Positions 1 to 45,358 of a stretch of DNA of 45,358 nt are shown in pieces; the first letter of the stretch is position 1, and each line of letters opens with the position of its first letter. The stretch covers positions 1 through 45,358 of the forward strand of contig CAYXVS010000001.1 in the NCBI GenBank assembly GCA_964468735.1. The letters are read 5' to 3'. Source of the DNA: an uncultured Anaerolineales bacterium. Lineage in GTDB: Bacteria > Chloroflexota > Anaerolineae > B4-G1 > SLSP01. The position numbers and the translations under genes were made by a program. Under the pieces are notes generated by a model. It saw nothing but the letters and a program-made list of their open reading frames with translations. It made no database searches and had not been told where the DNA came from.

Positions 1-11
1 AGCTTTTTTAA

Positions 12-55
12 AATTCTGCGAGCAGCCACTCACGGAATTCTGTGAGCAGCCACTC
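12..55. repeat. Tandem direct repeat, 2 x ~24 bp (core AATTCTGYGAGCAGCCACTC), at the left window edge
   Basis: Read directly: 12-31 AATTCTGCGAGCAGCCACTC and 36-55 AATTCTGTGAGCAGCCACTC, 19/20 identical, period 24. It may continue upstream of the window. Confidence 0.7.
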
Positions 56-158
56 GCTGAACTAAACGGATACAGATCCTCTGCAAGATGATATCGCTAT
101 GTCAGTAGTGTAGTAAGAGCTTGCAAGGACCCCGTAGTTTCCCGGACGGTGGGTAGAC

Positions 159-197
159 GAAACAGAAAGCCGGGGCAGGGAGTCACATCCCGCCCCG
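159..197 (-). terminator. Putative intrinsic terminator after the formimidoyltransferase-cyclodeaminase gene
   Basis: GC hairpin CGGGGCAGGGA (171-181) / TCCCGCCCCG (188-197) with one bulged A and a 6-nt loop. On the minus strand it is followed by GCTTTCTGTTTC. It lies ~40 nt past the stop at 236-238. Confidence 0.5.
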
Positions 198-235
198 ACT
201 TGGTTATCTTTATCTATCCAAAAACGACGCTGCCG

Positions 236-1750
236 CTACAGTCCCCCGCGCTCCACGGCGGTCTCTTGAATCTGCGCCAGCAGGGAGTCCGCGCGGGTTT
301 GGATGCGTGAGAGTTCGTCCCGCCAGGCGGTCCGCTTCTCGCCGTCTTTGATCGTCTTCGCGTTGATGCGGACATTGAGCGACGCGCCTTGAATGGCCGC
401 CATCGCCATCCAACCCGCCGTGGCCGCGTCGGTGACGGCGTTCTCGTTGCCTTTGCGCGCGACGATGAGCGCCTGTTCCATCGCGGCCAGCGCCTCACGG
501 GCGGTGGCCAGCGGCACCTCCGCCGCCTTGATCGTCGCCTGTTGAATTTTCTCCTGGCGGGCGGCCTTCTCCTCCGCTGTCGATTTCGGCAACCGGAAGG
601 CGGCCATCAGCGCCTCGAAGGCGGCGCTATCCTCGCGCATGCGCTTGGTGAGCGACCGGCGCAGCTTCTCCGAGGCGACAATCGCCTCGCTGACCTCCTC
701 GTGCACATCGGCGTAGCGGCGCTTGCCGATGGTGACGTGGCCGACCATCGTCGTGAGGGCAGACGCCAGCGCGCCGGCCAACGCCGCCACCGATCCGCCG
801 CCCGGCGTCGGGCTGTTGGCCGCCACCGCATCTAAAAAGCCCATCGGCGCGCCTTCGTTCATCGCGGCCAGCTTGTTCTCCAGGATCTGATCGGTGTCGA
901 AGAGGTCTAATTGCAAGTACCACTGCGCCGATTCGATGAGCGCGCGCTGGGGCGTCAGGCCGACCAACTCCGTGTGGGTGATGGTCGCGCCGTAGCGCGC
1001 CGCCTCCCGCCGGATAGTCTCCACCACGCGATAGATGGGCGTGCGCGGAAAGTTGGTCAGGTTCATCGAGACCTGCGCCTGGCCCGCGACCATGATGCCC
1101 ATGCTCTTGACGTAGCGATAGCCGCCGCTGGAATTTCGGATGGCCTTAGCGATCTTCCGCGCGATGCTCACGTCATCGGTGTTGAGATAAGCGTTGAAGG
1201 CGATCAGGAAAGGTCGCACGCCGATGACCGTGGCGCCGGCCTTGCCCAGTTCGGCGGGGCCGTAATCGGGCTCGCGATCCGGGTTCTCGCCGATCTCTTT
1301 CTTCAACTGCTCGTATTCGCCCCGGCGGATGTCCTCCAGATTCTCTCGGTCCGGGCGCGTCGCTGCGCGCTCGTAGAGATAGACGGGGATGCCCAGCTCT
1401 TCGCCGACGCGCCGCCCCAGATCCTTGGCCATGGCGATTAACTCGTTCATCAGCACGCCGCTGATGGGCACAAAGGGCGCCACATCCGTCGCGCCGAGGC
1501 GGGGATGTTCGCCCTCGTGCTCGTCCATATCGATCAACTCCGCCGCCTTTTTGATCCCCTTGAAGGCCGCTTCCTGCACGGCGGCGGGCGGCCCCACCAA
1601 CGTGACGACGCTGCGATTGTGATCCACATCCGATTCTACATCCAATACCTGCACCTCGGAGATGGCGCGCATCTCCGCGACAATCGCTGCGATGGTCTCA
1701 GCATCGCGGCCCTCGCTAAAATTCGGTACGCATTCAACTAAGGTCTTCAA
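236..1750 (-). CDS. Bifunctional glutamate formimidoyltransferase / formiminotetrahydrofolate cyclodeaminase (FTCD-like fusion)
   Basis: 504-aa ORF. The N-terminus MKTLVECVPNFSEGRD is the hallmark formimidoyltransferase start. The C-terminal ~190 aa (SPTPGGGSVAALAGALASAL...) matches the cyclodeaminase domain. TTG start 6 nt after AAGGAGG. Confidence 0.85.
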   Translation of the reverse strand: MKTLVECVPNFSEGRDAETIAAIVAEMRAISEVQVLDVESDVDHNRSVVTLVGPPAAVQEAAFKGIKKAAELIDMDEHEGEHPRLGATDVAPFVPISGVLMNELIAMAKDLGRRVGEELGIPVYLYERAATRPDRENLEDIRRGEYEQLKKEIGENPDREPDYGPAELGKAGATVIGVRPFLIAFNAYLNTDDVSIARKIAKAIRNSSGGYRYVKSMGIMVAGQAQVSMNLTNFPRTPIYRVVETIRREAARYGATITHTELVGLTPQRALIESAQWYLQLDLFDTDQILENKLAAMNEGAPMGFLDAVAANSPTPGGGSVAALAGALASALTTMVGHVTIGKRRYADVHEEVSEAIVASEKLRRSLTKRMREDSAAFEALMAAFRLPKSTAEEKAARQEKIQQATIKAAEVPLATAREALAAMEQALIVARKGNENAVTDAATAGWMAMAAIQGASLNVRINAKTIKDGEKRTAWRDELSRIQTRADSLLAQIQETAVERGGL

Positions 1751-1763
1751 AATGTCCTCCTTT

Positions 1764-1784
1764 ACTGGTTACTGGTTGCTGGTT
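1764..1784 (-). repeat. Three tandem heptamers (mRNA sense AACCAG[C/T]) filling the leader between the DUF1232 stop and the FTCD Shine-Dalgarno
   Basis: Plus strand reads ACTGGTT ACTGGTT GCTGGTT at 1764-1784, directly 5' (in mRNA sense) of AAAGGAGG. Confidence 0.8.
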
Positions 1785-1786
1785 GT

Positions 1787-2125
1787 TCAAGATTCTTCGT
1801 GGGGGTTGATCACTTCGACATCGATGACCTGTCCTTCCGCATCACGGGCCAACTTGCGCTGCACTTCCGCGACGATCTCAGGTGGACTGAGGTTGATGAA
1901 CAATTGCAGCCCCAATAAAAAGATGGCCAGATCATCCAATTGCCCCACCCCCAACAAGACATCGGGGATTAAATCTAAGGGCGAAAGCACATAGGCTACC
2001 ACGAGCGCGGGCACGGTCTTCGTCCACATCGGCACACGCTCATCTAACAACAGATACCACGCGAGACGCAATCGATATAAGATCGCCTCCCACCATCCCA
2101 AATTCTTAACATAACTTTTGTTCAT
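1787..2125 (-). CDS. DUF1232 (YkvA-like) membrane protein
   Basis: 112-aa ORF with the family signature LSPLDLIPDVLLGVGQLDDLAIFLL and flanking hydrophobic helices. GGAGG lies upstream of the ATG. Confidence 0.75.
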   Translation of the reverse strand: MNKSYVKNLGWWEAILYRLRLAWYLLLDERVPMWTKTVPALVVAYVLSPLDLIPDVLLGVGQLDDLAIFLLGLQLFINLSPPEIVAEVQRKLARDAEGQVIDVEVINPHEES

Positions 2126-2150
2126 AGATGTGACTCCTCCGATAAAATAG

Positions 2151-2168
2151 GTTGAAAGTTAAAAGTTT
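2151..2168 (-). repeat. Leader motif GTTGAAAGTTAAAAGTTT (mRNA sense AAACTTTTAACTTTCAAC), shared with 39329-39360
   Basis: GTTGAAAGTTA (11 nt) and GTTAAAAGTT (10 nt) both recur at 39329-39352. In both places they sit just 5' of the SD of a minus-strand gene. Confidence 0.7.
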
Positions 2169-2179
2169 CGGTGCTATGT

Positions 2180-4894
2180 CTATGCCTGCGCCAGGGGCAG
2201 TTCCACAGTGAAGGTCGTTCCCTCTCCCTCTTGACTCTCCACAGTGATTTGCCCCCCGTGCAGAGCGACGAGTTGCCGGACGATGACCAATCCCAAGCCC
2301 GTGCCGGAGATTTGCTCCTCTTTGGGGAGATCGCCCCGGAAAAAGCGGTCAAAGATGTGCGGGAGTTCATCTTCCGGGATGCCAATGCCTGTATCGGCGA
2401 CGGTAATGACGGCCCAGGTACGCCCATCATCCTTGCGCAGCCCGGTAGAGAGGGCGATGCGCCCGCCTTCCGGCGTATAACGCAGCGCATTGCTCAGCAG
2501 ATTATCCAGGATCACCTCCAATTGACTCGGATCAACCAAGGCGATAACATTCTCCGGCGCCGGATGAACCTCCAAGAGCAATTTTTTATCCTCCGCCTGG
2601 GATTTGAAGCGCTCCTCAACGTAAGAGAGCGCGTGATTGAGGGAGGTCGGCTCAGGGTGCATCTCCACCCGCCCGGCATCGATGCGCGAGATCTGAAGGA
2701 TCCGCTCGATCAACTGGGCCTGCCAATCGGCCTGTTGCATCAAGCGGTCTATGTATTCCTCACGTCGTTCCGGCCGACCACGCTGCATCAGATCAGCATA
2801 GGCTTTGATCGCGCTGATAGGCGTCCGCAACTCGTGGGAGAGATTTTCGATGAAATCGGTCTTCATCCGCTCCAGCGCCTTGAGATGGCTGACATCGTGA
2901 ATGGCCACGACGGCCCGCGCGGCGTCCAGCGGCGCAGTTCCTTGAGCTTCGCGGGCCGGGGCGGCGACCGGCGCGCCGTTCAACTCCAGATCCAGCCCCG
3001 TCAACTCCAGCAGGGTCACGGTGGATTCGTTCTTGGGGTTCAAACTATCCCGCACGACATCTCGAATTGTCTCGCATAACTGTTCCGCCTCTTGGGGCGC
3101 CAACGTCTGCGAGAGCCACGCCTGTGCCACGGGATTGGCTTGGAGGATGTTGCCCGCCGCATCCGTGACGACGATGCCATCGGTGGTGCTGCGCAAAATC
3201 GCCCGCAGGCGCGCGTATTGCTCCTGTAACTCGACGGTGCGTTCTTGGACGCGCCGCTCTAATTCCTGATGCACCTGCGCGTTCTCGATGGCAATCGAGG
3301 CCCAGGCGGCCAACGGCTCCAGAACTTTCAAATCCTCCGTCGAGAAGCGATTGACCCTCGTATCTAACGTCTGCAACACGCCGATGACCCGATCCTCCAA
3401 GCGCAGGGGGACGCTGAGGATGGAGCGCGTGTGGATGCCGGTCTGGTCATCCACGGCCTTGAAGTGGCGCTGATCCTGTTGCGTGTCCCCGACGATCAAA
3501 TAGCGATTATGTTGCGCGACCCACCCGGCAATCCCCTCACCTGGGGCGAGCCGCCAACCGCGCACCACATCGCGCTTGGAGCCGCTGGCCATCCGACAGA
3601 CCAATACGCCGGTATCGAATTCGATCAACCAGATCGAGCTGGCGACGATGCCCAGGAGATGACGCATCTCCTCCAGCACCATCGCTAACACCTCATCCAA
3701 ATCTCGCGACGCGCTGAGCGTCTGACCGATCTCGTTGAGCACGGCCAACTCCCGATTGCGCTGCGCTAAGGCCGCCTCCGCCTCTTTGCGGTCCGTGATG
3801 TCGCGTAGCGTGCCGGTCAGGCTGATGAGGCGGCCCTCGGCGTCACGGCGCGGCCGGGGCGTGTCCTCGATCCAGCGCAAGCGCCCTTGATTATCGCGAA
3901 TTTGGAAAGTGTAGGCCGACATTTCCTCTACCCGCACGTTTTTCCATGCAGCGATGATCTCCGACCGCTCCTCTCCCGTCAACACCTCTTCCAACACCTC
4001 CAAAGCATCCCGCGAGATCATATCGGCCGGATCGGCGCCATAGCGGGAGATCTGCGGCGAGATGTAGGTCAAATTACCCGCGCTATCGACGGTGTAGATG
4101 ATGTCGTTGATGTTCTCCACCAACATCTGATACATCTCCTTGCTCTCCTGCAAGGCCTCTTCGGCTTCTTTGCGATCGGTGATGTCCCGCACGTAGACCA
4201 CCACGCGCGGCGCCCCATCCAGATCGATCAGCTTGGTTCGCACCTCGGTGGGGAAGATGGACCCATCTCGACGCCGGCCCAAGGCCTCCATCCAGACGCC
4301 GCCGGAGGCCAGCGAGGTTTCGATCACCTCCGGCAAGGTCGTCATAATCTCCTCCGGCACCAGATCCGCCACGCTCAGGCCGATCAGTTCAGCTTTGGGG
4401 ATGCCGTACAGCTCGCTGGCCTGCATGTTACACTCAAGCACCTCGCCTTTGATGGTCTCCACAAAAATCGCATCGGCGGAAACCTCGAAGAGCGCCCGAT
4501 AGCGCGCTTCTTTCTCGCGCAATGTCGCTTCTGCCCGCTGCCGCGCAATGGTCAGCGCATGAATAACCTCGGTGAGGATCACCGTACAAATCGTCAACAC
4601 GATGATGCTGCTCAAAGAGGCATTAAAGTCGCCTGAGACCTGCCGGGTCACCCAGATAGAGGTCAGAGCCAAGAGTACAAGCATCGTCAGGTAGAGCCAG
4701 CGCTTGAAAAAAAAGGCCATCACCACACAAGGCACGATCAAGAATAACAGGAGATTATCCCGCAGCCTAAAGGCGAGGATGGCCCAACTGCTGAAGAGCA
4801 ACGTGAGAAGATAAAGAAATAAGAAAATCGCCTGGGAGGAGGTTAAAACCGGGATGAGGTCGCGAACCTGCCAATGTCGAGCTTTCTTTTCCAT
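2180..4894 (-). CDS. Membrane-anchored PAS/GAF sensor histidine kinase
   Basis: 904-aa ORF. N-terminal hydrophobic helices, repeated PAS-type segments ending in ...RDITDRKEAE, a GAF-like block, the H-box LSHELRTPISAI and the ATPase boxes DTGIGI / GTGLGLVIV. Confidence 0.9.
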   Translation of the reverse strand: MEKKARHWQVRDLIPVLTSSQAIFLFLYLLTLLFSSWAILAFRLRDNLLLFLIVPCVVMAFFFKRWLYLTMLVLLALTSIWVTRQVSGDFNASLSSIIVLTICTVILTEVIHALTIARQRAEATLREKEARYRALFEVSADAIFVETIKGEVLECNMQASELYGIPKAELIGLSVADLVPEEIMTTLPEVIETSLASGGVWMEALGRRRDGSIFPTEVRTKLIDLDGAPRVVVYVRDITDRKEAEEALQESKEMYQMLVENINDIIYTVDSAGNLTYISPQISRYGADPADMISRDALEVLEEVLTGEERSEIIAAWKNVRVEEMSAYTFQIRDNQGRLRWIEDTPRPRRDAEGRLISLTGTLRDITDRKEAEAALAQRNRELAVLNEIGQTLSASRDLDEVLAMVLEEMRHLLGIVASSIWLIEFDTGVLVCRMASGSKRDVVRGWRLAPGEGIAGWVAQHNRYLIVGDTQQDQRHFKAVDDQTGIHTRSILSVPLRLEDRVIGVLQTLDTRVNRFSTEDLKVLEPLAAWASIAIENAQVHQELERRVQERTVELQEQYARLRAILRSTTDGIVVTDAAGNILQANPVAQAWLSQTLAPQEAEQLCETIRDVVRDSLNPKNESTVTLLELTGLDLELNGAPVAAPAREAQGTAPLDAARAVVAIHDVSHLKALERMKTDFIENLSHELRTPISAIKAYADLMQRGRPERREEYIDRLMQQADWQAQLIERILQISRIDAGRVEMHPEPTSLNHALSYVEERFKSQAEDKKLLLEVHPAPENVIALVDPSQLEVILDNLLSNALRYTPEGGRIALSTGLRKDDGRTWAVITVADTGIGIPEDELPHIFDRFFRGDLPKEEQISGTGLGLVIVRQLVALHGGQITVESQEGEGTTFTVELPLAQA

Positions 4895-4904
4895 AGTTCA
4901 GTCC

Positions 4905-7900
4905 TTACTGCGGACGCTTTAGCGCCTGGGCGATGACCGTAGCTAACTTCTCCAGATCGGGCGGCTTGGTCATCCACATGTGGAGATTATCAACTTCCAA
5001 CCCATTGAGATCCTTTTCGAGAGGATGGCCCGTCAACAAGATGACGGGGATCTCAATGTTCTGGGCCTGCATCGTGCGCAACAACGCCAATCCGCCCATC
5101 TCCGGCATCACGACATCGCTCAACACCAGATCGATCTCCGCCCCGCGCTGCGCTAAGATCTCAACGGCCTCCTTGCCATGATGGGCCACAAGCACCTCAT
5201 AAAGCAGCATCTTCAAGCTCTCCTGCAAGGCGGCGCGCGCCATCGCGTTGTCCTCCACCACAAGGATCGTCTCGCCCGCGCCCATCGCCAAAGCCGGCAG
5301 GGAGAACGTCTCCGCCGCCGCTTTCACCTCGGGCAGCGCGGGCAAATAGAGGATGAAGGTTGTGCCTGCGCCAACCTGCGTCTCCACATCGATGTAGCCC
5401 TCGTGCTGCTCGATGATGCTCTGCACCTGCGCCAATCCTAATCCGCTGCCCAAGGGCGCTTTGGTGGTGTAGAACGGCTCAAAGATGCGCGGGAGCACGT
5501 CGGGCGGGATGCCCTTGCCCGTATCCGCGATGGCGATGCGCACCCACGAACCGACATCCATCACGGGCAAGGGCGCCAGATCCTCCCGCGACACATGGAG
5601 GCGCGAAAGGGTAAATGTGAGAACGCCTCCATGGGACATCGCATCCCGGGCATTGATAGCCAGATTCATTATCATCTGCTGGATGCGCGTCGGGTCCGCC
5701 TGGATGGTGTAGTCTCCCTTGCCATAATCCAATTCAATGGTGATGTGTTCCGGCAACGTCCGCTCCAGCAGCTTCACCTGCTCCTTGAAGAAGGGTAACA
5801 GATCCAAGGGCATCCGCTCCAGCGTTGACCGCCGACTGAAATCCAAAATCTGCTGGATTAGTTGGGTGGCATGCCGCGCTTGTTGATTGATCGTCGTCAT
5901 GCGCTCCTGATCCGCATGAGAAAGTCGGTCGGAGCGGGCGGCCATCTGGGCGTAGAGCACGATGGTGGCCATGATGTTGTTGAAGTCGTGGGCGATGCCG
6001 GCGGTCAACTGGCCGACCGCGGCCAAGCGTTCCTGCTGACGCCCACGCCGTTGAACCCCACGGGCTTGGGTGACATCCTGGATGACCATCACCCAATTTT
6101 CCGCTCCGCTCTCTTTCTCGATGGGTCGCGCGATCACCTCGAAGATGCGCCCCTCGTATTCGATCTCGTGCCAGAGACCGTGGGTGGGCGGCGAGGTCAA
6201 CAAATCTTGGATGGGATGCTCACCCAGATGCGTGAGCGCCTCGCCTACTTTCTTCTCCGCCAAGAAGGCCAGGTGTTTCTCGGCGGTCGGGTTCGCCAGT
6301 TCGATTTTTAAATCATCTCGCAGCAGGAGCATACCTTCGGGCACCGTCTCCATAAGTTGACGGGTGCGCCGCGCCTGGGCCTGTACCTCTTCCAGTAAGC
6401 GCTGCCGCTCCTTCTCCGCCCGCTTGCGCTCGGTGATATCGCGCACGATGCTCAGCACCAGCGCTTCTCCGCGATGATCTATGCGGGAGAGGCTCACCTC
6501 CACCGGCACGAGCGTGCCATCCTGCCGCACGTCCCACGCCTCGAATGGACGGACACCGTACATGGCTAATTCCCGCTGAATGATACTCCCCTGATCGGCG
6601 GCTCGCGCTATCGCGCCCTTCACGACTTTGATGTCGTCCACGGTCATCGCAAGCAACGCCTCTCGCGTGTACCCCAGCAATTCGCACGCCCGTGGATTCA
6701 CATCCACAATCCGACTATCCGAGACGCGCTCCAAGAAGATGGCGTCATCCGCCTGCTCAAATAACATGCGATAGCGAGCTTCGCTCTCCCGCAACGCGGC
6801 TTCGGCCTGTTTGAGATCTGTGATATCGACGGCGACGCCCAACGCCACCCGCTCACCCGTGCTGGGCACGGTGACGGGCAACTTAGTCACTTGCAAAATC
6901 GCGACATACCCGTTTTTGTAGGTAAAGGTCTCCTCAGCGATAAATTTTTGCTGGTTGGTCTCGATAACTTCCCGATCCGCCGCGAGAAATATCTCCCACT
7001 CCGCTTCCGTGCCGCCGGCCAATTCAGTATAGGGCCGCCCCAGCAACGCTTGCGGCGAAAGGCCATGAGGCTCAGCCGCCGCCTGATTGGCCATCACATA
7101 TCGGCCTTGAATATCCTTGGCAAAGATCATATACGGCACGCTATCCAGCACGTGGCGCAGCCAAGCCTCGCTATCACGTAACGCCGCCTCCGCGCGCCGC
7201 CGCTCGGCCAGCTCCTGCTGGAGCGATTCGTAGAGACGCGCGTTCTGGATCGAGATCGAGGCGACGTTGGCGATGGCTTCTAAGAGATCAAGATCCTCCG
7301 CCGTAAAAGCATCAAGTTGGCAACTCTGCACCTGCATCACGCCGATCGTATCGCCGCCGATCTTCAGTGGCGCCAGGATGGCTGAATTGGTGCTCTGCTC
7401 CCTGACGGCCGGGGGCGGCGCTCCCTCCTCCACGCCACCCTTGTCCATGACAGTGTACTCCTTACCTCCCCCCTGACGCGACTTTCGCCAATCGGGGATG
7501 TAGAGCGGCTCTCCTGTGTGGATGACGCGGCTCTGGTTTCCCTGTCCGGCCTTCGCCAGCGGGATCGGCGGCAGTTCACTCACATCAAATGGCGCTTCGT
7601 TGTGCATCATAAATTCGGCATGGATCATATTCTGATCCCGGTCGTAGAACGAGATCAGAAAAGCCGAAACATCCATCAAATCACTGATGTGATCGTAAAT
7701 AGTTTGATAGATGGCGTCCAGATCCAACGTGTTGCCCATCGCGATAGCCAGTTGATGGACGGCGAGTTGTTGTTCCAAGAGACGCTGGATACGAGCTTCC
7801 GCATGCACGCGCTCATTAACATCACGCGAGACGCCCACCAAGCCGACCACCTCGCCGTTCTTGTCCTTGATGGGAACTTTGGTGGAGATCACCCAGCGGA

Positions 7901-8741
7901 AGGTGCCGTCCGCATATTGGATCTTCTCCAATTTATCGATCAGCGGCTGGCCGGTCTCGACAATCCACCGTTCGTCTTGAAAAGCGTCTTGGGCATGCTC
8001 CGAAGTAAAATAATCAAAGTCGGTCTTACCTACAGCATCTTGGGGATTCTTCACCCCTAAAACCCGCGCTTCGGCGCGATTGATTCGGGTGAAGTGCGAG
8101 GCCGTGTCCTTGAAGTAAATCAAATCTGGCAGATTCTCCATCAGCGCGTGCAAGAAATCGCGCTCTTGAGCCAATGCGCGCTTCGCCCGCTTACGTCGGG
8201 TGATATCGCGCACAACGATCAGCAACATCTCCTCACCGTCGATATTTTGCATCTGCCCTGTGATCTCCACCGGGAAGCGCTCTCCATCCGCGCGGAGGTT
8301 GATTGACTGGACAGGATGATCAGGTACCCGCCAGCCCGATTCAACTCCCTCCGGCCAGTGCTCTGGAGGCACAAGATCCTCCACTGACTTGGAGAGCAAT
8401 TCCTCATACGAATATCCATACATCTCACAGGCCGGGGCATTGACATCCACTATCTCGCCGGTCACGCGCTCGACGAAGATGGCATCCTGCACACCTTCGA
8501 AAATAGTATGATAGCGCGCTTCGCTCTCGCGCAGTTGGATCTCGGTCCGTTTCTGTTGGAAGAGATAGTAGGCTATCCCCACACCGCCAATCCAACAGAA
8601 GACCATCACCGTCAGACGGACGAAAAGCGCGTGGGATGGGACGTCTAGGATCAACGCATCCCATAGCGTCCGTGGCCTCGGTGCTAGGAAACGCCAATGA
8701 TAGAGGCTGTCTAGAATCCAAAACCCCAGACCAAACGCCAT
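4905..8741 (-). CDS. Hybrid sensor histidine kinase (multi-PAS, GAF, HisKA, HATPase, C-terminal receiver)
   Basis: The ORF track gives 4905-9032. The first 97 codons run through interspersed-repeat copies (GGFNFWNYL twice). I place the start at ATG 8741 (MAFGLGFWILD..., AGGTG 5 nt upstream), ahead of a TM helix. H-box IAHDFNNIM, G-boxes DTGKGI / GSGLGLA, receiver ILVVEDN...LVLSDVVMPEMGG. Confidence 0.85.
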   Translation of the reverse strand: MAFGLGFWILDSLYHWRFLAPRPRTLWDALILDVPSHALFVRLTVMVFCWIGGVGIAYYLFQQKRTEIQLRESEARYHTIFEGVQDAIFVERVTGEIVDVNAPACEMYGYSYEELLSKSVEDLVPPEHWPEGVESGWRVPDHPVQSINLRADGERFPVEITGQMQNIDGEEMLLIVVRDITRRKRAKRALAQERDFLHALMENLPDLIYFKDTASHFTRINRAEARVLGVKNPQDAVGKTDFDYFTSEHAQDAFQDERWIVETGQPLIDKLEKIQYADGTFRWVISTKVPIKDKNGEVVGLVGVSRDVNERVHAEARIQRLLEQQLAVHQLAIAMGNTLDLDAIYQTIYDHISDLMDVSAFLISFYDRDQNMIHAEFMMHNEAPFDVSELPPIPLAKAGQGNQSRVIHTGEPLYIPDWRKSRQGGGKEYTVMDKGGVEEGAPPPAVREQSTNSAILAPLKIGGDTIGVMQVQSCQLDAFTAEDLDLLEAIANVASISIQNARLYESLQQELAERRRAEAALRDSEAWLRHVLDSVPYMIFAKDIQGRYVMANQAAAEPHGLSPQALLGRPYTELAGGTEAEWEIFLAADREVIETNQQKFIAEETFTYKNGYVAILQVTKLPVTVPSTGERVALGVAVDITDLKQAEAALRESEARYRMLFEQADDAIFLERVSDSRIVDVNPRACELLGYTREALLAMTVDDIKVVKGAIARAADQGSIIQRELAMYGVRPFEAWDVRQDGTLVPVEVSLSRIDHRGEALVLSIVRDITERKRAEKERQRLLEEVQAQARRTRQLMETVPEGMLLLRDDLKIELANPTAEKHLAFLAEKKVGEALTHLGEHPIQDLLTSPPTHGLWHEIEYEGRIFEVIARPIEKESGAENWVMVIQDVTQARGVQRRGRQQERLAAVGQLTAGIAHDFNNIMATIVLYAQMAARSDRLSHADQERMTTINQQARHATQLIQQILDFSRRSTLERMPLDLLPFFKEQVKLLERTLPEHITIELDYGKGDYTIQADPTRIQQMIMNLAINARDAMSHGGVLTFTLSRLHVSREDLAPLPVMDVGSWVRIAIADTGKGIPPDVLPRIFEPFYTTKAPLGSGLGLAQVQSIIEQHEGYIDVETQVGAGTTFILYLPALPEVKAAAETFSLPALAMGAGETILVVEDNAMARAALQESLKMLLYEVLVAHHGKEAVEILAQRGAEIDLVLSDVVMPEMGGLALLRTMQAQNIEIPVILLTGHPLEKDLNGLEVDNLHMWMTKPPDLEKLATVIAQALKRPQ

Positions 8742-8765
8742 GGCAACACCTAAAACTCGCAGGAT

Positions 8766-8860
8766 TAGGTAGTTCCAGAAATTAAAACCTCCCCAACCTG
8801 ATGCTTTTTCATCAGAAAACAGGTCGTTTTTGGGAGATTTATTTTCTTGGAACGGCCTTA
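8766..8860 (+). repeat. ~96-nt palindromic interspersed element (MITE-like), copy 1
   Basis: TTAGGTAGTTCCAGAAATTAAAACCTCCCC...TGGGAGATTTATTTTCTTGGAACGGCCTTA. The two arms are imperfect reverse complements, with a central CTGATG/CATCAG hairpin. Near-identical to 17795-17890 and, in reverse complement, to 31125-31221. Confidence 0.8.
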
Positions 8861-8965
8861 AAGCACGTTTTTTCATGCCAACTTGCTCCCTTCCGTCATT
8901 CACGACGAAAAATTCAAGTACGCTCTCCGCATAACAGGGGATCATCGGAGCGAAAGCTGCAACAC

Positions 8966-8996
8966 TTAGGTAGTTCCAGAAATTAAAACCTCCCAA
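8966..8996 (+). repeat. Half copy (left arm only) of the ~96-nt palindromic element
   Basis: TTAGGTAGTTCCAGAAATTAAAACCTCCCAA is essentially identical to the left arm at 8766-8796. No right arm follows. Confidence 0.75.
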
Positions 8997-9065
8997 CTCG
9001 CATGTTGTGAGAATCGCCGCGATCCTCGCCAACGGCGGTTTGGGTCATCATATTACGCGCCTCAG

Positions 9066-9707
9066 CTACGAAGACGGCCGTCGCCCACCGACCAATTCAT
9101 CCTGAAACAGCTGTAAACCCTCCCAATCGCCCGCCGCCGCCAACGCCGCCTGCTCCGACCACGTCTCTGGGACAGCCATCCGAAAGCGCGGGCCAGCCTC
9201 TTTCAAGACCTCCTCCAGGCGGGCGACCTCGGTCTCGGCAAGCTGCTCGAAGGTCAGGATGCCGTGTTCGTTCAGGATTTCGGCGATTTTCGGCCCAATG
9301 CCCTCGATCTTGCGGAGTTCATCCGGCTCAACAGGCGTAGGCGACACGCTAAAAGAGGTTCTGCCAGCTTTCGTGGCCGCCAACGAGGCCTTCAGTTCCT
9401 CGATCTCGTCCTCAGCAACAGCAAGGGCGGATTGACACGTCTGGACCTTATCGCGCTGCGTCTCGAGTCCAGTCTCGCATTCGGCCAGTTGCTCCACCTG
9501 CTGTTCGTAGTGCGCCACCTTCTGCTCCAACGCGCGCACCCGATCCTGTGCCGCCGCCAGCGATCGCCGCAACTCTATCTTGGATTTATCCTCATGCTGA
9601 TGTCCCCTACGCCCAAAGAGATGATCCACCCCCCATTCCAACCCTCCTCCCACTAACATCCCGGTGAAAAAACTTAGCCAGTGCATCCTTTCCTCCTTTA
9701 GACTCAA
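9066..9707 (-). CDS. Membrane-anchored coiled-coil protein with C-terminal helix-hairpin-helix domain
   Basis: 213-aa ORF. N-terminal hydrophobic segment WLSFFTGMLVGGGL, a central coiled-coil-like stretch and a C-terminal DELRKIEGIGPKIAEILNEHGILTFEQLA HhH motif. AAGGAGG before the ATG. Confidence 0.7.
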   Translation of the reverse strand: MSLKEERMHWLSFFTGMLVGGGLEWGVDHLFGRRGHQHEDKSKIELRRSLAAAQDRVRALEQKVAHYEQQVEQLAECETGLETQRDKVQTCQSALAVAEDEIEELKASLAATKAGRTSFSVSPTPVEPDELRKIEGIGPKIAEILNEHGILTFEQLAETEVARLEEVLKEAGPRFRMAVPETWSEQAALAAAGDWEGLQLFQDELVGGRRPSS

Positions 9708-9741
9708 TGAATGAACGAATTAGCAAGTCAGCAAATGGGTA

Positions 9742-9762
9742 ACCGCTTGAGGCGCAAGCGGT
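9742..9762 (-). terminator. Weak terminator-like hairpin right after the bPH2 gene stop
   Basis: ACCGCTTG-AGGCG-CAAGCGGT, an 8-bp stem. It abuts the stop at 9763-9765. The downstream minus-strand tract TACCCATTTGC is only weakly U-rich. Confidence 0.35.
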
Positions 9763-10398
9763 CTACTCGTTAGCTTCGACTTCTACAGCGCGACGAATCG
9801 CGCGGAGTTCGGCCAATATCTCCTCCAACACCCGCGCCGATGGCGATGGATCGACGGCGCTCGCAGACTCTTCGCTCATCGTGGGTTCCATCCCCCCTCG
9901 AAAGCGGCGTAAACGCTCGACCACGCGCTCATAGACCGCCTGCGCATCGACCAAGCCGACCAAGGATTGCTCCGCTCGCCCGGTCGAATCGCTGAGGCCA
10001 GCGGTCTGAATCTCCAGCGTGCCCAGGTTGAACTGCCGATCCAAAATATCGCGCTTGATGGTTAAGTTGGTCACCGTGCGATAGGGCACGTGCTTGATCG
10101 ATTGGGTCCAGATGCCCACATGGACGATTACCTCATCCTCATGAATCTCATAGCGCAGGCTGCGATAGTAGGGGCCGACGAGGGCCATCGCCGGCAGCCA
10201 CCACAGCAGATTCAGACCGCCCATGACCAAGAAGGCTATGCGGAGCACTTCCCCGCCGGTCTCCGAATCCAAGCTAATCAGCCACCCGATCCCTAAACCG
10301 CAGAGAAGGATCACCCCAGCAATGAGGGTGAATTTCCAACGCAGTTTTTGCTGATAATCCGGGCTAGGCCGGAGGGTCCTTACCTCTTCTTCGTTCAT
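9763..10398 (-). CDS. bPH_2 (YdbS/YdbT-like) membrane PH-domain protein
   Basis: 211-aa ORF. Two N-terminal TM helices, then the bacterial PH-domain signature ...KHVPYRTVTNLTIKRDILDRQFNLGTLEIQTAG. Confidence 0.75.
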   Translation of the reverse strand: MNEEEVRTLRPSPDYQQKLRWKFTLIAGVILLCGLGIGWLISLDSETGGEVLRIAFLVMGGLNLLWWLPAMALVGPYYRSLRYEIHEDEVIVHVGIWTQSIKHVPYRTVTNLTIKRDILDRQFNLGTLEIQTAGLSDSTGRAEQSLVGLVDAQAVYERVVERLRRFRGGMEPTMSEESASAVDPSPSARVLEEILAELRAIRRAVEVEANE

Positions 10399-10465
10399 CT
10401 TACGGGCCTTTCATCTACAAGAACTCTGCCGAAATCGGATCAACGGCGAGATACTGCGTGCCGGT

Positions 10466-11020
10466 TCAATCCATAACTTCGCGCACGATGGCGCGGATGA
10501 CAAGGAACATCAGCAGCAGCAAAACAATGGCGCCGACGACCACGGGAATCACGTTGGTGATCGGATAATCGGCGATGATGCGCTGATAGACCGCGTCCGG
10601 CTCTGGCGTGTCCGAAAGGCGCCGGGCGCGCAGATAGTGCTCCGTCTCAGACTTCTCAAGCAGCGGATGCAACCACTCGGGGAATTCAGAGATGGCGACG
10701 TCCGCATCCACCACCTCGAAATCACCGATCTGATACGCGCGCCCCCCGGCGGCGATGACGCCCTCCTCGGCGGCCTTCAAATTGCGGAACCAATCCACGC
10801 GGTCGCCGTAGGGCATCGGGATGACAAAGCCCTCCTCGGTGCGCATCGCAACGACCGGGGTCTGGTACACGCGCCCCGACGCGCGCCCCACGTGCCGGAT
10901 GATCGCGTAGGGGCTGTACGGGCGTCCGGCGAAGCTCAGCGTGAAGGGGTTGAGGATCTGCTTGTTGAAGTACCGCACCTGCTCTTTGATTTGATCGAAT
11001 GTCGATAGATCTGCCATCAC
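10466..11020 (-). CDS. DUF385 / deazaflavin(F420)-dependent nitroreductase-family protein with C-terminal TM helix
   Basis: 184-aa ORF. FNKQILNPFTLSFAGRPYSPYAIIRHVGRASGRVYQTPV is typical of the family. Hydrophobic tail IPVVVGAIVLLLLMFLVI. AAGGAGG upstream. Confidence 0.75.
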   Translation of the reverse strand: MMADLSTFDQIKEQVRYFNKQILNPFTLSFAGRPYSPYAIIRHVGRASGRVYQTPVVAMRTEEGFVIPMPYGDRVDWFRNLKAAEEGVIAAGGRAYQIGDFEVVDADVAISEFPEWLHPLLEKSETEHYLRARRLSDTPEPDAVYQRIIADYPITNVIPVVVGAIVLLLLMFLVIRAIVREVMD

Positions 11021-11181
11021 GCCGCCTCCTTAATCTAGTTGATCTGTCCCTCAGAGTTAGACTTATTGTACAGCAAAGGGAAGAAGTTTCAAAAGAATCC
11101 CACAGCACCTTTGCCCCGCAATAGTCCCCTTGAAAAACCATCGGATACAGGTGATGAGCGTTCTCGACCATCTCACCATGC

Positions 11182-11211
11182 AAAAACCCCCAGCGCAGGT
11201 CGCACTGGGGG
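11182..11211 (-). terminator. Intrinsic terminator of the serpin gene
   Basis: Stem CCCCCAG (11187-11193) / CTGGGGG (11205-11211). On the minus strand it is followed by TTTTT (plus-strand AAAAA at 11182-11186). It lies ~25 nt past the stop at 11236. Confidence 0.75.
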
Positions 11212-11235
11212 TCTTGGATATTATACGTCCACTTT

Positions 11236-12522
11236 TTATTCGGCGGCGGGATTCATCACGCGGCCCAAGAAGAGCACCGAGCCGGTCTGCGTATCGCGGA
11301 TGAGGTAGACGAAGGGCCGATCCACGGTCAGTTCGACGTCTGTCACCGGCATCGATGCCAAACCGACGACAACGGCGGTCGCGGCGGCGGCCTCGGTGCC
11401 TTCCTCATCCACGGCCACGAAGGCCTTGTGGAAGACGTCCGTGATCAGAAGATCGCGCGTGCCGTCCATCCCGGAGAAATCGGCGCGCTCGCGATCCATC
11501 GCATCGGGCATGCCCATCGCCTCCAACGTATCGGCCAGGCTAAACGAGGCATCATACTCGAATTTGGGCATCGTCAATGCGACGCCGCGCGTTTCCATAT
11601 CGGCCAAGATCGATTGCAGTTGCTCGCCGGAGAGGCCCTGCTCAAAAGCCTCGAATTCCCCGGCGTCCGGCACGATGATGACCATGCTGGCCTCGCCGCC
11701 GCGATAGGGCAGTTCGATGGCCTGATAGTTCGCGCCCTGCGCGTGGGGGATCATCTGCGGCTTGTTCCACGCCATCATCGGCGCCTCGACCTCGCTGCCG
11801 TCCACGAGCGTGAACGCGCCATCGCTGGTATTCTCTTTGGGAAAGGTGTGCATCCACTTGGCATTGAAGTAGATCGCGTTGGCCAAGACGAGGCGGGTCA
11901 GATCCGTGATGCCCCCCTTGGGGATCAAATCCTGGATCTTCTCCTCGGTCTGATCGCTGACCCAATCGTTAATCGCCTCGCGCGCGTCCTCCGGCGCGGT
12001 CTTGAAGCTGACCAAGCGCAATCCAGCGCCGTAGTGGCGGGCCAACAACTCCAGGAAGGCCTCGCGGAAATCGTACTCCTTCTCCGCCCACAGGGAGTTC
12101 GCGATGTGCAGGATGAATTCCTCATCACTCGCCTCTTCTCTCGCCTCATCGCCCGGCTCCAAGGCCAGATTCAGGGCGTTGAACGCCGGATGCAGCTCCT
12201 GTTGAGGCAAAGTGAAGTGCAGCGTCTCCGCCATTTGGGTCTCCGTCTCGCCGCGCGCGCCGGCATAGGTCATCGCCAGCGCCGTGGAAATGCTGTACGG
12301 CGAGAAGAAGAGATTGCCGTCGGTCCCGCGCAGTTCCTGATAGAGATCGGCGGCGAAGGCGGTGTTGCCCTCGACCAAGGCCGCCCTCTGTTCCTCGGAG
12401 ACATCGGGCGTGGTCTCGCGCGGCACATCCGCCTGCGCGACCTCGGCCTTCACCGACTGGGAACTGGGCATGCATCCTGTCATCAACACACTCACCGTTA
12501 ACAAAATCAACCAGATTCTCAT
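11236..12522 (-). CDS. Serpin-family serine protease inhibitor, probable lipoprotein
   Basis: 428-aa ORF. FSPYSISTALAMTYAGARGETETQM, reactive-centre-loop hinge EEGTEAAAATAVV and the C-terminal DRPFVYLIRD...GSVLFLGRV are classic serpin signatures. Signal/lipobox LLTVSVLMTGC. AAGGAGG upstream. Confidence 0.9.
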   Translation of the reverse strand: MRIWLILLTVSVLMTGCMPSSQSVKAEVAQADVPRETTPDVSEEQRAALVEGNTAFAADLYQELRGTDGNLFFSPYSISTALAMTYAGARGETETQMAETLHFTLPQQELHPAFNALNLALEPGDEAREEASDEEFILHIANSLWAEKEYDFREAFLELLARHYGAGLRLVSFKTAPEDAREAINDWVSDQTEEKIQDLIPKGGITDLTRLVLANAIYFNAKWMHTFPKENTSDGAFTLVDGSEVEAPMMAWNKPQMIPHAQGANYQAIELPYRGGEASMVIIVPDAGEFEAFEQGLSGEQLQSILADMETRGVALTMPKFEYDASFSLADTLEAMGMPDAMDRERADFSGMDGTRDLLITDVFHKAFVAVDEEGTEAAAATAVVVGLASMPVTDVELTVDRPFVYLIRDTQTGSVLFLGRVMNPAAE

Positions 12523-12553
12523 CTTTATCCTCCTTTATCGTCATTTAATTAAC

Positions 12554-12646
12554 CCTTGCGAAGGTTGCGAAGAGCCTTTTCAACGAGGTTGTCTTCACCA
12601 GGCCCAAAGGCTTCTGGCCCGAAATTGCTCCCGAACCTTCGCAAGG
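12554..12646. repeat. 13-bp inverted repeat CCTTGCGAAGGTT / AACCTTCGCAAGG (REP-like, TTGCGAA core)
   Basis: 12554-12566 and 12634-12646 are perfect reverse complements. The right arm plus its flank (AACCTTCGCAAGGTTCACGCCTAC) recurs at 45282-45303. Confidence 0.8.
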
Positions 12647-12707
12647 TTCACGCCTACTCTATAGACGCCAAAGAGGATAATTTTGTTCCATTCAGACCAT
12701 CAAGCGA

Positions 12708-14540
12708 TCACGCGGGCGCACCCGCGCGCTGTTTGCGCCAGCCAACCTCTTCCACATACGAAAGCGATTGGTGGCGGAAGTAGGTGTTGTACAGCTCGGC
12801 GTAGTGGCCGCCCTGGGCCATCAAGGCGTCGTGATCGCCCTCCTCGATGATCTGGCCCTCGCGCAGCACGATGATCCGGTCGACGGCGCGAATGGTGGAG
12901 AGCCGATGGGCGATGAGGATCGACGTGCTCCGCTGCAAGATCATGTCCGTCGCCTCCTGGATTTGCATCTCGGTGAAGGGATCGATGCTGGCGGTGGCCT
13001 CATCCAAGATGAAGATGGCCGGCTCCTGCACCAGCACGCGCAGCAGCGCCACCAACTGCCGTTGCCCCATCGAGAGTTTCCCACCGCGCTCGCCCACCTC
13101 CGTCTCGAGGCCGTTGGGCAGCGTTTCCAGCCAGCCGCCCTCGCCAATCTGCCGGGCGATCTGGAGGATTTTCTCATCGGAGATGCCCGGCCGGCCATAG
13201 CGGATGTTATCGGCCACCGTGCCCGTGAAGAGGAAGGGCATCTGCGAGACCATGCCCAACTGCTGCCGGTACTCGTGCAAATCAAAGGTGCGGATGTCGC
13301 GCCCGTCGATGAGGATGCGCCCACCCTGAAACTCGTAGAAGCGCGCGATCAGCTTGGCGATGCTGCTCTTGCCCGCGCCCGTGTGGCCGACCAGCGCCAC
13401 GCTCTCCCCCGGCTCGATGTGCAGGGAAAAATCCTCCAGCACCTGCTCCTGCTCCGTGTAGCGGAAGTCCACGTGATCGAAGAAAATCTCGCCCTTCAGC
13501 TCCTCGACGGATGCCTCTTCCTCTTGGCGCACCGTCGGCTCGGCATCGATCAGCGCGAAGACGCGCTCCGAGGCCGAAAGGCCGCCCTGGACTTGGCTCC
13601 AGAAGGCCGAAAGGCTGATCATCGGGAACCAGAAGCGATCCAAGCTGGAGACGAAGAGGTACCAACTGCCGATGGAGATCGCGCCCGCCGCGGCCGGCAG
13701 GCCGCCAAAGTAGACCAGCACCGCTGTGCCTACGCCGGAGAGCGCGTTGAGCGTCGGGAAGGTCAACGCCAGGGCGTAGCCGCGCCGCAAGTTGACGTGA
13801 TAGGATTGGCGGTTGACCTCGGAGAACTCCTCGTAGATGTTCGCCTCCTGGCGGAAATTCTTGGCGACGCTGATGCCCGTGACCGCCTCTTGAATCGAGG
13901 CGTTGACCTCGGCTAACACCTGGAAGCCCTTGCGCGTGACCCGCCGGGCCAGCCGCCGGAAGGCCATCGCCACGCCGACGACGATGGGCGCCATGCCCAC
14001 CAGAAGCAGCGACAATTGCCACGAGACGCTGAGCAAGTAGCCCAGCAGAATCAGCACCTCCAGCACGCGCCCGATTAAATCAGTGATGAGTTGCACGACC
14101 TGCGCGAATTCCTCCGTATCCGAGGTGATGCGGCTGATGATTCGCCCGGAGCGAAACTCGTCAAAGAAGGACAGGTCGTGCCGTACCGAGGCCGCGAAGG
14201 CGTCCGTGCGCAGCGCGGAGACGATATCGGCGATCGCCATCCCCGTGATCCGCCGTCGCACCCAGTTCACGCCCCAGTTGAACACGCCGTATAAGACCAT
14301 AAAGACGACCACGGAGATGAAGACATCCAAGCGCTCGCGATCCACGACCAGCAGATCCAGCGCGCGCGCGATGGCCACCGGCTGGACGGCGGAAATCAAC
14401 GCGCCGACCGTGATCACCGCCCCGACGCCCAGCACGCGCTTCCGATGCGGTCGGAAATACGAAAACAGGCGTCGCAACAACTCCCGATCGCTGTATTCGC
14501 GATCATAGGCTTCTCGATCTAACCCACTAAAAAATCCCAT
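12708..14540 (-). CDS. ABC exporter, fused permease/ATPase (MsbA/MdlB-like)
   Basis: 610-aa ORF. A six-helix TMD followed by an NBD with Walker A GHTGAGKSS, signature LSMGQRQ and Walker B IFILDEATAS. Confidence 0.9.
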   Translation of the reverse strand: MGFFSGLDREAYDREYSDRELLRRLFSYFRPHRKRVLGVGAVITVGALISAVQPVAIARALDLLVVDRERLDVFISVVVFMVLYGVFNWGVNWVRRRITGMAIADIVSALRTDAFAASVRHDLSFFDEFRSGRIISRITSDTEEFAQVVQLITDLIGRVLEVLILLGYLLSVSWQLSLLLVGMAPIVVGVAMAFRRLARRVTRKGFQVLAEVNASIQEAVTGISVAKNFRQEANIYEEFSEVNRQSYHVNLRRGYALALTFPTLNALSGVGTAVLVYFGGLPAAAGAISIGSWYLFVSSLDRFWFPMISLSAFWSQVQGGLSASERVFALIDAEPTVRQEEEASVEELKGEIFFDHVDFRYTEQEQVLEDFSLHIEPGESVALVGHTGAGKSSIAKLIARFYEFQGGRILIDGRDIRTFDLHEYRQQLGMVSQMPFLFTGTVADNIRYGRPGISDEKILQIARQIGEGGWLETLPNGLETEVGERGGKLSMGQRQLVALLRVLVQEPAIFILDEATASIDPFTEMQIQEATDMILQRSTSILIAHRLSTIRAVDRIIVLREGQIIEEGDHDALMAQGGHYAELYNTYFRHQSLSYVEEVGWRKQRAGAPA

Positions 14541-14565
14541 AGATGTAACGCTCCGTCTTACTAAA

Positions 14566-14641
14566 ACCTTCCGGGAAGCTGCACATCACCCAAAATCATA
14601 AAGCCCCATCTTACTCGGACGATAGCAGCTTCCCGGAAGGT
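14566..14641. repeat. Perfect 17-bp inverted repeat ACCTTCCGGGAAGCTGC / GCAGCTTCCCGGAAGGT with a 42-nt spacer
   Basis: Arms at 14566-14582 and 14625-14641. It lies between the nucleoside hydrolase stop (14702) and the ABC exporter start (14540). Confidence 0.85.
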
Positions 14642-14701
14642 AGCGAACACACGTTTCAAACCCGTCTCCAACATAATCGGATTTCGCGCTTCGTCAAGTC
14701 A

Positions 14702-15625
14702 CTACTGAGCTGCCAGCTTATCGAAGAGATCGTGGAAGATGGCGTTGCGATTCACCCATTGCGCCTCGCGGACGAGGCGCCGCGTCGCGTCGTGCGTCCA
14801 CGTCAGATCGTCGTTCAATATCGGGCTGGGCACGAGCGCGCTCTTGACCCACTCCGGCGCGACGAGATAGGCCACCGCCGCGAGATCCCAAATCTCCTTG
14901 GCCCACGCATAGTGATCATCGCGATAGGCCTTGAAGAGCACAACCAGGTCATCGCCGATGGCGCTTTTGCCCTGGACATAGCGCTCCAGCTCTGGCGCCG
15001 TCGTCAGCATGTGCGAGGCGACCGGATAGCACGGCACGCGCACCAGCGGTACGCCCGCATCCAACACCACGCGGGCGGCTAACGGATCTTGTTGCAGGTT
15101 GAACTCCTGATTGTGCGGCCAATGCGAGGCATGCCCGCCCAGCCACACCACCACGATCCGCTCGGCGATCTCCGGCGCCAGCAGCAGCGCGGAGGCGATG
15201 TTGGTGATCGCGCCGATGGCGACGACGTAGAGCGGCGCAGGGCCGGCCTTCGCGCAGGCGATCAAATCCTCCACGGCCTCGCTCTCGACCGGGGCATCCA
15301 GGTCGGTCAGATAGCGCGTCGCGCCGCGATAGACGAATCCCTCCGGCGCGACCTCCAACTGGGCCAACAGGCGCACGATCTCCTCATAGCTCTGCTCCAT
15401 CCCATCCGCCGGGCTGTTGGATCGACCGTTGTAGAAGGGCGCGGCGTAAATCGCCTCGACCGCCAAGCGCGCGGGGGAGAGCATCGCGTAGACGAGCGCG
15501 AACTGGTCGTCGATCTCGTTGGCCGTGTCGGTGTCCAGCACCATCCGCACGCGCGCCGTGGGCGGCGTCAGGCGGGCGCGCCGTTGCGCCTCGGTCAAAG
15601 ATGGAAACGATGGAAAATCGCTCAT
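14702..15625 (-). CDS. Nucleoside hydrolase (IUNH family)
   Basis: 307-aa ORF with the N-terminal aspartate cluster VLDTDTANEIDDQFAL (DxDxxxDD). Confidence 0.85.
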   Translation of the reverse strand: MSDFPSFPSLTEAQRRARLTPPTARVRMVLDTDTANEIDDQFALVYAMLSPARLAVEAIYAAPFYNGRSNSPADGMEQSYEEIVRLLAQLEVAPEGFVYRGATRYLTDLDAPVESEAVEDLIACAKAGPAPLYVVAIGAITNIASALLLAPEIAERIVVVWLGGHASHWPHNQEFNLQQDPLAARVVLDAGVPLVRVPCYPVASHMLTTAPELERYVQGKSAIGDDLVVLFKAYRDDHYAWAKEIWDLAAVAYLVAPEWVKSALVPSPILNDDLTWTHDATRRLVREAQWVNRNAIFHDLFDKLAAQ

Positions 15626-15627
15626 TA

Positions 15628-16347
15628 TTACTCCTCCTGTTCATCAGATATTGAGTCCAACAGCCCCCGAATCTGGCGGAAGACATCGTCGAACATCTCC
15701 AGCGTGAGCAGGCCCGTCTGGGTGTTCTGCCGGCTCGGATGATACGAGGCGATCAGCGTCGGCAGCGGATCGGGCAGCGGATAGATCTTCCCGTGCTCGA
15801 ATTTGAGACCGCGCACGGCCTGCTGCTGGCCCTGCTCACGCAACAGACGCAGGTAATCCTTGAAAGCCACGTGGCCCAACGCCAAGACGACCTGTGTCTC
15901 CGTCAGGAGCGCCAACTCGCGCGCCAAAAAGGGGCGGCAGTTGTGGCGCTCCTGCGCCTGGGGTCGATTCTGCGGCGGGACGCAGCGCACCACGGCGGTG
16001 ATGAAGACATCATCCAGGCGGAGGCCATCGCCGCGATGGGTGGCCGTAGGTTGATTGGCGAATCCCGCGCGATGCAGCGCGCCGAAGAGCGTCTCGCCGG
16101 AGCTATCGCCCGTGAACATCCGCCCGGTGCGGTTCGAGCCGTGGGCGCCCGGCGCCAGCCCGACGATGACGACGCGGGCCTGACGGTCGCCGAATCCGGG
16201 CACCGGCTGGCCCCAATAGTCCCAATCCTCGTAGGCGCGGCGCTTGGTGCGCGCAACCTCCTCGCGCCACGCGACCAGGCGTGGGCATTGGCGGCAGACG
16301 ATAATCTCGTGATTAAGATGCTCCCACGTCTCTGGGGGATGATCCAT
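15628..16347 (-). CDS. udgB: Uracil-DNA glycosylase superfamily protein, family-5 (UdgB)-like, Fe-S type
   Basis: 239-aa ORF. CRQCPRLVAWRE cysteine motif and VIVGLAPGAHGSNRTGRMFTGD. GLAPG in place of the family-4 GEAPG points to family 5. Confidence 0.75.
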   Translation of the reverse strand: MDHPPETWEHLNHEIIVCRQCPRLVAWREEVARTKRRAYEDWDYWGQPVPGFGDRQARVVIVGLAPGAHGSNRTGRMFTGDSSGETLFGALHRAGFANQPTATHRGDGLRLDDVFITAVVRCVPPQNRPQAQERHNCRPFLARELALLTETQVVLALGHVAFKDYLRLLREQGQQQAVRGLKFEHGKIYPLPDPLPTLIASYHPSRQNTQTGLLTLEMFDDVFRQIRGLLDSISDEQEE

Positions 16348-16380
16348 TCGGGCCTCCTTGGACGTGCAGTTGTTGGATGA

Positions 16381-17613
16381 CTACGCCGTAAACTTGCGCC
16401 GCATTTGAGTCAGGTAGGCCTCCGCCTCCTCATACCGCGCGAACGCTCGCTCGACGGCGCGGAACTCAGGCGTGTGCGCGTACCGCCGCCCGTTGACGAC
16501 GCTCACGCCCAATTGCTTGTGGAGCATCTCGTGATACATCACAAAATCGATCACGTAGCGCGGCACGGGGACGGCATCTAAGGTGATACTCAACATCAAT
16601 GTGTCGGTGTGCGCGTTATAGTGGCCCATCTTGCGCTCGGTGAGCGTCTTATTCCAGACCAGGCGCGGGCGGTCGAGTTGGCCATCGAAGTAGGCGTTGT
16701 TGACGCGCTCAAAGACCTCCGCCAGATCGTAGTGCTGGCCCTGCGTGGCCGTCGATAGCTCCGCCGTGGTCATCGCGAGGTCGGTCGTCACATCCGCAAA
16801 CGGCTCCGAGACCGCGTACGCTTTACATCGATGCTGATAAGCGTCGTCCTCGTAGCCCAGCGCGGCGTGCATCAGCGCGCGCAGCATCTTATCCGGCGCG
16901 CCGATGAAGCCCTCGTGGAGCGCGACGTCGATATATTGCTCCGTGAGTCGCGTGCGCCACAGCGCGGAACTGACGTAAAATTGGACGTGCAAAGCGCGCT
17001 CGCGATGCGAGGCAGGCAGATGCTGACGAGAGTGGGGCTTCTTGCCCCAGCTCAAGACCGTGGACAAGGCCGTCAGATGCTGAGCCAACGTCTCCGGCGC
17101 GCTCAAGTAGCGCAGCCATTGATAGCCGCGTCGCGAGCGGATGGGCAAGTGCGCGGGACGCCCGTGCTGCTCCTCGCACAGGCCCGCAATGGCATCCGCA
17201 TCGCCGCGCAAGGAAGACGCCAAGTCGACGACCTCCGCATCCGTCGGTTCCCAGGCCGGCTGCTGACGCGCCAAATCCGCCAACTTCGACTGATAGTAAT
17301 TGACCGTGCTGATAATCCCGCTGACGCGCACGTGAGGCGCGGGTGATTGATCCGCCGCCCGTTCAGGGATATTATCCAGATCGAGGCCCTTGAGGTAGCG
17401 ATAGGCGCGGCGCGAGGGCGCAGGCAGGTCGCGCGGCGTGCATCGATGCTGACGGCAGATGCGCTCGACCTGCTGCACGCCATCCGCCACCAGCGCACGG
17501 AAGTCGTCCTGCTGCTCCGCCGGCACACCCGCACTGATTTGCTCGCGAGCGTAGTTCATAAAGCGCACCAGTCCTTGGATGCGAAGCTTCGATTTTGATT
17601 TTCGTTTGGTCAT
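16381..17613 (-). CDS. SprT-like HExxH zinc metalloprotease with a long internally duplicated N-terminal region
   Basis: C-terminal ...YFDGQLDRPRLVWNKTLTERKMGHY...MYHEMLHKQLG...HTPEFR fits the SprT-like domain. I place the start at ATG 17613 (MTKRKSKSK...). The ORF-track start at 17754 reads through an 8-mer tandem repeat and stays possible, because no clear SD precedes either start. Confidence 0.65.
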   Translation of the reverse strand: MTKRKSKSKLRIQGLVRFMNYAREQISAGVPAEQQDDFRALVADGVQQVERICRQHRCTPRDLPAPSRRAYRYLKGLDLDNIPERAADQSPAPHVRVSGIISTVNYYQSKLADLARQQPAWEPTDAEVVDLASSLRGDADAIAGLCEEQHGRPAHLPIRSRRGYQWLRYLSAPETLAQHLTALSTVLSWGKKPHSRQHLPASHRERALHVQFYVSSALWRTRLTEQYIDVALHEGFIGAPDKMLRALMHAALGYEDDAYQHRCKAYAVSEPFADVTTDLAMTTAELSTATQGQHYDLAEVFERVNNAYFDGQLDRPRLVWNKTLTERKMGHYNAHTDTLMLSITLDAVPVPRYVIDFVMYHEMLHKQLGVSVVNGRRYAHTPEFRAVERAFARYEEAEAYLTQMRRKFTA

Positions 17614-17664
17614 GATATTAGAGAGTGTAGCATGAAAGCGCCCAAGCGAAAGGGAGGGAGAGGA

Positions 17665-17712
17665 GGAGTAAGGGAGTAGGGGAGTAGGGGAGTAAGGGAG
17701 TAGAGGAGTTTG
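17665..17712. repeat. Six tandem 8-mers GGAGTARG (minus-strand sense CYTACTCC)
   Basis: GGAGTAAG GGAGTAGG GGAGTAGG GGAGTAAG GGAGTAGA GGAGTTTG, read directly. It lies 52-99 nt upstream of the ATG at 17613. Confidence 0.85.
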
Positions 17713-17794
17713 GAACTCCCTAAACGGGAGCGACGGCTGATTGTCGGAAAGCATCCTGCCGCGCCCCGCGCCGAGGATTGAAATCCCCGGCTAC

Positions 17795-17890
17795 TAAGGT
17801 AGTTCCAGAAATTAAAACCTCCCAAACCGGATGCTTTTTCCTCAGAAAACTAGCTGTTTTTGGGAGATTTATTTTATTGGAACGGCCTAA
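17795..17890 (+). repeat. ~96-nt palindromic interspersed element (MITE-like), copy 2
   Basis: TAAGGTAGTTCCAGAAATTAAAACCTCCCAAACCGGATGCTTTTTCCTCAGAAAAC...TGGGAGATTTATTTTATTGGAACGGCCTAA. About 90% identical by eye to copy 1. Confidence 0.8.
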
Positions 17891-17895
17891 GCGCA

Positions 17896-18010
17896 AGTCA
17901 ACTAAAGTTGACTCAATTTCCACGTGGATTTCTGGCTTTCAGTCGGTCTTTAGCCGACTTCAGCTTTTAGCCTGCGATTCATCCGCAGGCGCGGGCGACG
18001 CAAGTTCGTC
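17896..18010. repeat. Cluster of four short independent hairpins
   Basis: AGTCAAC-TAAA-GTTGACT (17896-17913), AGTCGG-TCTTTAG-CCGACT (17941-17959), CCTGCG-ATTCATC-CGCAGG (17971-17989), GACG-CAAGTT-CGTC (17997-18010). Confidence 0.7.
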
Positions 18011-18045
18011 TTTTCCTACGATAAAACGTCACACCCCTAGCTAAA

Positions 18046-18074
18046 CTGGTAAGTTTGATGTTTGAGAGTATAAT
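18046..18074 (+). promoter_or_regulatory. Candidate promoter of the TPR/J/GrpE operon (perfect -10, weak -35)
   Basis: TATAAT at 18069-18074. The best -35 at 17-nt spacing is CTGGTA (3/6). AT-rich context 95 nt upstream of the ATG at 18169. Confidence 0.3.
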
Positions 18075-18100
18075 CTTACTTAGAAGAGGTTTATTAAGAT

Positions 18101-18128
18101 TACCCCCCATACCTCAACCAGGGGGGTA
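18101..18128 (+). promoter_or_regulatory. 5'-leader hairpin TACCCCCC-N12-GGGGGGTA upstream of the TPR gene
   Basis: Perfect 8-bp stem (18101-18108 / 18121-18128) between the candidate -10 and the RBS, followed by ATTTACTAT. Confidence 0.5.
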
Positions 18129-18168
18129 ATTTACTATACGAGATTTCTATCACGGGAGAAAGTGATTT

Positions 18169-20379
18169 ATGGCAAAAAGACGCAATCGACAGGGCGCGGC
18201 GAGACTCCGAGAGCGAGGGCACCGCGCATTCCTTGAAGGCGACTATGACACGGCCATCGACCTGTGGCAGCGCGTCGGCGAACAGTTTAAGAAGATGCAG
18301 CCCAAACGGATCTTCGCGGAGGCCTACTTTCGACGCGGCGTCGAGCGCATTCATCAGCAGGATAAAGTGAGGGCCGGGGTGGAGGATCTCCGGCGCGCAT
18401 TGGAGATGTACCCCGATGACCTTCGGTTCACCTATCATCTGGGCTTGGGCCTACATCTACAAGGCGATCAAGCCGGGGCGCACCGGATTTACGTGAGTTT
18501 GCGCAAAAAAGAGTCCGAATTCGCCGAGCGGGTAACGTTTCCCCTATCACTGGCCTTGCTCCAGCAAGAGAGATCTCCAGAGGAGCACCCGGTGTGGGCC
18601 GATTTGACCGAGACCGAGCGGGCGATGTTGCGCGATGTTCAGACATTCCGACGCCGCCCCTACAAATTGGATGACGCCGCGCCGCCGCTGTGGCATGGCG
18701 GGGTGGCATTGGATGAGGGAGAGCTGGACAAGGCCGCCTCGCTGCTCAACGAGGCGTTGGAGACCTCCGATACAGCGGAGAAGACGGCCTTCATCCATTA
18801 CTATCTGGGCAACACAGCCGGCCAACGAGAGGATTGGAAAGCAGCGCGACAGCACTGGTTAGAAGCCGAATCCCTGGGGATGGACTCTCCTGCGCTCACG
18901 CTCAACTTGGGAGAAAGCTTCCATCGGTTGGCGGAGGCGCGATTAGAGGAAGATGACGCGCAAGGCGCGCTGAAAGCAGCGCGTAAGGCCGCGCGCTATC
19001 GCCCCGATAAGCCCAGCCTCAAGGATTTGCGCGCGCAGGCGCACCATCGCTTGGGCTATCAAGCCGCCAATCAAGGGGATTGGTCGCAGGCGGAGGATCA
19101 CTGGCAAAAGGCTTATGATCTGGAGGACGGCAGCTTCCGAGCGGCCTATAACCTCGCGCTGGCCTACGAACGGCACGATGATTATCTCCAGGCCGGGGAG
19201 ACGTGGCGCGAAGTGCTGCGCCGCCGTCCCCGCAAAGACGATCATCGAGACGCCATCAGCGATGAGGAAGTCGCGCAACTGTGGAAGCGCGCAGCGCAGG
19301 CCTACGTCAAGGCCGGGGAATACGATGAGGCCGTCCACGTGTATCGCATGGCCGTGAAGTGGAATCCAGATAATTTGGAGACCCGAATGGAGCTAGTTCG
19401 CGGCTTATTAGATAATGGGCAATTTCAAGCCGCCGAAAACGAGCTGGAGCGCATCCTAGAACGCGATCCTGAGTACGTCCCCGCGCTCGTTTTGATGGGA
19501 GAAGTGCTCGCCGCCCACGCGCGGTGGTGGGAACAGAGCGCCGCGCCGAGCTATTTGCAACGCGCCCTAGAACTTGAGCCTAATAACCTGGAGGCCCAAC
19601 AGGCCCTGATCGATTACTGTCTCAATGAGGCGGAGGATGGCTTGCGGTGGGGCAACGTCGAATATGCTTACGAGATGCTACAGCAGGCATTGGACTATCA
19701 ACCCAAAAACGTGGATGTGCTCACACTCCTGGGCCGTTGCCATGTGATGGCCGATGACATGGATGAAGTGCAAGCATGCGTGGACAGGATCTTGGATCGA
19801 GATAAGCTCACGATGAAGGAATATATGGCGGGCCTCGAACTATGGCTGATGGCCAGGAAATCGGATAAAGCCGCTGAGGTTATGGCGCACGCCGAAAAGA
19901 CGCTGCCCGAGGTCCCGCCCGACGCCTATATGGCGATTGGCACCTATTACGTTCAAGACACGCGCTATACAGAAAGGGAAGGCGTCGAACTGGCGCAGGA
20001 GTGGTTTGAGAAAGCCATAGAGAAAAGCGGGCCAAATTCGCTGATCCTGCTCAAGATCGGCGAAATGTTATCCATGATAACCCAGCAACATGAGCTGGCC
20101 GAAGAATATCTCAATCGCGCCATCGAGGCGGATCAAAAACCCAGCGCGGCGTACACAACCTTGGCGTTGATCGCGTTGCGTCAAGAGGACGAACGCCAAT
20201 CCCGGCGTTATTTGAGAAAAGCAGAAGCTATAGCGCGTCGCGAGAATGACCGAGAAGAGTTGAACCGCATCCAAATGGTTCGTGATATGCTGACAATGCC
20301 GCCCGGACTGTTGAACATGTTGCTCAATAATCCGTTCGGCCCATTCGGCCCCGGCGGCCCCTTCTCGGACGAATTTTAG
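18169..20379 (+). CDS. Large tetratricopeptide-repeat (TPR) protein with G/F-like C-terminal tail
   Basis: 736-aa ORF. Repeated 34-aa A/Y/L/W-patterned TPR units throughout (e.g. AAYNLALAYERHDDYLQAGETWREVLRRRP). Tail NPFGPFGPGGPFSDEF. Confidence 0.85.
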   Translation: MAKRRNRQGAARLRERGHRAFLEGDYDTAIDLWQRVGEQFKKMQPKRIFAEAYFRRGVERIHQQDKVRAGVEDLRRALEMYPDDLRFTYHLGLGLHLQGDQAGAHRIYVSLRKKESEFAERVTFPLSLALLQQERSPEEHPVWADLTETERAMLRDVQTFRRRPYKLDDAAPPLWHGGVALDEGELDKAASLLNEALETSDTAEKTAFIHYYLGNTAGQREDWKAARQHWLEAESLGMDSPALTLNLGESFHRLAEARLEEDDAQGALKAARKAARYRPDKPSLKDLRAQAHHRLGYQAANQGDWSQAEDHWQKAYDLEDGSFRAAYNLALAYERHDDYLQAGETWREVLRRRPRKDDHRDAISDEEVAQLWKRAAQAYVKAGEYDEAVHVYRMAVKWNPDNLETRMELVRGLLDNGQFQAAENELERILERDPEYVPALVLMGEVLAAHARWWEQSAAPSYLQRALELEPNNLEAQQALIDYCLNEAEDGLRWGNVEYAYEMLQQALDYQPKNVDVLTLLGRCHVMADDMDEVQACVDRILDRDKLTMKEYMAGLELWLMARKSDKAAEVMAHAEKTLPEVPPDAYMAIGTYYVQDTRYTEREGVELAQEWFEKAIEKSGPNSLILLKIGEMLSMITQQHELAEEYLNRAIEADQKPSAAYTTLALIALRQEDERQSRRYLRKAEAIARRENDREELNRIQMVRDMLTMPPGLLNMLLNNPFGPFGPGGPFSDEF

Positions 20380-20394
20380 GAGGTATGAGATAAA

Positions 20395-20811
20395 ATGATG
20401 GCAGAGAGAAGTTTTCAAACGCCGAGTTTAGGCGATGAGGCGAATGTACCGGAGCCGAATTTTGAAAGTGAAGACCCCTATGCGGTGTTGGGATTGCAGC
20501 GCGGCGCTTCGCGGCGACAGGTAAAGCACGCCTACTTTCGATTAGTGCGCGAGCATCCGCCGGAAGAGGATGCCGCCACGTTCAAGTTAATCCGCGCCGC
20601 CTATGAGAAGTTACGCACCGAGGACGCCAAAGCCGAGACCGATCTCTTCCTCTTCCAGCCGCCGCCGCCCTGGCGACCGCGTAAACGGCGTCGGAACCCC
20701 GACTTGGACTTCCATTCCGAGCATATCTGGAAGTTGCTGGAGCTGCATGGCGATCTAGGGCGACGCGACTTCGAGGAGGATTATCGCAAGGTGGGGTTGT
20801 ACGATGAGTGA
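20395..20811 (+). CDS. Small J-domain-only protein with HPP instead of the HPD motif
   Basis: 138-aa ORF. DPYAVLGLQRGASRRQVKHAYFRLVREHPPEEDAATFKLIRAAYEKL is a J domain. The codons CAT CCG CCG at 20554-20562 give HPP. AGGAGG upstream. Confidence 0.8.
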   Translation: MMAERSFQTPSLGDEANVPEPNFESEDPYAVLGLQRGASRRQVKHAYFRLVREHPPEEDAATFKLIRAAYEKLRTEDAKAETDLFLFQPPPPWRPRKRRRNPDLDFHSEHIWKLLELHGDLGRRDFEEDYRKVGLYDE

Positions 20812-21526
20812 TCGCCGGTTAGTATGGGCGACGTTGGCCGACCTACTATCCCAGGTGGAGAAAAGCTCCACATCGACCACCGGCGCGAACGGCAAAAACG
20901 GCGCCCAATTGGAGAAATTAGAGCAGGAGATCCGCAAGCTGGGGAAGACCCAATACAAGGCGAACATGCTGACGGAATCCCAGGCAGATCGCTTGCAATC
21001 CGCCCTGCAATCCTTGCAGGAGCAACGGAGCCGCGAGGAGCAAGCTCTCGAGGCTTTGATCGAAACCGAGGTGGCGGAGGCCAAGCAAGCATGGCTCTCC
21101 GCCCTCCTGCCCACGTTGGACGGCCTGGACGCCGCGATTGCCAATGGCAAGCAGTACTTGGCCCAGCGCGACAAGGTCGCCCAATCAGGAAGACTCAAGC
21201 CCGAGCAGGCTTACTTAGTCTCGCCGGCCGACCGCGCGAAGTTGGCCAACTGGTTAGACGGCTTGCGCATGGTGCGCGAGCGGCTGCTATCGATGTTGGA
21301 AGCTGAGGGCGTCACGCCCATTCCCACGGTGGGCCACAAGTTCGATCCCTACCAGCACGTGGCCGTGGAGAAAATCACAGCGGACGACGGTGCGCCGGGC
21401 GTCATCGCCGCCGAGGAACGACGCGGCTATCGCACGCCGGCCGGCGTGTTGCGCTATGCCGAGGTGATCGTCTACGGAGAAAAAACCCGCAACCTTGAGG
21501 CAAGAAAAGAGAAACAGCTAGCGTAA
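20804..21526 (+). CDS. grpE: GrpE-family nucleotide exchange factor
   Basis: 240-aa ORF. Long N-terminal coiled coil, LLPTLDGLDAAI, and the C-terminal beta domain GVTPIPTVGHKFDPYQHVAV...RRGYRTPAGVLRYAEVIV. Its start overlaps the J-protein stop by 8 nt. Confidence 0.85.
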   Translation: MSDRRLVWATLADLLSQVEKSSTSTTGANGKNGAQLEKLEQEIRKLGKTQYKANMLTESQADRLQSALQSLQEQRSREEQALEALIETEVAEAKQAWLSALLPTLDGLDAAIANGKQYLAQRDKVAQSGRLKPEQAYLVSPADRAKLANWLDGLRMVRERLLSMLEAEGVTPIPTVGHKFDPYQHVAVEKITADDGAPGVIAAEERRGYRTPAGVLRYAEVIVYGEKTRNLEARKEKQLA

Positions 21527-21551
21527 GGCTAAAGATAACCATTTAGTCTTG

Positions 21552-21636
21552 AGGTGCAACGCACTTTTACGCCTGAAAAATAGTTATGGATTGCGTTAGA
21601 TATACTTTAAATACCTGACGTAAGTGCGTTGCACCT
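21552..21636 (+). promoter_or_regulatory. Long inverted repeat (15 + 3 bp stem, 47-nt AT-rich loop) in the grpE-hsp70 spacer
   Basis: AGGTGCAACGCACTT-TT-ACG (21552-21571) pairs with CGT-AAGTGCGTTGCACCT (21619-21636). No U-tract follows on either strand. Confidence 0.6.
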
Positions 21637-21703
21637 GGCTTGCTCATAAAACAGGTACGACTAAACATCTAAAAACAAATGAGAAGAGGAGAAATTAGAA
21701 AAC

Positions 21704-23434
21704 ATGGGTCCCATTGTAGGTATTGACTTAGGAACGACGAATTCAGGTGTATCGATTGTCAAAGATGGCCGCCCGGTGATGCTCCCCAACGGCGATGAGC
21801 GCATCATCCCCTCGGTGGTGGCCTATGCGCCGGGCGGCCATTGGCTGGTGGGCACGCCCGCCCGCAACCAATACGTCCTCAACCCGGAGAACACGGTGCG
21901 CTCCATCAAGCGCTCGATGGGCACGGCGCGCCGCGTCACACTGGGCAATCACGAATTCAGCCCGCAGGAGATCTCGGCCTTTATCCTGCGCGAGTTAAAG
22001 AGCATCGCCGAGGAGAACTTAGGGACGGAAGTTTCCGACGCGGTCATCACCGTGCCGGCTTATTTCTCCGATGCGGCGCGGCAGGCCACGCGCGACGCCG
22101 GTCGCGTCGCGGGCTTCAACGTGCGGCGGATCATCAATGAGCCGACGGCGGCGGCGCTGGCCTATGGCCTCGACCGCACCACCGACCAGATAGCCTTGGT
22201 CTACGACCTGGGCGGCGGCACCTTCGATGTCTCCCTGGTGGAGATGATGGACGGCATCGTCGAAGTGCGCGCCAGCCACGGCAACACCCACCTCGGCGGC
22301 GACGACTTCGATGAGCGGTTGGCTGCGCTGGTGGCCGATGCCTTTGCGGCAGAGCACGGCATCGACCTGCGCGAGGATCGCCGGGCGTGGGCGCGGCTGT
22401 TGCGCGCCGCCGAGGCCGCCAAGATCGAGCTGTCGTCGCAGCCCTTCGCCTGGATCAAAGAGGAGTACATCGCGGAGAAGAACGGGGCTCCGCTGCACCT
22501 GGAGCACGAAATCGGCCGCCATGAGTTTGAGGAGGAGATTGCCGATCTCCTGGAGTTGACCATCGAATCGGTCGATCAGGTGTTAGCAGATGCGGAGGTC
22601 GAGCCGGATGAACTGACGCAAATCCTGATGGTCGGCGGCTCCTCGCGCATCCCGGCGGTGTGGGAGCTGATGGCCAATCACATCGGCATCGAGCCGGTGA
22701 TGTCCCTCAATCCAGAGGAGGTCGTCGCCCTGGGCGCCGGCGTCCAGGCGGGCATTATCGCCGGCGAACCGATTGACGCGATTCTAGTCGATGTCACGCC
22801 GCACTCCCTAGGCATCGCCGTGGCGGAGATTCGCGGCGGGCGCATCGTCTCCGATCGCTACCAAGTCCTGATCCACCGCAATACTACCATCCCCGTGACC
22901 AAAGCCGATGTCTTTAACACCCTCTTTCCCGGCCAGGACACCATCAAGATCGAAGTCTATCAGGGAGAACACCCCATCGCCTCGCAGAACACGCCCCTCG
23001 GCAACTTTTTAATCACCGATCTAGAGCCAGAAGAACCGGGGGAGTTGGCCGAAGTCACCGTCGAGTTCGACTTCAACGTGAACGGTATCCTGCACGTGAC
23101 GGCCAAAGATCGCCAGACGGGCAAGGAGGAAGCGATCACCGTCGAGGCGACCAAACAGCGCCTCAGCGAGGAGGAGCTTCTGGAGGCCCGCCACGCCCTG
23201 CGCGCCTACGATGAGGTCAACGTAGATGTCGAAACCCCCATCGACCCGGCCTTGCTCGATCGGGCGGGCCATCTCCTGGAATTAGAAGGGGACGAAGCGC
23301 TGGCCCCGGACGACCGGGAGGAATTGGAGGCCCTCCTCGCCGATATTGAAGCCGCCCGTCAGGAAGGGGATTTCGCGTGGCAGGAGCGACTCGCGGATGA
23401 TCTACTGGATATTCTCTTCGATTTGGAAGCGTAG
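21704..23434 (+). CDS. Hsp70-family chaperone, short form (576 aa)
   Basis: IVGIDLGTTNSGVS, VITVPAYFSDAARQATRDAGRVAGFNVRRIINEPTAAALAYGLD, YDLGGGTFDVS, THLGGDDFD, VGGSSRIPAV and VDVTPHSLGIAV are all present. The C-terminal lid is shorter than in DnaK and ends in ...DDLLDILFDLEA. Confidence 0.92.
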   Translation: MGPIVGIDLGTTNSGVSIVKDGRPVMLPNGDERIIPSVVAYAPGGHWLVGTPARNQYVLNPENTVRSIKRSMGTARRVTLGNHEFSPQEISAFILRELKSIAEENLGTEVSDAVITVPAYFSDAARQATRDAGRVAGFNVRRIINEPTAAALAYGLDRTTDQIALVYDLGGGTFDVSLVEMMDGIVEVRASHGNTHLGGDDFDERLAALVADAFAAEHGIDLREDRRAWARLLRAAEAAKIELSSQPFAWIKEEYIAEKNGAPLHLEHEIGRHEFEEEIADLLELTIESVDQVLADAEVEPDELTQILMVGGSSRIPAVWELMANHIGIEPVMSLNPEEVVALGAGVQAGIIAGEPIDAILVDVTPHSLGIAVAEIRGGRIVSDRYQVLIHRNTTIPVTKADVFNTLFPGQDTIKIEVYQGEHPIASQNTPLGNFLITDLEPEEPGELAEVTVEFDFNVNGILHVTAKDRQTGKEEAITVEATKQRLSEEELLEARHALRAYDEVNVDVETPIDPALLDRAGHLLELEGDEALAPDDREELEALLADIEAARQEGDFAWQERLADDLLDILFDLEA

Positions 23435-23550
23435 CCGTTCAACCGCACCAAGGAGGTGATCATCCAAAGAGATACCCCAACATTAGCCGGATGACGAAGC
23501 ATCGTAAATAAGCCGTGCGAGAATCTACATTTCACCATGTTCCATTCCCT

Positions 23551-23569
23551 ATGTATCCATATGTATCCA
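23551..23569 (+). promoter_or_regulatory. Direct repeat ATGTATCCA x2 (period 10) just upstream of the BMP lipoprotein RBS
   Basis: ATGTATCCAT ATGTATCCAA at 23551-23570, followed by TGGAGGAG and the ATG at 23585. Confidence 0.5.
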
Positions 23570-23584
23570 ATGGAGGAGAAAAAG

Positions 23585-24601
23585 ATGTTACGCAAACGCT
23601 GGAGTTTGATGCTGGTAGTCTTAACTATGTTGGTAGCGAGCGTTGGATGTGCGCCCCAGGGCGGCGGTGGCGGCGACGAATCGGGAGTCCCCTTCATCTA
23701 CGCGACCTTCGCCACGCCCATCGAGGAACCGTGGGACGGCGTGATTCACGAGGCGCTGCAAGCGGCCGCCGATGCCGGTGAGATCCGCTACGAATGGACG
23801 GATGACATCGGCTACGCGGGCGATATGGAGCGTGTGCTCCGCGAGGTGGCCGAGCAGCAAAAGCCCGATGCGATTTTTGGCGACGCCTTCGGCAACGAGG
23901 AAGCCGTGCGCCGCGTCGGGGCCGAGTATCCCGACATCGCTTTCGTCTTTGGCTCTGGCCTGGGGCCGGCGGAGCCAAATGTCTCCGTCTTCGATAACTG
24001 GATTCACGAGCCGGCCTACCTCTGCGGCCTCATCGCGGGCGGCATGACGGAATCCAACGTGATCAGCGTCGTAGGCGGCCATCCCGTCCCGGAGGTCAAC
24101 CGCATCGTCAACGCCTACATCGACGGCGTGAAAGAGGTCAACCCCGATGCGGAGGTCTTGGTGACCTTCATCAACAGCTGGTTCGATCCCGCCGCCGCGA
24201 AGGAAGCGGCCCTGGCGCAGATCGATGCCGGCGCCGATGTCCTCTTCGCCGAGCGATTCGGCGTCATCGAGGCCGCCGTGGAGAACGACCTGTGGGCCTT
24301 CGGCAATATGAGCGATCAGTACGAGCTGGGGCCAGATCACGTCCTGACCGGCCCGGTTTGGGATATGGGGCCGACCGTGGAGTATATCATCCAACAGATC
24401 AACGCCGGTTCCTACACCGCCCAGGACCTCAAGGATTTCAGCATGATGGGCAAAGGCGGCGCCCGCCTCGCGCCGTATCATGGCATGGATGAGTACATCC
24501 CCGACGACATTTTAGAATTGGTGGAGCAACGCCAACAAGAAATACTTGATGGCCTCTTCCGTGTGAACATCGATGAGGCCGCCCCCGCCCCAACCAACTA
24601 A
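23585..24601 (+). CDS. BMP-family (PnrA/Med-like) nucleoside-binding lipoprotein of an ABC importer
   Basis: The ORF track starts at 23537. ATG 23585 is preferred, because GGAGGAG lies 7 nt upstream and it yields the signal peptide MLRKRWSLMLVVLTMLVASVGC. The body matches the BMP family (EPAYLCGLIAGGMT, VVGGHPVPEVNRIVNAYIDG, DAGADVLFA). Confidence 0.85.
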   Translation: MLRKRWSLMLVVLTMLVASVGCAPQGGGGGDESGVPFIYATFATPIEEPWDGVIHEALQAAADAGEIRYEWTDDIGYAGDMERVLREVAEQQKPDAIFGDAFGNEEAVRRVGAEYPDIAFVFGSGLGPAEPNVSVFDNWIHEPAYLCGLIAGGMTESNVISVVGGHPVPEVNRIVNAYIDGVKEVNPDAEVLVTFINSWFDPAAAKEAALAQIDAGADVLFAERFGVIEAAVENDLWAFGNMSDQYELGPDHVLTGPVWDMGPTVEYIIQQINAGSYTAQDLKDFSMMGKGGARLAPYHGMDEYIPDDILELVEQRQQEILDGLFRVNIDEAAPAPTN

Positions 24602-24617
24602 CTCAATAAGCTCGATC

Positions 24618-24660
24618 TCCCTCTCCCCGTGATGTTGATCATCACAGGGAGAGGGATTTT
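24618..24660 (+). terminator. Intercistronic stem-loop/attenuator between the binding-protein and ATPase genes
   Basis: TCCCTCTCCCCGTGATG (24618-24634) / CATCACAGGGAGAGGGA (24640-24656). 17-bp stem with one mismatch and a 5-nt loop, followed by TTTT. Confidence 0.7.
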
Positions 24661-24682
24661 AAATTAAGCCATAGGAGGCCCT

Positions 24683-26230
24683 ATGCAACATATCGTCGAT
24701 ATGGAAGCTATCACCAAGCGATTTGGGCCGGTGGTGGCCAACGATCACGTGGATTTCGAGCTGCGCCCTGGCGAAATCCACGCGCTGCTGGGCGAAAATG
24801 GCGCGGGCAAGACCACGCTGATGCGCATCCTCTACGGTCTCTATCATCAAGATGAGGGCGAGATCTACGTCAACGGCGCGGCCGTCGAAATCCACTCACC
24901 CAAGGACGCGATCGCGCAGGGCATCGGGATGGTGACGCAGCACTTCGCGCTCGTGCCGCCGCTGACGGTGGCCGAAAATGTCGTGTTAGGCTTCACCGAC
25001 AGCTTCCGCCTCCATCGCGCCGAGACGGAACAGCGCGTGGCCGAGGCCGCGCATGCTTTTGGGCTGGATATCGCCCCTGGCGCGTTGGTGCGCCACCTCT
25101 CCGTGGGGCAGAAGCAGCGCGTGGAGATCCTCAAAGCGCTCTACCGCAACGCGCGCGTGCTCATCTTAGATGAGCCGACCGCAGTTCTGATCCCCCAGGA
25201 GGTCGACGTACTCTTCAAGACGCTGGAACGCCTGCGCCGCGATGGCCTCTCGGTGATCTTCATCAGCCACAAATTGGACGAGGTGATGGCGATCAGCGAC
25301 CGGGTGACCGTCCTGCGCGATGGCCACGTCGTGGGCACCGTCCCCACCGGCGCGGTGACCCCATCCGAACTGGCGCGGATGATGGTCGGGCGGGAGACCT
25401 TCGGCGTGACCCGCTCGTCGGAGGCTGCGCCGACGCAAGGGCCGCCAATGCTGGAGATGGCGGAGGTGTGGGCGGCGGACGAGCAGGACTTGCCCGCGCT
25501 CAAAGGGGTGGATCTGACTATCCAGGCCGGGGAGATTTTGGGCATCGCGGGCGTGGGCGGCAACGGCCAGACCGAGTTGGCCGAGGTGCTCAGCGGCGTG
25601 CGCCCCGTCACCCAAGGGCGCATCGTCGTCAGCGGCGCGGAGATGACGGGCGCATCACCGGCGCAATTGAGCGCCGCCGGCGTGGGCCGCATCCCGGAGG
25701 ATCGCCACGAGGGCCTCGTCGGCGAGTTGACCGTGGCGGAGAATTTAGCGCTGGAGCATCTGCACACCTTCGTCCAGGGCGGGCGCTTGGATCGGCAGGC
25801 CATCCGCGCGCACGCCGAGGCGCTGATCGACCAATTCCAGATCAAGGCGCGGCCCACAGATCGGACGCGGACGCTTTCCGGCGGCAATATGCAAAAGCTG
25901 CTGCTGGCGCGGGTGCTGTCGCGTCAGCCGGAGGTCGTGATCGCGCCCCAGCCGACGCGCGGCCTAGACGTGGGCGCGACGGAATACGTGCGACGTCAGT
26001 TGTTGGAACAGCGGGCGCGCGGCGCCGGCGTGCTCCTGATCTCCGAGGATCTGGATGAGATTCTGGCGCTCTCGGATCGCATCGCCGTGATGTACGAGGG
26101 CGAAATCGTCGGCGTGCTCCCGGCGCGCGAGGCCGACGTGGAGCATCTGGGCTTGATGATGTCGGGCGCGGTGCGTCAGACGCCCAAAACAGCGGCAGCA
26201 ACACAGAAGCAAGGAGCCGAGCCACTATGA
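24683..26230 (+). CDS. ABC importer ATPase with duplicated NBDs (sugar/nucleoside type)
   Basis: 515-aa ORF. Walker A GENGAGKTT and GVGGNGQTE, signatures LSVGQKQ and LSGGNMQK, Walker B LILDEPT. Confidence 0.9.
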   Translation: MQHIVDMEAITKRFGPVVANDHVDFELRPGEIHALLGENGAGKTTLMRILYGLYHQDEGEIYVNGAAVEIHSPKDAIAQGIGMVTQHFALVPPLTVAENVVLGFTDSFRLHRAETEQRVAEAAHAFGLDIAPGALVRHLSVGQKQRVEILKALYRNARVLILDEPTAVLIPQEVDVLFKTLERLRRDGLSVIFISHKLDEVMAISDRVTVLRDGHVVGTVPTGAVTPSELARMMVGRETFGVTRSSEAAPTQGPPMLEMAEVWAADEQDLPALKGVDLTIQAGEILGIAGVGGNGQTELAEVLSGVRPVTQGRIVVSGAEMTGASPAQLSAAGVGRIPEDRHEGLVGELTVAENLALEHLHTFVQGGRLDRQAIRAHAEALIDQFQIKARPTDRTRTLSGGNMQKLLLARVLSRQPEVVIAPQPTRGLDVGATEYVRRQLLEQRARGAGVLLISEDLDEILALSDRIAVMYEGEIVGVLPAREADVEHLGLMMSGAVRQTPKTAAATQKQGAEPL

Positions 26231-27294
26231 CCTTCCTCAAAGATAAATTTGTCCTGGAAAAAGTGACCTCACCGCCGGTGTGGATGCGCACCTTGATCCC
26301 CGTGCTGGCGCTCGTGGGTACCTTTATCCTCACCTCCGGGCTGATCCTCCTCTCTGGCGCGAATCCGCTGGAGGCCTACTACTACTTCCTAGTCGCGCCG
26401 CTCTCGACGCGCGTGGGCGTGTTGGAGGTGCTGGTGACCGCCACGCCGCTGATTTTGGCGGGCGTCGCGGTGACCTTCGCCTTCTCGGCGGGCTACTACA
26501 ACATCGGTGCGGAGGGGCAACTCTACGCCGGCGCGATCATGGCCGCGTGGTTGGGTACCGTGCTGGCCGGCGTCCCGTCCATCCTCGCCATCCCCCTCAT
26601 GCTGTTGGGCGGCTTCTTGGGCGGGATGGCGTGGGCCTTGATCCCGGCGCTCCTGCGTGTGAAGATGGCCGTCGACGAAGTGGTGACGACGCTGCTGCTC
26701 AACTCCGTGATGCTCTACATCGTCAGCGCGCTGTTGAACGGCCCCTGGCGCGATCCCGAATCGGGCTGGCCCCAATCCCCAGAGATCGAGATGTGCACGC
26801 GCCTGCCGAAGCTGATACCACGCTCACGGCTCAACCTGGGCTTCGTCATCGCCCTGCTCGCGCTGCTGATACTGTGGTTTGTGCTCACGCGCACGGGCTT
26901 CGGCCTGAAGATGCGGGCCGTCGGGCTGGGCAAGGCGGGCGCGCGCTTCGCCGGCGTCGAAGTGGAGCGCACGGTGCTCACCGCCGCGCTCATCAGCGGC
27001 GGCATAGCGGGCATCGTGGGCGTCTGCGAGGTGGCGGGCATTCAATTCCACCTCACCGGCGAAATCTCCCCCGGCTACGGCTATACGGGCATCATCATCG
27101 CCACGTTAGGCGCGCTGAACGCGCTGGGCGTGGGCGCGGCGGCGCTCTTCTTCGGCCTGGTCGATACGGGCGCGCAGACAGTGAGCCGCGCACTGGGCGT
27201 CCCGGTCTATTTGGGCGAGATCACCCAAGCGACGATGCTCCTGGTCACCCTGGGGATGTTCTTGCTGCAACGTTATCGCATTCGGAGGGCGTGA
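26227..27294 (+). CDS. ABC importer permease 1
   Basis: 355-aa polytopic ORF. It overlaps the ATPase stop by 4 nt. Typical BPD-2 type permease hydrophobicity. Confidence 0.85.
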   Translation: MTFLKDKFVLEKVTSPPVWMRTLIPVLALVGTFILTSGLILLSGANPLEAYYYFLVAPLSTRVGVLEVLVTATPLILAGVAVTFAFSAGYYNIGAEGQLYAGAIMAAWLGTVLAGVPSILAIPLMLLGGFLGGMAWALIPALLRVKMAVDEVVTTLLLNSVMLYIVSALLNGPWRDPESGWPQSPEIEMCTRLPKLIPRSRLNLGFVIALLALLILWFVLTRTGFGLKMRAVGLGKAGARFAGVEVERTVLTAALISGGIAGIVGVCEVAGIQFHLTGEISPGYGYTGIIIATLGALNALGVGAAALFFGLVDTGAQTVSRALGVPVYLGEITQATMLLVTLGMFLLQRYRIRRA

Positions 27295-28214
27295 TGGATA
27301 CATTTTTAGTCAACCTAATCGCGGCGACCTTACGAGTCGCCACGCCGTTGTTGTTAGCGGCGATTGGCGAGACCTACGCGGAGCGCGCGGGCATCCTGAA
27401 TCTGGGCATCGAGGGCACGATGTTCTTCGGCGCCTTCATCGGCTTTCTCGTCGGGGATCTCACCGGCTCGCTCTGGGTGGGCCTGCTGGCGGCCATCCTC
27501 AGCGGCGCGTTAGCCGGCCTGTTGATGGCGCTGCTCTCCGTCACCTTGGGCGTCAACCAGCACGTCTCCGGCCTGGGCATCACCCTGCTGCTGAGCGGAT
27601 TGGCGCTCTTCGGATTCCGCCTGCGCTACGGTGGGCGCTCGACGCCGCCGTCCATCGATCCATTTGGACAATGGGCGCCGCTGGCCAACGTGCCCATATT
27701 GCGCGTGCTCTTTCAACAGTACGCGCTGACCTACATCGCATTTCTCCTAATCGTGCCGCTGGCGTGGTGGCTGCTCTACCGCACCAGCTTCGGCCTCAAG
27801 ATCCGCGCGGTGGGCGAGAACCCGGAGGCCGCCGACGCGGCGGGCGTCAACGTCTTCGCAATCCGCTACCTGGCGCTGATGATCGGCGGCGCGCTGATGG
27901 GCGCGGGCGGCGCGTTCCTCTCCATCGCGCAGTTGGGCGCCTTCACCCACGGCATCATCGCCGGGCGGGGATGGGTCGCGCTGGCGCTGGTGATCTTCGG
28001 CAACTGGGACCCGCTCAAAGTGATGGGCGGCGCGTTGATCTTCGGCGGGACGTTTGCGCTGCAACTGCGCCTCCAGGCGATGGGCCTGCAACTCCCCGTC
28101 CCCTACGAGACCTTCTTAGCGCTGCCTTATCTGGTGACGATTGTCGCGCTGGTCATCGCCGGGCGGAACGCTTCGTATCCGGCGGCGCTGCTCCAGCCCT
28201 ATCGCCGGGAGTGA
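27294..28214 (+). CDS. ABC importer permease 2
   Basis: The real gene is the in-frame 3' part of track ORF 26280-28214, starting at ATG 27294 (MDTFLVNLIAATLRVATPLLLAAIGE...). Its start shares one nucleotide with the TGA of permease 1. Confidence 0.85.
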   Translation: MDTFLVNLIAATLRVATPLLLAAIGETYAERAGILNLGIEGTMFFGAFIGFLVGDLTGSLWVGLLAAILSGALAGLLMALLSVTLGVNQHVSGLGITLLLSGLALFGFRLRYGGRSTPPSIDPFGQWAPLANVPILRVLFQQYALTYIAFLLIVPLAWWLLYRTSFGLKIRAVGENPEAADAAGVNVFAIRYLALMIGGALMGAGGAFLSIAQLGAFTHGIIAGRGWVALALVIFGNWDPLKVMGGALIFGGTFALQLRLQAMGLQLPVPYETFLALPYLVTIVALVIAGRNASYPAALLQPYRRE

Positions 28215-28269
28215 TGGAGACGAGGTATATCGCGAACAACAGCTCTGGAGTCAAACAAGATAGAACATC

Positions 28270-29232
28270 ATGACCTCTAATCACAACAGACGAAACAAAT
28301 ACGAAAACTATCGTCTCAACCAGGTGACCAAGAGTGAGTTCTTCCATCAGAAACTTCACGAGTACGGCCTGTTGGAGATTGCCTATGCCATCGAGAGCGT
28401 GAAAGGCGAGGAACTGACGTGGGACAGAGAAGCCTTGGCCATTTCCCAAACCGCCTGGAACAAGATCATCCACCGAGGCATCAAGCCCGTTCGCGTCTTC
28501 GCGCATCCCTGGGTCTTGATCAACGTCGATAGATCCGTCGGCTACTATCAAAAGCTGGCGCTGGTCTCTCTCAAATCGATGATCAACATCGGCTTGACCA
28601 TCACGAGATATGAGACCGGTCGCAACAAGCGGCCAATAGATGAACAAAAGGCCCGCGATGTTGCTCGACGCCTCAACGAACTGATCAGCCGCCTTGTCGA
28701 ATCCGACGAAGAGATTGATCCCAGAGAATTCGACCTATGGCGTGGGATGACTGCCGGATCAACAGCGCAAGGCTCCTGGCAAAACGCAAAAGGAGATCGG
28801 ATGGAGGATGTCATCAAGGGGATGATCCGCCGCCGAATTCAGGACAAAGGCCTATTGCTCGCGCAAAGTGACGACGAGCGGGAGTTGCATCTCAAAGATG
28901 GCCGCCTCCTCGTGTGTGATAGTGAGCCGGATTTGGCCTTCTACGACTACGAAAAAGCACGTCACATCCTCATCGCCGTCGAGATCAAAGGCGGCATCGA
29001 CACCGCCGGCGTCCTCGAGCGCATCGGCGCAGTCATCAAGAGCCTGAGCCGCGCGAAACAGGACAATCCCAACGCCACCACCGTGCTTATCATCCCCAGG
29101 GTATCAATGACGGAGCAAGCCGAGCTTGAGCTGACCATCCATCAAGATGACATCGATCATTGGTTCGCGGTGGAAGATGTGCTCAATCAGGACAACGTCA
29201 GGCAACGGCTCTTCAAGATTTTGGGGATATGA
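28270..29232 (+). CDS. PD-(D/E)xK nuclease, type II restriction-endonuclease-like (possibly XcyI-like); no adjacent methyltransferase
   Basis: 320-aa ORF. Catalytic-looking SEPD(221)-x16-E(238)-I-K(240)GGID. G+C is visibly lower than in the flanks. The family assignment is from memory and not verified. Confidence 0.6.
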   Translation: MTSNHNRRNKYENYRLNQVTKSEFFHQKLHEYGLLEIAYAIESVKGEELTWDREALAISQTAWNKIIHRGIKPVRVFAHPWVLINVDRSVGYYQKLALVSLKSMINIGLTITRYETGRNKRPIDEQKARDVARRLNELISRLVESDEEIDPREFDLWRGMTAGSTAQGSWQNAKGDRMEDVIKGMIRRRIQDKGLLLAQSDDERELHLKDGRLLVCDSEPDLAFYDYEKARHILIAVEIKGGIDTAGVLERIGAVIKSLSRAKQDNPNATTVLIIPRVSMTEQAELELTIHQDDIDHWFAVEDVLNQDNVRQRLFKILGI

Positions 29233-29256
29233 TAAAAGCTGGGGTGCACAGACAAA

Positions 29257-29913
29257 ATGACAATTCAAAGCAGCGATCAAATTGGGGATACGATTCGTAA
29301 AGCGATGGTGTTCAACATCAACAACTGGCGTGAGGCGCCGATGAACGCAGATTCTCTTATCCAAACGGTGCAGGATTTCTTCGCGATTTTAGAGCAGCGC
29401 AAGATCGACTATGTTCTGGTGGGCGGCATCGCGCTGTTGCAGTACGTCGAAGGGCGCAATACGGAGGATCTGGATTTGCTGATGGCCGTCTCAGCGCTGG
29501 ATAAGCTGCCAGAACTGAAGATCGACCGCCGGGATATGTACTTCGTACACGCCCACTACGGTGATGTACCCATCGACATCCTCCTGACGCAAAATCCGCT
29601 GTTCAGAGAGGTGCAACGTCAATATACGCAAGTCAAGCATTTCCTTGATCGGGACATCACCTTGGCGACGGTGGAGGGCCTGTTGTTGCTCAAGCTCTAC
29701 GCGCTGCCCTCGCTGTATCGCCAGGGCGATTTTGCCCGCGTCGGCCTCTACGAAAATGACATCGCGACGCTGCTCCACTATTATCAGCCCGACGTCTCCA
29801 AATTATTAGACACGCTAGCCGCCTACGTCAGCGCCAACGATCTAGCCGAGATCAAGAGCATCGTCGAGGACATCCAGCACCGACTCAAGCGATTTAGGGA
29901 CAAATCACGATAG
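29257..29913 (+). CDS. Pol-beta-fold nucleotidyltransferase (MNT/DUF2204-like)
   Basis: 218-aa ORF. VLVGGIALLQYVEGRNTEDLDLLM fits hGG-x12-DhD. The later ATVEGLLLLKLYA...ENDIATLL is typical of small MNT-like NTases. The start is uncertain (alternative Met17 or Met29). Confidence 0.6.
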   Translation: MTIQSSDQIGDTIRKAMVFNINNWREAPMNADSLIQTVQDFFAILEQRKIDYVLVGGIALLQYVEGRNTEDLDLLMAVSALDKLPELKIDRRDMYFVHAHYGDVPIDILLTQNPLFREVQRQYTQVKHFLDRDITLATVEGLLLLKLYALPSLYRQGDFARVGLYENDIATLLHYYQPDVSKLLDTLAAYVSANDLAEIKSIVEDIQHRLKRFRDKSR

Positions 29914-29993
29914 GTCTCGATTTAGAAAATGCGGTGGAACGCGCCACCGTAGAAATCACACAATCACCATTGAAGCCACGAAAGGAGTCGACT

Positions 29994-30399
29994 ATGACAA
30001 ACCTACGCAAAGTTGAAGGCATTGGCGAGCAATATGCTCAAAAGTTAGCGGAGGCAGGCATCAAGACGACGGAAGCACTCCTGAAGAAGGGCGCCGATCC
30101 CCAAGGACGGTAAGGAGATCGCCGAGACGACCGGCCTCTCGCCGAAGCTGATCTTAGGCTGGGTAAATCGCGTCGATCTGTTCCGCATCAAGGGCGTGGG
30201 CGAGGAGTACGCCGACCTGTTAGAAGTCGCCGGCGTGGACACGGTGCCCGAACTGGCCCAGCACAATCCCGGCAACCTGTACCAGAAAATGGCTGAAGTC
30301 AACGAGGAGAAGAAGTTGGTGCGCCAACTGTCCACCGAAGCCAAGGTCGCGGATTGGGTCGCGCAGGCCAAGGAACTTCCGCGCAAGATCACGTACTGA
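29994..30399 (+). pseudogene. DUF4332 (tandem helix-hairpin-helix) gene interrupted by a 1-nt frameshift
   Basis: ATG 29994 (AAGGAG 7 nt upstream) gives MTNLRKVEGIGEQYAQKLAEAGIKTTEALLKKGADPQGR, then TAA at 30111-30113. The +1 frame from 30112 continues KEIAETTGLSPKLILGWVNRVDLFRIKGVGEEYADLLEVAGVDTVPELA...PRKITY to 30399. Together these form one typical DUF4332 protein. Confidence 0.75.
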
Positions 30400-30450
30400 T
30401 GTGTCCCCCTCGCCATTTTAGACGATGAGAATGGACGAGAGCTGTAGAGA

Positions 30451-30482
30451 AAGGCGCGGTCCATAAGGACCGCGCCTTTTTT
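30451..30482 (+). terminator. Strong intrinsic terminator after the DUF4332 gene
   Basis: AAGGCGCGGTCC-ATAA-GGACCGCGCCTT followed by TTTTTC. Confidence 0.85.
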
Positions 30483-30517
30483 CTACCAAATTATGTGGAG
30501 AGCACAAAGAGAATCAT

Positions 30518-31003
30518 ATGTCTAAGAAAGCAACGATGTCCATTGAGCGGATGGCGCATCTCCTCCAGGCGCGGGGATGGCGCTTGGCGGTGGCGGAGTC
30601 GGCGCCGGGCGGGGAGTTGGGCGCGAGCATCGTCGCGCTGCCGGGCAGCTCGGCGTACTTCTGGGGCGGGGTGATCGCCTACGCCAACGAGGTCAAGGTC
30701 GGGATGTTGGGCGTCCGGCCGGCGACGTTGGCGAACTGGGGCGCGGTCAGCCCGCAGGTGGCGTGGCAGATGGCGGCGGGCGTCCGGCGCAAGCTGGGCG
30801 TCGAGGTCGGCCTGAGCATCACGGGCATCGCCGGCCCGACAGGCGCGACGGCCTACAAGCCGGTGGGCCTCTACTACCTCGGCCTGGCCGTCCCCGGCGA
30901 ATGCCGCGTCTGGCGTCACCGCTGGGAGGGAGATCGCGCCGCGAATAATCACGCCGCCGTCCAGGCAGTGGTCGAGCATCTGGTGGCGTATCTGGAAGGA
31001 TAG
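30518..31003 (+). CDS. pncC: CinA C-terminal domain / nicotinamide-nucleotide amidohydrolase PncC
   Basis: 161-aa ORF. LAVAESAPGGELG (family consensus AESCTGG), GGVIAYANEVK, LSITGIAGPTG. Confidence 0.8.
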   Translation: MSKKATMSIERMAHLLQARGWRLAVAESAPGGELGASIVALPGSSAYFWGGVIAYANEVKVGMLGVRPATLANWGAVSPQVAWQMAAGVRRKLGVEVGLSITGIAGPTGATAYKPVGLYYLGLAVPGECRVWRHRWEGDRAANNHAAVQAVVEHLVAYLEG

Positions 31004-31088
31004 ACAGAACGAAGTGACGTGAGAAAACGTATTGCGTAATATATGTTGCACAATGTATTTACAAACTGCGACGAGACACCCCAAATGG

Positions 31089-31125
31089 AACAAGCCCCAT
31101 CGGTGTGATACCGACAGGGCTTGTT
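31089..31125. other. Symmetrical compound hairpin abutting repeat copy 3
   Basis: AACAAGCCC-CA-TCGGT-GTGAT-ACCGA-CA-GGGCTTGTT. 9-bp outer and 5-bp inner stems. It lies in the convergent gap between pncC and the MBL-like gene. Confidence 0.7.
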
Positions 31126-31221
31126 TAGGCCGTTCCAAGAAAATAAACGTCCCAAAAACGAGTGGTTTTCTGAGGGAAAAGTATCAGGTTTGGGAGGTTT
31201 CAAATCCTGGAACTACCTTAG
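31125..31221 (-). repeat. ~96-nt palindromic interspersed element (MITE-like), copy 3 (reverse orientation, more diverged)
   Basis: The reverse complement reads CTAAGGTAGTTCCAGGATTTGAAACCTCCCAAACCTGATACTTTTCCCTCAGAAAACCACTCGTTTTTGGGACGTTTATTTTCTTGGAACGGCCTAA. Confidence 0.75.
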
Positions 31222-31241
31222 TCGAACTCCCGAAGTTTTTA

Positions 31242-32111
31242 CTACGCTTCCTCCTCTTCCTTATCAGCCGGCGGCATTAGATCCCCGCGCAGATCCTGGA
31301 TGAGATACTCCAATCCCGACTGGAGACGCTTGACGGCCTGTTTGCCCATCTGATTGAAGAAGGCCTGCCCCAACTCGCGGGCGGCTTTGCTCACCCCCTC
31401 GCTGCCGGAGCCTTCGGCCAAAGCCTGGGCGGTCTCCTGCACGACGCGCATAAACTCCAGTTGGGTCGCCAGTTCCCCGCGCAGCACCGGCGCATCGCCT
31501 CGTCCCGGGACGATGTGGCGCACATCCGTGCGCTCGGCCAGAGCCTCCAGGCTCGCCAGCCACGCATCGAAGTCCGGCGCCAGGTGCATCGGCGGCGGCT
31601 CGGAGATACTGACGGTATCCCCGGCGAAGAGCAGCTTGTGCTCCGGCACGAAGAGCGTGATGCTGCCGGGCGCAGCGCCGGCCACGCCCTCGAAGACGAA
31701 GGGCGGCGTGGTCCGATGGAATTTGAAGCGGCGGCTGAAGGCGAATTTGGGCGGGTTAGGCTTCACGTCGTCCAACAGATCGGCATCTTCTGGATAGCGC
31801 TCCTCCGTGGCCTGGAGCAAATCACGCCAGTCGCGCTCCTCGAACTTGGCGACGGTACGCAGCGCCGCCTCCGAGGCGATGACGGGGATGTTCCACAGCG
31901 CAGCGGCCACCAACCGCTCGATCTGCGCATCGGTGAGCACAACGTAGCGCACGGTGCCCACCGCGGCCTGCACCTGCTCCAGCCACGCCTGCGCGTGGCT
32001 AGAGCGCGGCGGGATGTCCACGACAAGCGCGCCGTCGTCCAGATCGATCAATCCCAGGTTGTAGGGCGGATAGCCAGATTCGATAAAGATACCAGGAGCA
32101 ACTTCTTCCAT
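31242..32111 (-). CDS. Metallo-beta-lactamase-fold protein with degenerate metal-binding motifs
   Basis: 289-aa ORF with MBL layout (...NLGLIDLDDGALVVDIP..., LFAGDTV, IVPGRG). However, HxHxDH reads TDAQIER, the GHTPG His is absent (AAPGS) and PGHG reads PGRG. Confidence 0.6.
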   Translation of the reverse strand: MEEVAPGIFIESGYPPYNLGLIDLDDGALVVDIPPRSSHAQAWLEQVQAAVGTVRYVVLTDAQIERLVAAALWNIPVIASEAALRTVAKFEERDWRDLLQATEERYPEDADLLDDVKPNPPKFAFSRRFKFHRTTPPFVFEGVAGAAPGSITLFVPEHKLLFAGDTVSISEPPPMHLAPDFDAWLASLEALAERTDVRHIVPGRGDAPVLRGELATQLEFMRVVQETAQALAEGSGSEGVSKAARELGQAFFNQMGKQAVKRLQSGLEYLIQDLRGDLMPPADKEEEEA

Positions 32112-32174
32112 AACGTCACCTCCGAATGATAGTGGCCCCAGCGCGGCACTGATGTGCTGCCCAAGGCCAAGTGA

Positions 32175-33392
32175 TTATGTGGGCAGCGCTTGATGCAGCG
32201 CCATCAAGATCGCGTCGGCGGGCGAGATGGGCGCGCCGCCCTGCGCCATCGAGGGTGCGCCGCCCCCGCGACCGCCCAGTGCATCCAAGGCCGTGCGCAG
32301 AATCGCGACAGCGTCCACCTCGTCGAGATCGTCGCTGCGGGCGCAGACCAGGCGCACGCCTTTCTCCGTCGTGACGGCCAGCAGTGCCAGCGTGGCGGGA
32401 TGCTCGCACAAGCGCGAGGCGGTCGCGCGCACCTGATCGAAGGCGCGGTCGTCCCAGTGCGCGACAACCTGACGCATCCCCACCTGCTCCGGTGCAGCGT
32501 GCCACAGACGATCTGCCTCGCAGTCCGCCAGCGTCGATTGGACGTCGCGCAGCGCGCTGTGCGTGGCCTTCGCCTCCGCCTGGATGCGCGCGACGGCCTC
32601 CGGTAACTCGTCCTCAGCGATGGAGAGGTCGGTGCTGACGTCCTGAAGCAACCGCAACGCGCGCCGATAATCGAGCAACGCCCGCGCGCCACAGCGGAAC
32701 GCGACGCGCATCCCGCCCTTGTAGCGCTCCAGCCCCGTGATCTTGATAAGCCCCACCTCGCCTGTATGGCTGACGTGCGTGCCGCCGCAGGCCGAAGCGT
32801 CGTAGCCCTGGACCCAGATCACGCGGATGCGCCCCTCGACGGCAGGCGGTTTGCGCAGCGGAATCTCCGCGATCTCGTCCTGGGAGACGAATTGTACCGT
32901 CACAGGTCGATTCTCCCATACGACGCGATTCACCTCGTCCTCCACGCGGAAGGCAGCCTCCCACGTCAGATTGGGGATTTCCAAATCGATGGTGCACGCC
33001 TCGCTGCCCAGGTGAAAGCCCACCGTGGGCGCGTCCCACACCTCGACGAATGCCGCCGAGAGCAGGTGCTGGCCCGTGTGTTGCTGCATGTGATCGAAGC
33101 GCCGCGCCCAGTTAATCCGCCCCAGGACCTCCTCTTGTTCAGGTGATAGGGGCAATTTGCTTTCCAGAAGGTGCCAGATCGCACCGTCGTCATCCTCCCA
33201 GACATCCACGACCGGCACATTTTCCAGCGTGCCTGTGTCGTGCGGCTGGCCGCCGGAGGTCGGATAGAAAGCGGTCTGATTCAAGCGGGCGGCCGGCCCG
33301 CGCTCGGTGACCCGCTCGGCTACCACGCGCGCGCGGAACTCACGCAGCGTCGCATCGGCATAGTACAAACGATGGTTCACGTCTCCTCCCAC
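32175..33392 (-). CDS. alaX: AlaX-L type alanyl-tRNA editing protein (AlaRS second additional domain + DHHA1-like C-terminus)
   Basis: 405-aa ORF. FYPTSGGQPHDTG, zinc motifs HTGQHLLSAAF and ACGGTHV, and a C-terminal GGRGGGAPSMAQGG. GTG start overlapping the upstream kinase by 16 nt. Confidence 0.85.
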   Translation of the reverse strand: MGGDVNHRLYYADATLREFRARVVAERVTERGPAARLNQTAFYPTSGGQPHDTGTLENVPVVDVWEDDDGAIWHLLESKLPLSPEQEEVLGRINWARRFDHMQQHTGQHLLSAAFVEVWDAPTVGFHLGSEACTIDLEIPNLTWEAAFRVEDEVNRVVWENRPVTVQFVSQDEIAEIPLRKPPAVEGRIRVIWVQGYDASACGGTHVSHTGEVGLIKITGLERYKGGMRVAFRCGARALLDYRRALRLLQDVSTDLSIAEDELPEAVARIQAEAKATHSALRDVQSTLADCEADRLWHAAPEQVGMRQVVAHWDDRAFDQVRATASRLCEHPATLALLAVTTEKGVRLVCARSDDLDEVDAVAILRTALDALGGRGGGAPSMAQGGAPISPADAILMALHQALPT

Positions 33393-34990
33393 GTTTCCTC
33401 CTCTACCTCCTCTAGAAATGTCAATTCGCTCTCGTCTAAGTTTCGTGGGATCGTGAAATAGAAGGTCGATCCCTCGCCCAGCGTGCTATCCAGGCCAATT
33501 TCGCCCTCATGGGCCTCAACGGCTAATTTACAGAAGGCCAAGCCCAACCCCGCGCCCTTCACATTGTCCGAATCTACCCGCACAAACGGCTCGAAGATGT
33601 GTTGGCGCTCCTCCGGCGGGATGCCGGGGCCGCTGTCCGCGACGGCGAAGTAGAACTCATCCGCATCCGCCCGCACCGTCAACGTGATCGTCCCGCCGTT
33701 AGGCGTGTATTTGATCGCGTTGGTCATAATGTTGAGCAACACACGGCGGATAACGTCCTGATCTCCCCACAGCGGCGGCAGATCCGATTGAATATTCTCC
33801 TCAATCGTGTGATTGCGTCGTTTGGCGGAGGGCATAAGTGTCTCCAAGACCTCGTCGATTAAGGGCGGGAGTTCGGTTTCGGCGATGGAGATCGTCTTCT
33901 CCTGCGATTGCAACCGCGCCATATCCAAAATATCGCTGATCAAGCGCTCCATCCGTTGGCTGCTGCGGAGGGCGATGCCCAAGACCTGGCCGATCGGCAC
34001 CGTATCGTCCTGATCGACCCAGGCGGCGTGGAGCAATTCCAGACTGTTCGTGATACTACCCAGCGGATTTCGCAGGTCGTGCACGATCATATCGGCCAAT
34101 TGCTGACGCATCTGCTCCAGCGCGACGCGATCAGTCACATCGTGGCCCAACCACTGATAGGCGCCGTTAGGCGAATAATGGGACAGATACGACATATTAA
34201 CGTCCAAAACACGGGGCGAGGCCCCACCCTCCTTAGCCGGCACGGAGAACTCCCAGGTGACGACATCGCCATCCCTGGCCCGCTCACGCATCTCGTGAAA
34301 GCGTGGCGGCGTGATATTCAACTCGGCCAAGCATGACCGCCCCTTATCCTCCTCGGAAAGCGGCAACAAATCGCGCGCTGCCTGATTGATCTCCAGCAAA
34401 TTCCCCTCTGGATCCAGGATGATGATCGGATCTAAGTTGAGATCGAATAGCCGCTGATAGCGCTCCTCTGTCTGCTGGACCTGCTCAAAAAGGCGCGCGT
34501 TTTGAATGGCAGACGCTGCCAAAGAGGCCAGCGCAGGCATCACCTCTTCCAACTCCGATAGCGAGGTCTCTGGCAGGGGGTTGACCAATTCCAGCACGGC
34601 CAAGGTCTGCTCGCCCACCTTGACGGGGACAGCGTAGATGGCGTCCGTATGAAAGCCGGTCTTGCGATCCACGCCGTTGTAGTGCCGCCCATCCGACTTC
34701 GTCTTGGGGACCCACAGCGTCTTACCGTGCTTGGCGACCCAGCCAACGATGCCCGTCCCAGCCGGCAAAGTCATCCCTACCACGTCCTGAGCGCTCTTAC
34801 CGGAGGCCGCACGGAAGACCAAGTACCCCTCCGGCTCGACGATGGCGACGGAGACCGCATCCGGCTGAAAGTGCTCGTGCGTGAGCGACATCAACACCTG
34901 CAACACATCATGGGTTTTCAGGCTGGTGCTGAGTGTGCGCGCCGCCTCGTAGAGAAACAACAGACGGTCGGTCAACTTTGGATCAGTCAA
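33377..34990 (-). CDS. Cytoplasmic GAF-PAS sensor histidine kinase
   Basis: 537-aa ORF. N-terminal GAF (GIVGWVAKHGKTLWV...), PAS, H-box IVHDLRNPLGSI, G-boxes DSGPGIP / GAGLGLAF. No TM segment. Confidence 0.9.
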   Translation of the reverse strand: MTDPKLTDRLLFLYEAARTLSTSLKTHDVLQVLMSLTHEHFQPDAVSVAIVEPEGYLVFRAASGKSAQDVVGMTLPAGTGIVGWVAKHGKTLWVPKTKSDGRHYNGVDRKTGFHTDAIYAVPVKVGEQTLAVLELVNPLPETSLSELEEVMPALASLAASAIQNARLFEQVQQTEERYQRLFDLNLDPIIILDPEGNLLEINQAARDLLPLSEEDKGRSCLAELNITPPRFHEMRERARDGDVVTWEFSVPAKEGGASPRVLDVNMSYLSHYSPNGAYQWLGHDVTDRVALEQMRQQLADMIVHDLRNPLGSITNSLELLHAAWVDQDDTVPIGQVLGIALRSSQRMERLISDILDMARLQSQEKTISIAETELPPLIDEVLETLMPSAKRRNHTIEENIQSDLPPLWGDQDVIRRVLLNIMTNAIKYTPNGGTITLTVRADADEFYFAVADSGPGIPPEERQHIFEPFVRVDSDNVKGAGLGLAFCKLAVEAHEGEIGLDSTLGEGSTFYFTIPRNLDESELTFLEEVEEETWEET

Positions 34991-35621
34991 ACGTCACAAC
35001 CTCCTTGCCGTGCAACCGCTCCAAGATTTTTTCCGTGATGAGGGAGAGATGTTCGCTGTTAGCGACAAAATCCAAACGATCCGCCGGCACCGTCAAGACG
35101 GGGCATAGCGAGAACCTCTCCAACCAATTATTATACAACACGTTAAGTTGCCCCAGATATTCCTCGGAAATCTGGCGCTCATAGGTCCGCCCGCGCTGTT
35201 GAATACGCTCCACCAACGTCGGGACCGACGCCTTGAGATAGATCACCAAGCTTGGCGGCGGGAGAATAGCCATAACGGCGTGATAAAGTTCGGAATAGGT
35301 CGTGTAATCGCGCTCCGACATCAACGCCTGCTGATAGAGATTCCGCGCAAAGATCTCCGCATCCTCATAGACCGTCCGGTCTTGGATCACGGAGTTGGGA
35401 TGCTCCCACAGTTGCCGATGATTCTTCAATCGCCGCGCCAGGAAGAAGACCTGAGAATGGAAGCTCCATTTGCACATATCCTCGTAGAAATCGGCCAGAT
35501 AGGGATTATCTCCCACACCTTCCAGATACGGCTCCCATCCCAAACGCTGACTCAGCAGGGAGGTCAACGTTGATTTTCCCACGCCGATATTGCCCGCCAC
35601 CGCAATAAAGTGTTTTTTCAA
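34983..35621 (-). CDS. Deoxynucleoside kinase (dAK/dCK/dGK family), paralogue 1
   Basis: 212-aa ORF. P-loop AGNIGVGKST, DNPYLADFY, VIQDRTVYEDAEIFA (ERS-type motif) and the Arg-rich lid RIQQRGRTYERQI. Its stop overlaps the downstream kinase start by 8 nt. Confidence 0.85.
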   Translation of the reverse strand: MKKHFIAVAGNIGVGKSTLTSLLSQRLGWEPYLEGVGDNPYLADFYEDMCKWSFHSQVFFLARRLKNHRQLWEHPNSVIQDRTVYEDAEIFARNLYQQALMSERDYTTYSELYHAVMAILPPPSLVIYLKASVPTLVERIQQRGRTYERQISEEYLGQLNVLYNNWLERFSLCPVLTVPADRLDFVANSEHLSLITEKILERLHGKEVVTFD

Positions 35622-35647
35622 TCTACTCTCCCTGGGCTAAAAACATT

Positions 35648-38320
35648 TCAGCTCGATAACGGTGTCCGCGTGAGTTTTCGGGGGAGGGTCAAGGTGAAGG
35701 TACTGCCGCGATCCTTCACGCTCTCCACGTCGATATGCCCACCATGTGCTTCGATAATCTCCCACACCACCGATAGGCCGATCCCCATGCCGCCAAAGCG
35801 GCGGGTCGTCGAACCATCCACTTGATAAAATCGCTCAAAAATCAGCTCCAAATTCTCCGGATCGATGCCGATCCCCCGATCCGAAATCACCACGACGATA
35901 AATTCTGGCGTTGACCAGCCATGGATCATCACGACGCCCCCTTCGGGGCTGAACTTGATGGCGTTCTCGATCAAATGGGTGAACGCCAGATGCAAGCGGT
36001 CGGGATTGCCAGGGGCATAGGGCAGATCTGGCGGGATTTTCATCTCGAAGCTCACGCCTTGCGCCTCCGCTTGATCCTTGAATTCTGAGATCACCACATT
36101 GAATAACCGATAGATGTTAATCGGCAGCACCGTCGTCAACTCCACGCGCCCTTTCAACGATGTGAGGCTCTCTACCATGCGCGTCAAGCTCTTAGCCCGG
36201 TAGGAAATAGTATCCAGAATCTCATTCTGTTTCGTCGTCAGCGGCCCAACCTCCTCCTCCATCAGGATACTAGCGTAGCCCGAAATCAAGCCCAAAGGCG
36301 TGCGCAACTCGTGGCTCACATTTTGAATCATCTGGAGGCGGATTTCGTTGAGAAGTCGCGCATCTTTATAGGCCTGCTTCAACTCTTTAGCCTGCCGACG
36401 GAGGCGACCCAGTAACTGCGCATTATCTAAAATCAAGGCCGCCTGATTGGCCAATGCCTGAATCCACGTCATCCGCTCGCGGAGCGCCTCCTCGCGTTGC
36501 GGCTGCTCCACCGCGACGAGCAACAACCCAACCTTACGATTCTTCGTCTGCAAGGGATGCAAAGTAACCGGATAGGGCGGCAAATGATCCATCGCCTCGG
36601 CTAACTCGCTATATTGCTCGCGGATAATATGGCGCATCTCCGGCAGAATAACGTACGTGCATTTAACATTGGAGGTCAGTCGCTCCACGCCCGTCATCGT
36701 GATGAAATTCGAAAGGTAGGTCGGCTCCTCCAAATCCGGCGTCGCGGCCCGTTTGACCCATGTCAGAGAGCCTTTCTTCTCCTCGTTCTCCCGGAAAAGA
36801 CCAACTTCCACCACCCCCCGGATCTTGCTGAGCAGGGTACGACACAGAATATCCAAGATCACCGGCACTTCATGGGCCGCGACCATCTCCATCTCTGCAT
36901 CGATGAGTTGGCGCAATAGCTGTTCGCTGCGCGAGTTGGCCTCGTAGTTACGCGCGTGCTCCAACAGCACCTCCAACTGCGTCGCCACCGTCTCCAAGAA
37001 ATGCACGGCCTTGGGCGAAATAGAGATCGGTTCCTCGTGAGCAACCGCCAACATACCCCCAATATACCCATTGGTTTGGATAGGCGCGGCAATCACTGTC
37101 CGTGCGCCACCGGTCCAGGCCATCGGCTGCGACTCTGTGCGATATAAGAACTGCCCCTCACCTATCTTTTCCCATGGCGTCGCCCCCACCGATAATTCGC
37201 TTTCCGGCCAGTGTGAGTCTGGCGTCGCGTAGAGAACATCCCCCCGCCGTTGAAAAAACGCCTGAAAAGTGTACGACATCCCTGACCGTAGAAGTTGAAG
37301 TGTGTGTTTAAGTACACCGCTTTGATCCTGCCCAGCGGTGCTCACCACCAACTCCCGCAACATCTGCGCCTCATCCAACCGCTGCCAGACCGCCTCATGC
37401 TGGCGCGCGCTGATCAACGCCCGCGTCAACTGATCCGCGAGAATCTGGAGTACGGCCATCTCATCCTCGGAGAAAGCATTCAGCTTAGGCGATTGGACAT
37501 CCAATATTCCAATCACCTCGCCGCGATCTCGCATTGGCACGCTCATCTCAGCGCGCATCTTCGGCGCCAACGTGACGCACATAGCGTCCTGACCACACGC
37601 GCTCAGCGCGGAGAGAGAACGCGCCTGCCCCGTCTGTATAACCCGCCCCACCAAATGCGGCGCCTTGACCTCCAGGCGACGATGATCGGCCGTCCATTCC
37701 CGATCATTCTCTTGATTTACAGCGTGCAACACAGCGTGCTCACCCTCTTCATCGATCAGGAAAACTCTCACCCGCTCAAAGTCCAAGTGTGACCCAATCG
37801 ATTGAACCGCACGTTCGAGCAGTTTATCCGGGTAGAGCAGATCGCTCAGTTCGCGAATCACAGTGAAGGCGGCCAGCATCCGCTCCCGTTGTTGCTGCTC
37901 ACGATCCAACACTTGACCACGTGCTGCTGCCTGCCCCATCAACGCTGCAATCTCCAACAAGTTATTCCGCTGCGATTTGTCCAACGAGGTGGCATAGGGC
38001 AACGCCAACACCAGCCCAACCGTGATAAAGGGAGAGGGAGACTCATCGACCCGAACCGCAAGCAGCATAAGGGTGTAACGGCGGCTGAGACCGAGTTGGC
38101 GAGCCAACAGGCTCTCAGCGCTCCGCTCCTTCGGAGGGTCGGAGGCGAGATATTTGCGAATCTTATTCTGCACCTCTGGACGGGAGGCATAGGCGCCATA
38201 GGCACCAATCAAGGTGACCTCTTCCGTATCCTTCAGCCCCCAGCCGATGCATTCCACCGAACACTGCACCACGCTCTGGATAATTTTTCCCGCGATTGCC
38301 ACTAAGCCAGCATCTTTCAT
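35648..38320 (-). CDS. Cytoplasmic multi-GAF sensor histidine kinase
   Basis: 890-aa ORF. Several GAF-like blocks, H-box VSHELRTPLGLI, G-boxes DRGIGI / GMGIGLSV. No TM segment and no receiver. Confidence 0.9.
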   Translation of the reverse strand: MKDAGLVAIAGKIIQSVVQCSVECIGWGLKDTEEVTLIGAYGAYASRPEVQNKIRKYLASDPPKERSAESLLARQLGLSRRYTLMLLAVRVDESPSPFITVGLVLALPYATSLDKSQRNNLLEIAALMGQAAARGQVLDREQQQRERMLAAFTVIRELSDLLYPDKLLERAVQSIGSHLDFERVRVFLIDEEGEHAVLHAVNQENDREWTADHRRLEVKAPHLVGRVIQTGQARSLSALSACGQDAMCVTLAPKMRAEMSVPMRDRGEVIGILDVQSPKLNAFSEDEMAVLQILADQLTRALISARQHEAVWQRLDEAQMLRELVVSTAGQDQSGVLKHTLQLLRSGMSYTFQAFFQRRGDVLYATPDSHWPESELSVGATPWEKIGEGQFLYRTESQPMAWTGGARTVIAAPIQTNGYIGGMLAVAHEEPISISPKAVHFLETVATQLEVLLEHARNYEANSRSEQLLRQLIDAEMEMVAAHEVPVILDILCRTLLSKIRGVVEVGLFRENEEKKGSLTWVKRAATPDLEEPTYLSNFITMTGVERLTSNVKCTYVILPEMRHIIREQYSELAEAMDHLPPYPVTLHPLQTKNRKVGLLLVAVEQPQREEALRERMTWIQALANQAALILDNAQLLGRLRRQAKELKQAYKDARLLNEIRLQMIQNVSHELRTPLGLISGYASILMEEEVGPLTTKQNEILDTISYRAKSLTRMVESLTSLKGRVELTTVLPINIYRLFNVVISEFKDQAEAQGVSFEMKIPPDLPYAPGNPDRLHLAFTHLIENAIKFSPEGGVVMIHGWSTPEFIVVVISDRGIGIDPENLELIFERFYQVDGSTTRRFGGMGIGLSVVWEIIEAHGGHIDVESVKDRGSTFTLTLPRKLTRTPLSS

Positions 38321-38377
38321 TGGTTTACCCTTGTAGGTGCTCCCCTCAACCTTCGCTTCAAATTCACTTCGATCCGG

Positions 38378-39301
38378 TTATTCTTCCAATCGAATCCCCG
38401 TGCGCTGCGCCAAGACGGCCAAGGAGCGCGCGGCCTCTCGTAATGCCGCCGCCAGTTGTGGCGAGACGCCATCGGACGTCAGCGGGGGCTGACGACCGAT
38501 CTCCCCGCCGATGCGCCCCACCGCCTCCGAGAGCGCCAAGAAGTCCCCTAATGCCTGCCAATTCGTCTCGCCGTAGGGCACAGCGGGCGCCTCGAACTCA
38601 TCGCCCCATTGCGGGCCGCGCGCCCGTGAGATCGCGGGCGCGGCAGCGGCCAGGCGCGAGATCTCCGGGAACGAGGGCTGGCGCACGCCGGACAGCGCCG
38701 CGCGAATCCGCTGCTCAATGTCGTTCAAATCATCGGCGTTGCGCACGAAGTCCAATCCATCCGTCTCGATCACCAGCAGCGCCGTCGCCTCGTACGCCGC
38801 GAAGAGATCCTCGTAGGCCTGGCGCAGCGCGCCGATGTACGCGCGATCCATCGCCCGCTCATAGGGCCGATCCCGCATCGCGATCCGATCCATCAGCGTG
38901 TCCGTCTCCGCCCGCAGATAGACCACCAGATCCGGCGGCACGATCTTCTCCGAAAGCACGGCGTAGAGCTTGTCGTACATCTCCAGCTCGTCGCCGGTGA
39001 CGTTGAGATGCGCGAAGAGTTGATCCTTGCGGAAGAAATAATCGGCCAACAGCGCGCCTTGTTGCAACATCCCCGGCGCTCTCTGCTGCTGGCGATAGCG
39101 GTTCAGCAGGAAGAAGAGCTGGGTCTGGAAGGCGTACCGAGCGCGGTCGCCGTAGAAATCCGAAAGGAAGGGGTTTTCGTCAAACGCTTCGAGCAGCGTG
39201 CGCGCGGAGAAGCGCGACTGTAACAGCCGCGCCAGCGTCGTCTTCCCCACACCGATGACGCCCTCGAAGGCGATGTATGGGTGATTGGTTGAGATATTCA
39301 C
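38378..39301 (-). CDS. Deoxynucleoside kinase paralogue 2 with ~100-aa C-terminal extension
   Basis: 307-aa ORF, GTG start. P-loop GVIGVGKTT, ENPFLSDFY, LLADYFFRKDQLFA, lid RIAMRDRPYERAMD. Residues ~206-307 carry no kinase motif. Confidence 0.8.
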   Translation of the reverse strand: MNISTNHPYIAFEGVIGVGKTTLARLLQSRFSARTLLEAFDENPFLSDFYGDRARYAFQTQLFFLLNRYRQQQRAPGMLQQGALLADYFFRKDQLFAHLNVTGDELEMYDKLYAVLSEKIVPPDLVVYLRAETDTLMDRIAMRDRPYERAMDRAYIGALRQAYEDLFAAYEATALLVIETDGLDFVRNADDLNDIEQRIRAALSGVRQPSFPEISRLAAAAPAISRARGPQWGDEFEAPAVPYGETNWQALGDFLALSEAVGRIGGEIGRQPPLTSDGVSPQLAAALREAARSLAVLAQRTGIRLEE

Positions 39302-39328
39302 GCGATTTTGTTATCCTCCTACAAAAGA

Positions 39329-39360
39329 GTTGAAAGTTACAGGTTAAAAGTTGAAGGTTG
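39329..39360 (-). repeat. Leader repeat GTTGAAAGTTACAGGTTAAAAGTTGAAGGTTG, shared with 2151-2168
   Basis: Contains GTTGAAAGTTA and GTTAAAAGTT, both identical to 2151-2167. It sits just 5' (in mRNA sense) of the AGGAGG of dNK paralogue 2. Confidence 0.7.
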
Positions 39361-39410
39361 TCCAAGATCAAACGTCAAAAGGTCTAAAGCTTTGCGTCCT
39401 TGCGTTTTTG

Positions 39411-39439
39411 AGGATACTTTCATCAAGCGAAAAAGTCAA
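39411..39439 (-). promoter_or_regulatory. Candidate sigma70-type promoter for the dNK/GAF-kinase operon
   Basis: The minus strand reads TTGACT (39439-39434), a 17-nt spacer, then TATCCT (39416-39411). It lies ~110 nt upstream of the GTG at 39301. Confidence 0.4.
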
Positions 39440-39458
39440 GAATTTCAAGTTGCAAGGA

Positions 39459-40730
39459 TCACGACGCCGCGTCCTGGCCGGCTAAATATCCGCCGGAGAA
39501 GGCTGCTTGGAGGTTGAATCCGCCCGTGTCGGCGGCGAGATCCAACACCTCGCCCGCGAAGTACAGGCCCTCGATTTTGCGGGAGGCAAAGGTGATCGGG
39601 TCGATCTCCTTGAGGGCGACGCCGCCCGCCGTGACCATCCCCGATTCTAACGGCAGCGAGCCGGTGATCTGCCAGCGGAAATCTTTCAGCAGGCGCGCGA
39701 TGTGCGCCCGTTCCTCGGCGCGGATGGTGTGGATCGGGCGCGAGGCATCGACGCCGCTGAGGCGCGCCAACACATCGGCCAATCCGGTGGGCACCCAGCC
39801 CTTGAGCAGCCGCCGCAGATGCCGCTGAGAAAAGTGCTCGAACTCGCGTTGCAGCCGCGCCTGCACCTGATCGTCGGTCATCCCCGGCTTGAGGTCAATC
39901 GAGAGGATCACATCGTTGCCCGCGCGCAGGGCATCGACCACACCCAGCGACGCGGTGAGGATCATCGGCCCGGAGACGCCGAAGTGGGTGAAGAGCATCT
40001 CGCCCGTCGGCGGCATCGGGTAGGGCAAGCGCAATTCTTTAAGCTTGCCCTTCGGCTTCTTGACGTAAAAGGTGCAGCGCGAATTCCGCAAGCTCACGCC
40101 CTGAAGCTCCTTGGCCTGCGCGCGGTTCTCCACGGTGAGGGGCACGAGCGCGGGGCGCAGCGGCGCGACCGTGTGGCCGACCTCCTGCGCCATCCGATAG
40201 CCGTCGCCGGTGGAGCCGGTGGCCTGCCAGGAAGCGCCGCCCGTCGTCACGATGACGGCATCCGCCGGCAAGCGCTCACCGCTCCACAAGAAGACGCCCT
40301 TGGCGACGTCCCCCTCCACCCAGAGGCGATGCACCTCCGCCAGATAGCGGATCTCGGCGCCGTGTTGGGTCGCGTAGCGCACGAGCGCGTTGCGCACCTC
40401 GGTGGCCTCGCCCGACGTGGGGAAGATGCGCCCGCCGCGCTCGACCTGCGTTTCGACGCCGTAGCGCGCTAACAACGCCAACAGTTCCTCGCGGAAGAAG
40501 CGATAGTAGGCATTGCGCAAAAATTGCCCCTGCGGGCCATAATGCGCCAAGAATTTCTCCAGCGGCGCGGCGTTGGAGAGATTACAGCGCTCCTTGCCGC
40601 TGACCAGGATCTTGTTCCCGGCCTCGCGCATCTTCTCGATCAACAGCACATCCGCGCCCAACTCGGCGGCCCGTCCGGCGGCCATCAAGCCGGCGGCCCC
40701 GGCCCCGACAACGATCACACGCTTACTCAT
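39459..40730 (-). CDS. HI0933/BaiN-family FAD-dependent flavoprotein
   Basis: 423-aa ORF. VIVVGAGAAGLMAA dinucleotide fold, GGASWQATGSTGDGY, and the C-terminal GLYFAGEVLDLAADTGGFNLQAAFSGGYLAG. Confidence 0.85.
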   Translation of the reverse strand: MSKRVIVVGAGAAGLMAAGRAAELGADVLLIEKMREAGNKILVSGKERCNLSNAAPLEKFLAHYGPQGQFLRNAYYRFFREELLALLARYGVETQVERGGRIFPTSGEATEVRNALVRYATQHGAEIRYLAEVHRLWVEGDVAKGVFLWSGERLPADAVIVTTGGASWQATGSTGDGYRMAQEVGHTVAPLRPALVPLTVENRAQAKELQGVSLRNSRCTFYVKKPKGKLKELRLPYPMPPTGEMLFTHFGVSGPMILTASLGVVDALRAGNDVILSIDLKPGMTDDQVQARLQREFEHFSQRHLRRLLKGWVPTGLADVLARLSGVDASRPIHTIRAEERAHIARLLKDFRWQITGSLPLESGMVTAGGVALKEIDPITFASRKIEGLYFAGEVLDLAADTGGFNLQAAFSGGYLAGQDAAS

Positions 40731-41268
40731 ACTTCCCCCGTTCTAATCCCACCACGATCAGTCGCAACGTTGTCTCCTCCGATTTATTTTCCAGATGATG
40801 ATACGCGCCCGCCCGCACCAAACACGCATCCCCCGGTCGCAGCGGGCGCGCGACGATGGGGCTGCCGGGCGTGGGACGATGATAGAGCATTCCCTCGCCC
40901 GCAACAACATAGTAGATGCGATCCTGCGCCTCGGCGATTGGCTCCCCAGACGTAGCCCCCGGCGTCAGGCACACATCGTGCAGGAAGGCGAAGGTCGCAT
41001 CCGCCAGCAGATCTTCTTCCGTGCCGGATAGCTCGCTGAAGAGCCACCGCACAACCATCTCCTGTCCCTTGCCCCCTGCCTCCTGCCCCTTGTCATATTG
41101 CACCGCCTTGATGTTCATCGCGCGTTTGTAGATCACGCCCGCGATCTGGTCGTGGGGCGCGCGGTTGATGTTGGCCCACGCCCCCGGCTGATGAAAGTCC
41201 TCCGCCGGGATAGGAGCCGGCTTCCAGGGCTGATCGTTGCGCTCGTCGTGTTGATCGTGATCAGCCAT
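40723..41268 (-). CDS. Cupin-fold protein (motif-1 histidines absent)
   Basis: 181-aa ORF. IYYVVAGEG...RPLRPGDACLVRAGAYHHLEN fits cupin motifs. No HxH is visible in motif 1. Confidence 0.6.
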   Translation of the reverse strand: MADHDQHDERNDQPWKPAPIPAEDFHQPGAWANINRAPHDQIAGVIYKRAMNIKAVQYDKGQEAGGKGQEMVVRWLFSELSGTEEDLLADATFAFLHDVCLTPGATSGEPIAEAQDRIYYVVAGEGMLYHRPTPGSPIVARPLRPGDACLVRAGAYHHLENKSEETTLRLIVVGLERGKYE

Positions 41269-41271
41269 AGC

Positions 41272-42597
41272 TCACACCGCCGTCTCTTGCCCCACGGAGA
41301 TTCGCGCCACATCAGCTTGGGCGATGATGTGGCGCGCCGCCTCGTAGGTAATCGTATCGCACAGCACCACGGCAGGCATATCCAATGCAGCGCGTCGCAG
41401 GGCCGCCGCGCGCGTCATCACGTGGCCGATCATCATATATTCGCGCCGTGGCTCGCTGCCCAGCGAGCCGCAGAAGGCCTCGCCGGTCGCCACGCCGATG
41501 GCGCAGGCTAGATTTTGTTCGGCCAGCGCCTCGTGGACTTTCAGCGCCGCCTGGATGCCGCGCTCTGGATCATCGCTGTGAGAGAGCGGCGGCAACCCCA
41601 TCGCCGCCGTCAGGATCACGCCCTGATTGGCGGAATTGAGGGCGTCCACGCTGCCCGCGTGCCGATAGAGCGCCATCTGCGTCGCGCGCATCGCCGCCTG
41701 GATCTGATCCAGCGGGGCATCGTCGCCCAGCGTCGGCAGGTGAATGGAAAGCACCGTGAGCGGCCGAATCTCCGCCGGCCAACCCGCCGGGTTCTTCTTG
41801 AAATGGTTCAGCACCGCGCCGGGGATGTAGGAGCGCAGCGCCTTCTCTATCTCCAGACTCAAGGGCGGCGGCGGCGATTCGACCGGCGGCAGGGGATAGC
41901 GCACATCCTCCAGCCGAAAACCACCCTGGGGTAAGCTCTCGCCGATACACTGGCTCTCGATTAGCTCTTGCGCGCGCGCCGAAAGCCGGATCGCGCCGGA
42001 AGAGGCCCCCCCGGCCAGGGTGCGCGCATTCCCCACCGGCGCGCCGATGGTCAAGATCTCCCAGCGGCCCAGCGAGCCGCCGACGCCCGCGATGCGCACC
42101 TCGCCCACCGCCACGCCCACGCTTAGCGAGAGGCTCAGGGCATCGGTGGCGGCGTAGTCGTGCAACATTCGACGCAGGGTCAGCCCGCACTGCGCAGCCC
42201 GCCGCGCCAGGGTCGCCAACGACGTCTCACTCCCGTTTTCCCTCTCGGCGGGCCAGATGGCCAGCGCGCCCCGCGCCGAGCACTTGATCACGTCGCCGCC
42301 CTGGACCTTGACGAAATCGACCAACTGGCCGAAGTAGGCGTTGAGCGCGTTCGAGAGCGAGACCTCGGGCGACGTCGCCTGCGCGGAACGGCTCTCGACT
42401 AAGGCGGAGACGCCCGCCACATCCACGTAGAGCGCGGCCGCCGGGAAGCTCTGCTCCCACGGCGTTTTCGCTACGTCGGGGCGCTGATGGAGATGACGCA
42501 CCACGTACAGCGGCACATAACTCGCCAATGACTCCAGCAGTTCCATCTCCTCCTGCTCTTCCATAGAGGCCATCGACGAGGTGATGTCATTATCCAT
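41272..42597 (-). CDS. Tandem class III cyclase-homology-domain protein (sAC-like C1-C2), catalytic residues apparently degenerate
   Basis: I place the start at ATG 42597 (MDNDITSS...). The track start at 42651 is a TTG inside a REP-like palindrome. CHD1: AALYVDVAGVSAL...GGDVIKCSARGALAIW...SVGVAVGEV. CHD2: LTVLSIHLPT...GLPPLSHSDDPERGIQAAL...REYMMIGHVMTRAAAL. Confidence 0.6.
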   Translation of the reverse strand: MDNDITSSMASMEEQEEMELLESLASYVPLYVVRHLHQRPDVAKTPWEQSFPAAALYVDVAGVSALVESRSAQATSPEVSLSNALNAYFGQLVDFVKVQGGDVIKCSARGALAIWPAERENGSETSLATLARRAAQCGLTLRRMLHDYAATDALSLSLSVGVAVGEVRIAGVGGSLGRWEILTIGAPVGNARTLAGGASSGAIRLSARAQELIESQCIGESLPQGGFRLEDVRYPLPPVESPPPPLSLEIEKALRSYIPGAVLNHFKKNPAGWPAEIRPLTVLSIHLPTLGDDAPLDQIQAAMRATQMALYRHAGSVDALNSANQGVILTAAMGLPPLSHSDDPERGIQAALKVHEALAEQNLACAIGVATGEAFCGSLGSEPRREYMMIGHVMTRAAALRRAALDMPAVVLCDTITYEAARHIIAQADVARISVGQETAV

Positions 42598-42673
42598 ATC
42601 ACTTGTCCTTTTTATGTGAATCCTTACGAAGGGTTCGCAAGCATTTCTCAATTCGAAAATCCGCGTAACTACT

Positions 42674-42853
42674 TTGACAATGTCACATTAACTGCCTGGC
42701 GAATAAATTCGCGGCTACATTTGCGAAACCGGCCTTCGCCGGTTCAATCTTAGTCGCCGAAGGGCGACTTCGCAGTGGTGGCCCGTGGTTTTTCTTTGAC
42801 CCAACGGCCCGATGGCCGTGGGAACCGCCGGGCCTCAAATGTGACATTGTCAA
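42674..42853. mobile_element. 180-bp MITE-like element: 16-bp terminal inverted repeats, CTACT flanking duplication, internal hairpin cluster
   Basis: TTGACAATGTCACATT (42674-42689) and AATGTGACATTGTCAA (42838-42853) are perfect reverse complements. CTACT is at 42669-42673 and 42855-42859. The interior holds GCGAAT-AA-ATTCGC, AACCGGC-CTTC-GCCGGTT, GTCGCC-GAAG-GGCGAC and ACGGCC-CGAT-GGCCGT. Confidence 0.7.
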
Positions 42854-42886
42854 GCTACTCAGATTTCTACGGAAGGTGTGGAAACC

Positions 42887-43915
42887 TCAAGCGCCCAACA
42901 TCCCGCCAGGACGCCGATGACGCACGGCTGCCACCTCCGAGAGGATCGAGAGCGCGATCATCGCGGGCGCGCGGCCGCCGATATTCAAGCCTACCGGGCC
43001 GTGGATGCGGGCCAGATCCTCCTCGGTGAAGCCAGCCTCTTGCAACTGCGCGCGGCGCTCGGCCTGGGTCTTGCGGCTACCCAAGAATCCGATGTAGAAG
43101 GCGTCGCTCTCCAGCGCCAAGGTCAGCGCGGGGAGATCGAATTTCGGATCATGGAAGAGCACGACGATGGCCCAACCCGGCCCAAAATCCTCCGGCGTGA
43201 AGAGATCCTGCGGCCATCCAAACGCGATATGGGCATTGGGGAAGCGATCCTCGCGCAGGAAGGCGCGGCGCGCGTCGCTCACGACGACCTGAAAATCCAG
43301 AACGTTCGCCATCTCCGCCAAAGGGATGGCGATGTCGGTCGCGCCGAAGATCAGCAGGGTGGGCGGCGGCGGCGCCACTTCCACAAAGACCTGGCCCTGC
43401 GGATAGTCGTGCTTTTTAGCATGCGGCCCTGGCCATAATTCTACCATATCCGCCACAACCGCTTGATCTAACGCCGGATCGCCAAGCGAGCCGTGGATCT
43501 CACCGGAGACGGTGCGCAGCAGGTGAACGGGTGTATCCGTGCGCGTAGCGAATCCGACCGGACGCCGGGCCTCGATCTCCGTGATGAAGGTCTCGTAGAT
43601 GGGCGACCAGCGCTCGACGAGCACATCGATGGCGCCGCCGCACGAGAGGCCCGCGCCCCACGCTTCCTCGTCGCTGACGCCGAAGAAGGGCCGGCGGATG
43701 AGCGCGTCTTTATGCAGCACCATTTCCATTTCGGCCACCGCGTCGCCATCGACGCAGCCGCTGCTCACCGAGCCAGCCACGTCGCCCTCCGCCGTGATCG
43801 CCATCCGCGTGCCCGCCGGACGCAGCGAGGAGCCGCGCGTCTCCACAATCGTGGCCAGCGCGATTTCTTTGTCCTCCGCCAGCCATTCGCGTAAGGTCTC
43901 GATAATATCTCGCAT
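42887..43915 (-). CDS. XdhC/CoxI-family molybdoenzyme maturation protein
   Basis: 342-aa ORF. N-terminal IALATIVETRGSSLRPAGTRMAIT..GDVAGSVSSGCVD and a C-terminal Rossmann-like LLIFGATDIA. Confidence 0.85.
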   Translation of the reverse strand: MRDIIETLREWLAEDKEIALATIVETRGSSLRPAGTRMAITAEGDVAGSVSSGCVDGDAVAEMEMVLHKDALIRRPFFGVSDEEAWGAGLSCGGAIDVLVERWSPIYETFITEIEARRPVGFATRTDTPVHLLRTVSGEIHGSLGDPALDQAVVADMVELWPGPHAKKHDYPQGQVFVEVAPPPPTLLIFGATDIAIPLAEMANVLDFQVVVSDARRAFLREDRFPNAHIAFGWPQDLFTPEDFGPGWAIVVLFHDPKFDLPALTLALESDAFYIGFLGSRKTQAERRAQLQEAGFTEEDLARIHGPVGLNIGGRAPAMIALSILSEVAAVRHRRPGGMLGA

Positions 43916-43937
43916 TTTGGGCCTCCTTTATGCAATC

Positions 43938-44765
43938 TTAGGCAATGTCGCTGGGGTCCCAGCTCACGCGCAGGCCGCGATCTAACTCGTCCAGGCGGGC
44001 CATATCCTCCGGCGCAATCTCGAAATCGAAGACATCGGCGTTCGCACGAATGTGCTCCTTGGTGGAGGATTTGGGGATCACCACCACGCGATGTTGCAAG
44101 GCCCAGCGGATGAGGATCTGGGCCGGGGATTTGCCGTGCTTTTCCGCGATGGCAACCAACGGCGGATCATCTAGCATTCGGCCCTTGGTCAGCGGGCTGT
44201 AGGCTTCCAATTGGATCCCGTGCTCGCGGCAGTAGGCCAACAGCTCCTCTTGATAGAGGTAGGGACTGAACTCCACCTGATTGACCGCCGGCGCGACGTC
44301 GGCCCAGGAAAGCAGCTCTTCCAGGTGCTGGATGGTGTAGTTGCTCACGCCGATGGCGCGGCATTGGTCGGTCTCCAGCAGGGTTTGGAGCGCGCGCCAG
44401 CTCTCATCGCGCTGCTGGCTGATGGGCCAGTGAATGAGGTAGAGATCGATGTAGCCCAGGTCTAACTTGCGCAGGCTCTCATCGAAGGCGCGCAGCGCTT
44501 GATCAAATCCGTGGTCGCTGTTCCATAATTTTGTAGTAATGAACACCTCCTCGCGCGGCACGCCGCTCTGGCGCACCGCCTTGCCGACCTCGACCTCGTT
44601 GCCGTAGAGCTTGGCCGTGTCGATGTGGCGATAGCCGGCCTCCAAGGCCCAGCGCACGGCTCGGATCGTGCCCTGGCCGCTGCCCGCCTGGTAGACGCCC
44701 AAGCCGAACATCGGCATCGCCACGCCGTTGTTTAATGTCACTCGACTGTCTATCATTAAATCCAT
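43938..44765 (-). CDS. Aldo-keto reductase (DkgA-like)
   Basis: I place the start at ATG 44765 (GGAGAAAGGAG upstream) rather than the track start at 44819. LNNGVAMPMFGLGVYQ, HIDTAKLYGNE, LIHWP, VIPKSS. Confidence 0.88.
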   Translation of the reverse strand: MDLMIDSRVTLNNGVAMPMFGLGVYQAGSGQGTIRAVRWALEAGYRHIDTAKLYGNEVEVGKAVRQSGVPREEVFITTKLWNSDHGFDQALRAFDESLRKLDLGYIDLYLIHWPISQQRDESWRALQTLLETDQCRAIGVSNYTIQHLEELLSWADVAPAVNQVEFSPYLYQEELLAYCREHGIQLEAYSPLTKGRMLDDPPLVAIAEKHGKSPAQILIRWALQHRVVVIPKSSTKEHIRANADVFDFEIAPEDMARLDELDRGLRVSWDPSDIA

Positions 44766-44824
44766 ACTATCTCCTTTCTCCTTCGGATAAATTGACGATT
44801 TGCAATCGTCTACGCCCATTTACT

Positions 44825-45199
44825 TTATTTATTTGGGGGTGGCTCAACCTTGTTTGCTTCCGGCTCGTCATATCCTCCATAAAGGCCTTCATATCCTGAA
44901 TGCTTCCAAGCATAATCAAGTATATAATCCAACTCAGTTTGATTTTCAATGAAATCAGAATTGAGTTCTGTCAGTTCAGGATATTCACCCCATACAATAC
45001 GTCTCATAAATATTGCGTATTCTTCCGTGTTTGGCTGAATATTCACGCCTTCTGCTTCCATAAATGCGTGGATGATTTGTTTTGCCTGTCTTTCCTGCCT
45101 TGTCTGTATGTATTTATTCCCCAGTAAGAGTACCAGCAGAACAACTGCGCCCCCAACAATAGCCCATAAAAGTATTGTCACTAGTTTTTTGTTCTGCAT
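44825..45199 (-). CDS. Low-G+C orphan protein with N-terminal membrane anchor
   Basis: 124-aa ORF. TM helix LVTILLWAIVGGAVVLLVLLL followed by an acidic/aromatic domain. Composition is strikingly AT-rich compared with its neighbours. No family recognised. Confidence 0.5.
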   Translation of the reverse strand: MQNKKLVTILLWAIVGGAVVLLVLLLGNKYIQTRQERQAKQIIHAFMEAEGVNIQPNTEEYAIFMRRIVWGEYPELTELNSDFIENQTELDYILDYAWKHSGYEGLYGGYDEPEANKVEPPPNK

Positions 45200-45299
45200 T
45201 GCAAAGCCCTTTTGTTGTTAGCTTCTCAAAATTGCCTTTCGGAACCCAAAAGATATTTCACGTACTTCAAGCGCCGTCCAAAACCTTCGCAAGGTACGC

Positions 45300-45358
45300 C
45301 TATTTCGGGCCCCAGGTGTTGCTCTCGATTTGGCCATCATCGTAGACGCGCACGACCT
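45300..45358 (-). CDS. 3' end of an unidentified CDS running off the right window edge
   Basis: The reverse complement reads ...VVRVYDDGQIESNTWGPK then TAG (45300-45302). High-G+C coding-like composition, but only 18 codons are visible. Confidence 0.3.
   Translation of the reverse strand, partial: VVRVYDDGQIESNTWGPK

Follow-up and report, generated by a model that had tools for sequence, protein, structure and literature searches.

Does the four-gene Hsp70 locus found in an uncultured Anaerolineales bacterium encode a housekeeping chaperone machine or a specialised one? In the window, meaning the whole stretch of 45,358 nucleotides that was analysed, positions 18169 to 23434 hold four co-directional open reading frames on the + strand whose products are, in order, a TPR protein, a J-like protein, a GrpE and an Hsp70. 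The TPR and J genes are separated by 15 nt, the J stop and the GrpE start overlap by 8 nt, and a 177-nt spacer with a GC content of 0.373 (0.599 for the window) separates grpE from hsp70. These ORF calls match exactly the coordinates and distances of the original prediction, which had read the genes as a self-contained, non-canonical Hsp70 machine. All four proteins are predicted to be soluble.

The product of the last gene (21704 to 23434, + strand; 576 aa) matches Pfam HSP70 with 528 bits, far beyond chance like the Pfam matches of the other three products, and remains under the cut-offs of both NCBIfam DnaK models (584.9 for a cut-off of 648 and 580.2 for a cut-off of 822.55). Placement against the DnaK, HscA and HscC clades, which had been proposed as a check, was computed by neighbour-joining quartets over 490 columns: the window Hsp70 and E. 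coli HscC grouped together in 100 of 100 bootstraps when set against the DnaKs of E. coli and Heliorestis, and in 92 of 100 when set against DnaK and HscA. As had been noted, the protein is some 60 aa shorter than E. coli DnaK (638 aa), to which it is 43% identical. DnaK residues ~76–101 and the 208–211 loop (D211 loop) have no counterpart in the window Hsp70 when the two are aligned, and loop L1,2 of SBD-beta bears an 8-aa insertion. Mayer 2021 (PMC8215388) characterises HscC by its length, the 76–101 deletion, a missing D211 loop, extra residues in L1,2, a helix B that is short and a C-terminal end of acidic/aliphatic character; the window protein, at 576 aa, displays all of these and is not a DnaK. 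Judged from its sequence, this HscC-like protein is, as had been claimed, a non-housekeeping paralogue; it lies outside the DnaK clade, on the HscC side of the tree.

The ATPase signatures, said to be intact, are indeed so throughout the family: among 119 members there is no variation at the catalytic residues D8, K70, E171, D194, T199 and D201, at D393 of the linker or at R167, N170, T173 and Q378, and K70, E171, R167, N170, T173 and D393 are invariant in 117 cross-phylum sequences too. The alignment shows the Hsp70 to have all the residues predicted to be needed for ATP binding, hydrolysis and NBD-SBD coupling, and its putative J-docking surface, the R167/N170/T173 patch, is conserved. Unlike E. 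coli HscC, this Hsp70 has retained both the R55-E267 pair and, at full length, the "GrpE signature" loop of subdomain IIB. The IIB segment counts 26 residues in 117/117 cross-phylum members (DnaK 26, HscC 20, HscA 16), with R/K55 in 111/117 and E267 in 114/117.

In the AlphaFold2 model (mean pLDDT 79.8) the lid is short, with helices at residues 489–504, 515–526, 535–554 and 557–575. The acidic-hydrophobic end had been described as a tail and likened to those that TPR clamps read in Hop/CHIP; DDLLDILFDLEA is, however, the end of the last lid helix (557–575) and not a disordered, free tail. In contrast to what Hop/CHIP recognise, the C-terminus has neither an EEVD-type motif nor a disordered linker in the sequence or the model, and no K-N-N-K-R carboxylate-clamp pattern was seen by eye in the best-conserved TPR block (366–470). 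A Hop/CHIP-like clamp reading a free Hsp70 tail is thus not supported by this analysis. Because every phylum sampled has a (hydrophobic)2-[F/Y]-x-L-E motif at a fixed place, 0–2 residues before the C-terminus, this end may still be a recognition site.

The first gene (18169 to 20379, + strand) encodes a large, all-helical TPR/solenoid protein of 736 aa that matches 27 TPR-type Pfam families (TPR_2, 102 bits; best repeats at 365–480). It has a basic N-terminus (MAKRRNRQ...) and no transmembrane segment (maximum KD19 0.88); in its C-terminal part, a 'PPGLLNMLL' segment precedes an acidic-aromatic tail rich in Gly/Pro/Phe (...NPFGPFGPGGPFSDEF). Conservation peaks at 0.74–0.80 over residues 331–450 among 20 Anaerolineae orthologues, and the protein is collinear with the 620–872-aa product of the first module gene of other phyla (hhalign 97.7%, E 1.5e-12, residues 12–704 against 24–742). 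One may ask whether the solenoid is in fact the client, a TPR scaffold that would be assembled or disassembled by its dedicated Hsp70 with the help of an auxilin-like J protein, the hydrophobic tail segment serving as the Hsp70 site; in the clathrin heavy chain, QLMLT is an Hsp70 binding site. Such a role would agree with a J protein that has no client-binding domain of its own, with the conserved hydrophobic 'PPxLLNMxL' that precedes low-complexity Gly/Pro/Phe/acidic sequence at the solenoid end in Anaerolineae, and with the tight or translational coupling of the solenoid and J genes (the 15-nt gap here, a 4-nt overlap in locus L033). A single dedicated substrate would also suit one-to-one gene linkage across phyla. 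Solenoid tails of other phyla are similar in composition but poorly conserved in sequence, oligomerisation of the solenoid would be hypothetical, and HscC is reported to favour positively charged peptides, not leucine (PMC8215388), to which LLNMLL is a poor fit. We consider this explanation possible but doubtful.

The second gene (20395 to 20811, + strand) encodes a J-like co-chaperone of 138 aa, assigned by its Pfam DnaJ match (37.8 bits for a cut-off of 27.8), its homologues, a column logo, alignment and an AlphaFold2 model. It comprises a disordered N-terminus (1–26), a J domain (27–86; pLDDT about 90) and a C-terminal extension (84–135; pLDDT 57–69, mostly coil with one helix at 108–118). 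Domain search and alignment found no G/F, zinc-finger or client-binding domains, as predicted, but the protein is not a J domain alone, since this conserved extension of about 50 aa is present. The extension contains TDLFLFQPP and PRKRRR, and T82, D83, L84, L86, F87, W93, R96, L104, G119 and D129 are invariant in 85 J sequences. The canonical HPD is absent, as had been reported; the "HPP" put in its place was a misreading. When the protein was aligned with DnaJ, HscB and DjlC, P55-P56-E57 matched H-P-D and the His of "HPP" matched DnaJ Y32, so that the aligned triad is PPE. The helix II-III loop is 6 aa shorter than that of DnaJ, as in DjlC.

Homologues of the J protein numbered 393, with lengths of 113–148 aa among the 120 matches listed, and the family-wide triad is [P/S/A/T]-P-[E/D], accompanied by a DjlC-like short loop. 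In the logo of 121 Anaerolineae sequences, Y/H54 and P/A/S/T55 are followed by P56 and E57, each in 121/121; triads in the metagenome loci are PPE (54), SPE (17), APE (2) and TPE (1), and those of other phyla PPE, SPE and PPD. None of the family members examined has a His at the aligned position. Because Pro-Glu is universal in the Anaerolineae set and similar triads recur in the metagenome loci and other phyla, the triad appears to be under selection.

Stimulation of the ATPase is considered strictly to require the His of HPD (PMC13254874), so that the J-like protein might fail to stimulate it altogether. It could then be a regulator of the Pam16 type, filling the J site or holding the Hsp70 on the solenoid while a canonical JDP encoded elsewhere, or the client, activates the ATPase. 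Pam16 provides an earlier example of a J-like domain with a regulatory role, all HPD variants except HPE are deemed incapable of stimulating Hsp70 (PMC13254874), and the loss of the aligned His is family-wide; yet the Pro-Glu/Asp of the J protein and the R167 patch of the Hsp70 are both invariant, as expected of a productive HPD-type contact, E. coli HscC partners function with HPE (PMC10410713, PMC13254874), and the module has no second J gene at any locus. Such a regulator seems to us unlikely. The protein resembles the 'type IV' J-like proteins (Pam16/Tim16, DNAJB13 and the Plasmodium type IV JDPs) in that the J fold is kept and the catalytic triad altered (PMC13254874). It differs from them by a specific, conserved His-to-Pro/Ser change with Pro and Glu/Asp retained, and by being bacterial and operon-linked with its own Hsp70 and GrpE.

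The third gene (20804 to 21526, + strand) encodes a divergent GrpE-type nucleotide exchange factor of 240 aa with a long N-terminal helical region. It matches Pfam GrpE over residues 31–223 (84.4 bits for a cut-off of 25.8), its best solved relative is Geobacillus GrpE (4ani, E 4e-9), and 22 of 22 NCBIfam GrpE equivalog models score it far below their cut-offs (at best 58 for a cut-off of 137). The spacer that follows contains a perfect inverted repeat, AGGTGCAACGCACTT / AAGTGCGTTGCACCT (21552 to 21636, + strand), present in two copies in the window when 0.06 were expected. The RNA of 21527–21710 folds with -44.6 kcal/mol (z -3.15), and the 12-mer of the repeat also occurs in the same spacer of two other loci (L013 and L014) and is absent from the closest relatives. 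The repeat may form a hairpin in the intercistronic RNA or represent a REP-like element.

All 17 Anaerolineae genome loci that could be assessed keep the gene order, amid flanks that are unrelated; in each of the 50 assessable metagenome loci anchored on J, the Hsp70 gene follows downstream of it. When loci of the wider HscC-like clade were sampled, 7 of 8 had the module, the complete genome of Thiorhodovibrio winogradskyi among them; this clade has named proteins from Chromatiaceae and Gemmataceae. This synteny check across phyla, also suggested beforehand, bears out that the four genes form one conserved unit. The original prediction had set against itself an Hsp70 inside the DnaK clade with TPR and J genes not syntenic in relatives; we found the Hsp70 outside that clade, and the synteny of both genes holds in relatives as well as between phyla. 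Elsewhere than in Anaerolineae, which are without it, the module gains a fifth gene, for a Zn-ribbon protein, and the J extension of those other phyla measures about 35 aa (about 50 aa in Anaerolineae); because both vary, the details of J docking may not be uniform. No published description of the four-gene operon was found in the searchable literature. The module is a genuine variant of the HscC-type Hsp70 system, and it is widespread.

Could the genes nevertheless be the housekeeping DnaK-DnaJ-GrpE of a divergent lineage, the Anaerolineae, beside an unrelated TPR gene? The best solved relatives of the Hsp70 are DnaKs (Geobacillus 2v7y, E 1.7e-141), family members bear the label 'molecular chaperone DnaK' in JGI and similar sources, and no other dnaK lies within the 45-kb window. 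The sub-threshold DnaK scores and the grouping with HscC, a J protein without HPD, G/F, zinc-finger or C-terminal client-binding domains, a TPR gene syntenic in every assessable locus and across phyla, the module in Chromatiaceae and the co-occurrence of paralogues with a bona fide DnaK that the literature indicates make this highly improbable. Mobile-element cargo or an anti-phage defence module using an Hsp70-like ATPase has equally little to commend it: an orphan relative (L030) has transposases, part of an integrase and a TIR-domain gene as neighbours, and L001 carries a resolvase at 6 kb from its module, but the flanks are ordinary, variable chromosomal genes, no tRNA or integrase is close to the module within the window, and, because no PADLOC system was found there (only a 21.7-bit partial match of the Hsp70) and the module has the GC content of its surroundings (0.592 against 0.599), it is neither mobile nor defence-related.

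The closest precedent is bacterial, not eukaryotic, namely the hscC-djlC-ybeU-ybeT(Sel1 repeat)-djlB locus of E. coli. Both Hsp70s are short (556 aa for HscC), without DnaK 76–101 and the D211 loop, and have an L1,2 insertion (4 aa in HscC, 8 aa here), a short lid and an acidic/aliphatic C-terminal end; the partner J domains have in common a helix II-III loop of reduced length and a Pro that an acidic residue follows (HPE in DjlC, PPE here), and a helical-repeat protein is encoded there too (the Sel1-repeat YbeT). However, the IIB loop and both salt bridges of the cleft are gone from E. coli HscC, whereas the loop and the upper salt bridge are kept here, and the E. coli locus has no GrpE gene, HscC being thought to need no exchange factor (PMC8215388), whereas the module always has its own. 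DjlB and DjlC are membrane-associated proteins of about 480 aa with the His in place; the J protein of the window is soluble, counts 138 aa and lacks the His. The canonical DnaK-DnaJ-GrpE system likewise encodes a complete three-part cycle with conserved ATPase, linker and J-docking residues, but the window Hsp70 belongs to another clade, with a short lid and no disordered C-terminal tail, the J protein lacks HPD and the other DnaJ domains, the GrpE is below all equivalog cut-offs, and the TPR protein is an obligatory fourth member. DNAJC7 and DNAJC3 have the domain order TPR then J, which the gene order mirrors here. TPR repeats and a J domain form one functional unit in these class C JDPs as well, DnaJ-TPR being among the most populated class C architectures (PMC10410713), but here they are separate polypeptides and the J lacks HPD. 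Myxococcus xanthus MxDnaK2 (SglK) is also a second, tail-less Hsp70, co-transcribed with a dedicated upstream GrpE (MXAN_6672); it is not heat-induced and is functionally distinct from the housekeeping DnaK (PMC11019930). Compared by description only, it differs as a DnaK duplicate in a bicistronic operon for which no TPR or J gene is reported, and its listed partner JDPs all have HPD except MXAN_3349 (APD).

Taken together, these data make it probable that the locus encodes a specialised and self-contained Hsp70 machine that belongs to the HscC lineage, additional to the housekeeping DnaK and carried as one operon across bacterial phyla. In this machine, the small J protein and the solenoid would act jointly as a two-piece co-chaperone. 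The J domain would dock at the NBD-linker-SBD-beta interface of the Hsp70, its invariant Pro-Glu/Asp pairing with the invariant R167/N170/T173 patch, and without the canonical His it would probably be a weaker or conditional ATPase trigger. A dedicated GrpE would be needed because the IIB loop and the upper salt bridge of the cleft, which slow ADP release, persist in this branch and not in E. coli HscC; the coupling is suggested by the IIB loop length, R/K55 and E267, and by the adjacent GrpE gene, at the same position in every module locus examined. The solenoid may be bound by the unstructured conserved J extension, by the (hydrophobic)2-[F/Y]-x-L-E terminus of the Hsp70 or by both; once bound, it would supply client selection or localisation. 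Because the closest relatives of the window proteins come from Anaerolineae MAGs, cultured Anaerolineae are listed with DnaK pairs (PMC11019930, Data Set S2) and the module is also found in a gammaproteobacterium, it would serve as an additional, not the sole, Hsp70 system.

Listing the open reading frames recovered, at the same positions, the four genes that the original prediction had read as one co-directional unit. On the + strand, the gene for a 736-aa TPR protein (18169-20379), which matches 27 TPR-type Pfam families (TPR_2 at 102 bits), is followed after 15 nt by that of a 138-aa J protein (20395-20811; Pfam DnaJ, PF00226, 37.8 bits for a gathering score of 27.8). The gene for a 240-aa GrpE protein (20804-21526; Pfam GrpE, PF01025, 84.4 bits against 25.8) overlaps the J gene by 8 nt and, after a 177-nt spacer, comes that of a 576-aa Hsp70 (21704-23434; Pfam HSP70, 528 bits). 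The spacer is indeed AT-rich, with a GC content of 0.373 compared with 0.599 for the window. No transmembrane segment was found in any of the four module proteins, and the nearest relatives of all four come from metagenome-assembled genomes of Anaerolineae (Chloroflexota).

The grpE-hsp70 spacer contains a perfect 15-nt inverted repeat, AGGTGCAACGCACTT, at 21552-21566 (+) and 21622-21636 (-), giving a long hairpin (predicted fold of 21527-21710, -44.6 kcal/mol, z -3.15). A 12-mer of this repeat is also present in the same spacer of two other species (loci L013, position 6827, and L014, 6853), with Hsp70s 72-73% identical; L013 has a second copy (8878) just 3' of hsp70, and the 12-mer is missing from the closest relatives of the window. 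The repeat may act as a REP-like palindrome; another possibility is an mRNA processing or stability element uncoupling hsp70 levels from the upstream genes. Over 17600-23700 a scan for sigma-70 promoters found none and terminator-like sites were fewer than in shuffled sequences. No CIRCE element (the HrcA operator) was detected with up to three mismatches allowed, and neither Rfam models nor a tRNA scan gave a match anywhere in the window.

The remaining genes of the window are ordinary chromosomal ones, coding for histidine kinases, a serpin, ABC transporters and a formiminotransferase. The module is flanked on one side by nucleoside hydrolase and uracil-DNA glycosylase family genes (14702-16347, - strand) and on the other by a Bmp/PnrA-type (nucleoside) ABC transporter operon (23537-29232, + strand). 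E. coli hscC likewise adjoins a nucleoside hydrolase gene, rihA; since the flanking genes differ between the Anaerolineae loci and in all relatives, this likeness is probably a coincidence. The product of the upstream gene, which is transcribed divergently (16381-17754, - strand), has 457 aa, with a tandem 'PLLPYS' motif near its N-terminal side and, at the C-terminal one, a domain of SprT-like metalloproteases (31 bits). The gene was considered as a module member and rejected, as it does not adjoin the module in L001 or L003, two of the relatives' loci. Further away lie a gene for a full-length bacterial serpin of 428 aa (11236-12522, - strand; Pfam Serpin, 389 bits), with a hypothetical region on one side and the gene of an ABC exporter on the other, and the genes of four large PAS/GAF histidine kinases of 904, 1375, 537 and 890 aa (2180-9032 and 33377-38320, - strand), one of them a hybrid with a receiver domain. 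Four sensor kinases within 45 kb make an unusually dense set.

The reading of a hard-wired unit held in relatives and across phyla. An Hsp70-anchored scan of one genome per GTDB species gave 20 loci, all from Anaerolineae (Anaerolineales or Thermoflexales), and the order TPR-J-GrpE-Hsp70 was found in 17/17 of those with at least 67% identity and enough upstream DNA. Among the others, one has J-GrpE-Hsp70 running to the end of its contig, one is uninformative and one, L022 on a complete Anaerolineae chromosome (OZ241372.1, 6989-8737), has an Hsp70 alone. This 60%-identical protein, which has the same end, LLDLLFDLE, is encoded between the gamma-glutamyltranspeptidase gene ggt and the ATP synthase (atp) operon with no module partners adjoining, so that the partner genes are either elsewhere in the genome or lost in the lineage. 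A J-anchored scan of metagenomes, made with the Anaerolineae J alignment because the cross-phylum one was too divergent, yielded 80 loci, and an hsp70 gene lay downstream of the J gene in all 50 that had at least 1.5 kb of downstream DNA. Fourteen metagenome loci had been flagged automatically as lacking the TPR or GrpE gene; their coordinates show the gene in all but L087, in which only 581 nt of upstream DNA is available.

A profile built from 23 diverse Hsp70s with the C-terminal tail motif described below extended the family across phyla. It picked up proteins whose names point to Chromatiaceae (Thiorhodovibrio winogradskyi, Halochromatium roseum and Lamprobacter) and to Gemmataceae, so that proteins of this wider clade are named from Pseudomonadota and Planctomycetota; for locus L029 we infer Planctomycetota from the flanking gene families. 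The same gene order was found in 7/8 inspected loci of the wider clade, including one on the completely sequenced T. winogradskyi genome (CP121472.1), the set consisting of a 620-872-aa protein, a 97-101-aa DnaJ-domain protein, GrpE and Hsp70. TPR matches are faint or absent in the 620-872-aa proteins. These first-gene products are collinear homologues of the window TPR protein (hhalign probability 97.7%, E 1.5e-12, residues 12-704 against 24-742), and we refer to them all as the solenoid. The four-gene unit is strongly conserved as one operon, with 17/17 Anaerolineae and 7/8 wider-clade loci. The eighth locus, L030 (WYCW01000001.1, 891216-906952), has an orphan HscC-like Hsp70 gene and a zinc-ribbon partner gene, without solenoid, J or GrpE genes. 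Its neighbours are transposases of the IS110 and Y2 types, a fragment of an integrase, an rve integrase and a gene with a TIR domain, so that mobile DNA has apparently relocated a portion of the module.

Such a zinc-ribbon gene is located directly 3' of hsp70, often overlapping its stop codon, in 6/7 of the non-Anaerolineae loci searched (L028, 8776-9120; L029, 8815-9102; L030, 8737-9057; L031, 8789-9094; L033, 6073-6396; L034, 5709-6104). Its product of about 95-131 aa starts with a zinc ribbon, M-x-R-C-P-x-C-R-A...C-x-R-C (CxxC...CxxC), the rest being helical and TPR-like. It looks like a fifth module member outside Anaerolineae, and has no counterpart in the window or the Anaerolineae loci.

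The Hsp70 had been presented as non-canonical, and its scores and placement agree. It remains below the cut-offs of both DnaK equivalog models (584.9 bits against 648 for NCBIfam NF001413, 580.2 against 822.55 for TIGR02350), and members of its family are named 'Hsp70 family protein' at NCBI. When aligned with the three E. coli proteins, it is 43% identical to DnaK, 39% to HscA and 36% to HscC. Homologues were searched among 1.84 billion cluster representatives, and a neighbour-joining (NJ) tree with simple distances was built from 122 sequences over 490 core columns. It placed the window protein within a large group of about 565-610 aa ending in (hydrophobic)2-[F/Y]-x-L-E, which adjoins E. 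coli HscC, away from the canonical DnaKs. In bootstrapped NJ quartets the query paired with HscC against the DnaKs of E. coli and Heliorestis in 100/100 replicates, and against DnaK and HscA in 92/100. As the tail-motif clade, with its 57 members, narrowly leaves out E. coli HscC, the relationship is that of a sister or related branch and not of orthology.

A review lists length, deletions, an L1,2 insertion, a short lid and an acidic/aliphatic end as the marks of HscC-type proteins (Mayer 2021, PMC8215388). The window protein, at 576 aa, falls within their length range of 550-580 aa (PMC8215388), and the Anaerolineae members listed are mostly of 565-600 aa. In the alignment with the E. coli proteins, DnaK residues ~76-101 are deleted, and the D211 loop is lost, positions 208, 209 and 211 being gaps in 119/119 members of the window protein's own family. 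L1,2, which in HscC-type proteins carries an insertion of 4-8 residues together with a shortened helix B, is a segment of 24 residues compared with 16 in DnaK (an 8-aa insertion), both in the window protein and in 113/117 cross-phylum Hsp70s. The C-terminal end is acidic and aliphatic, ...DDLLDILFDLEA.

We modelled the Hsp70 with AlphaFold2 from 61 family sequences (mean pLDDT 79.8). The modelled lid consists of a short 16-residue helix (489-504), a low-confidence linker and helices 515-526, 535-554 and 557-575 of 576 residues; a DnaK-type lid, with a long helix B and a disordered tail, is not seen in this model, nor in the alignment, where it corresponds to gaps. The segment DDLLDILFDLEA, taken earlier for a free tail, is therefore the end of the last lid helix in the model, the last 19 residues being helical with a pLDDT of about 74-80. 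There is no EEVD-like motif at the C-terminus. Of the sequences with the motif (hydrophobic)2-[F/Y]-x-L-E, 88/100 from Anaerolineae and 101/101 from the cross-phylum set have it at a distance of 0-2 residues from the C-terminal end, which argues that the C-terminal end itself matters. By eye, which is a weak check, no K-N-N-K-R carboxylate-clamp pattern was seen in the best-conserved TPR block (366-470), and these observations speak neither for nor against the proposal that a TPR clamp of the Hop/CHIP type might read the Hsp70 tail. The nearest precedent is bacterial: in the E. coli hscC locus the gene of a helical-repeat (Sel1) protein, YbeT, lies between two genes for HPE J proteins.

The ATPase signatures, said to be intact, are so at every position checked: the ATPase and allosteric residues D8, K70, R71, E171, D194, T199, D201 and D393 are invariant in the 119 family members. 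The same is true of R167, N170, T173 and Q378, which are J-domain contacts in the DnaK-DnaJ complex; here and for the GrpE interface, residue roles are assumed to be those of E. coli DnaK. Given the invariant ATPase and allosteric residues, the window protein appears to be a working Hsp70 of the HscC lineage.

The GrpE protein aligns over residues 31-223 with positions 8-163 of the 165 of the Pfam profile, but is far below the cut-offs of all 22 NCBIfam GrpE equivalogs, and is thus a divergent GrpE; over a stretch of 131 residues it shares only about 24% identity with its E. coli counterpart. In E. coli HscA and HscC the IIB 'GrpE signature' loop is deleted and the cleft salt bridges are absent, from which the review concludes that these proteins need no exchange factor (PMC8215388). 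The window Hsp70 departs from HscC on this point. Its IIB segment (DnaK ~290-295 being the signature loop) has the DnaK length of 26 residues, as in 117/117 cross-phylum Hsp70s, compared with 20 in HscC and 16 in HscA, and the upper salt-bridge pair is kept (R/K55 in 111/117 and E267 in 114/117), the lower cleft pair being lost in the HscC-like family. E. coli HscC has lost the loop and both salt bridges, whereas the window-type Hsp70s have the full loop, the upper pair and a GrpE of their own; this matches the GrpE gene that adjoins hsp70 in every module locus.

The J protein has a J domain whose helices are modelled by AlphaFold2 at 28-32, 40-53 and 60-86 (pLDDT about 90), and the profile of its family matches 42 solved J domains. 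The original prediction had HPP in place of the HPD triad between helices II and III. The canonical HPD is indeed absent; the HPP reading is a register error, and was rejected on alignment with E. coli DnaJ, HscB and DjlC and the module J proteins of other phyla. In the columns that read Y-H-P-D in both DnaJ and HscB and C-H-P-E in DjlC, the window protein has H-P-P-E, so that its histidine stands at the position of DnaJ Y32 and the triad is PPE. The other module J proteins have C-P-P-E, Y-S-P-E, F-P-P-E, F-S-P-E, S-P-P-D or F-P-P-D, the PPD triad occurring in two other phyla. Among 121 Anaerolineae J proteins the first column is Y in 105 and H in 15, the second P in 90, A in 15, S in 12 and T in 4, and the last two are P and E in all 121; among 74 metagenome copies the triad is PPE in 54, SPE in 17, APE in two and TPE in one. 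A histidine was never found at the aligned HPD position of this family, in the Anaerolineae, the metagenome copies or the alignment of other phyla. Relative to DnaJ, the helix II-III loop lacks six residues, which gives it exactly the length of DjlC's. The HscC partners DjlB and DjlC, which have HPE, represent the one functional departure from HPD that is accepted (PMC10410713, PMC13254874). They keep the histidine; the module J proteins go further, the histidine being gone with Pro and Glu/Asp fixed.

The description of the protein as a J domain only did not survive, because residues 84-135 are strongly conserved beyond the domain (consensus TDLFLFQPPxPWxPRKRRRxxDLxxH...HGDLGRxDFxxDYR). The AlphaFold2 model of this extension is mostly coil (pLDDT 57-69), a pattern typical of segments that fold on a partner, which may be its role here.

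Altogether, these data show one conserved operon in which what is predicted to be an ATPase-competent Hsp70 of HscC lineage is encoded together with its own GrpE, a J-like protein devoid of the HPD histidine and a large soluble solenoid. In the mechanism that we propose, the J domain would dock on the conserved R167/N170/T173 patch of the Hsp70 via its invariant Pro-Glu/Asp, and GrpE would reset the Hsp70, whose ADP would still be tightly bound, in contrast to that of E. coli HscC. The solenoid would be tied in via the unstructured J extension, the Hsp70 C-terminal end or both, and would provide client choice or location. Two alternatives are live. The solenoid may itself be the client, following a clathrin/auxilin-like logic, for which its flexible, hydrophobic-then-acidic tail is suggestive; and the J-like protein may be a regulator similar to Pam16 instead of the activator of our proposed mechanism. 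We consider it rather unlikely that the module represents a fourth bacterial Hsp70 class, GrpE-dependent and HscC-like, driven by a His-less PP[E/D] J domain and dedicated to one solenoid of about 700-870 aa that it would assemble, disassemble or localise as Hsc70-auxilin does clathrin.

That the module is the housekeeping chaperone set is unlikely, as its Hsp70 is below the DnaK cut-offs and groups with HscC. No second dnaK, dnaJ or grpE was found within the 45-kb window. Indirect evidence favours an additional system beside a housekeeping DnaK: the Hsp70 does not belong to the DnaK clade, a gammaproteobacterium has the module too, and dnaK paralogues are documented. Chloroflexi are reported to have dnaK paralogues at a higher rate than any other phylum, and DnaK pairs are listed for three Anaerolineae in culture, Anaerolinea thermolimosa, Longilinea arvoryzae and Leptolinea tardivitalis (PMC11019930, Data Set S2 for the pairs); in a survey of 130 genomes no DnaK-derived paralogue was found in a genome without a bona fide DnaK (PMC13580251). 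We did not adopt MxDnaK2/GrpS as the same system, since MxDnaK2 is described as a duplicated DnaK and its operon as bicistronic, neither a TPR nor a J gene being reported there. Cargo of a defence system or mobile element is also unlikely, PADLOC having no match for the TPR, J and GrpE proteins and only a partial one of 21.7 bits (PDC-M61B) for the Hsp70, and the GC content of the module (0.592) equalling that of its surroundings (0.599).

No description of a TPR-J-GrpE-Hsp70 operon was found in the accessible literature; an earlier mention is possible. The main survey of bacterial JDPs and of HscC distribution is reportedly that of Barriot et al. 2020 (J Mol Biol). Reviews name DnaK, HscA and HscC as the only prokaryotic Hsp70 types (PMC8215388), and HPE as the only tolerated HPD change, it being not known whether other deviations are accidental or selected (PMC13254874). 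A large J-protein survey left sequences without a full HPD out of its main analysis (PMC10410713), which may explain why this J family went unnoticed, and a review from 2026 describes the DnaK derivatives of bacteria as 'dark matter' that is still largely unexplored. We class the finding as a specialised, GrpE-coupled Hsp70 system of HscC type whose J domain bears PP[E/D] and whose partner is a solenoid.

Against the current view of exchange factors, the operon sets an HscC-like Hsp70 with GrpE-related features that is always encoded beside its own GrpE and, against that of the HPD triad, a J family in which the histidine is lost and Pro-Glu/Asp preserved across Chloroflexota and the other sampled loci of the clade. 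Since its parts are small, soluble and co-encoded, and a named host with a complete genome exists in T. winogradskyi, it offers a tractable test of the role of a His-less J domain and of the purpose of HscC-type chaperones. If the PP[E/D] J domain triggers ATP hydrolysis, this would overturn the rule by which the histidine of HPD counts as indispensable.

Follow-up and report, generated by a model that had tools for sequence, protein, structure and literature searches.

The locus described here is best explained as the remnant of a type II restriction-modification (R-M) system that has lost its methyltransferase gene (M) and that lies beside an unrelated, solitary nucleotidyltransferase (NTase) gene, rather than as a new two-gene defense system. 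From the sequence comparisons presented below, we place the probability of this reading at about 0.82. The ancestral cassette would have been a conventional type II R-M system, with M followed by the restriction gene (R), flanked by an ABC importer operon on one side and by a resident NTase gene on the other. The cognate PF01555 (N4-C/N6-A) methyltransferase (MTase) gene, which in relatives is upstream of R and slightly overlaps it, would then have been deleted, and R was most likely kept intact and under purifying selection since that time. Because R is intact and most likely under purifying selection since the loss of M, it probably still does something. The cell probably tolerates R through (i) a protecting MTase encoded elsewhere in the genome; or (ii) an attenuated or altered activity of R itself, brought about by the W14Y/D17N substitutions and an insertion in the catalytic hairpin. 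As far as can be judged from the sequence, these two routes are about equally plausible. The features of the locus are listed below in the coordinates of the window, by which is meant the whole stretch of DNA that was analyzed (45,358 nt).

27294..28217, + strand: second permease gene (BPD_transp_2) of the ABC importer (Pfam PF02653, E=2e-41), which is the left border of the island
28218..28269, + strand: junction presumed to be left by the deletion of M (blastn against the syntenic relative L008)
28270..29232, + strand: gene 1 (R), an intact and solitary gene for a type II restriction endonuclease of the XcyI family, 320 aa (PF09571)
28309..28320, + strand: R codons 14-17 with W14Y and D17N (family alignment)
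28930..28989, + strand: R catalytic core D221...E238-x-K240, which contains a 6-nt tandem duplication at 28948-28953
29257..29913, + strand: gene 2, a predicted Pol-beta-fold NTase of an uncurated family, 218 aa
29994..30399, + strand: DUF4332 gene, frameshifted (+1 frameshift near 30109)
30453..30482, + strand: likely terminator, with a T run after a G+C-rich hairpin (recognized in the aligned sequence)

The coordinates of the two open reading frames (ORFs) at 28270-29232 and 29257-29913 are as an earlier note on this DNA had given them, while the spacing between these same-strand genes is 24 nt and not the 25 nt that was stated there.

Assignment of gene 1 to the XcyI family

The product of gene 1 was matched to RE_XcyI (Pfam PF09571) at 40.4 bits against a gathering cut-off of 25, with residues 58-268 covered by the alignment, which bears out an earlier suspicion that the protein is XcyI-like. 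A total of 1004 homologues was found, all 120 of those listed carry PF09571, and several bear the NCBI name 'XcyI family restriction endonuclease'. The nuclease core that had been read from the letters alone, D221-x16-E238-x-K240 followed by GGID, was likewise present. Its residues D221, E238, and K240 are invariant in alignments of 38 and of 118 sequences, and all three are found in the R of the window, which retains 74 of the 76 residues conserved at ≥98%, the catalytic triad included. An AlphaFold (AF2) model of R, built from 38 sequences, had a pLDDT of 76 overall and of >86 across the C-terminal catalytic domain. The sole significant PDB match of this model was BsoBI (1dc1; E=3e-5, probability 1.0), a type IIP restriction endonuclease (REase) that cuts C^YCGRG. 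In BsoBI as in the model, the N-terminal part is helical and a PD-(D/E)xK domain lies C-terminal to it; the two have a sequence identity of ~15% and a TM-score of 0.36, with the R side of this comparison being a predicted structure of pLDDT 76. By these comparisons R is an XcyI-family PD-(D/E)xK type II REase with a predicted BsoBI-like fold.

When set against XcyI-family R-M systems, in which a PF09571 REase is paired with a PF01555 (N6_N4) MTase, R was found to share their length and PD...ExK-GGID core, and the M-then-R order of these systems is matched by the syntenic relative of the window. The R of the window differs from them in that (i) the M gene is absent; (ii) it is substituted at two N-terminal residues that are invariant in the family; and (iii) a unique 2-aa insertion is present in the catalytic hairpin. 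The cut site of XcyI is C^CCGGG according to the Pfam description; the recognition sequence of the window R is not inferable from it because the Pfam match is remote (40 bits). The hexamer CCCGGG was observed 2 times in the window versus the 10.6 expected from a Markov model, a depletion that is uninformative on the specificity of R because many other palindromes are equally depleted.

Evidence for deletion of the cognate methyltransferase gene

In every R locus inspected, a PF01555 (N6_N4) MTase gene encoding 450-510 aa was found directly upstream of R on the same strand. This arrangement was quantified in a neighborhood survey of 80 metagenomic R loci, where loci entered the upstream count with at least 600 nt of sequence on that side and the downstream count with at least 700 nt. 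All 71 loci that entered the upstream count had an M homologue in the same orientation as R, with its end no more than 200 nt from the R start. When the 45-kb window was searched by tblastn with the M protein of L008, noise was the only result, and Pfam scans of 30 of its largest ORFs detected no DNA MTase, in agreement with the earlier note, which had seen no methyltransferase nearby. The adjacent cognate MTase of a complete type II R-M system is absent within these 45 kb, and R has the properties by which a solitary type II REase is recognized, namely a full-length protein, orthologues in complete systems, and a neighborhood free of M.

Comparison with L008, a syntenic locus whose R is 92% identical to that of the window, pointed to how this state arose. 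The order in L008 is permease, M (511 aa), R, gene 2, DUF4332, and cinA. By blastn, positions 1-1444 of L008 correspond to 26796-28238 of the window and positions 3021-5187 to 28266-30439, such that 27 nt of the window are the counterpart of a 1576-nt segment of L008 (~1.6 kb). This segment includes nearly the whole of the 511-aa PF01555 MTase gene, the last few codons of which overlap the start of R. Since 27 nt stand in place of the 1.6-kb M segment, the R of the window would have been orphaned through deletion of M, and we infer loss rather than gain of M because the M-R order is universal in the family. A search of the junction for a remnant of the M coding sequence gave weak, unconvincing similarity only.

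The two states of the locus were also encountered in other assemblies. M is present in L182, where the ORF before R has the same sequence as the C-terminal end of the L008 M; the R proteins of L008 and L182 are 92-93% identical to the window R, and both loci have the arrangement permease-M-R-gene 2. The M-less permease-R junction was found in three further assemblies, L007 (R 99% identical) and L180/L181 (R 92%), and the permease gene at 27294..28217 is syntenic with those of L008, L007, and L181. M-less strains are represented, besides the source of the window, by GCA_963992645.1 and by the assembly to which CAZCAI010000026.1 belongs. Between the window and L181, the non-coding permease-R junction that they share is only 80% identical, so the deletion of M would be old when set against the time at which these two lineages separated. 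L020, the species representative nearest the window, lacks M together with the entire ABC operon, and Hsp70 abuts R; as read from its gene order, L020 carries a second, larger deletion by which Hsp70 was joined directly to R. In the window, the same TPR-GrpE-Hsp70 genes are positioned upstream of the ABC importer.

State of R in alleles with and without M

The R alleles of the M-less loci (window, L007, L181, and L020) were compared with those of the M-containing loci (L008 and L182), and deviations were counted at R columns that are ≥95% conserved, as follows.

Window: M absent; 4 deviations; Y227-E228 insertion, common to L007
L007: M absent; 5 deviations; private Q18H, plus the Y227-E228 insertion
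L181: M absent; 3 deviations; private R259H
L020: M absent; 3 deviations; private S169A
L008: M present; 0 deviations; no private change
L182: M present; 0 deviations; no private change

W14Y and D17N occur together in 4 of 4 M-less alleles, while the M-containing L008 and L182 keep W14 and D17. In 113 other members of the family these residues are conserved at 100% (W14) and 99% (D17), and both are located in a predicted long N-terminal helix of R. The Y227-E228 insertion was seen only in the window/L007 allele and is a 6-nt tandem duplication (TACGAC followed by TACGAA), through which 16 residues rather than 14 come to lie between D and E; in the model it is placed in a hairpin between strands 222-226 and 232-239, i.e., between the PD and ExK motifs.

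These changes could mean that R is dead and decaying, such that W14Y/D17N (with the YE insertion in the window) inactivated R and permitted the loss of M, and that the gene looks intact only because this loss was recent. That all M-less alleles are changed at two otherwise invariant positions, each with a private change in addition, would fit such a course, as would the frameshift in the neighboring DUF4332 gene of the window and the higher ratio of nonsynonymous to synonymous changes (N:S) on M-less branches. By parsimony polarization, N:S was 7:16 for L181, 13:17 for L020, and 11:52 for the window stem, compared with 1:17 for the M-containing stem. The resulting contrast of 31:85 (M-less) to 1:17 (M-containing) is not significant (Fisher p=0.07), and it suggests some relaxed selection on the M-less branches. 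However, the R ORF is full length in all four M-less alleles, which represent at least three diverged lineages, and no allele has lost any residue of the catalytic triad. Pairwise dN/dS of R was about 0.08-0.17 among the alleles compared and 0.08-0.14 for the window R against relatives, and for the window versus L181, which carry the same M-less junction, it was 0.079. Although this junction has diverged by ~20%, only 26 nonsynonymous changes separate the two R genes, whereas a neutrally evolving R would be expected to have gathered roughly 100 over the same time, along with some stops or frameshifts. We consider it quite unlikely that R is a dead gene.

Nonetheless, the low dN/dS may in part predate the loss of M, because recombination moved the M-less allele. 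In the first 120-200 nt of R, all M-less alleles group together, while in the phylogeny of the gene body the M-containing alleles fall inside the M-less ones; since the 5′ phylogeny differs from that of the body, the M-less junction and the 5′ end of R have been moved between lineages by recombination.

A further explanation is that R was domesticated, with its restriction role lost and either a new nuclease role (nicking or repair) or an altered specificity having made M unneeded. Purifying selection appears to persist after the loss of M, the changes at W14 and D17 in the predicted N-terminal helix are common to all M-less alleles, and a precedent for domestication has been suggested for the HpaII-like solitary restriction endonucleases of Bacteroides (PMC3488263). 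The same data, however, fit an ordinary R that is protected by a methyltransferase elsewhere, and the tie of Y14/N17 to the deletion of M may be mere proximity, i.e., tight physical linkage of codons that are ~90 nt from the junction. Domestication of R is thus possible in our view, if somewhat unlikely. A more specific form, in which R was domesticated within a small Anaerolineales clade as a weakened or new nuclease that is marked by W14Y/D17N and is conceivably modulated by the downstream NTase, is unlikely. An R-M remnant with a retained R remains the reading that we prefer.

Family and predicted fold of gene 2

Gene 2 was found to have the NTase motif GG-x13-DLD, the GG and DLD elements being as the earlier note had them and the spacer being one residue longer than its x12. 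The residues G56-G57...D71-x-D73, K146, R155, E166, and D168 are near-invariant in the family, and the NTase catalytic residues are kept in the window protein. The family is large, with >5000 homologues that form 630 clusters at 50% identity, and is conserved at ~72% identity across Anaerolineales and beyond. Its relationship to curated families was examined by profile searches, which gave the following: (i) gene 2 was aligned with DUF6036 (PF19502) over residues 45-81 only, at 13.6 bits versus a cut-off of 23.6 (E=0.058); (ii) it matched the AbiEii models of PADLOC weakly, at E about 1e-3; and (iii) it had no match to PF08843 at E≤1. Across 34 diverse members of the family, PF08843 (AbiEii/MenT) was matched by 18, with a best E of 7.9e-5 and all below the cut-off, and the best E values for NTP_transf_5 (2e-5) and DUF6036 (3e-4) were both below threshold as well. 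PF01909 (NTP_transf_2) was not matched at E≤1 by gene 2 and 21 close homologues, nor at E≤0.1 by the 34 family members, 31 of which had been added as more diverse sequences.

The structural model of gene 2 had a pLDDT of 58, with low confidence in the NTase core. The fold matches of this low-confidence model were to MenT1 (8an4/8an5; E=2e-5), to 5uvd (an NTase-like protein), and to ANT(2'')-Ia, and profile searches of PDB sequences were in weak agreement with them. Taken together, gene 2 is a predicted Pol-beta-fold NTase with a likeness to the AbiEii/MenT/DUF6036 group, and it does not belong to the MNT/MntA type; the Pol-beta fold proposed in the earlier note therefore stands, and the placement among NTases of the MNT kind, for which a PF01909 match was lacking, does not.

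Gene 2 shares with the AbiEii/MenT (DUF1814) and DUF6036 NTases the motifs hGG-x13-DxD and K-L-x-A...R, but it falls below every curated cut-off and is not accompanied by an AbiEi- or MenA-like partner. Its sole likeness to the HepT/MntA type VII toxin-antitoxin (TA) systems is that one component of these has a Pol-beta-fold NTase. It differs from them in that a PF01909 match, a GSxxRG motif, and a HEPN partner are all absent, and in that its neighbor is a PD-(D/E)xK DNase rather than a HEPN toxin. At 218 aa, gene 2 is also about twice the size of MntA.

Linkage between R and gene 2

In the earlier note, R and the NTase were proposed to form a TA or defense module in which nucleotidylylation by the NTase, rather than methylation of DNA, neutralizes the nuclease. 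The arrangement in the window would be compatible with this proposal: the two genes are closely spaced on the same strand with no terminator predicted between them, R is intact although M is gone, and gene 2 has kept its catalytic residues. The adjacency of R and gene 2 is also retained in the close relatives L008, L020, and L180. However, this adjacency was limited to one narrow lineage when the neighborhoods of the two genes were surveyed more widely. For gene 2, 80 species-representative genomes were examined, with R sought within 6 kb and ORFs clustered within 3 kb; R was near gene 2 in only 1 of these 80 loci, that of L020, the closest relative of the window, and the other 79 were devoid of R. 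For R, gene 2 was found downstream in 0 of the 46 metagenomic loci with at least 700 nt of downstream sequence. Since R and gene 2 do not co-occur elsewhere, an outcome that the earlier note had itself named as refuting, the proposed nuclease-NTase system is unsupported, and no such system is recognized by PADLOC.

Evidence from within the lineage also counted against a functional pair. Gene 2 was beside R already in the M-containing alleles, and since L008 and L182 have the order M-R-gene 2, it must have adjoined R while M was still present. The similarity to L007, at 99% identity, breaks off 13 nt past the R stop codon, and gene 2 does not follow R on the L007 contig; the unmatched ends of this contig had no match among the sequences compared. 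Gene 2, in addition, looks closer to the toxin-type NTases AbiEii and MenT than to MntA, the NTase to which the proposal had likened it. Control of a nuclease by an NTase would, if true, be a new defense architecture, but the comparative evidence points against it and we regard it as very improbable.

The surroundings of gene 2 homologues were those of a gene that stands by itself. No conserved neighbor was detected in the 80 species, the largest cluster being generic ABC ATPases at 9 of 80 loci, and neither a conserved upstream gene (AbiEi/MenA antitoxin) nor a HEPN (HepT) partner was found at these 80 loci. Annotated examples of gene 2 homologues were in ordinary, varied contexts. As no conserved neighbor was present across the 80 species, gene 2 is regarded as solitary, with no TA-like pairing. 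Integron cassettes were considered as a possible setting for the homologues and rejected, as a downstream attC hairpin was not supported: the 91 nt downstream of the gene, taken from four loci, showed no stronger folding than shuffled sequence (z -0.1 to +0.65). A repeat in the conserved flanks of the homologues was not arrayed in the loci, and no relatives of gene 2 were found when phages and plasmids were searched.

Relation to known solitary type II restriction endonucleases

Solitary type II restriction endonuclease genes are a described class, and the systems orthologous to them have M upstream (PMC3488263; PMC4176335). Ershova et al. (2012) reported 272 solitary genes, the orthologous systems of which have M upstream of R, and offered as explanations that the MTase is encoded at another locus, that the gene is no longer expressed, that its product is inactive, or that its function has changed (PMC3488263); solitary type II genes were also treated by Oliveira et al. 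(2014) (PMC4176335). The R of the window is like the members of this class in that it is full length, has no nearby M, and has orthologues in complete systems, and the published explanations apply to it too. It is set apart by (i) a deletion that is directly visible against a syntenic M-containing allele; and (ii) an orphan allele that is common to several diverged lineages. The locus is a clear natural case in which a type II restriction gene has persisted after its methyltransferase was lost. In close relatives, one chromosomal site is occupied by alleles with M and by alleles without it, with changes at otherwise invariant residues that track the M-less state, and the locus is convenient for studies of how cells cope with losing M and of the residues by which the toxicity of an REase is tuned.

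Base composition and flanking features

The G+C content was 0.538 for R and 0.533 for gene 2 versus 0.65-0.70 for the flanking genes (ABC importer upstream, cinA downstream), and GC3 was similarly reduced, at 0.69 and 0.71 versus 0.78-0.89 for the upstream ABC importer genes and the downstream cinA. The dip in G+C on which the earlier note had remarked is thus real; it is longer than was stated there, as the low-G+C block continues past gene 2 through the DUF4332 gene and ends at ~30500. The hairpin and T run at 30453-30482 are likely a terminator that ends this block. Rfam and tRNA scans over the window were empty. The start of R is 52 nt past the permease gene, and the intervals from the permease gene to R and from R to gene 2 had neither a predicted + strand terminator nor a predicted sigma-70-like promoter; read-through into R is therefore plausible, and R is probably transcribed in this way from the importer operon. 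The DUF4332 gene, which has a +1 frameshift in the window, is intact and encodes 134 aa in L008 and L020.

Homologues of gene 2 and their flanking sequences

The homologues of gene 2, the Pol-beta-fold nucleotidyltransferase gene directly downstream of the XcyI-family restriction endonuclease gene R, were found to be far richer in AT than the DNA flanking them, with a median G+C of 0.415 versus 0.538 in the flanks (72 species; loci L020-L099, in each of which the homologue is positioned at about 6001-6654). In L043 (G+C of 0.36 versus 0.65), the low-G+C patch is 1.1 kb in length with sharp edges, at 5550-6700. Many of these loci also have conserved non-coding flanks around the homologue: GTTAGCCACCT is located ~62 nt upstream of the gene and is followed, before the gene, by a TGn/-10-like TTTTATGCTACACT and AGGA; and an inverted copy, AGGTGGCTAAC, lies ~10 nt past the stop codon. 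The flanks are positioned in an example locus, L034, at:

L034 5939 and 6664, flanks of the gene 2 homologue

Judged from these sequence features, the homologue and its flanks have the look of a mobile unit that is self-contained and holds a single gene. Such flanks are absent from the window, from the syntenic relative contig L008, and from L020, the species-representative locus closest to the window. An integron attC was considered as the identity of the flanks, and folding gave no support for it.

A true small MNT-type NTase (GSxxRG...SDxD, ~105 aa) was detected immediately upstream of the homologue in 3 of the 80 loci (L025, L043, and L062), including:

L043 5691-6017, MNT-type NTase gene, within the same low-G+C patch as the gene 2 homologue

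A tyrosine recombinase gene was found 51 nt upstream of the homologue in L062 and L066. Based on these neighbours, gene 2 is sometimes situated in regions with many mobile or toxin-antitoxin genes.

Sequence divergence around R

Contig L007, a relative with the same permease-R junction as the window, is 99% identical to the window, and both of its ends switch to unrelated low-G+C sequence:

L007 1-89 and 3685-3837, divergent ends (window equivalents 25652 and 29246)

The 3′ break occurs 13 nt past the R stop codon; thus, gene 2 is not next after R in this contig. The end divergence could reflect insertion, strain variation or chimeric assembly, and the end sequences matched none of the sequences compared in the analysis.

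29994-30399, DUF4332 (helix-hairpin-helix) gene, broken by a +1 frameshift near 30109

The frameshift site of this window gene reads GGACGGTAAGG versus GGAC-GCAAGG in relatives, and the gene is unbroken (134 aa) in L008 and L020; the window copy is either a pseudogene or the product of a sequencing error.

Other features of the window

A dispersed repeat, ~95 nt long, has an inverted symmetry within it (…GGCCGTTCCAAGAAAATAAA.CTCCCAAAAAC…GGTTTGGGAGGTTTTAAATCCTGGAACTACC…) and resembles a MITE or REP element:

31127-31216 (+), window copy
8769-8858 (-), window copy
17799-17888 (-), window copy
L008 5186-5275, extra copy between DUF4332 and cinA

Many 6-bp palindromes were strongly under-represented across the whole window, including (observed/expected) ACGCGT (0/11.4), CTGCAG (0/7.5), GAGCTC (0/8.1), GGGCCC (1/10.9), TCCGGA (1/9.9), CCGCGG (3/24.6), and CCCGGG (2/10.6). 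Such avoidance suggests lengthy exposure to many restriction systems. The window also encodes a serpin, surrounded by sensor-kinase and nucleoside-metabolism genes:

11236-12522 (-), bacterial serpin gene (PF00079, E = 2e-116)
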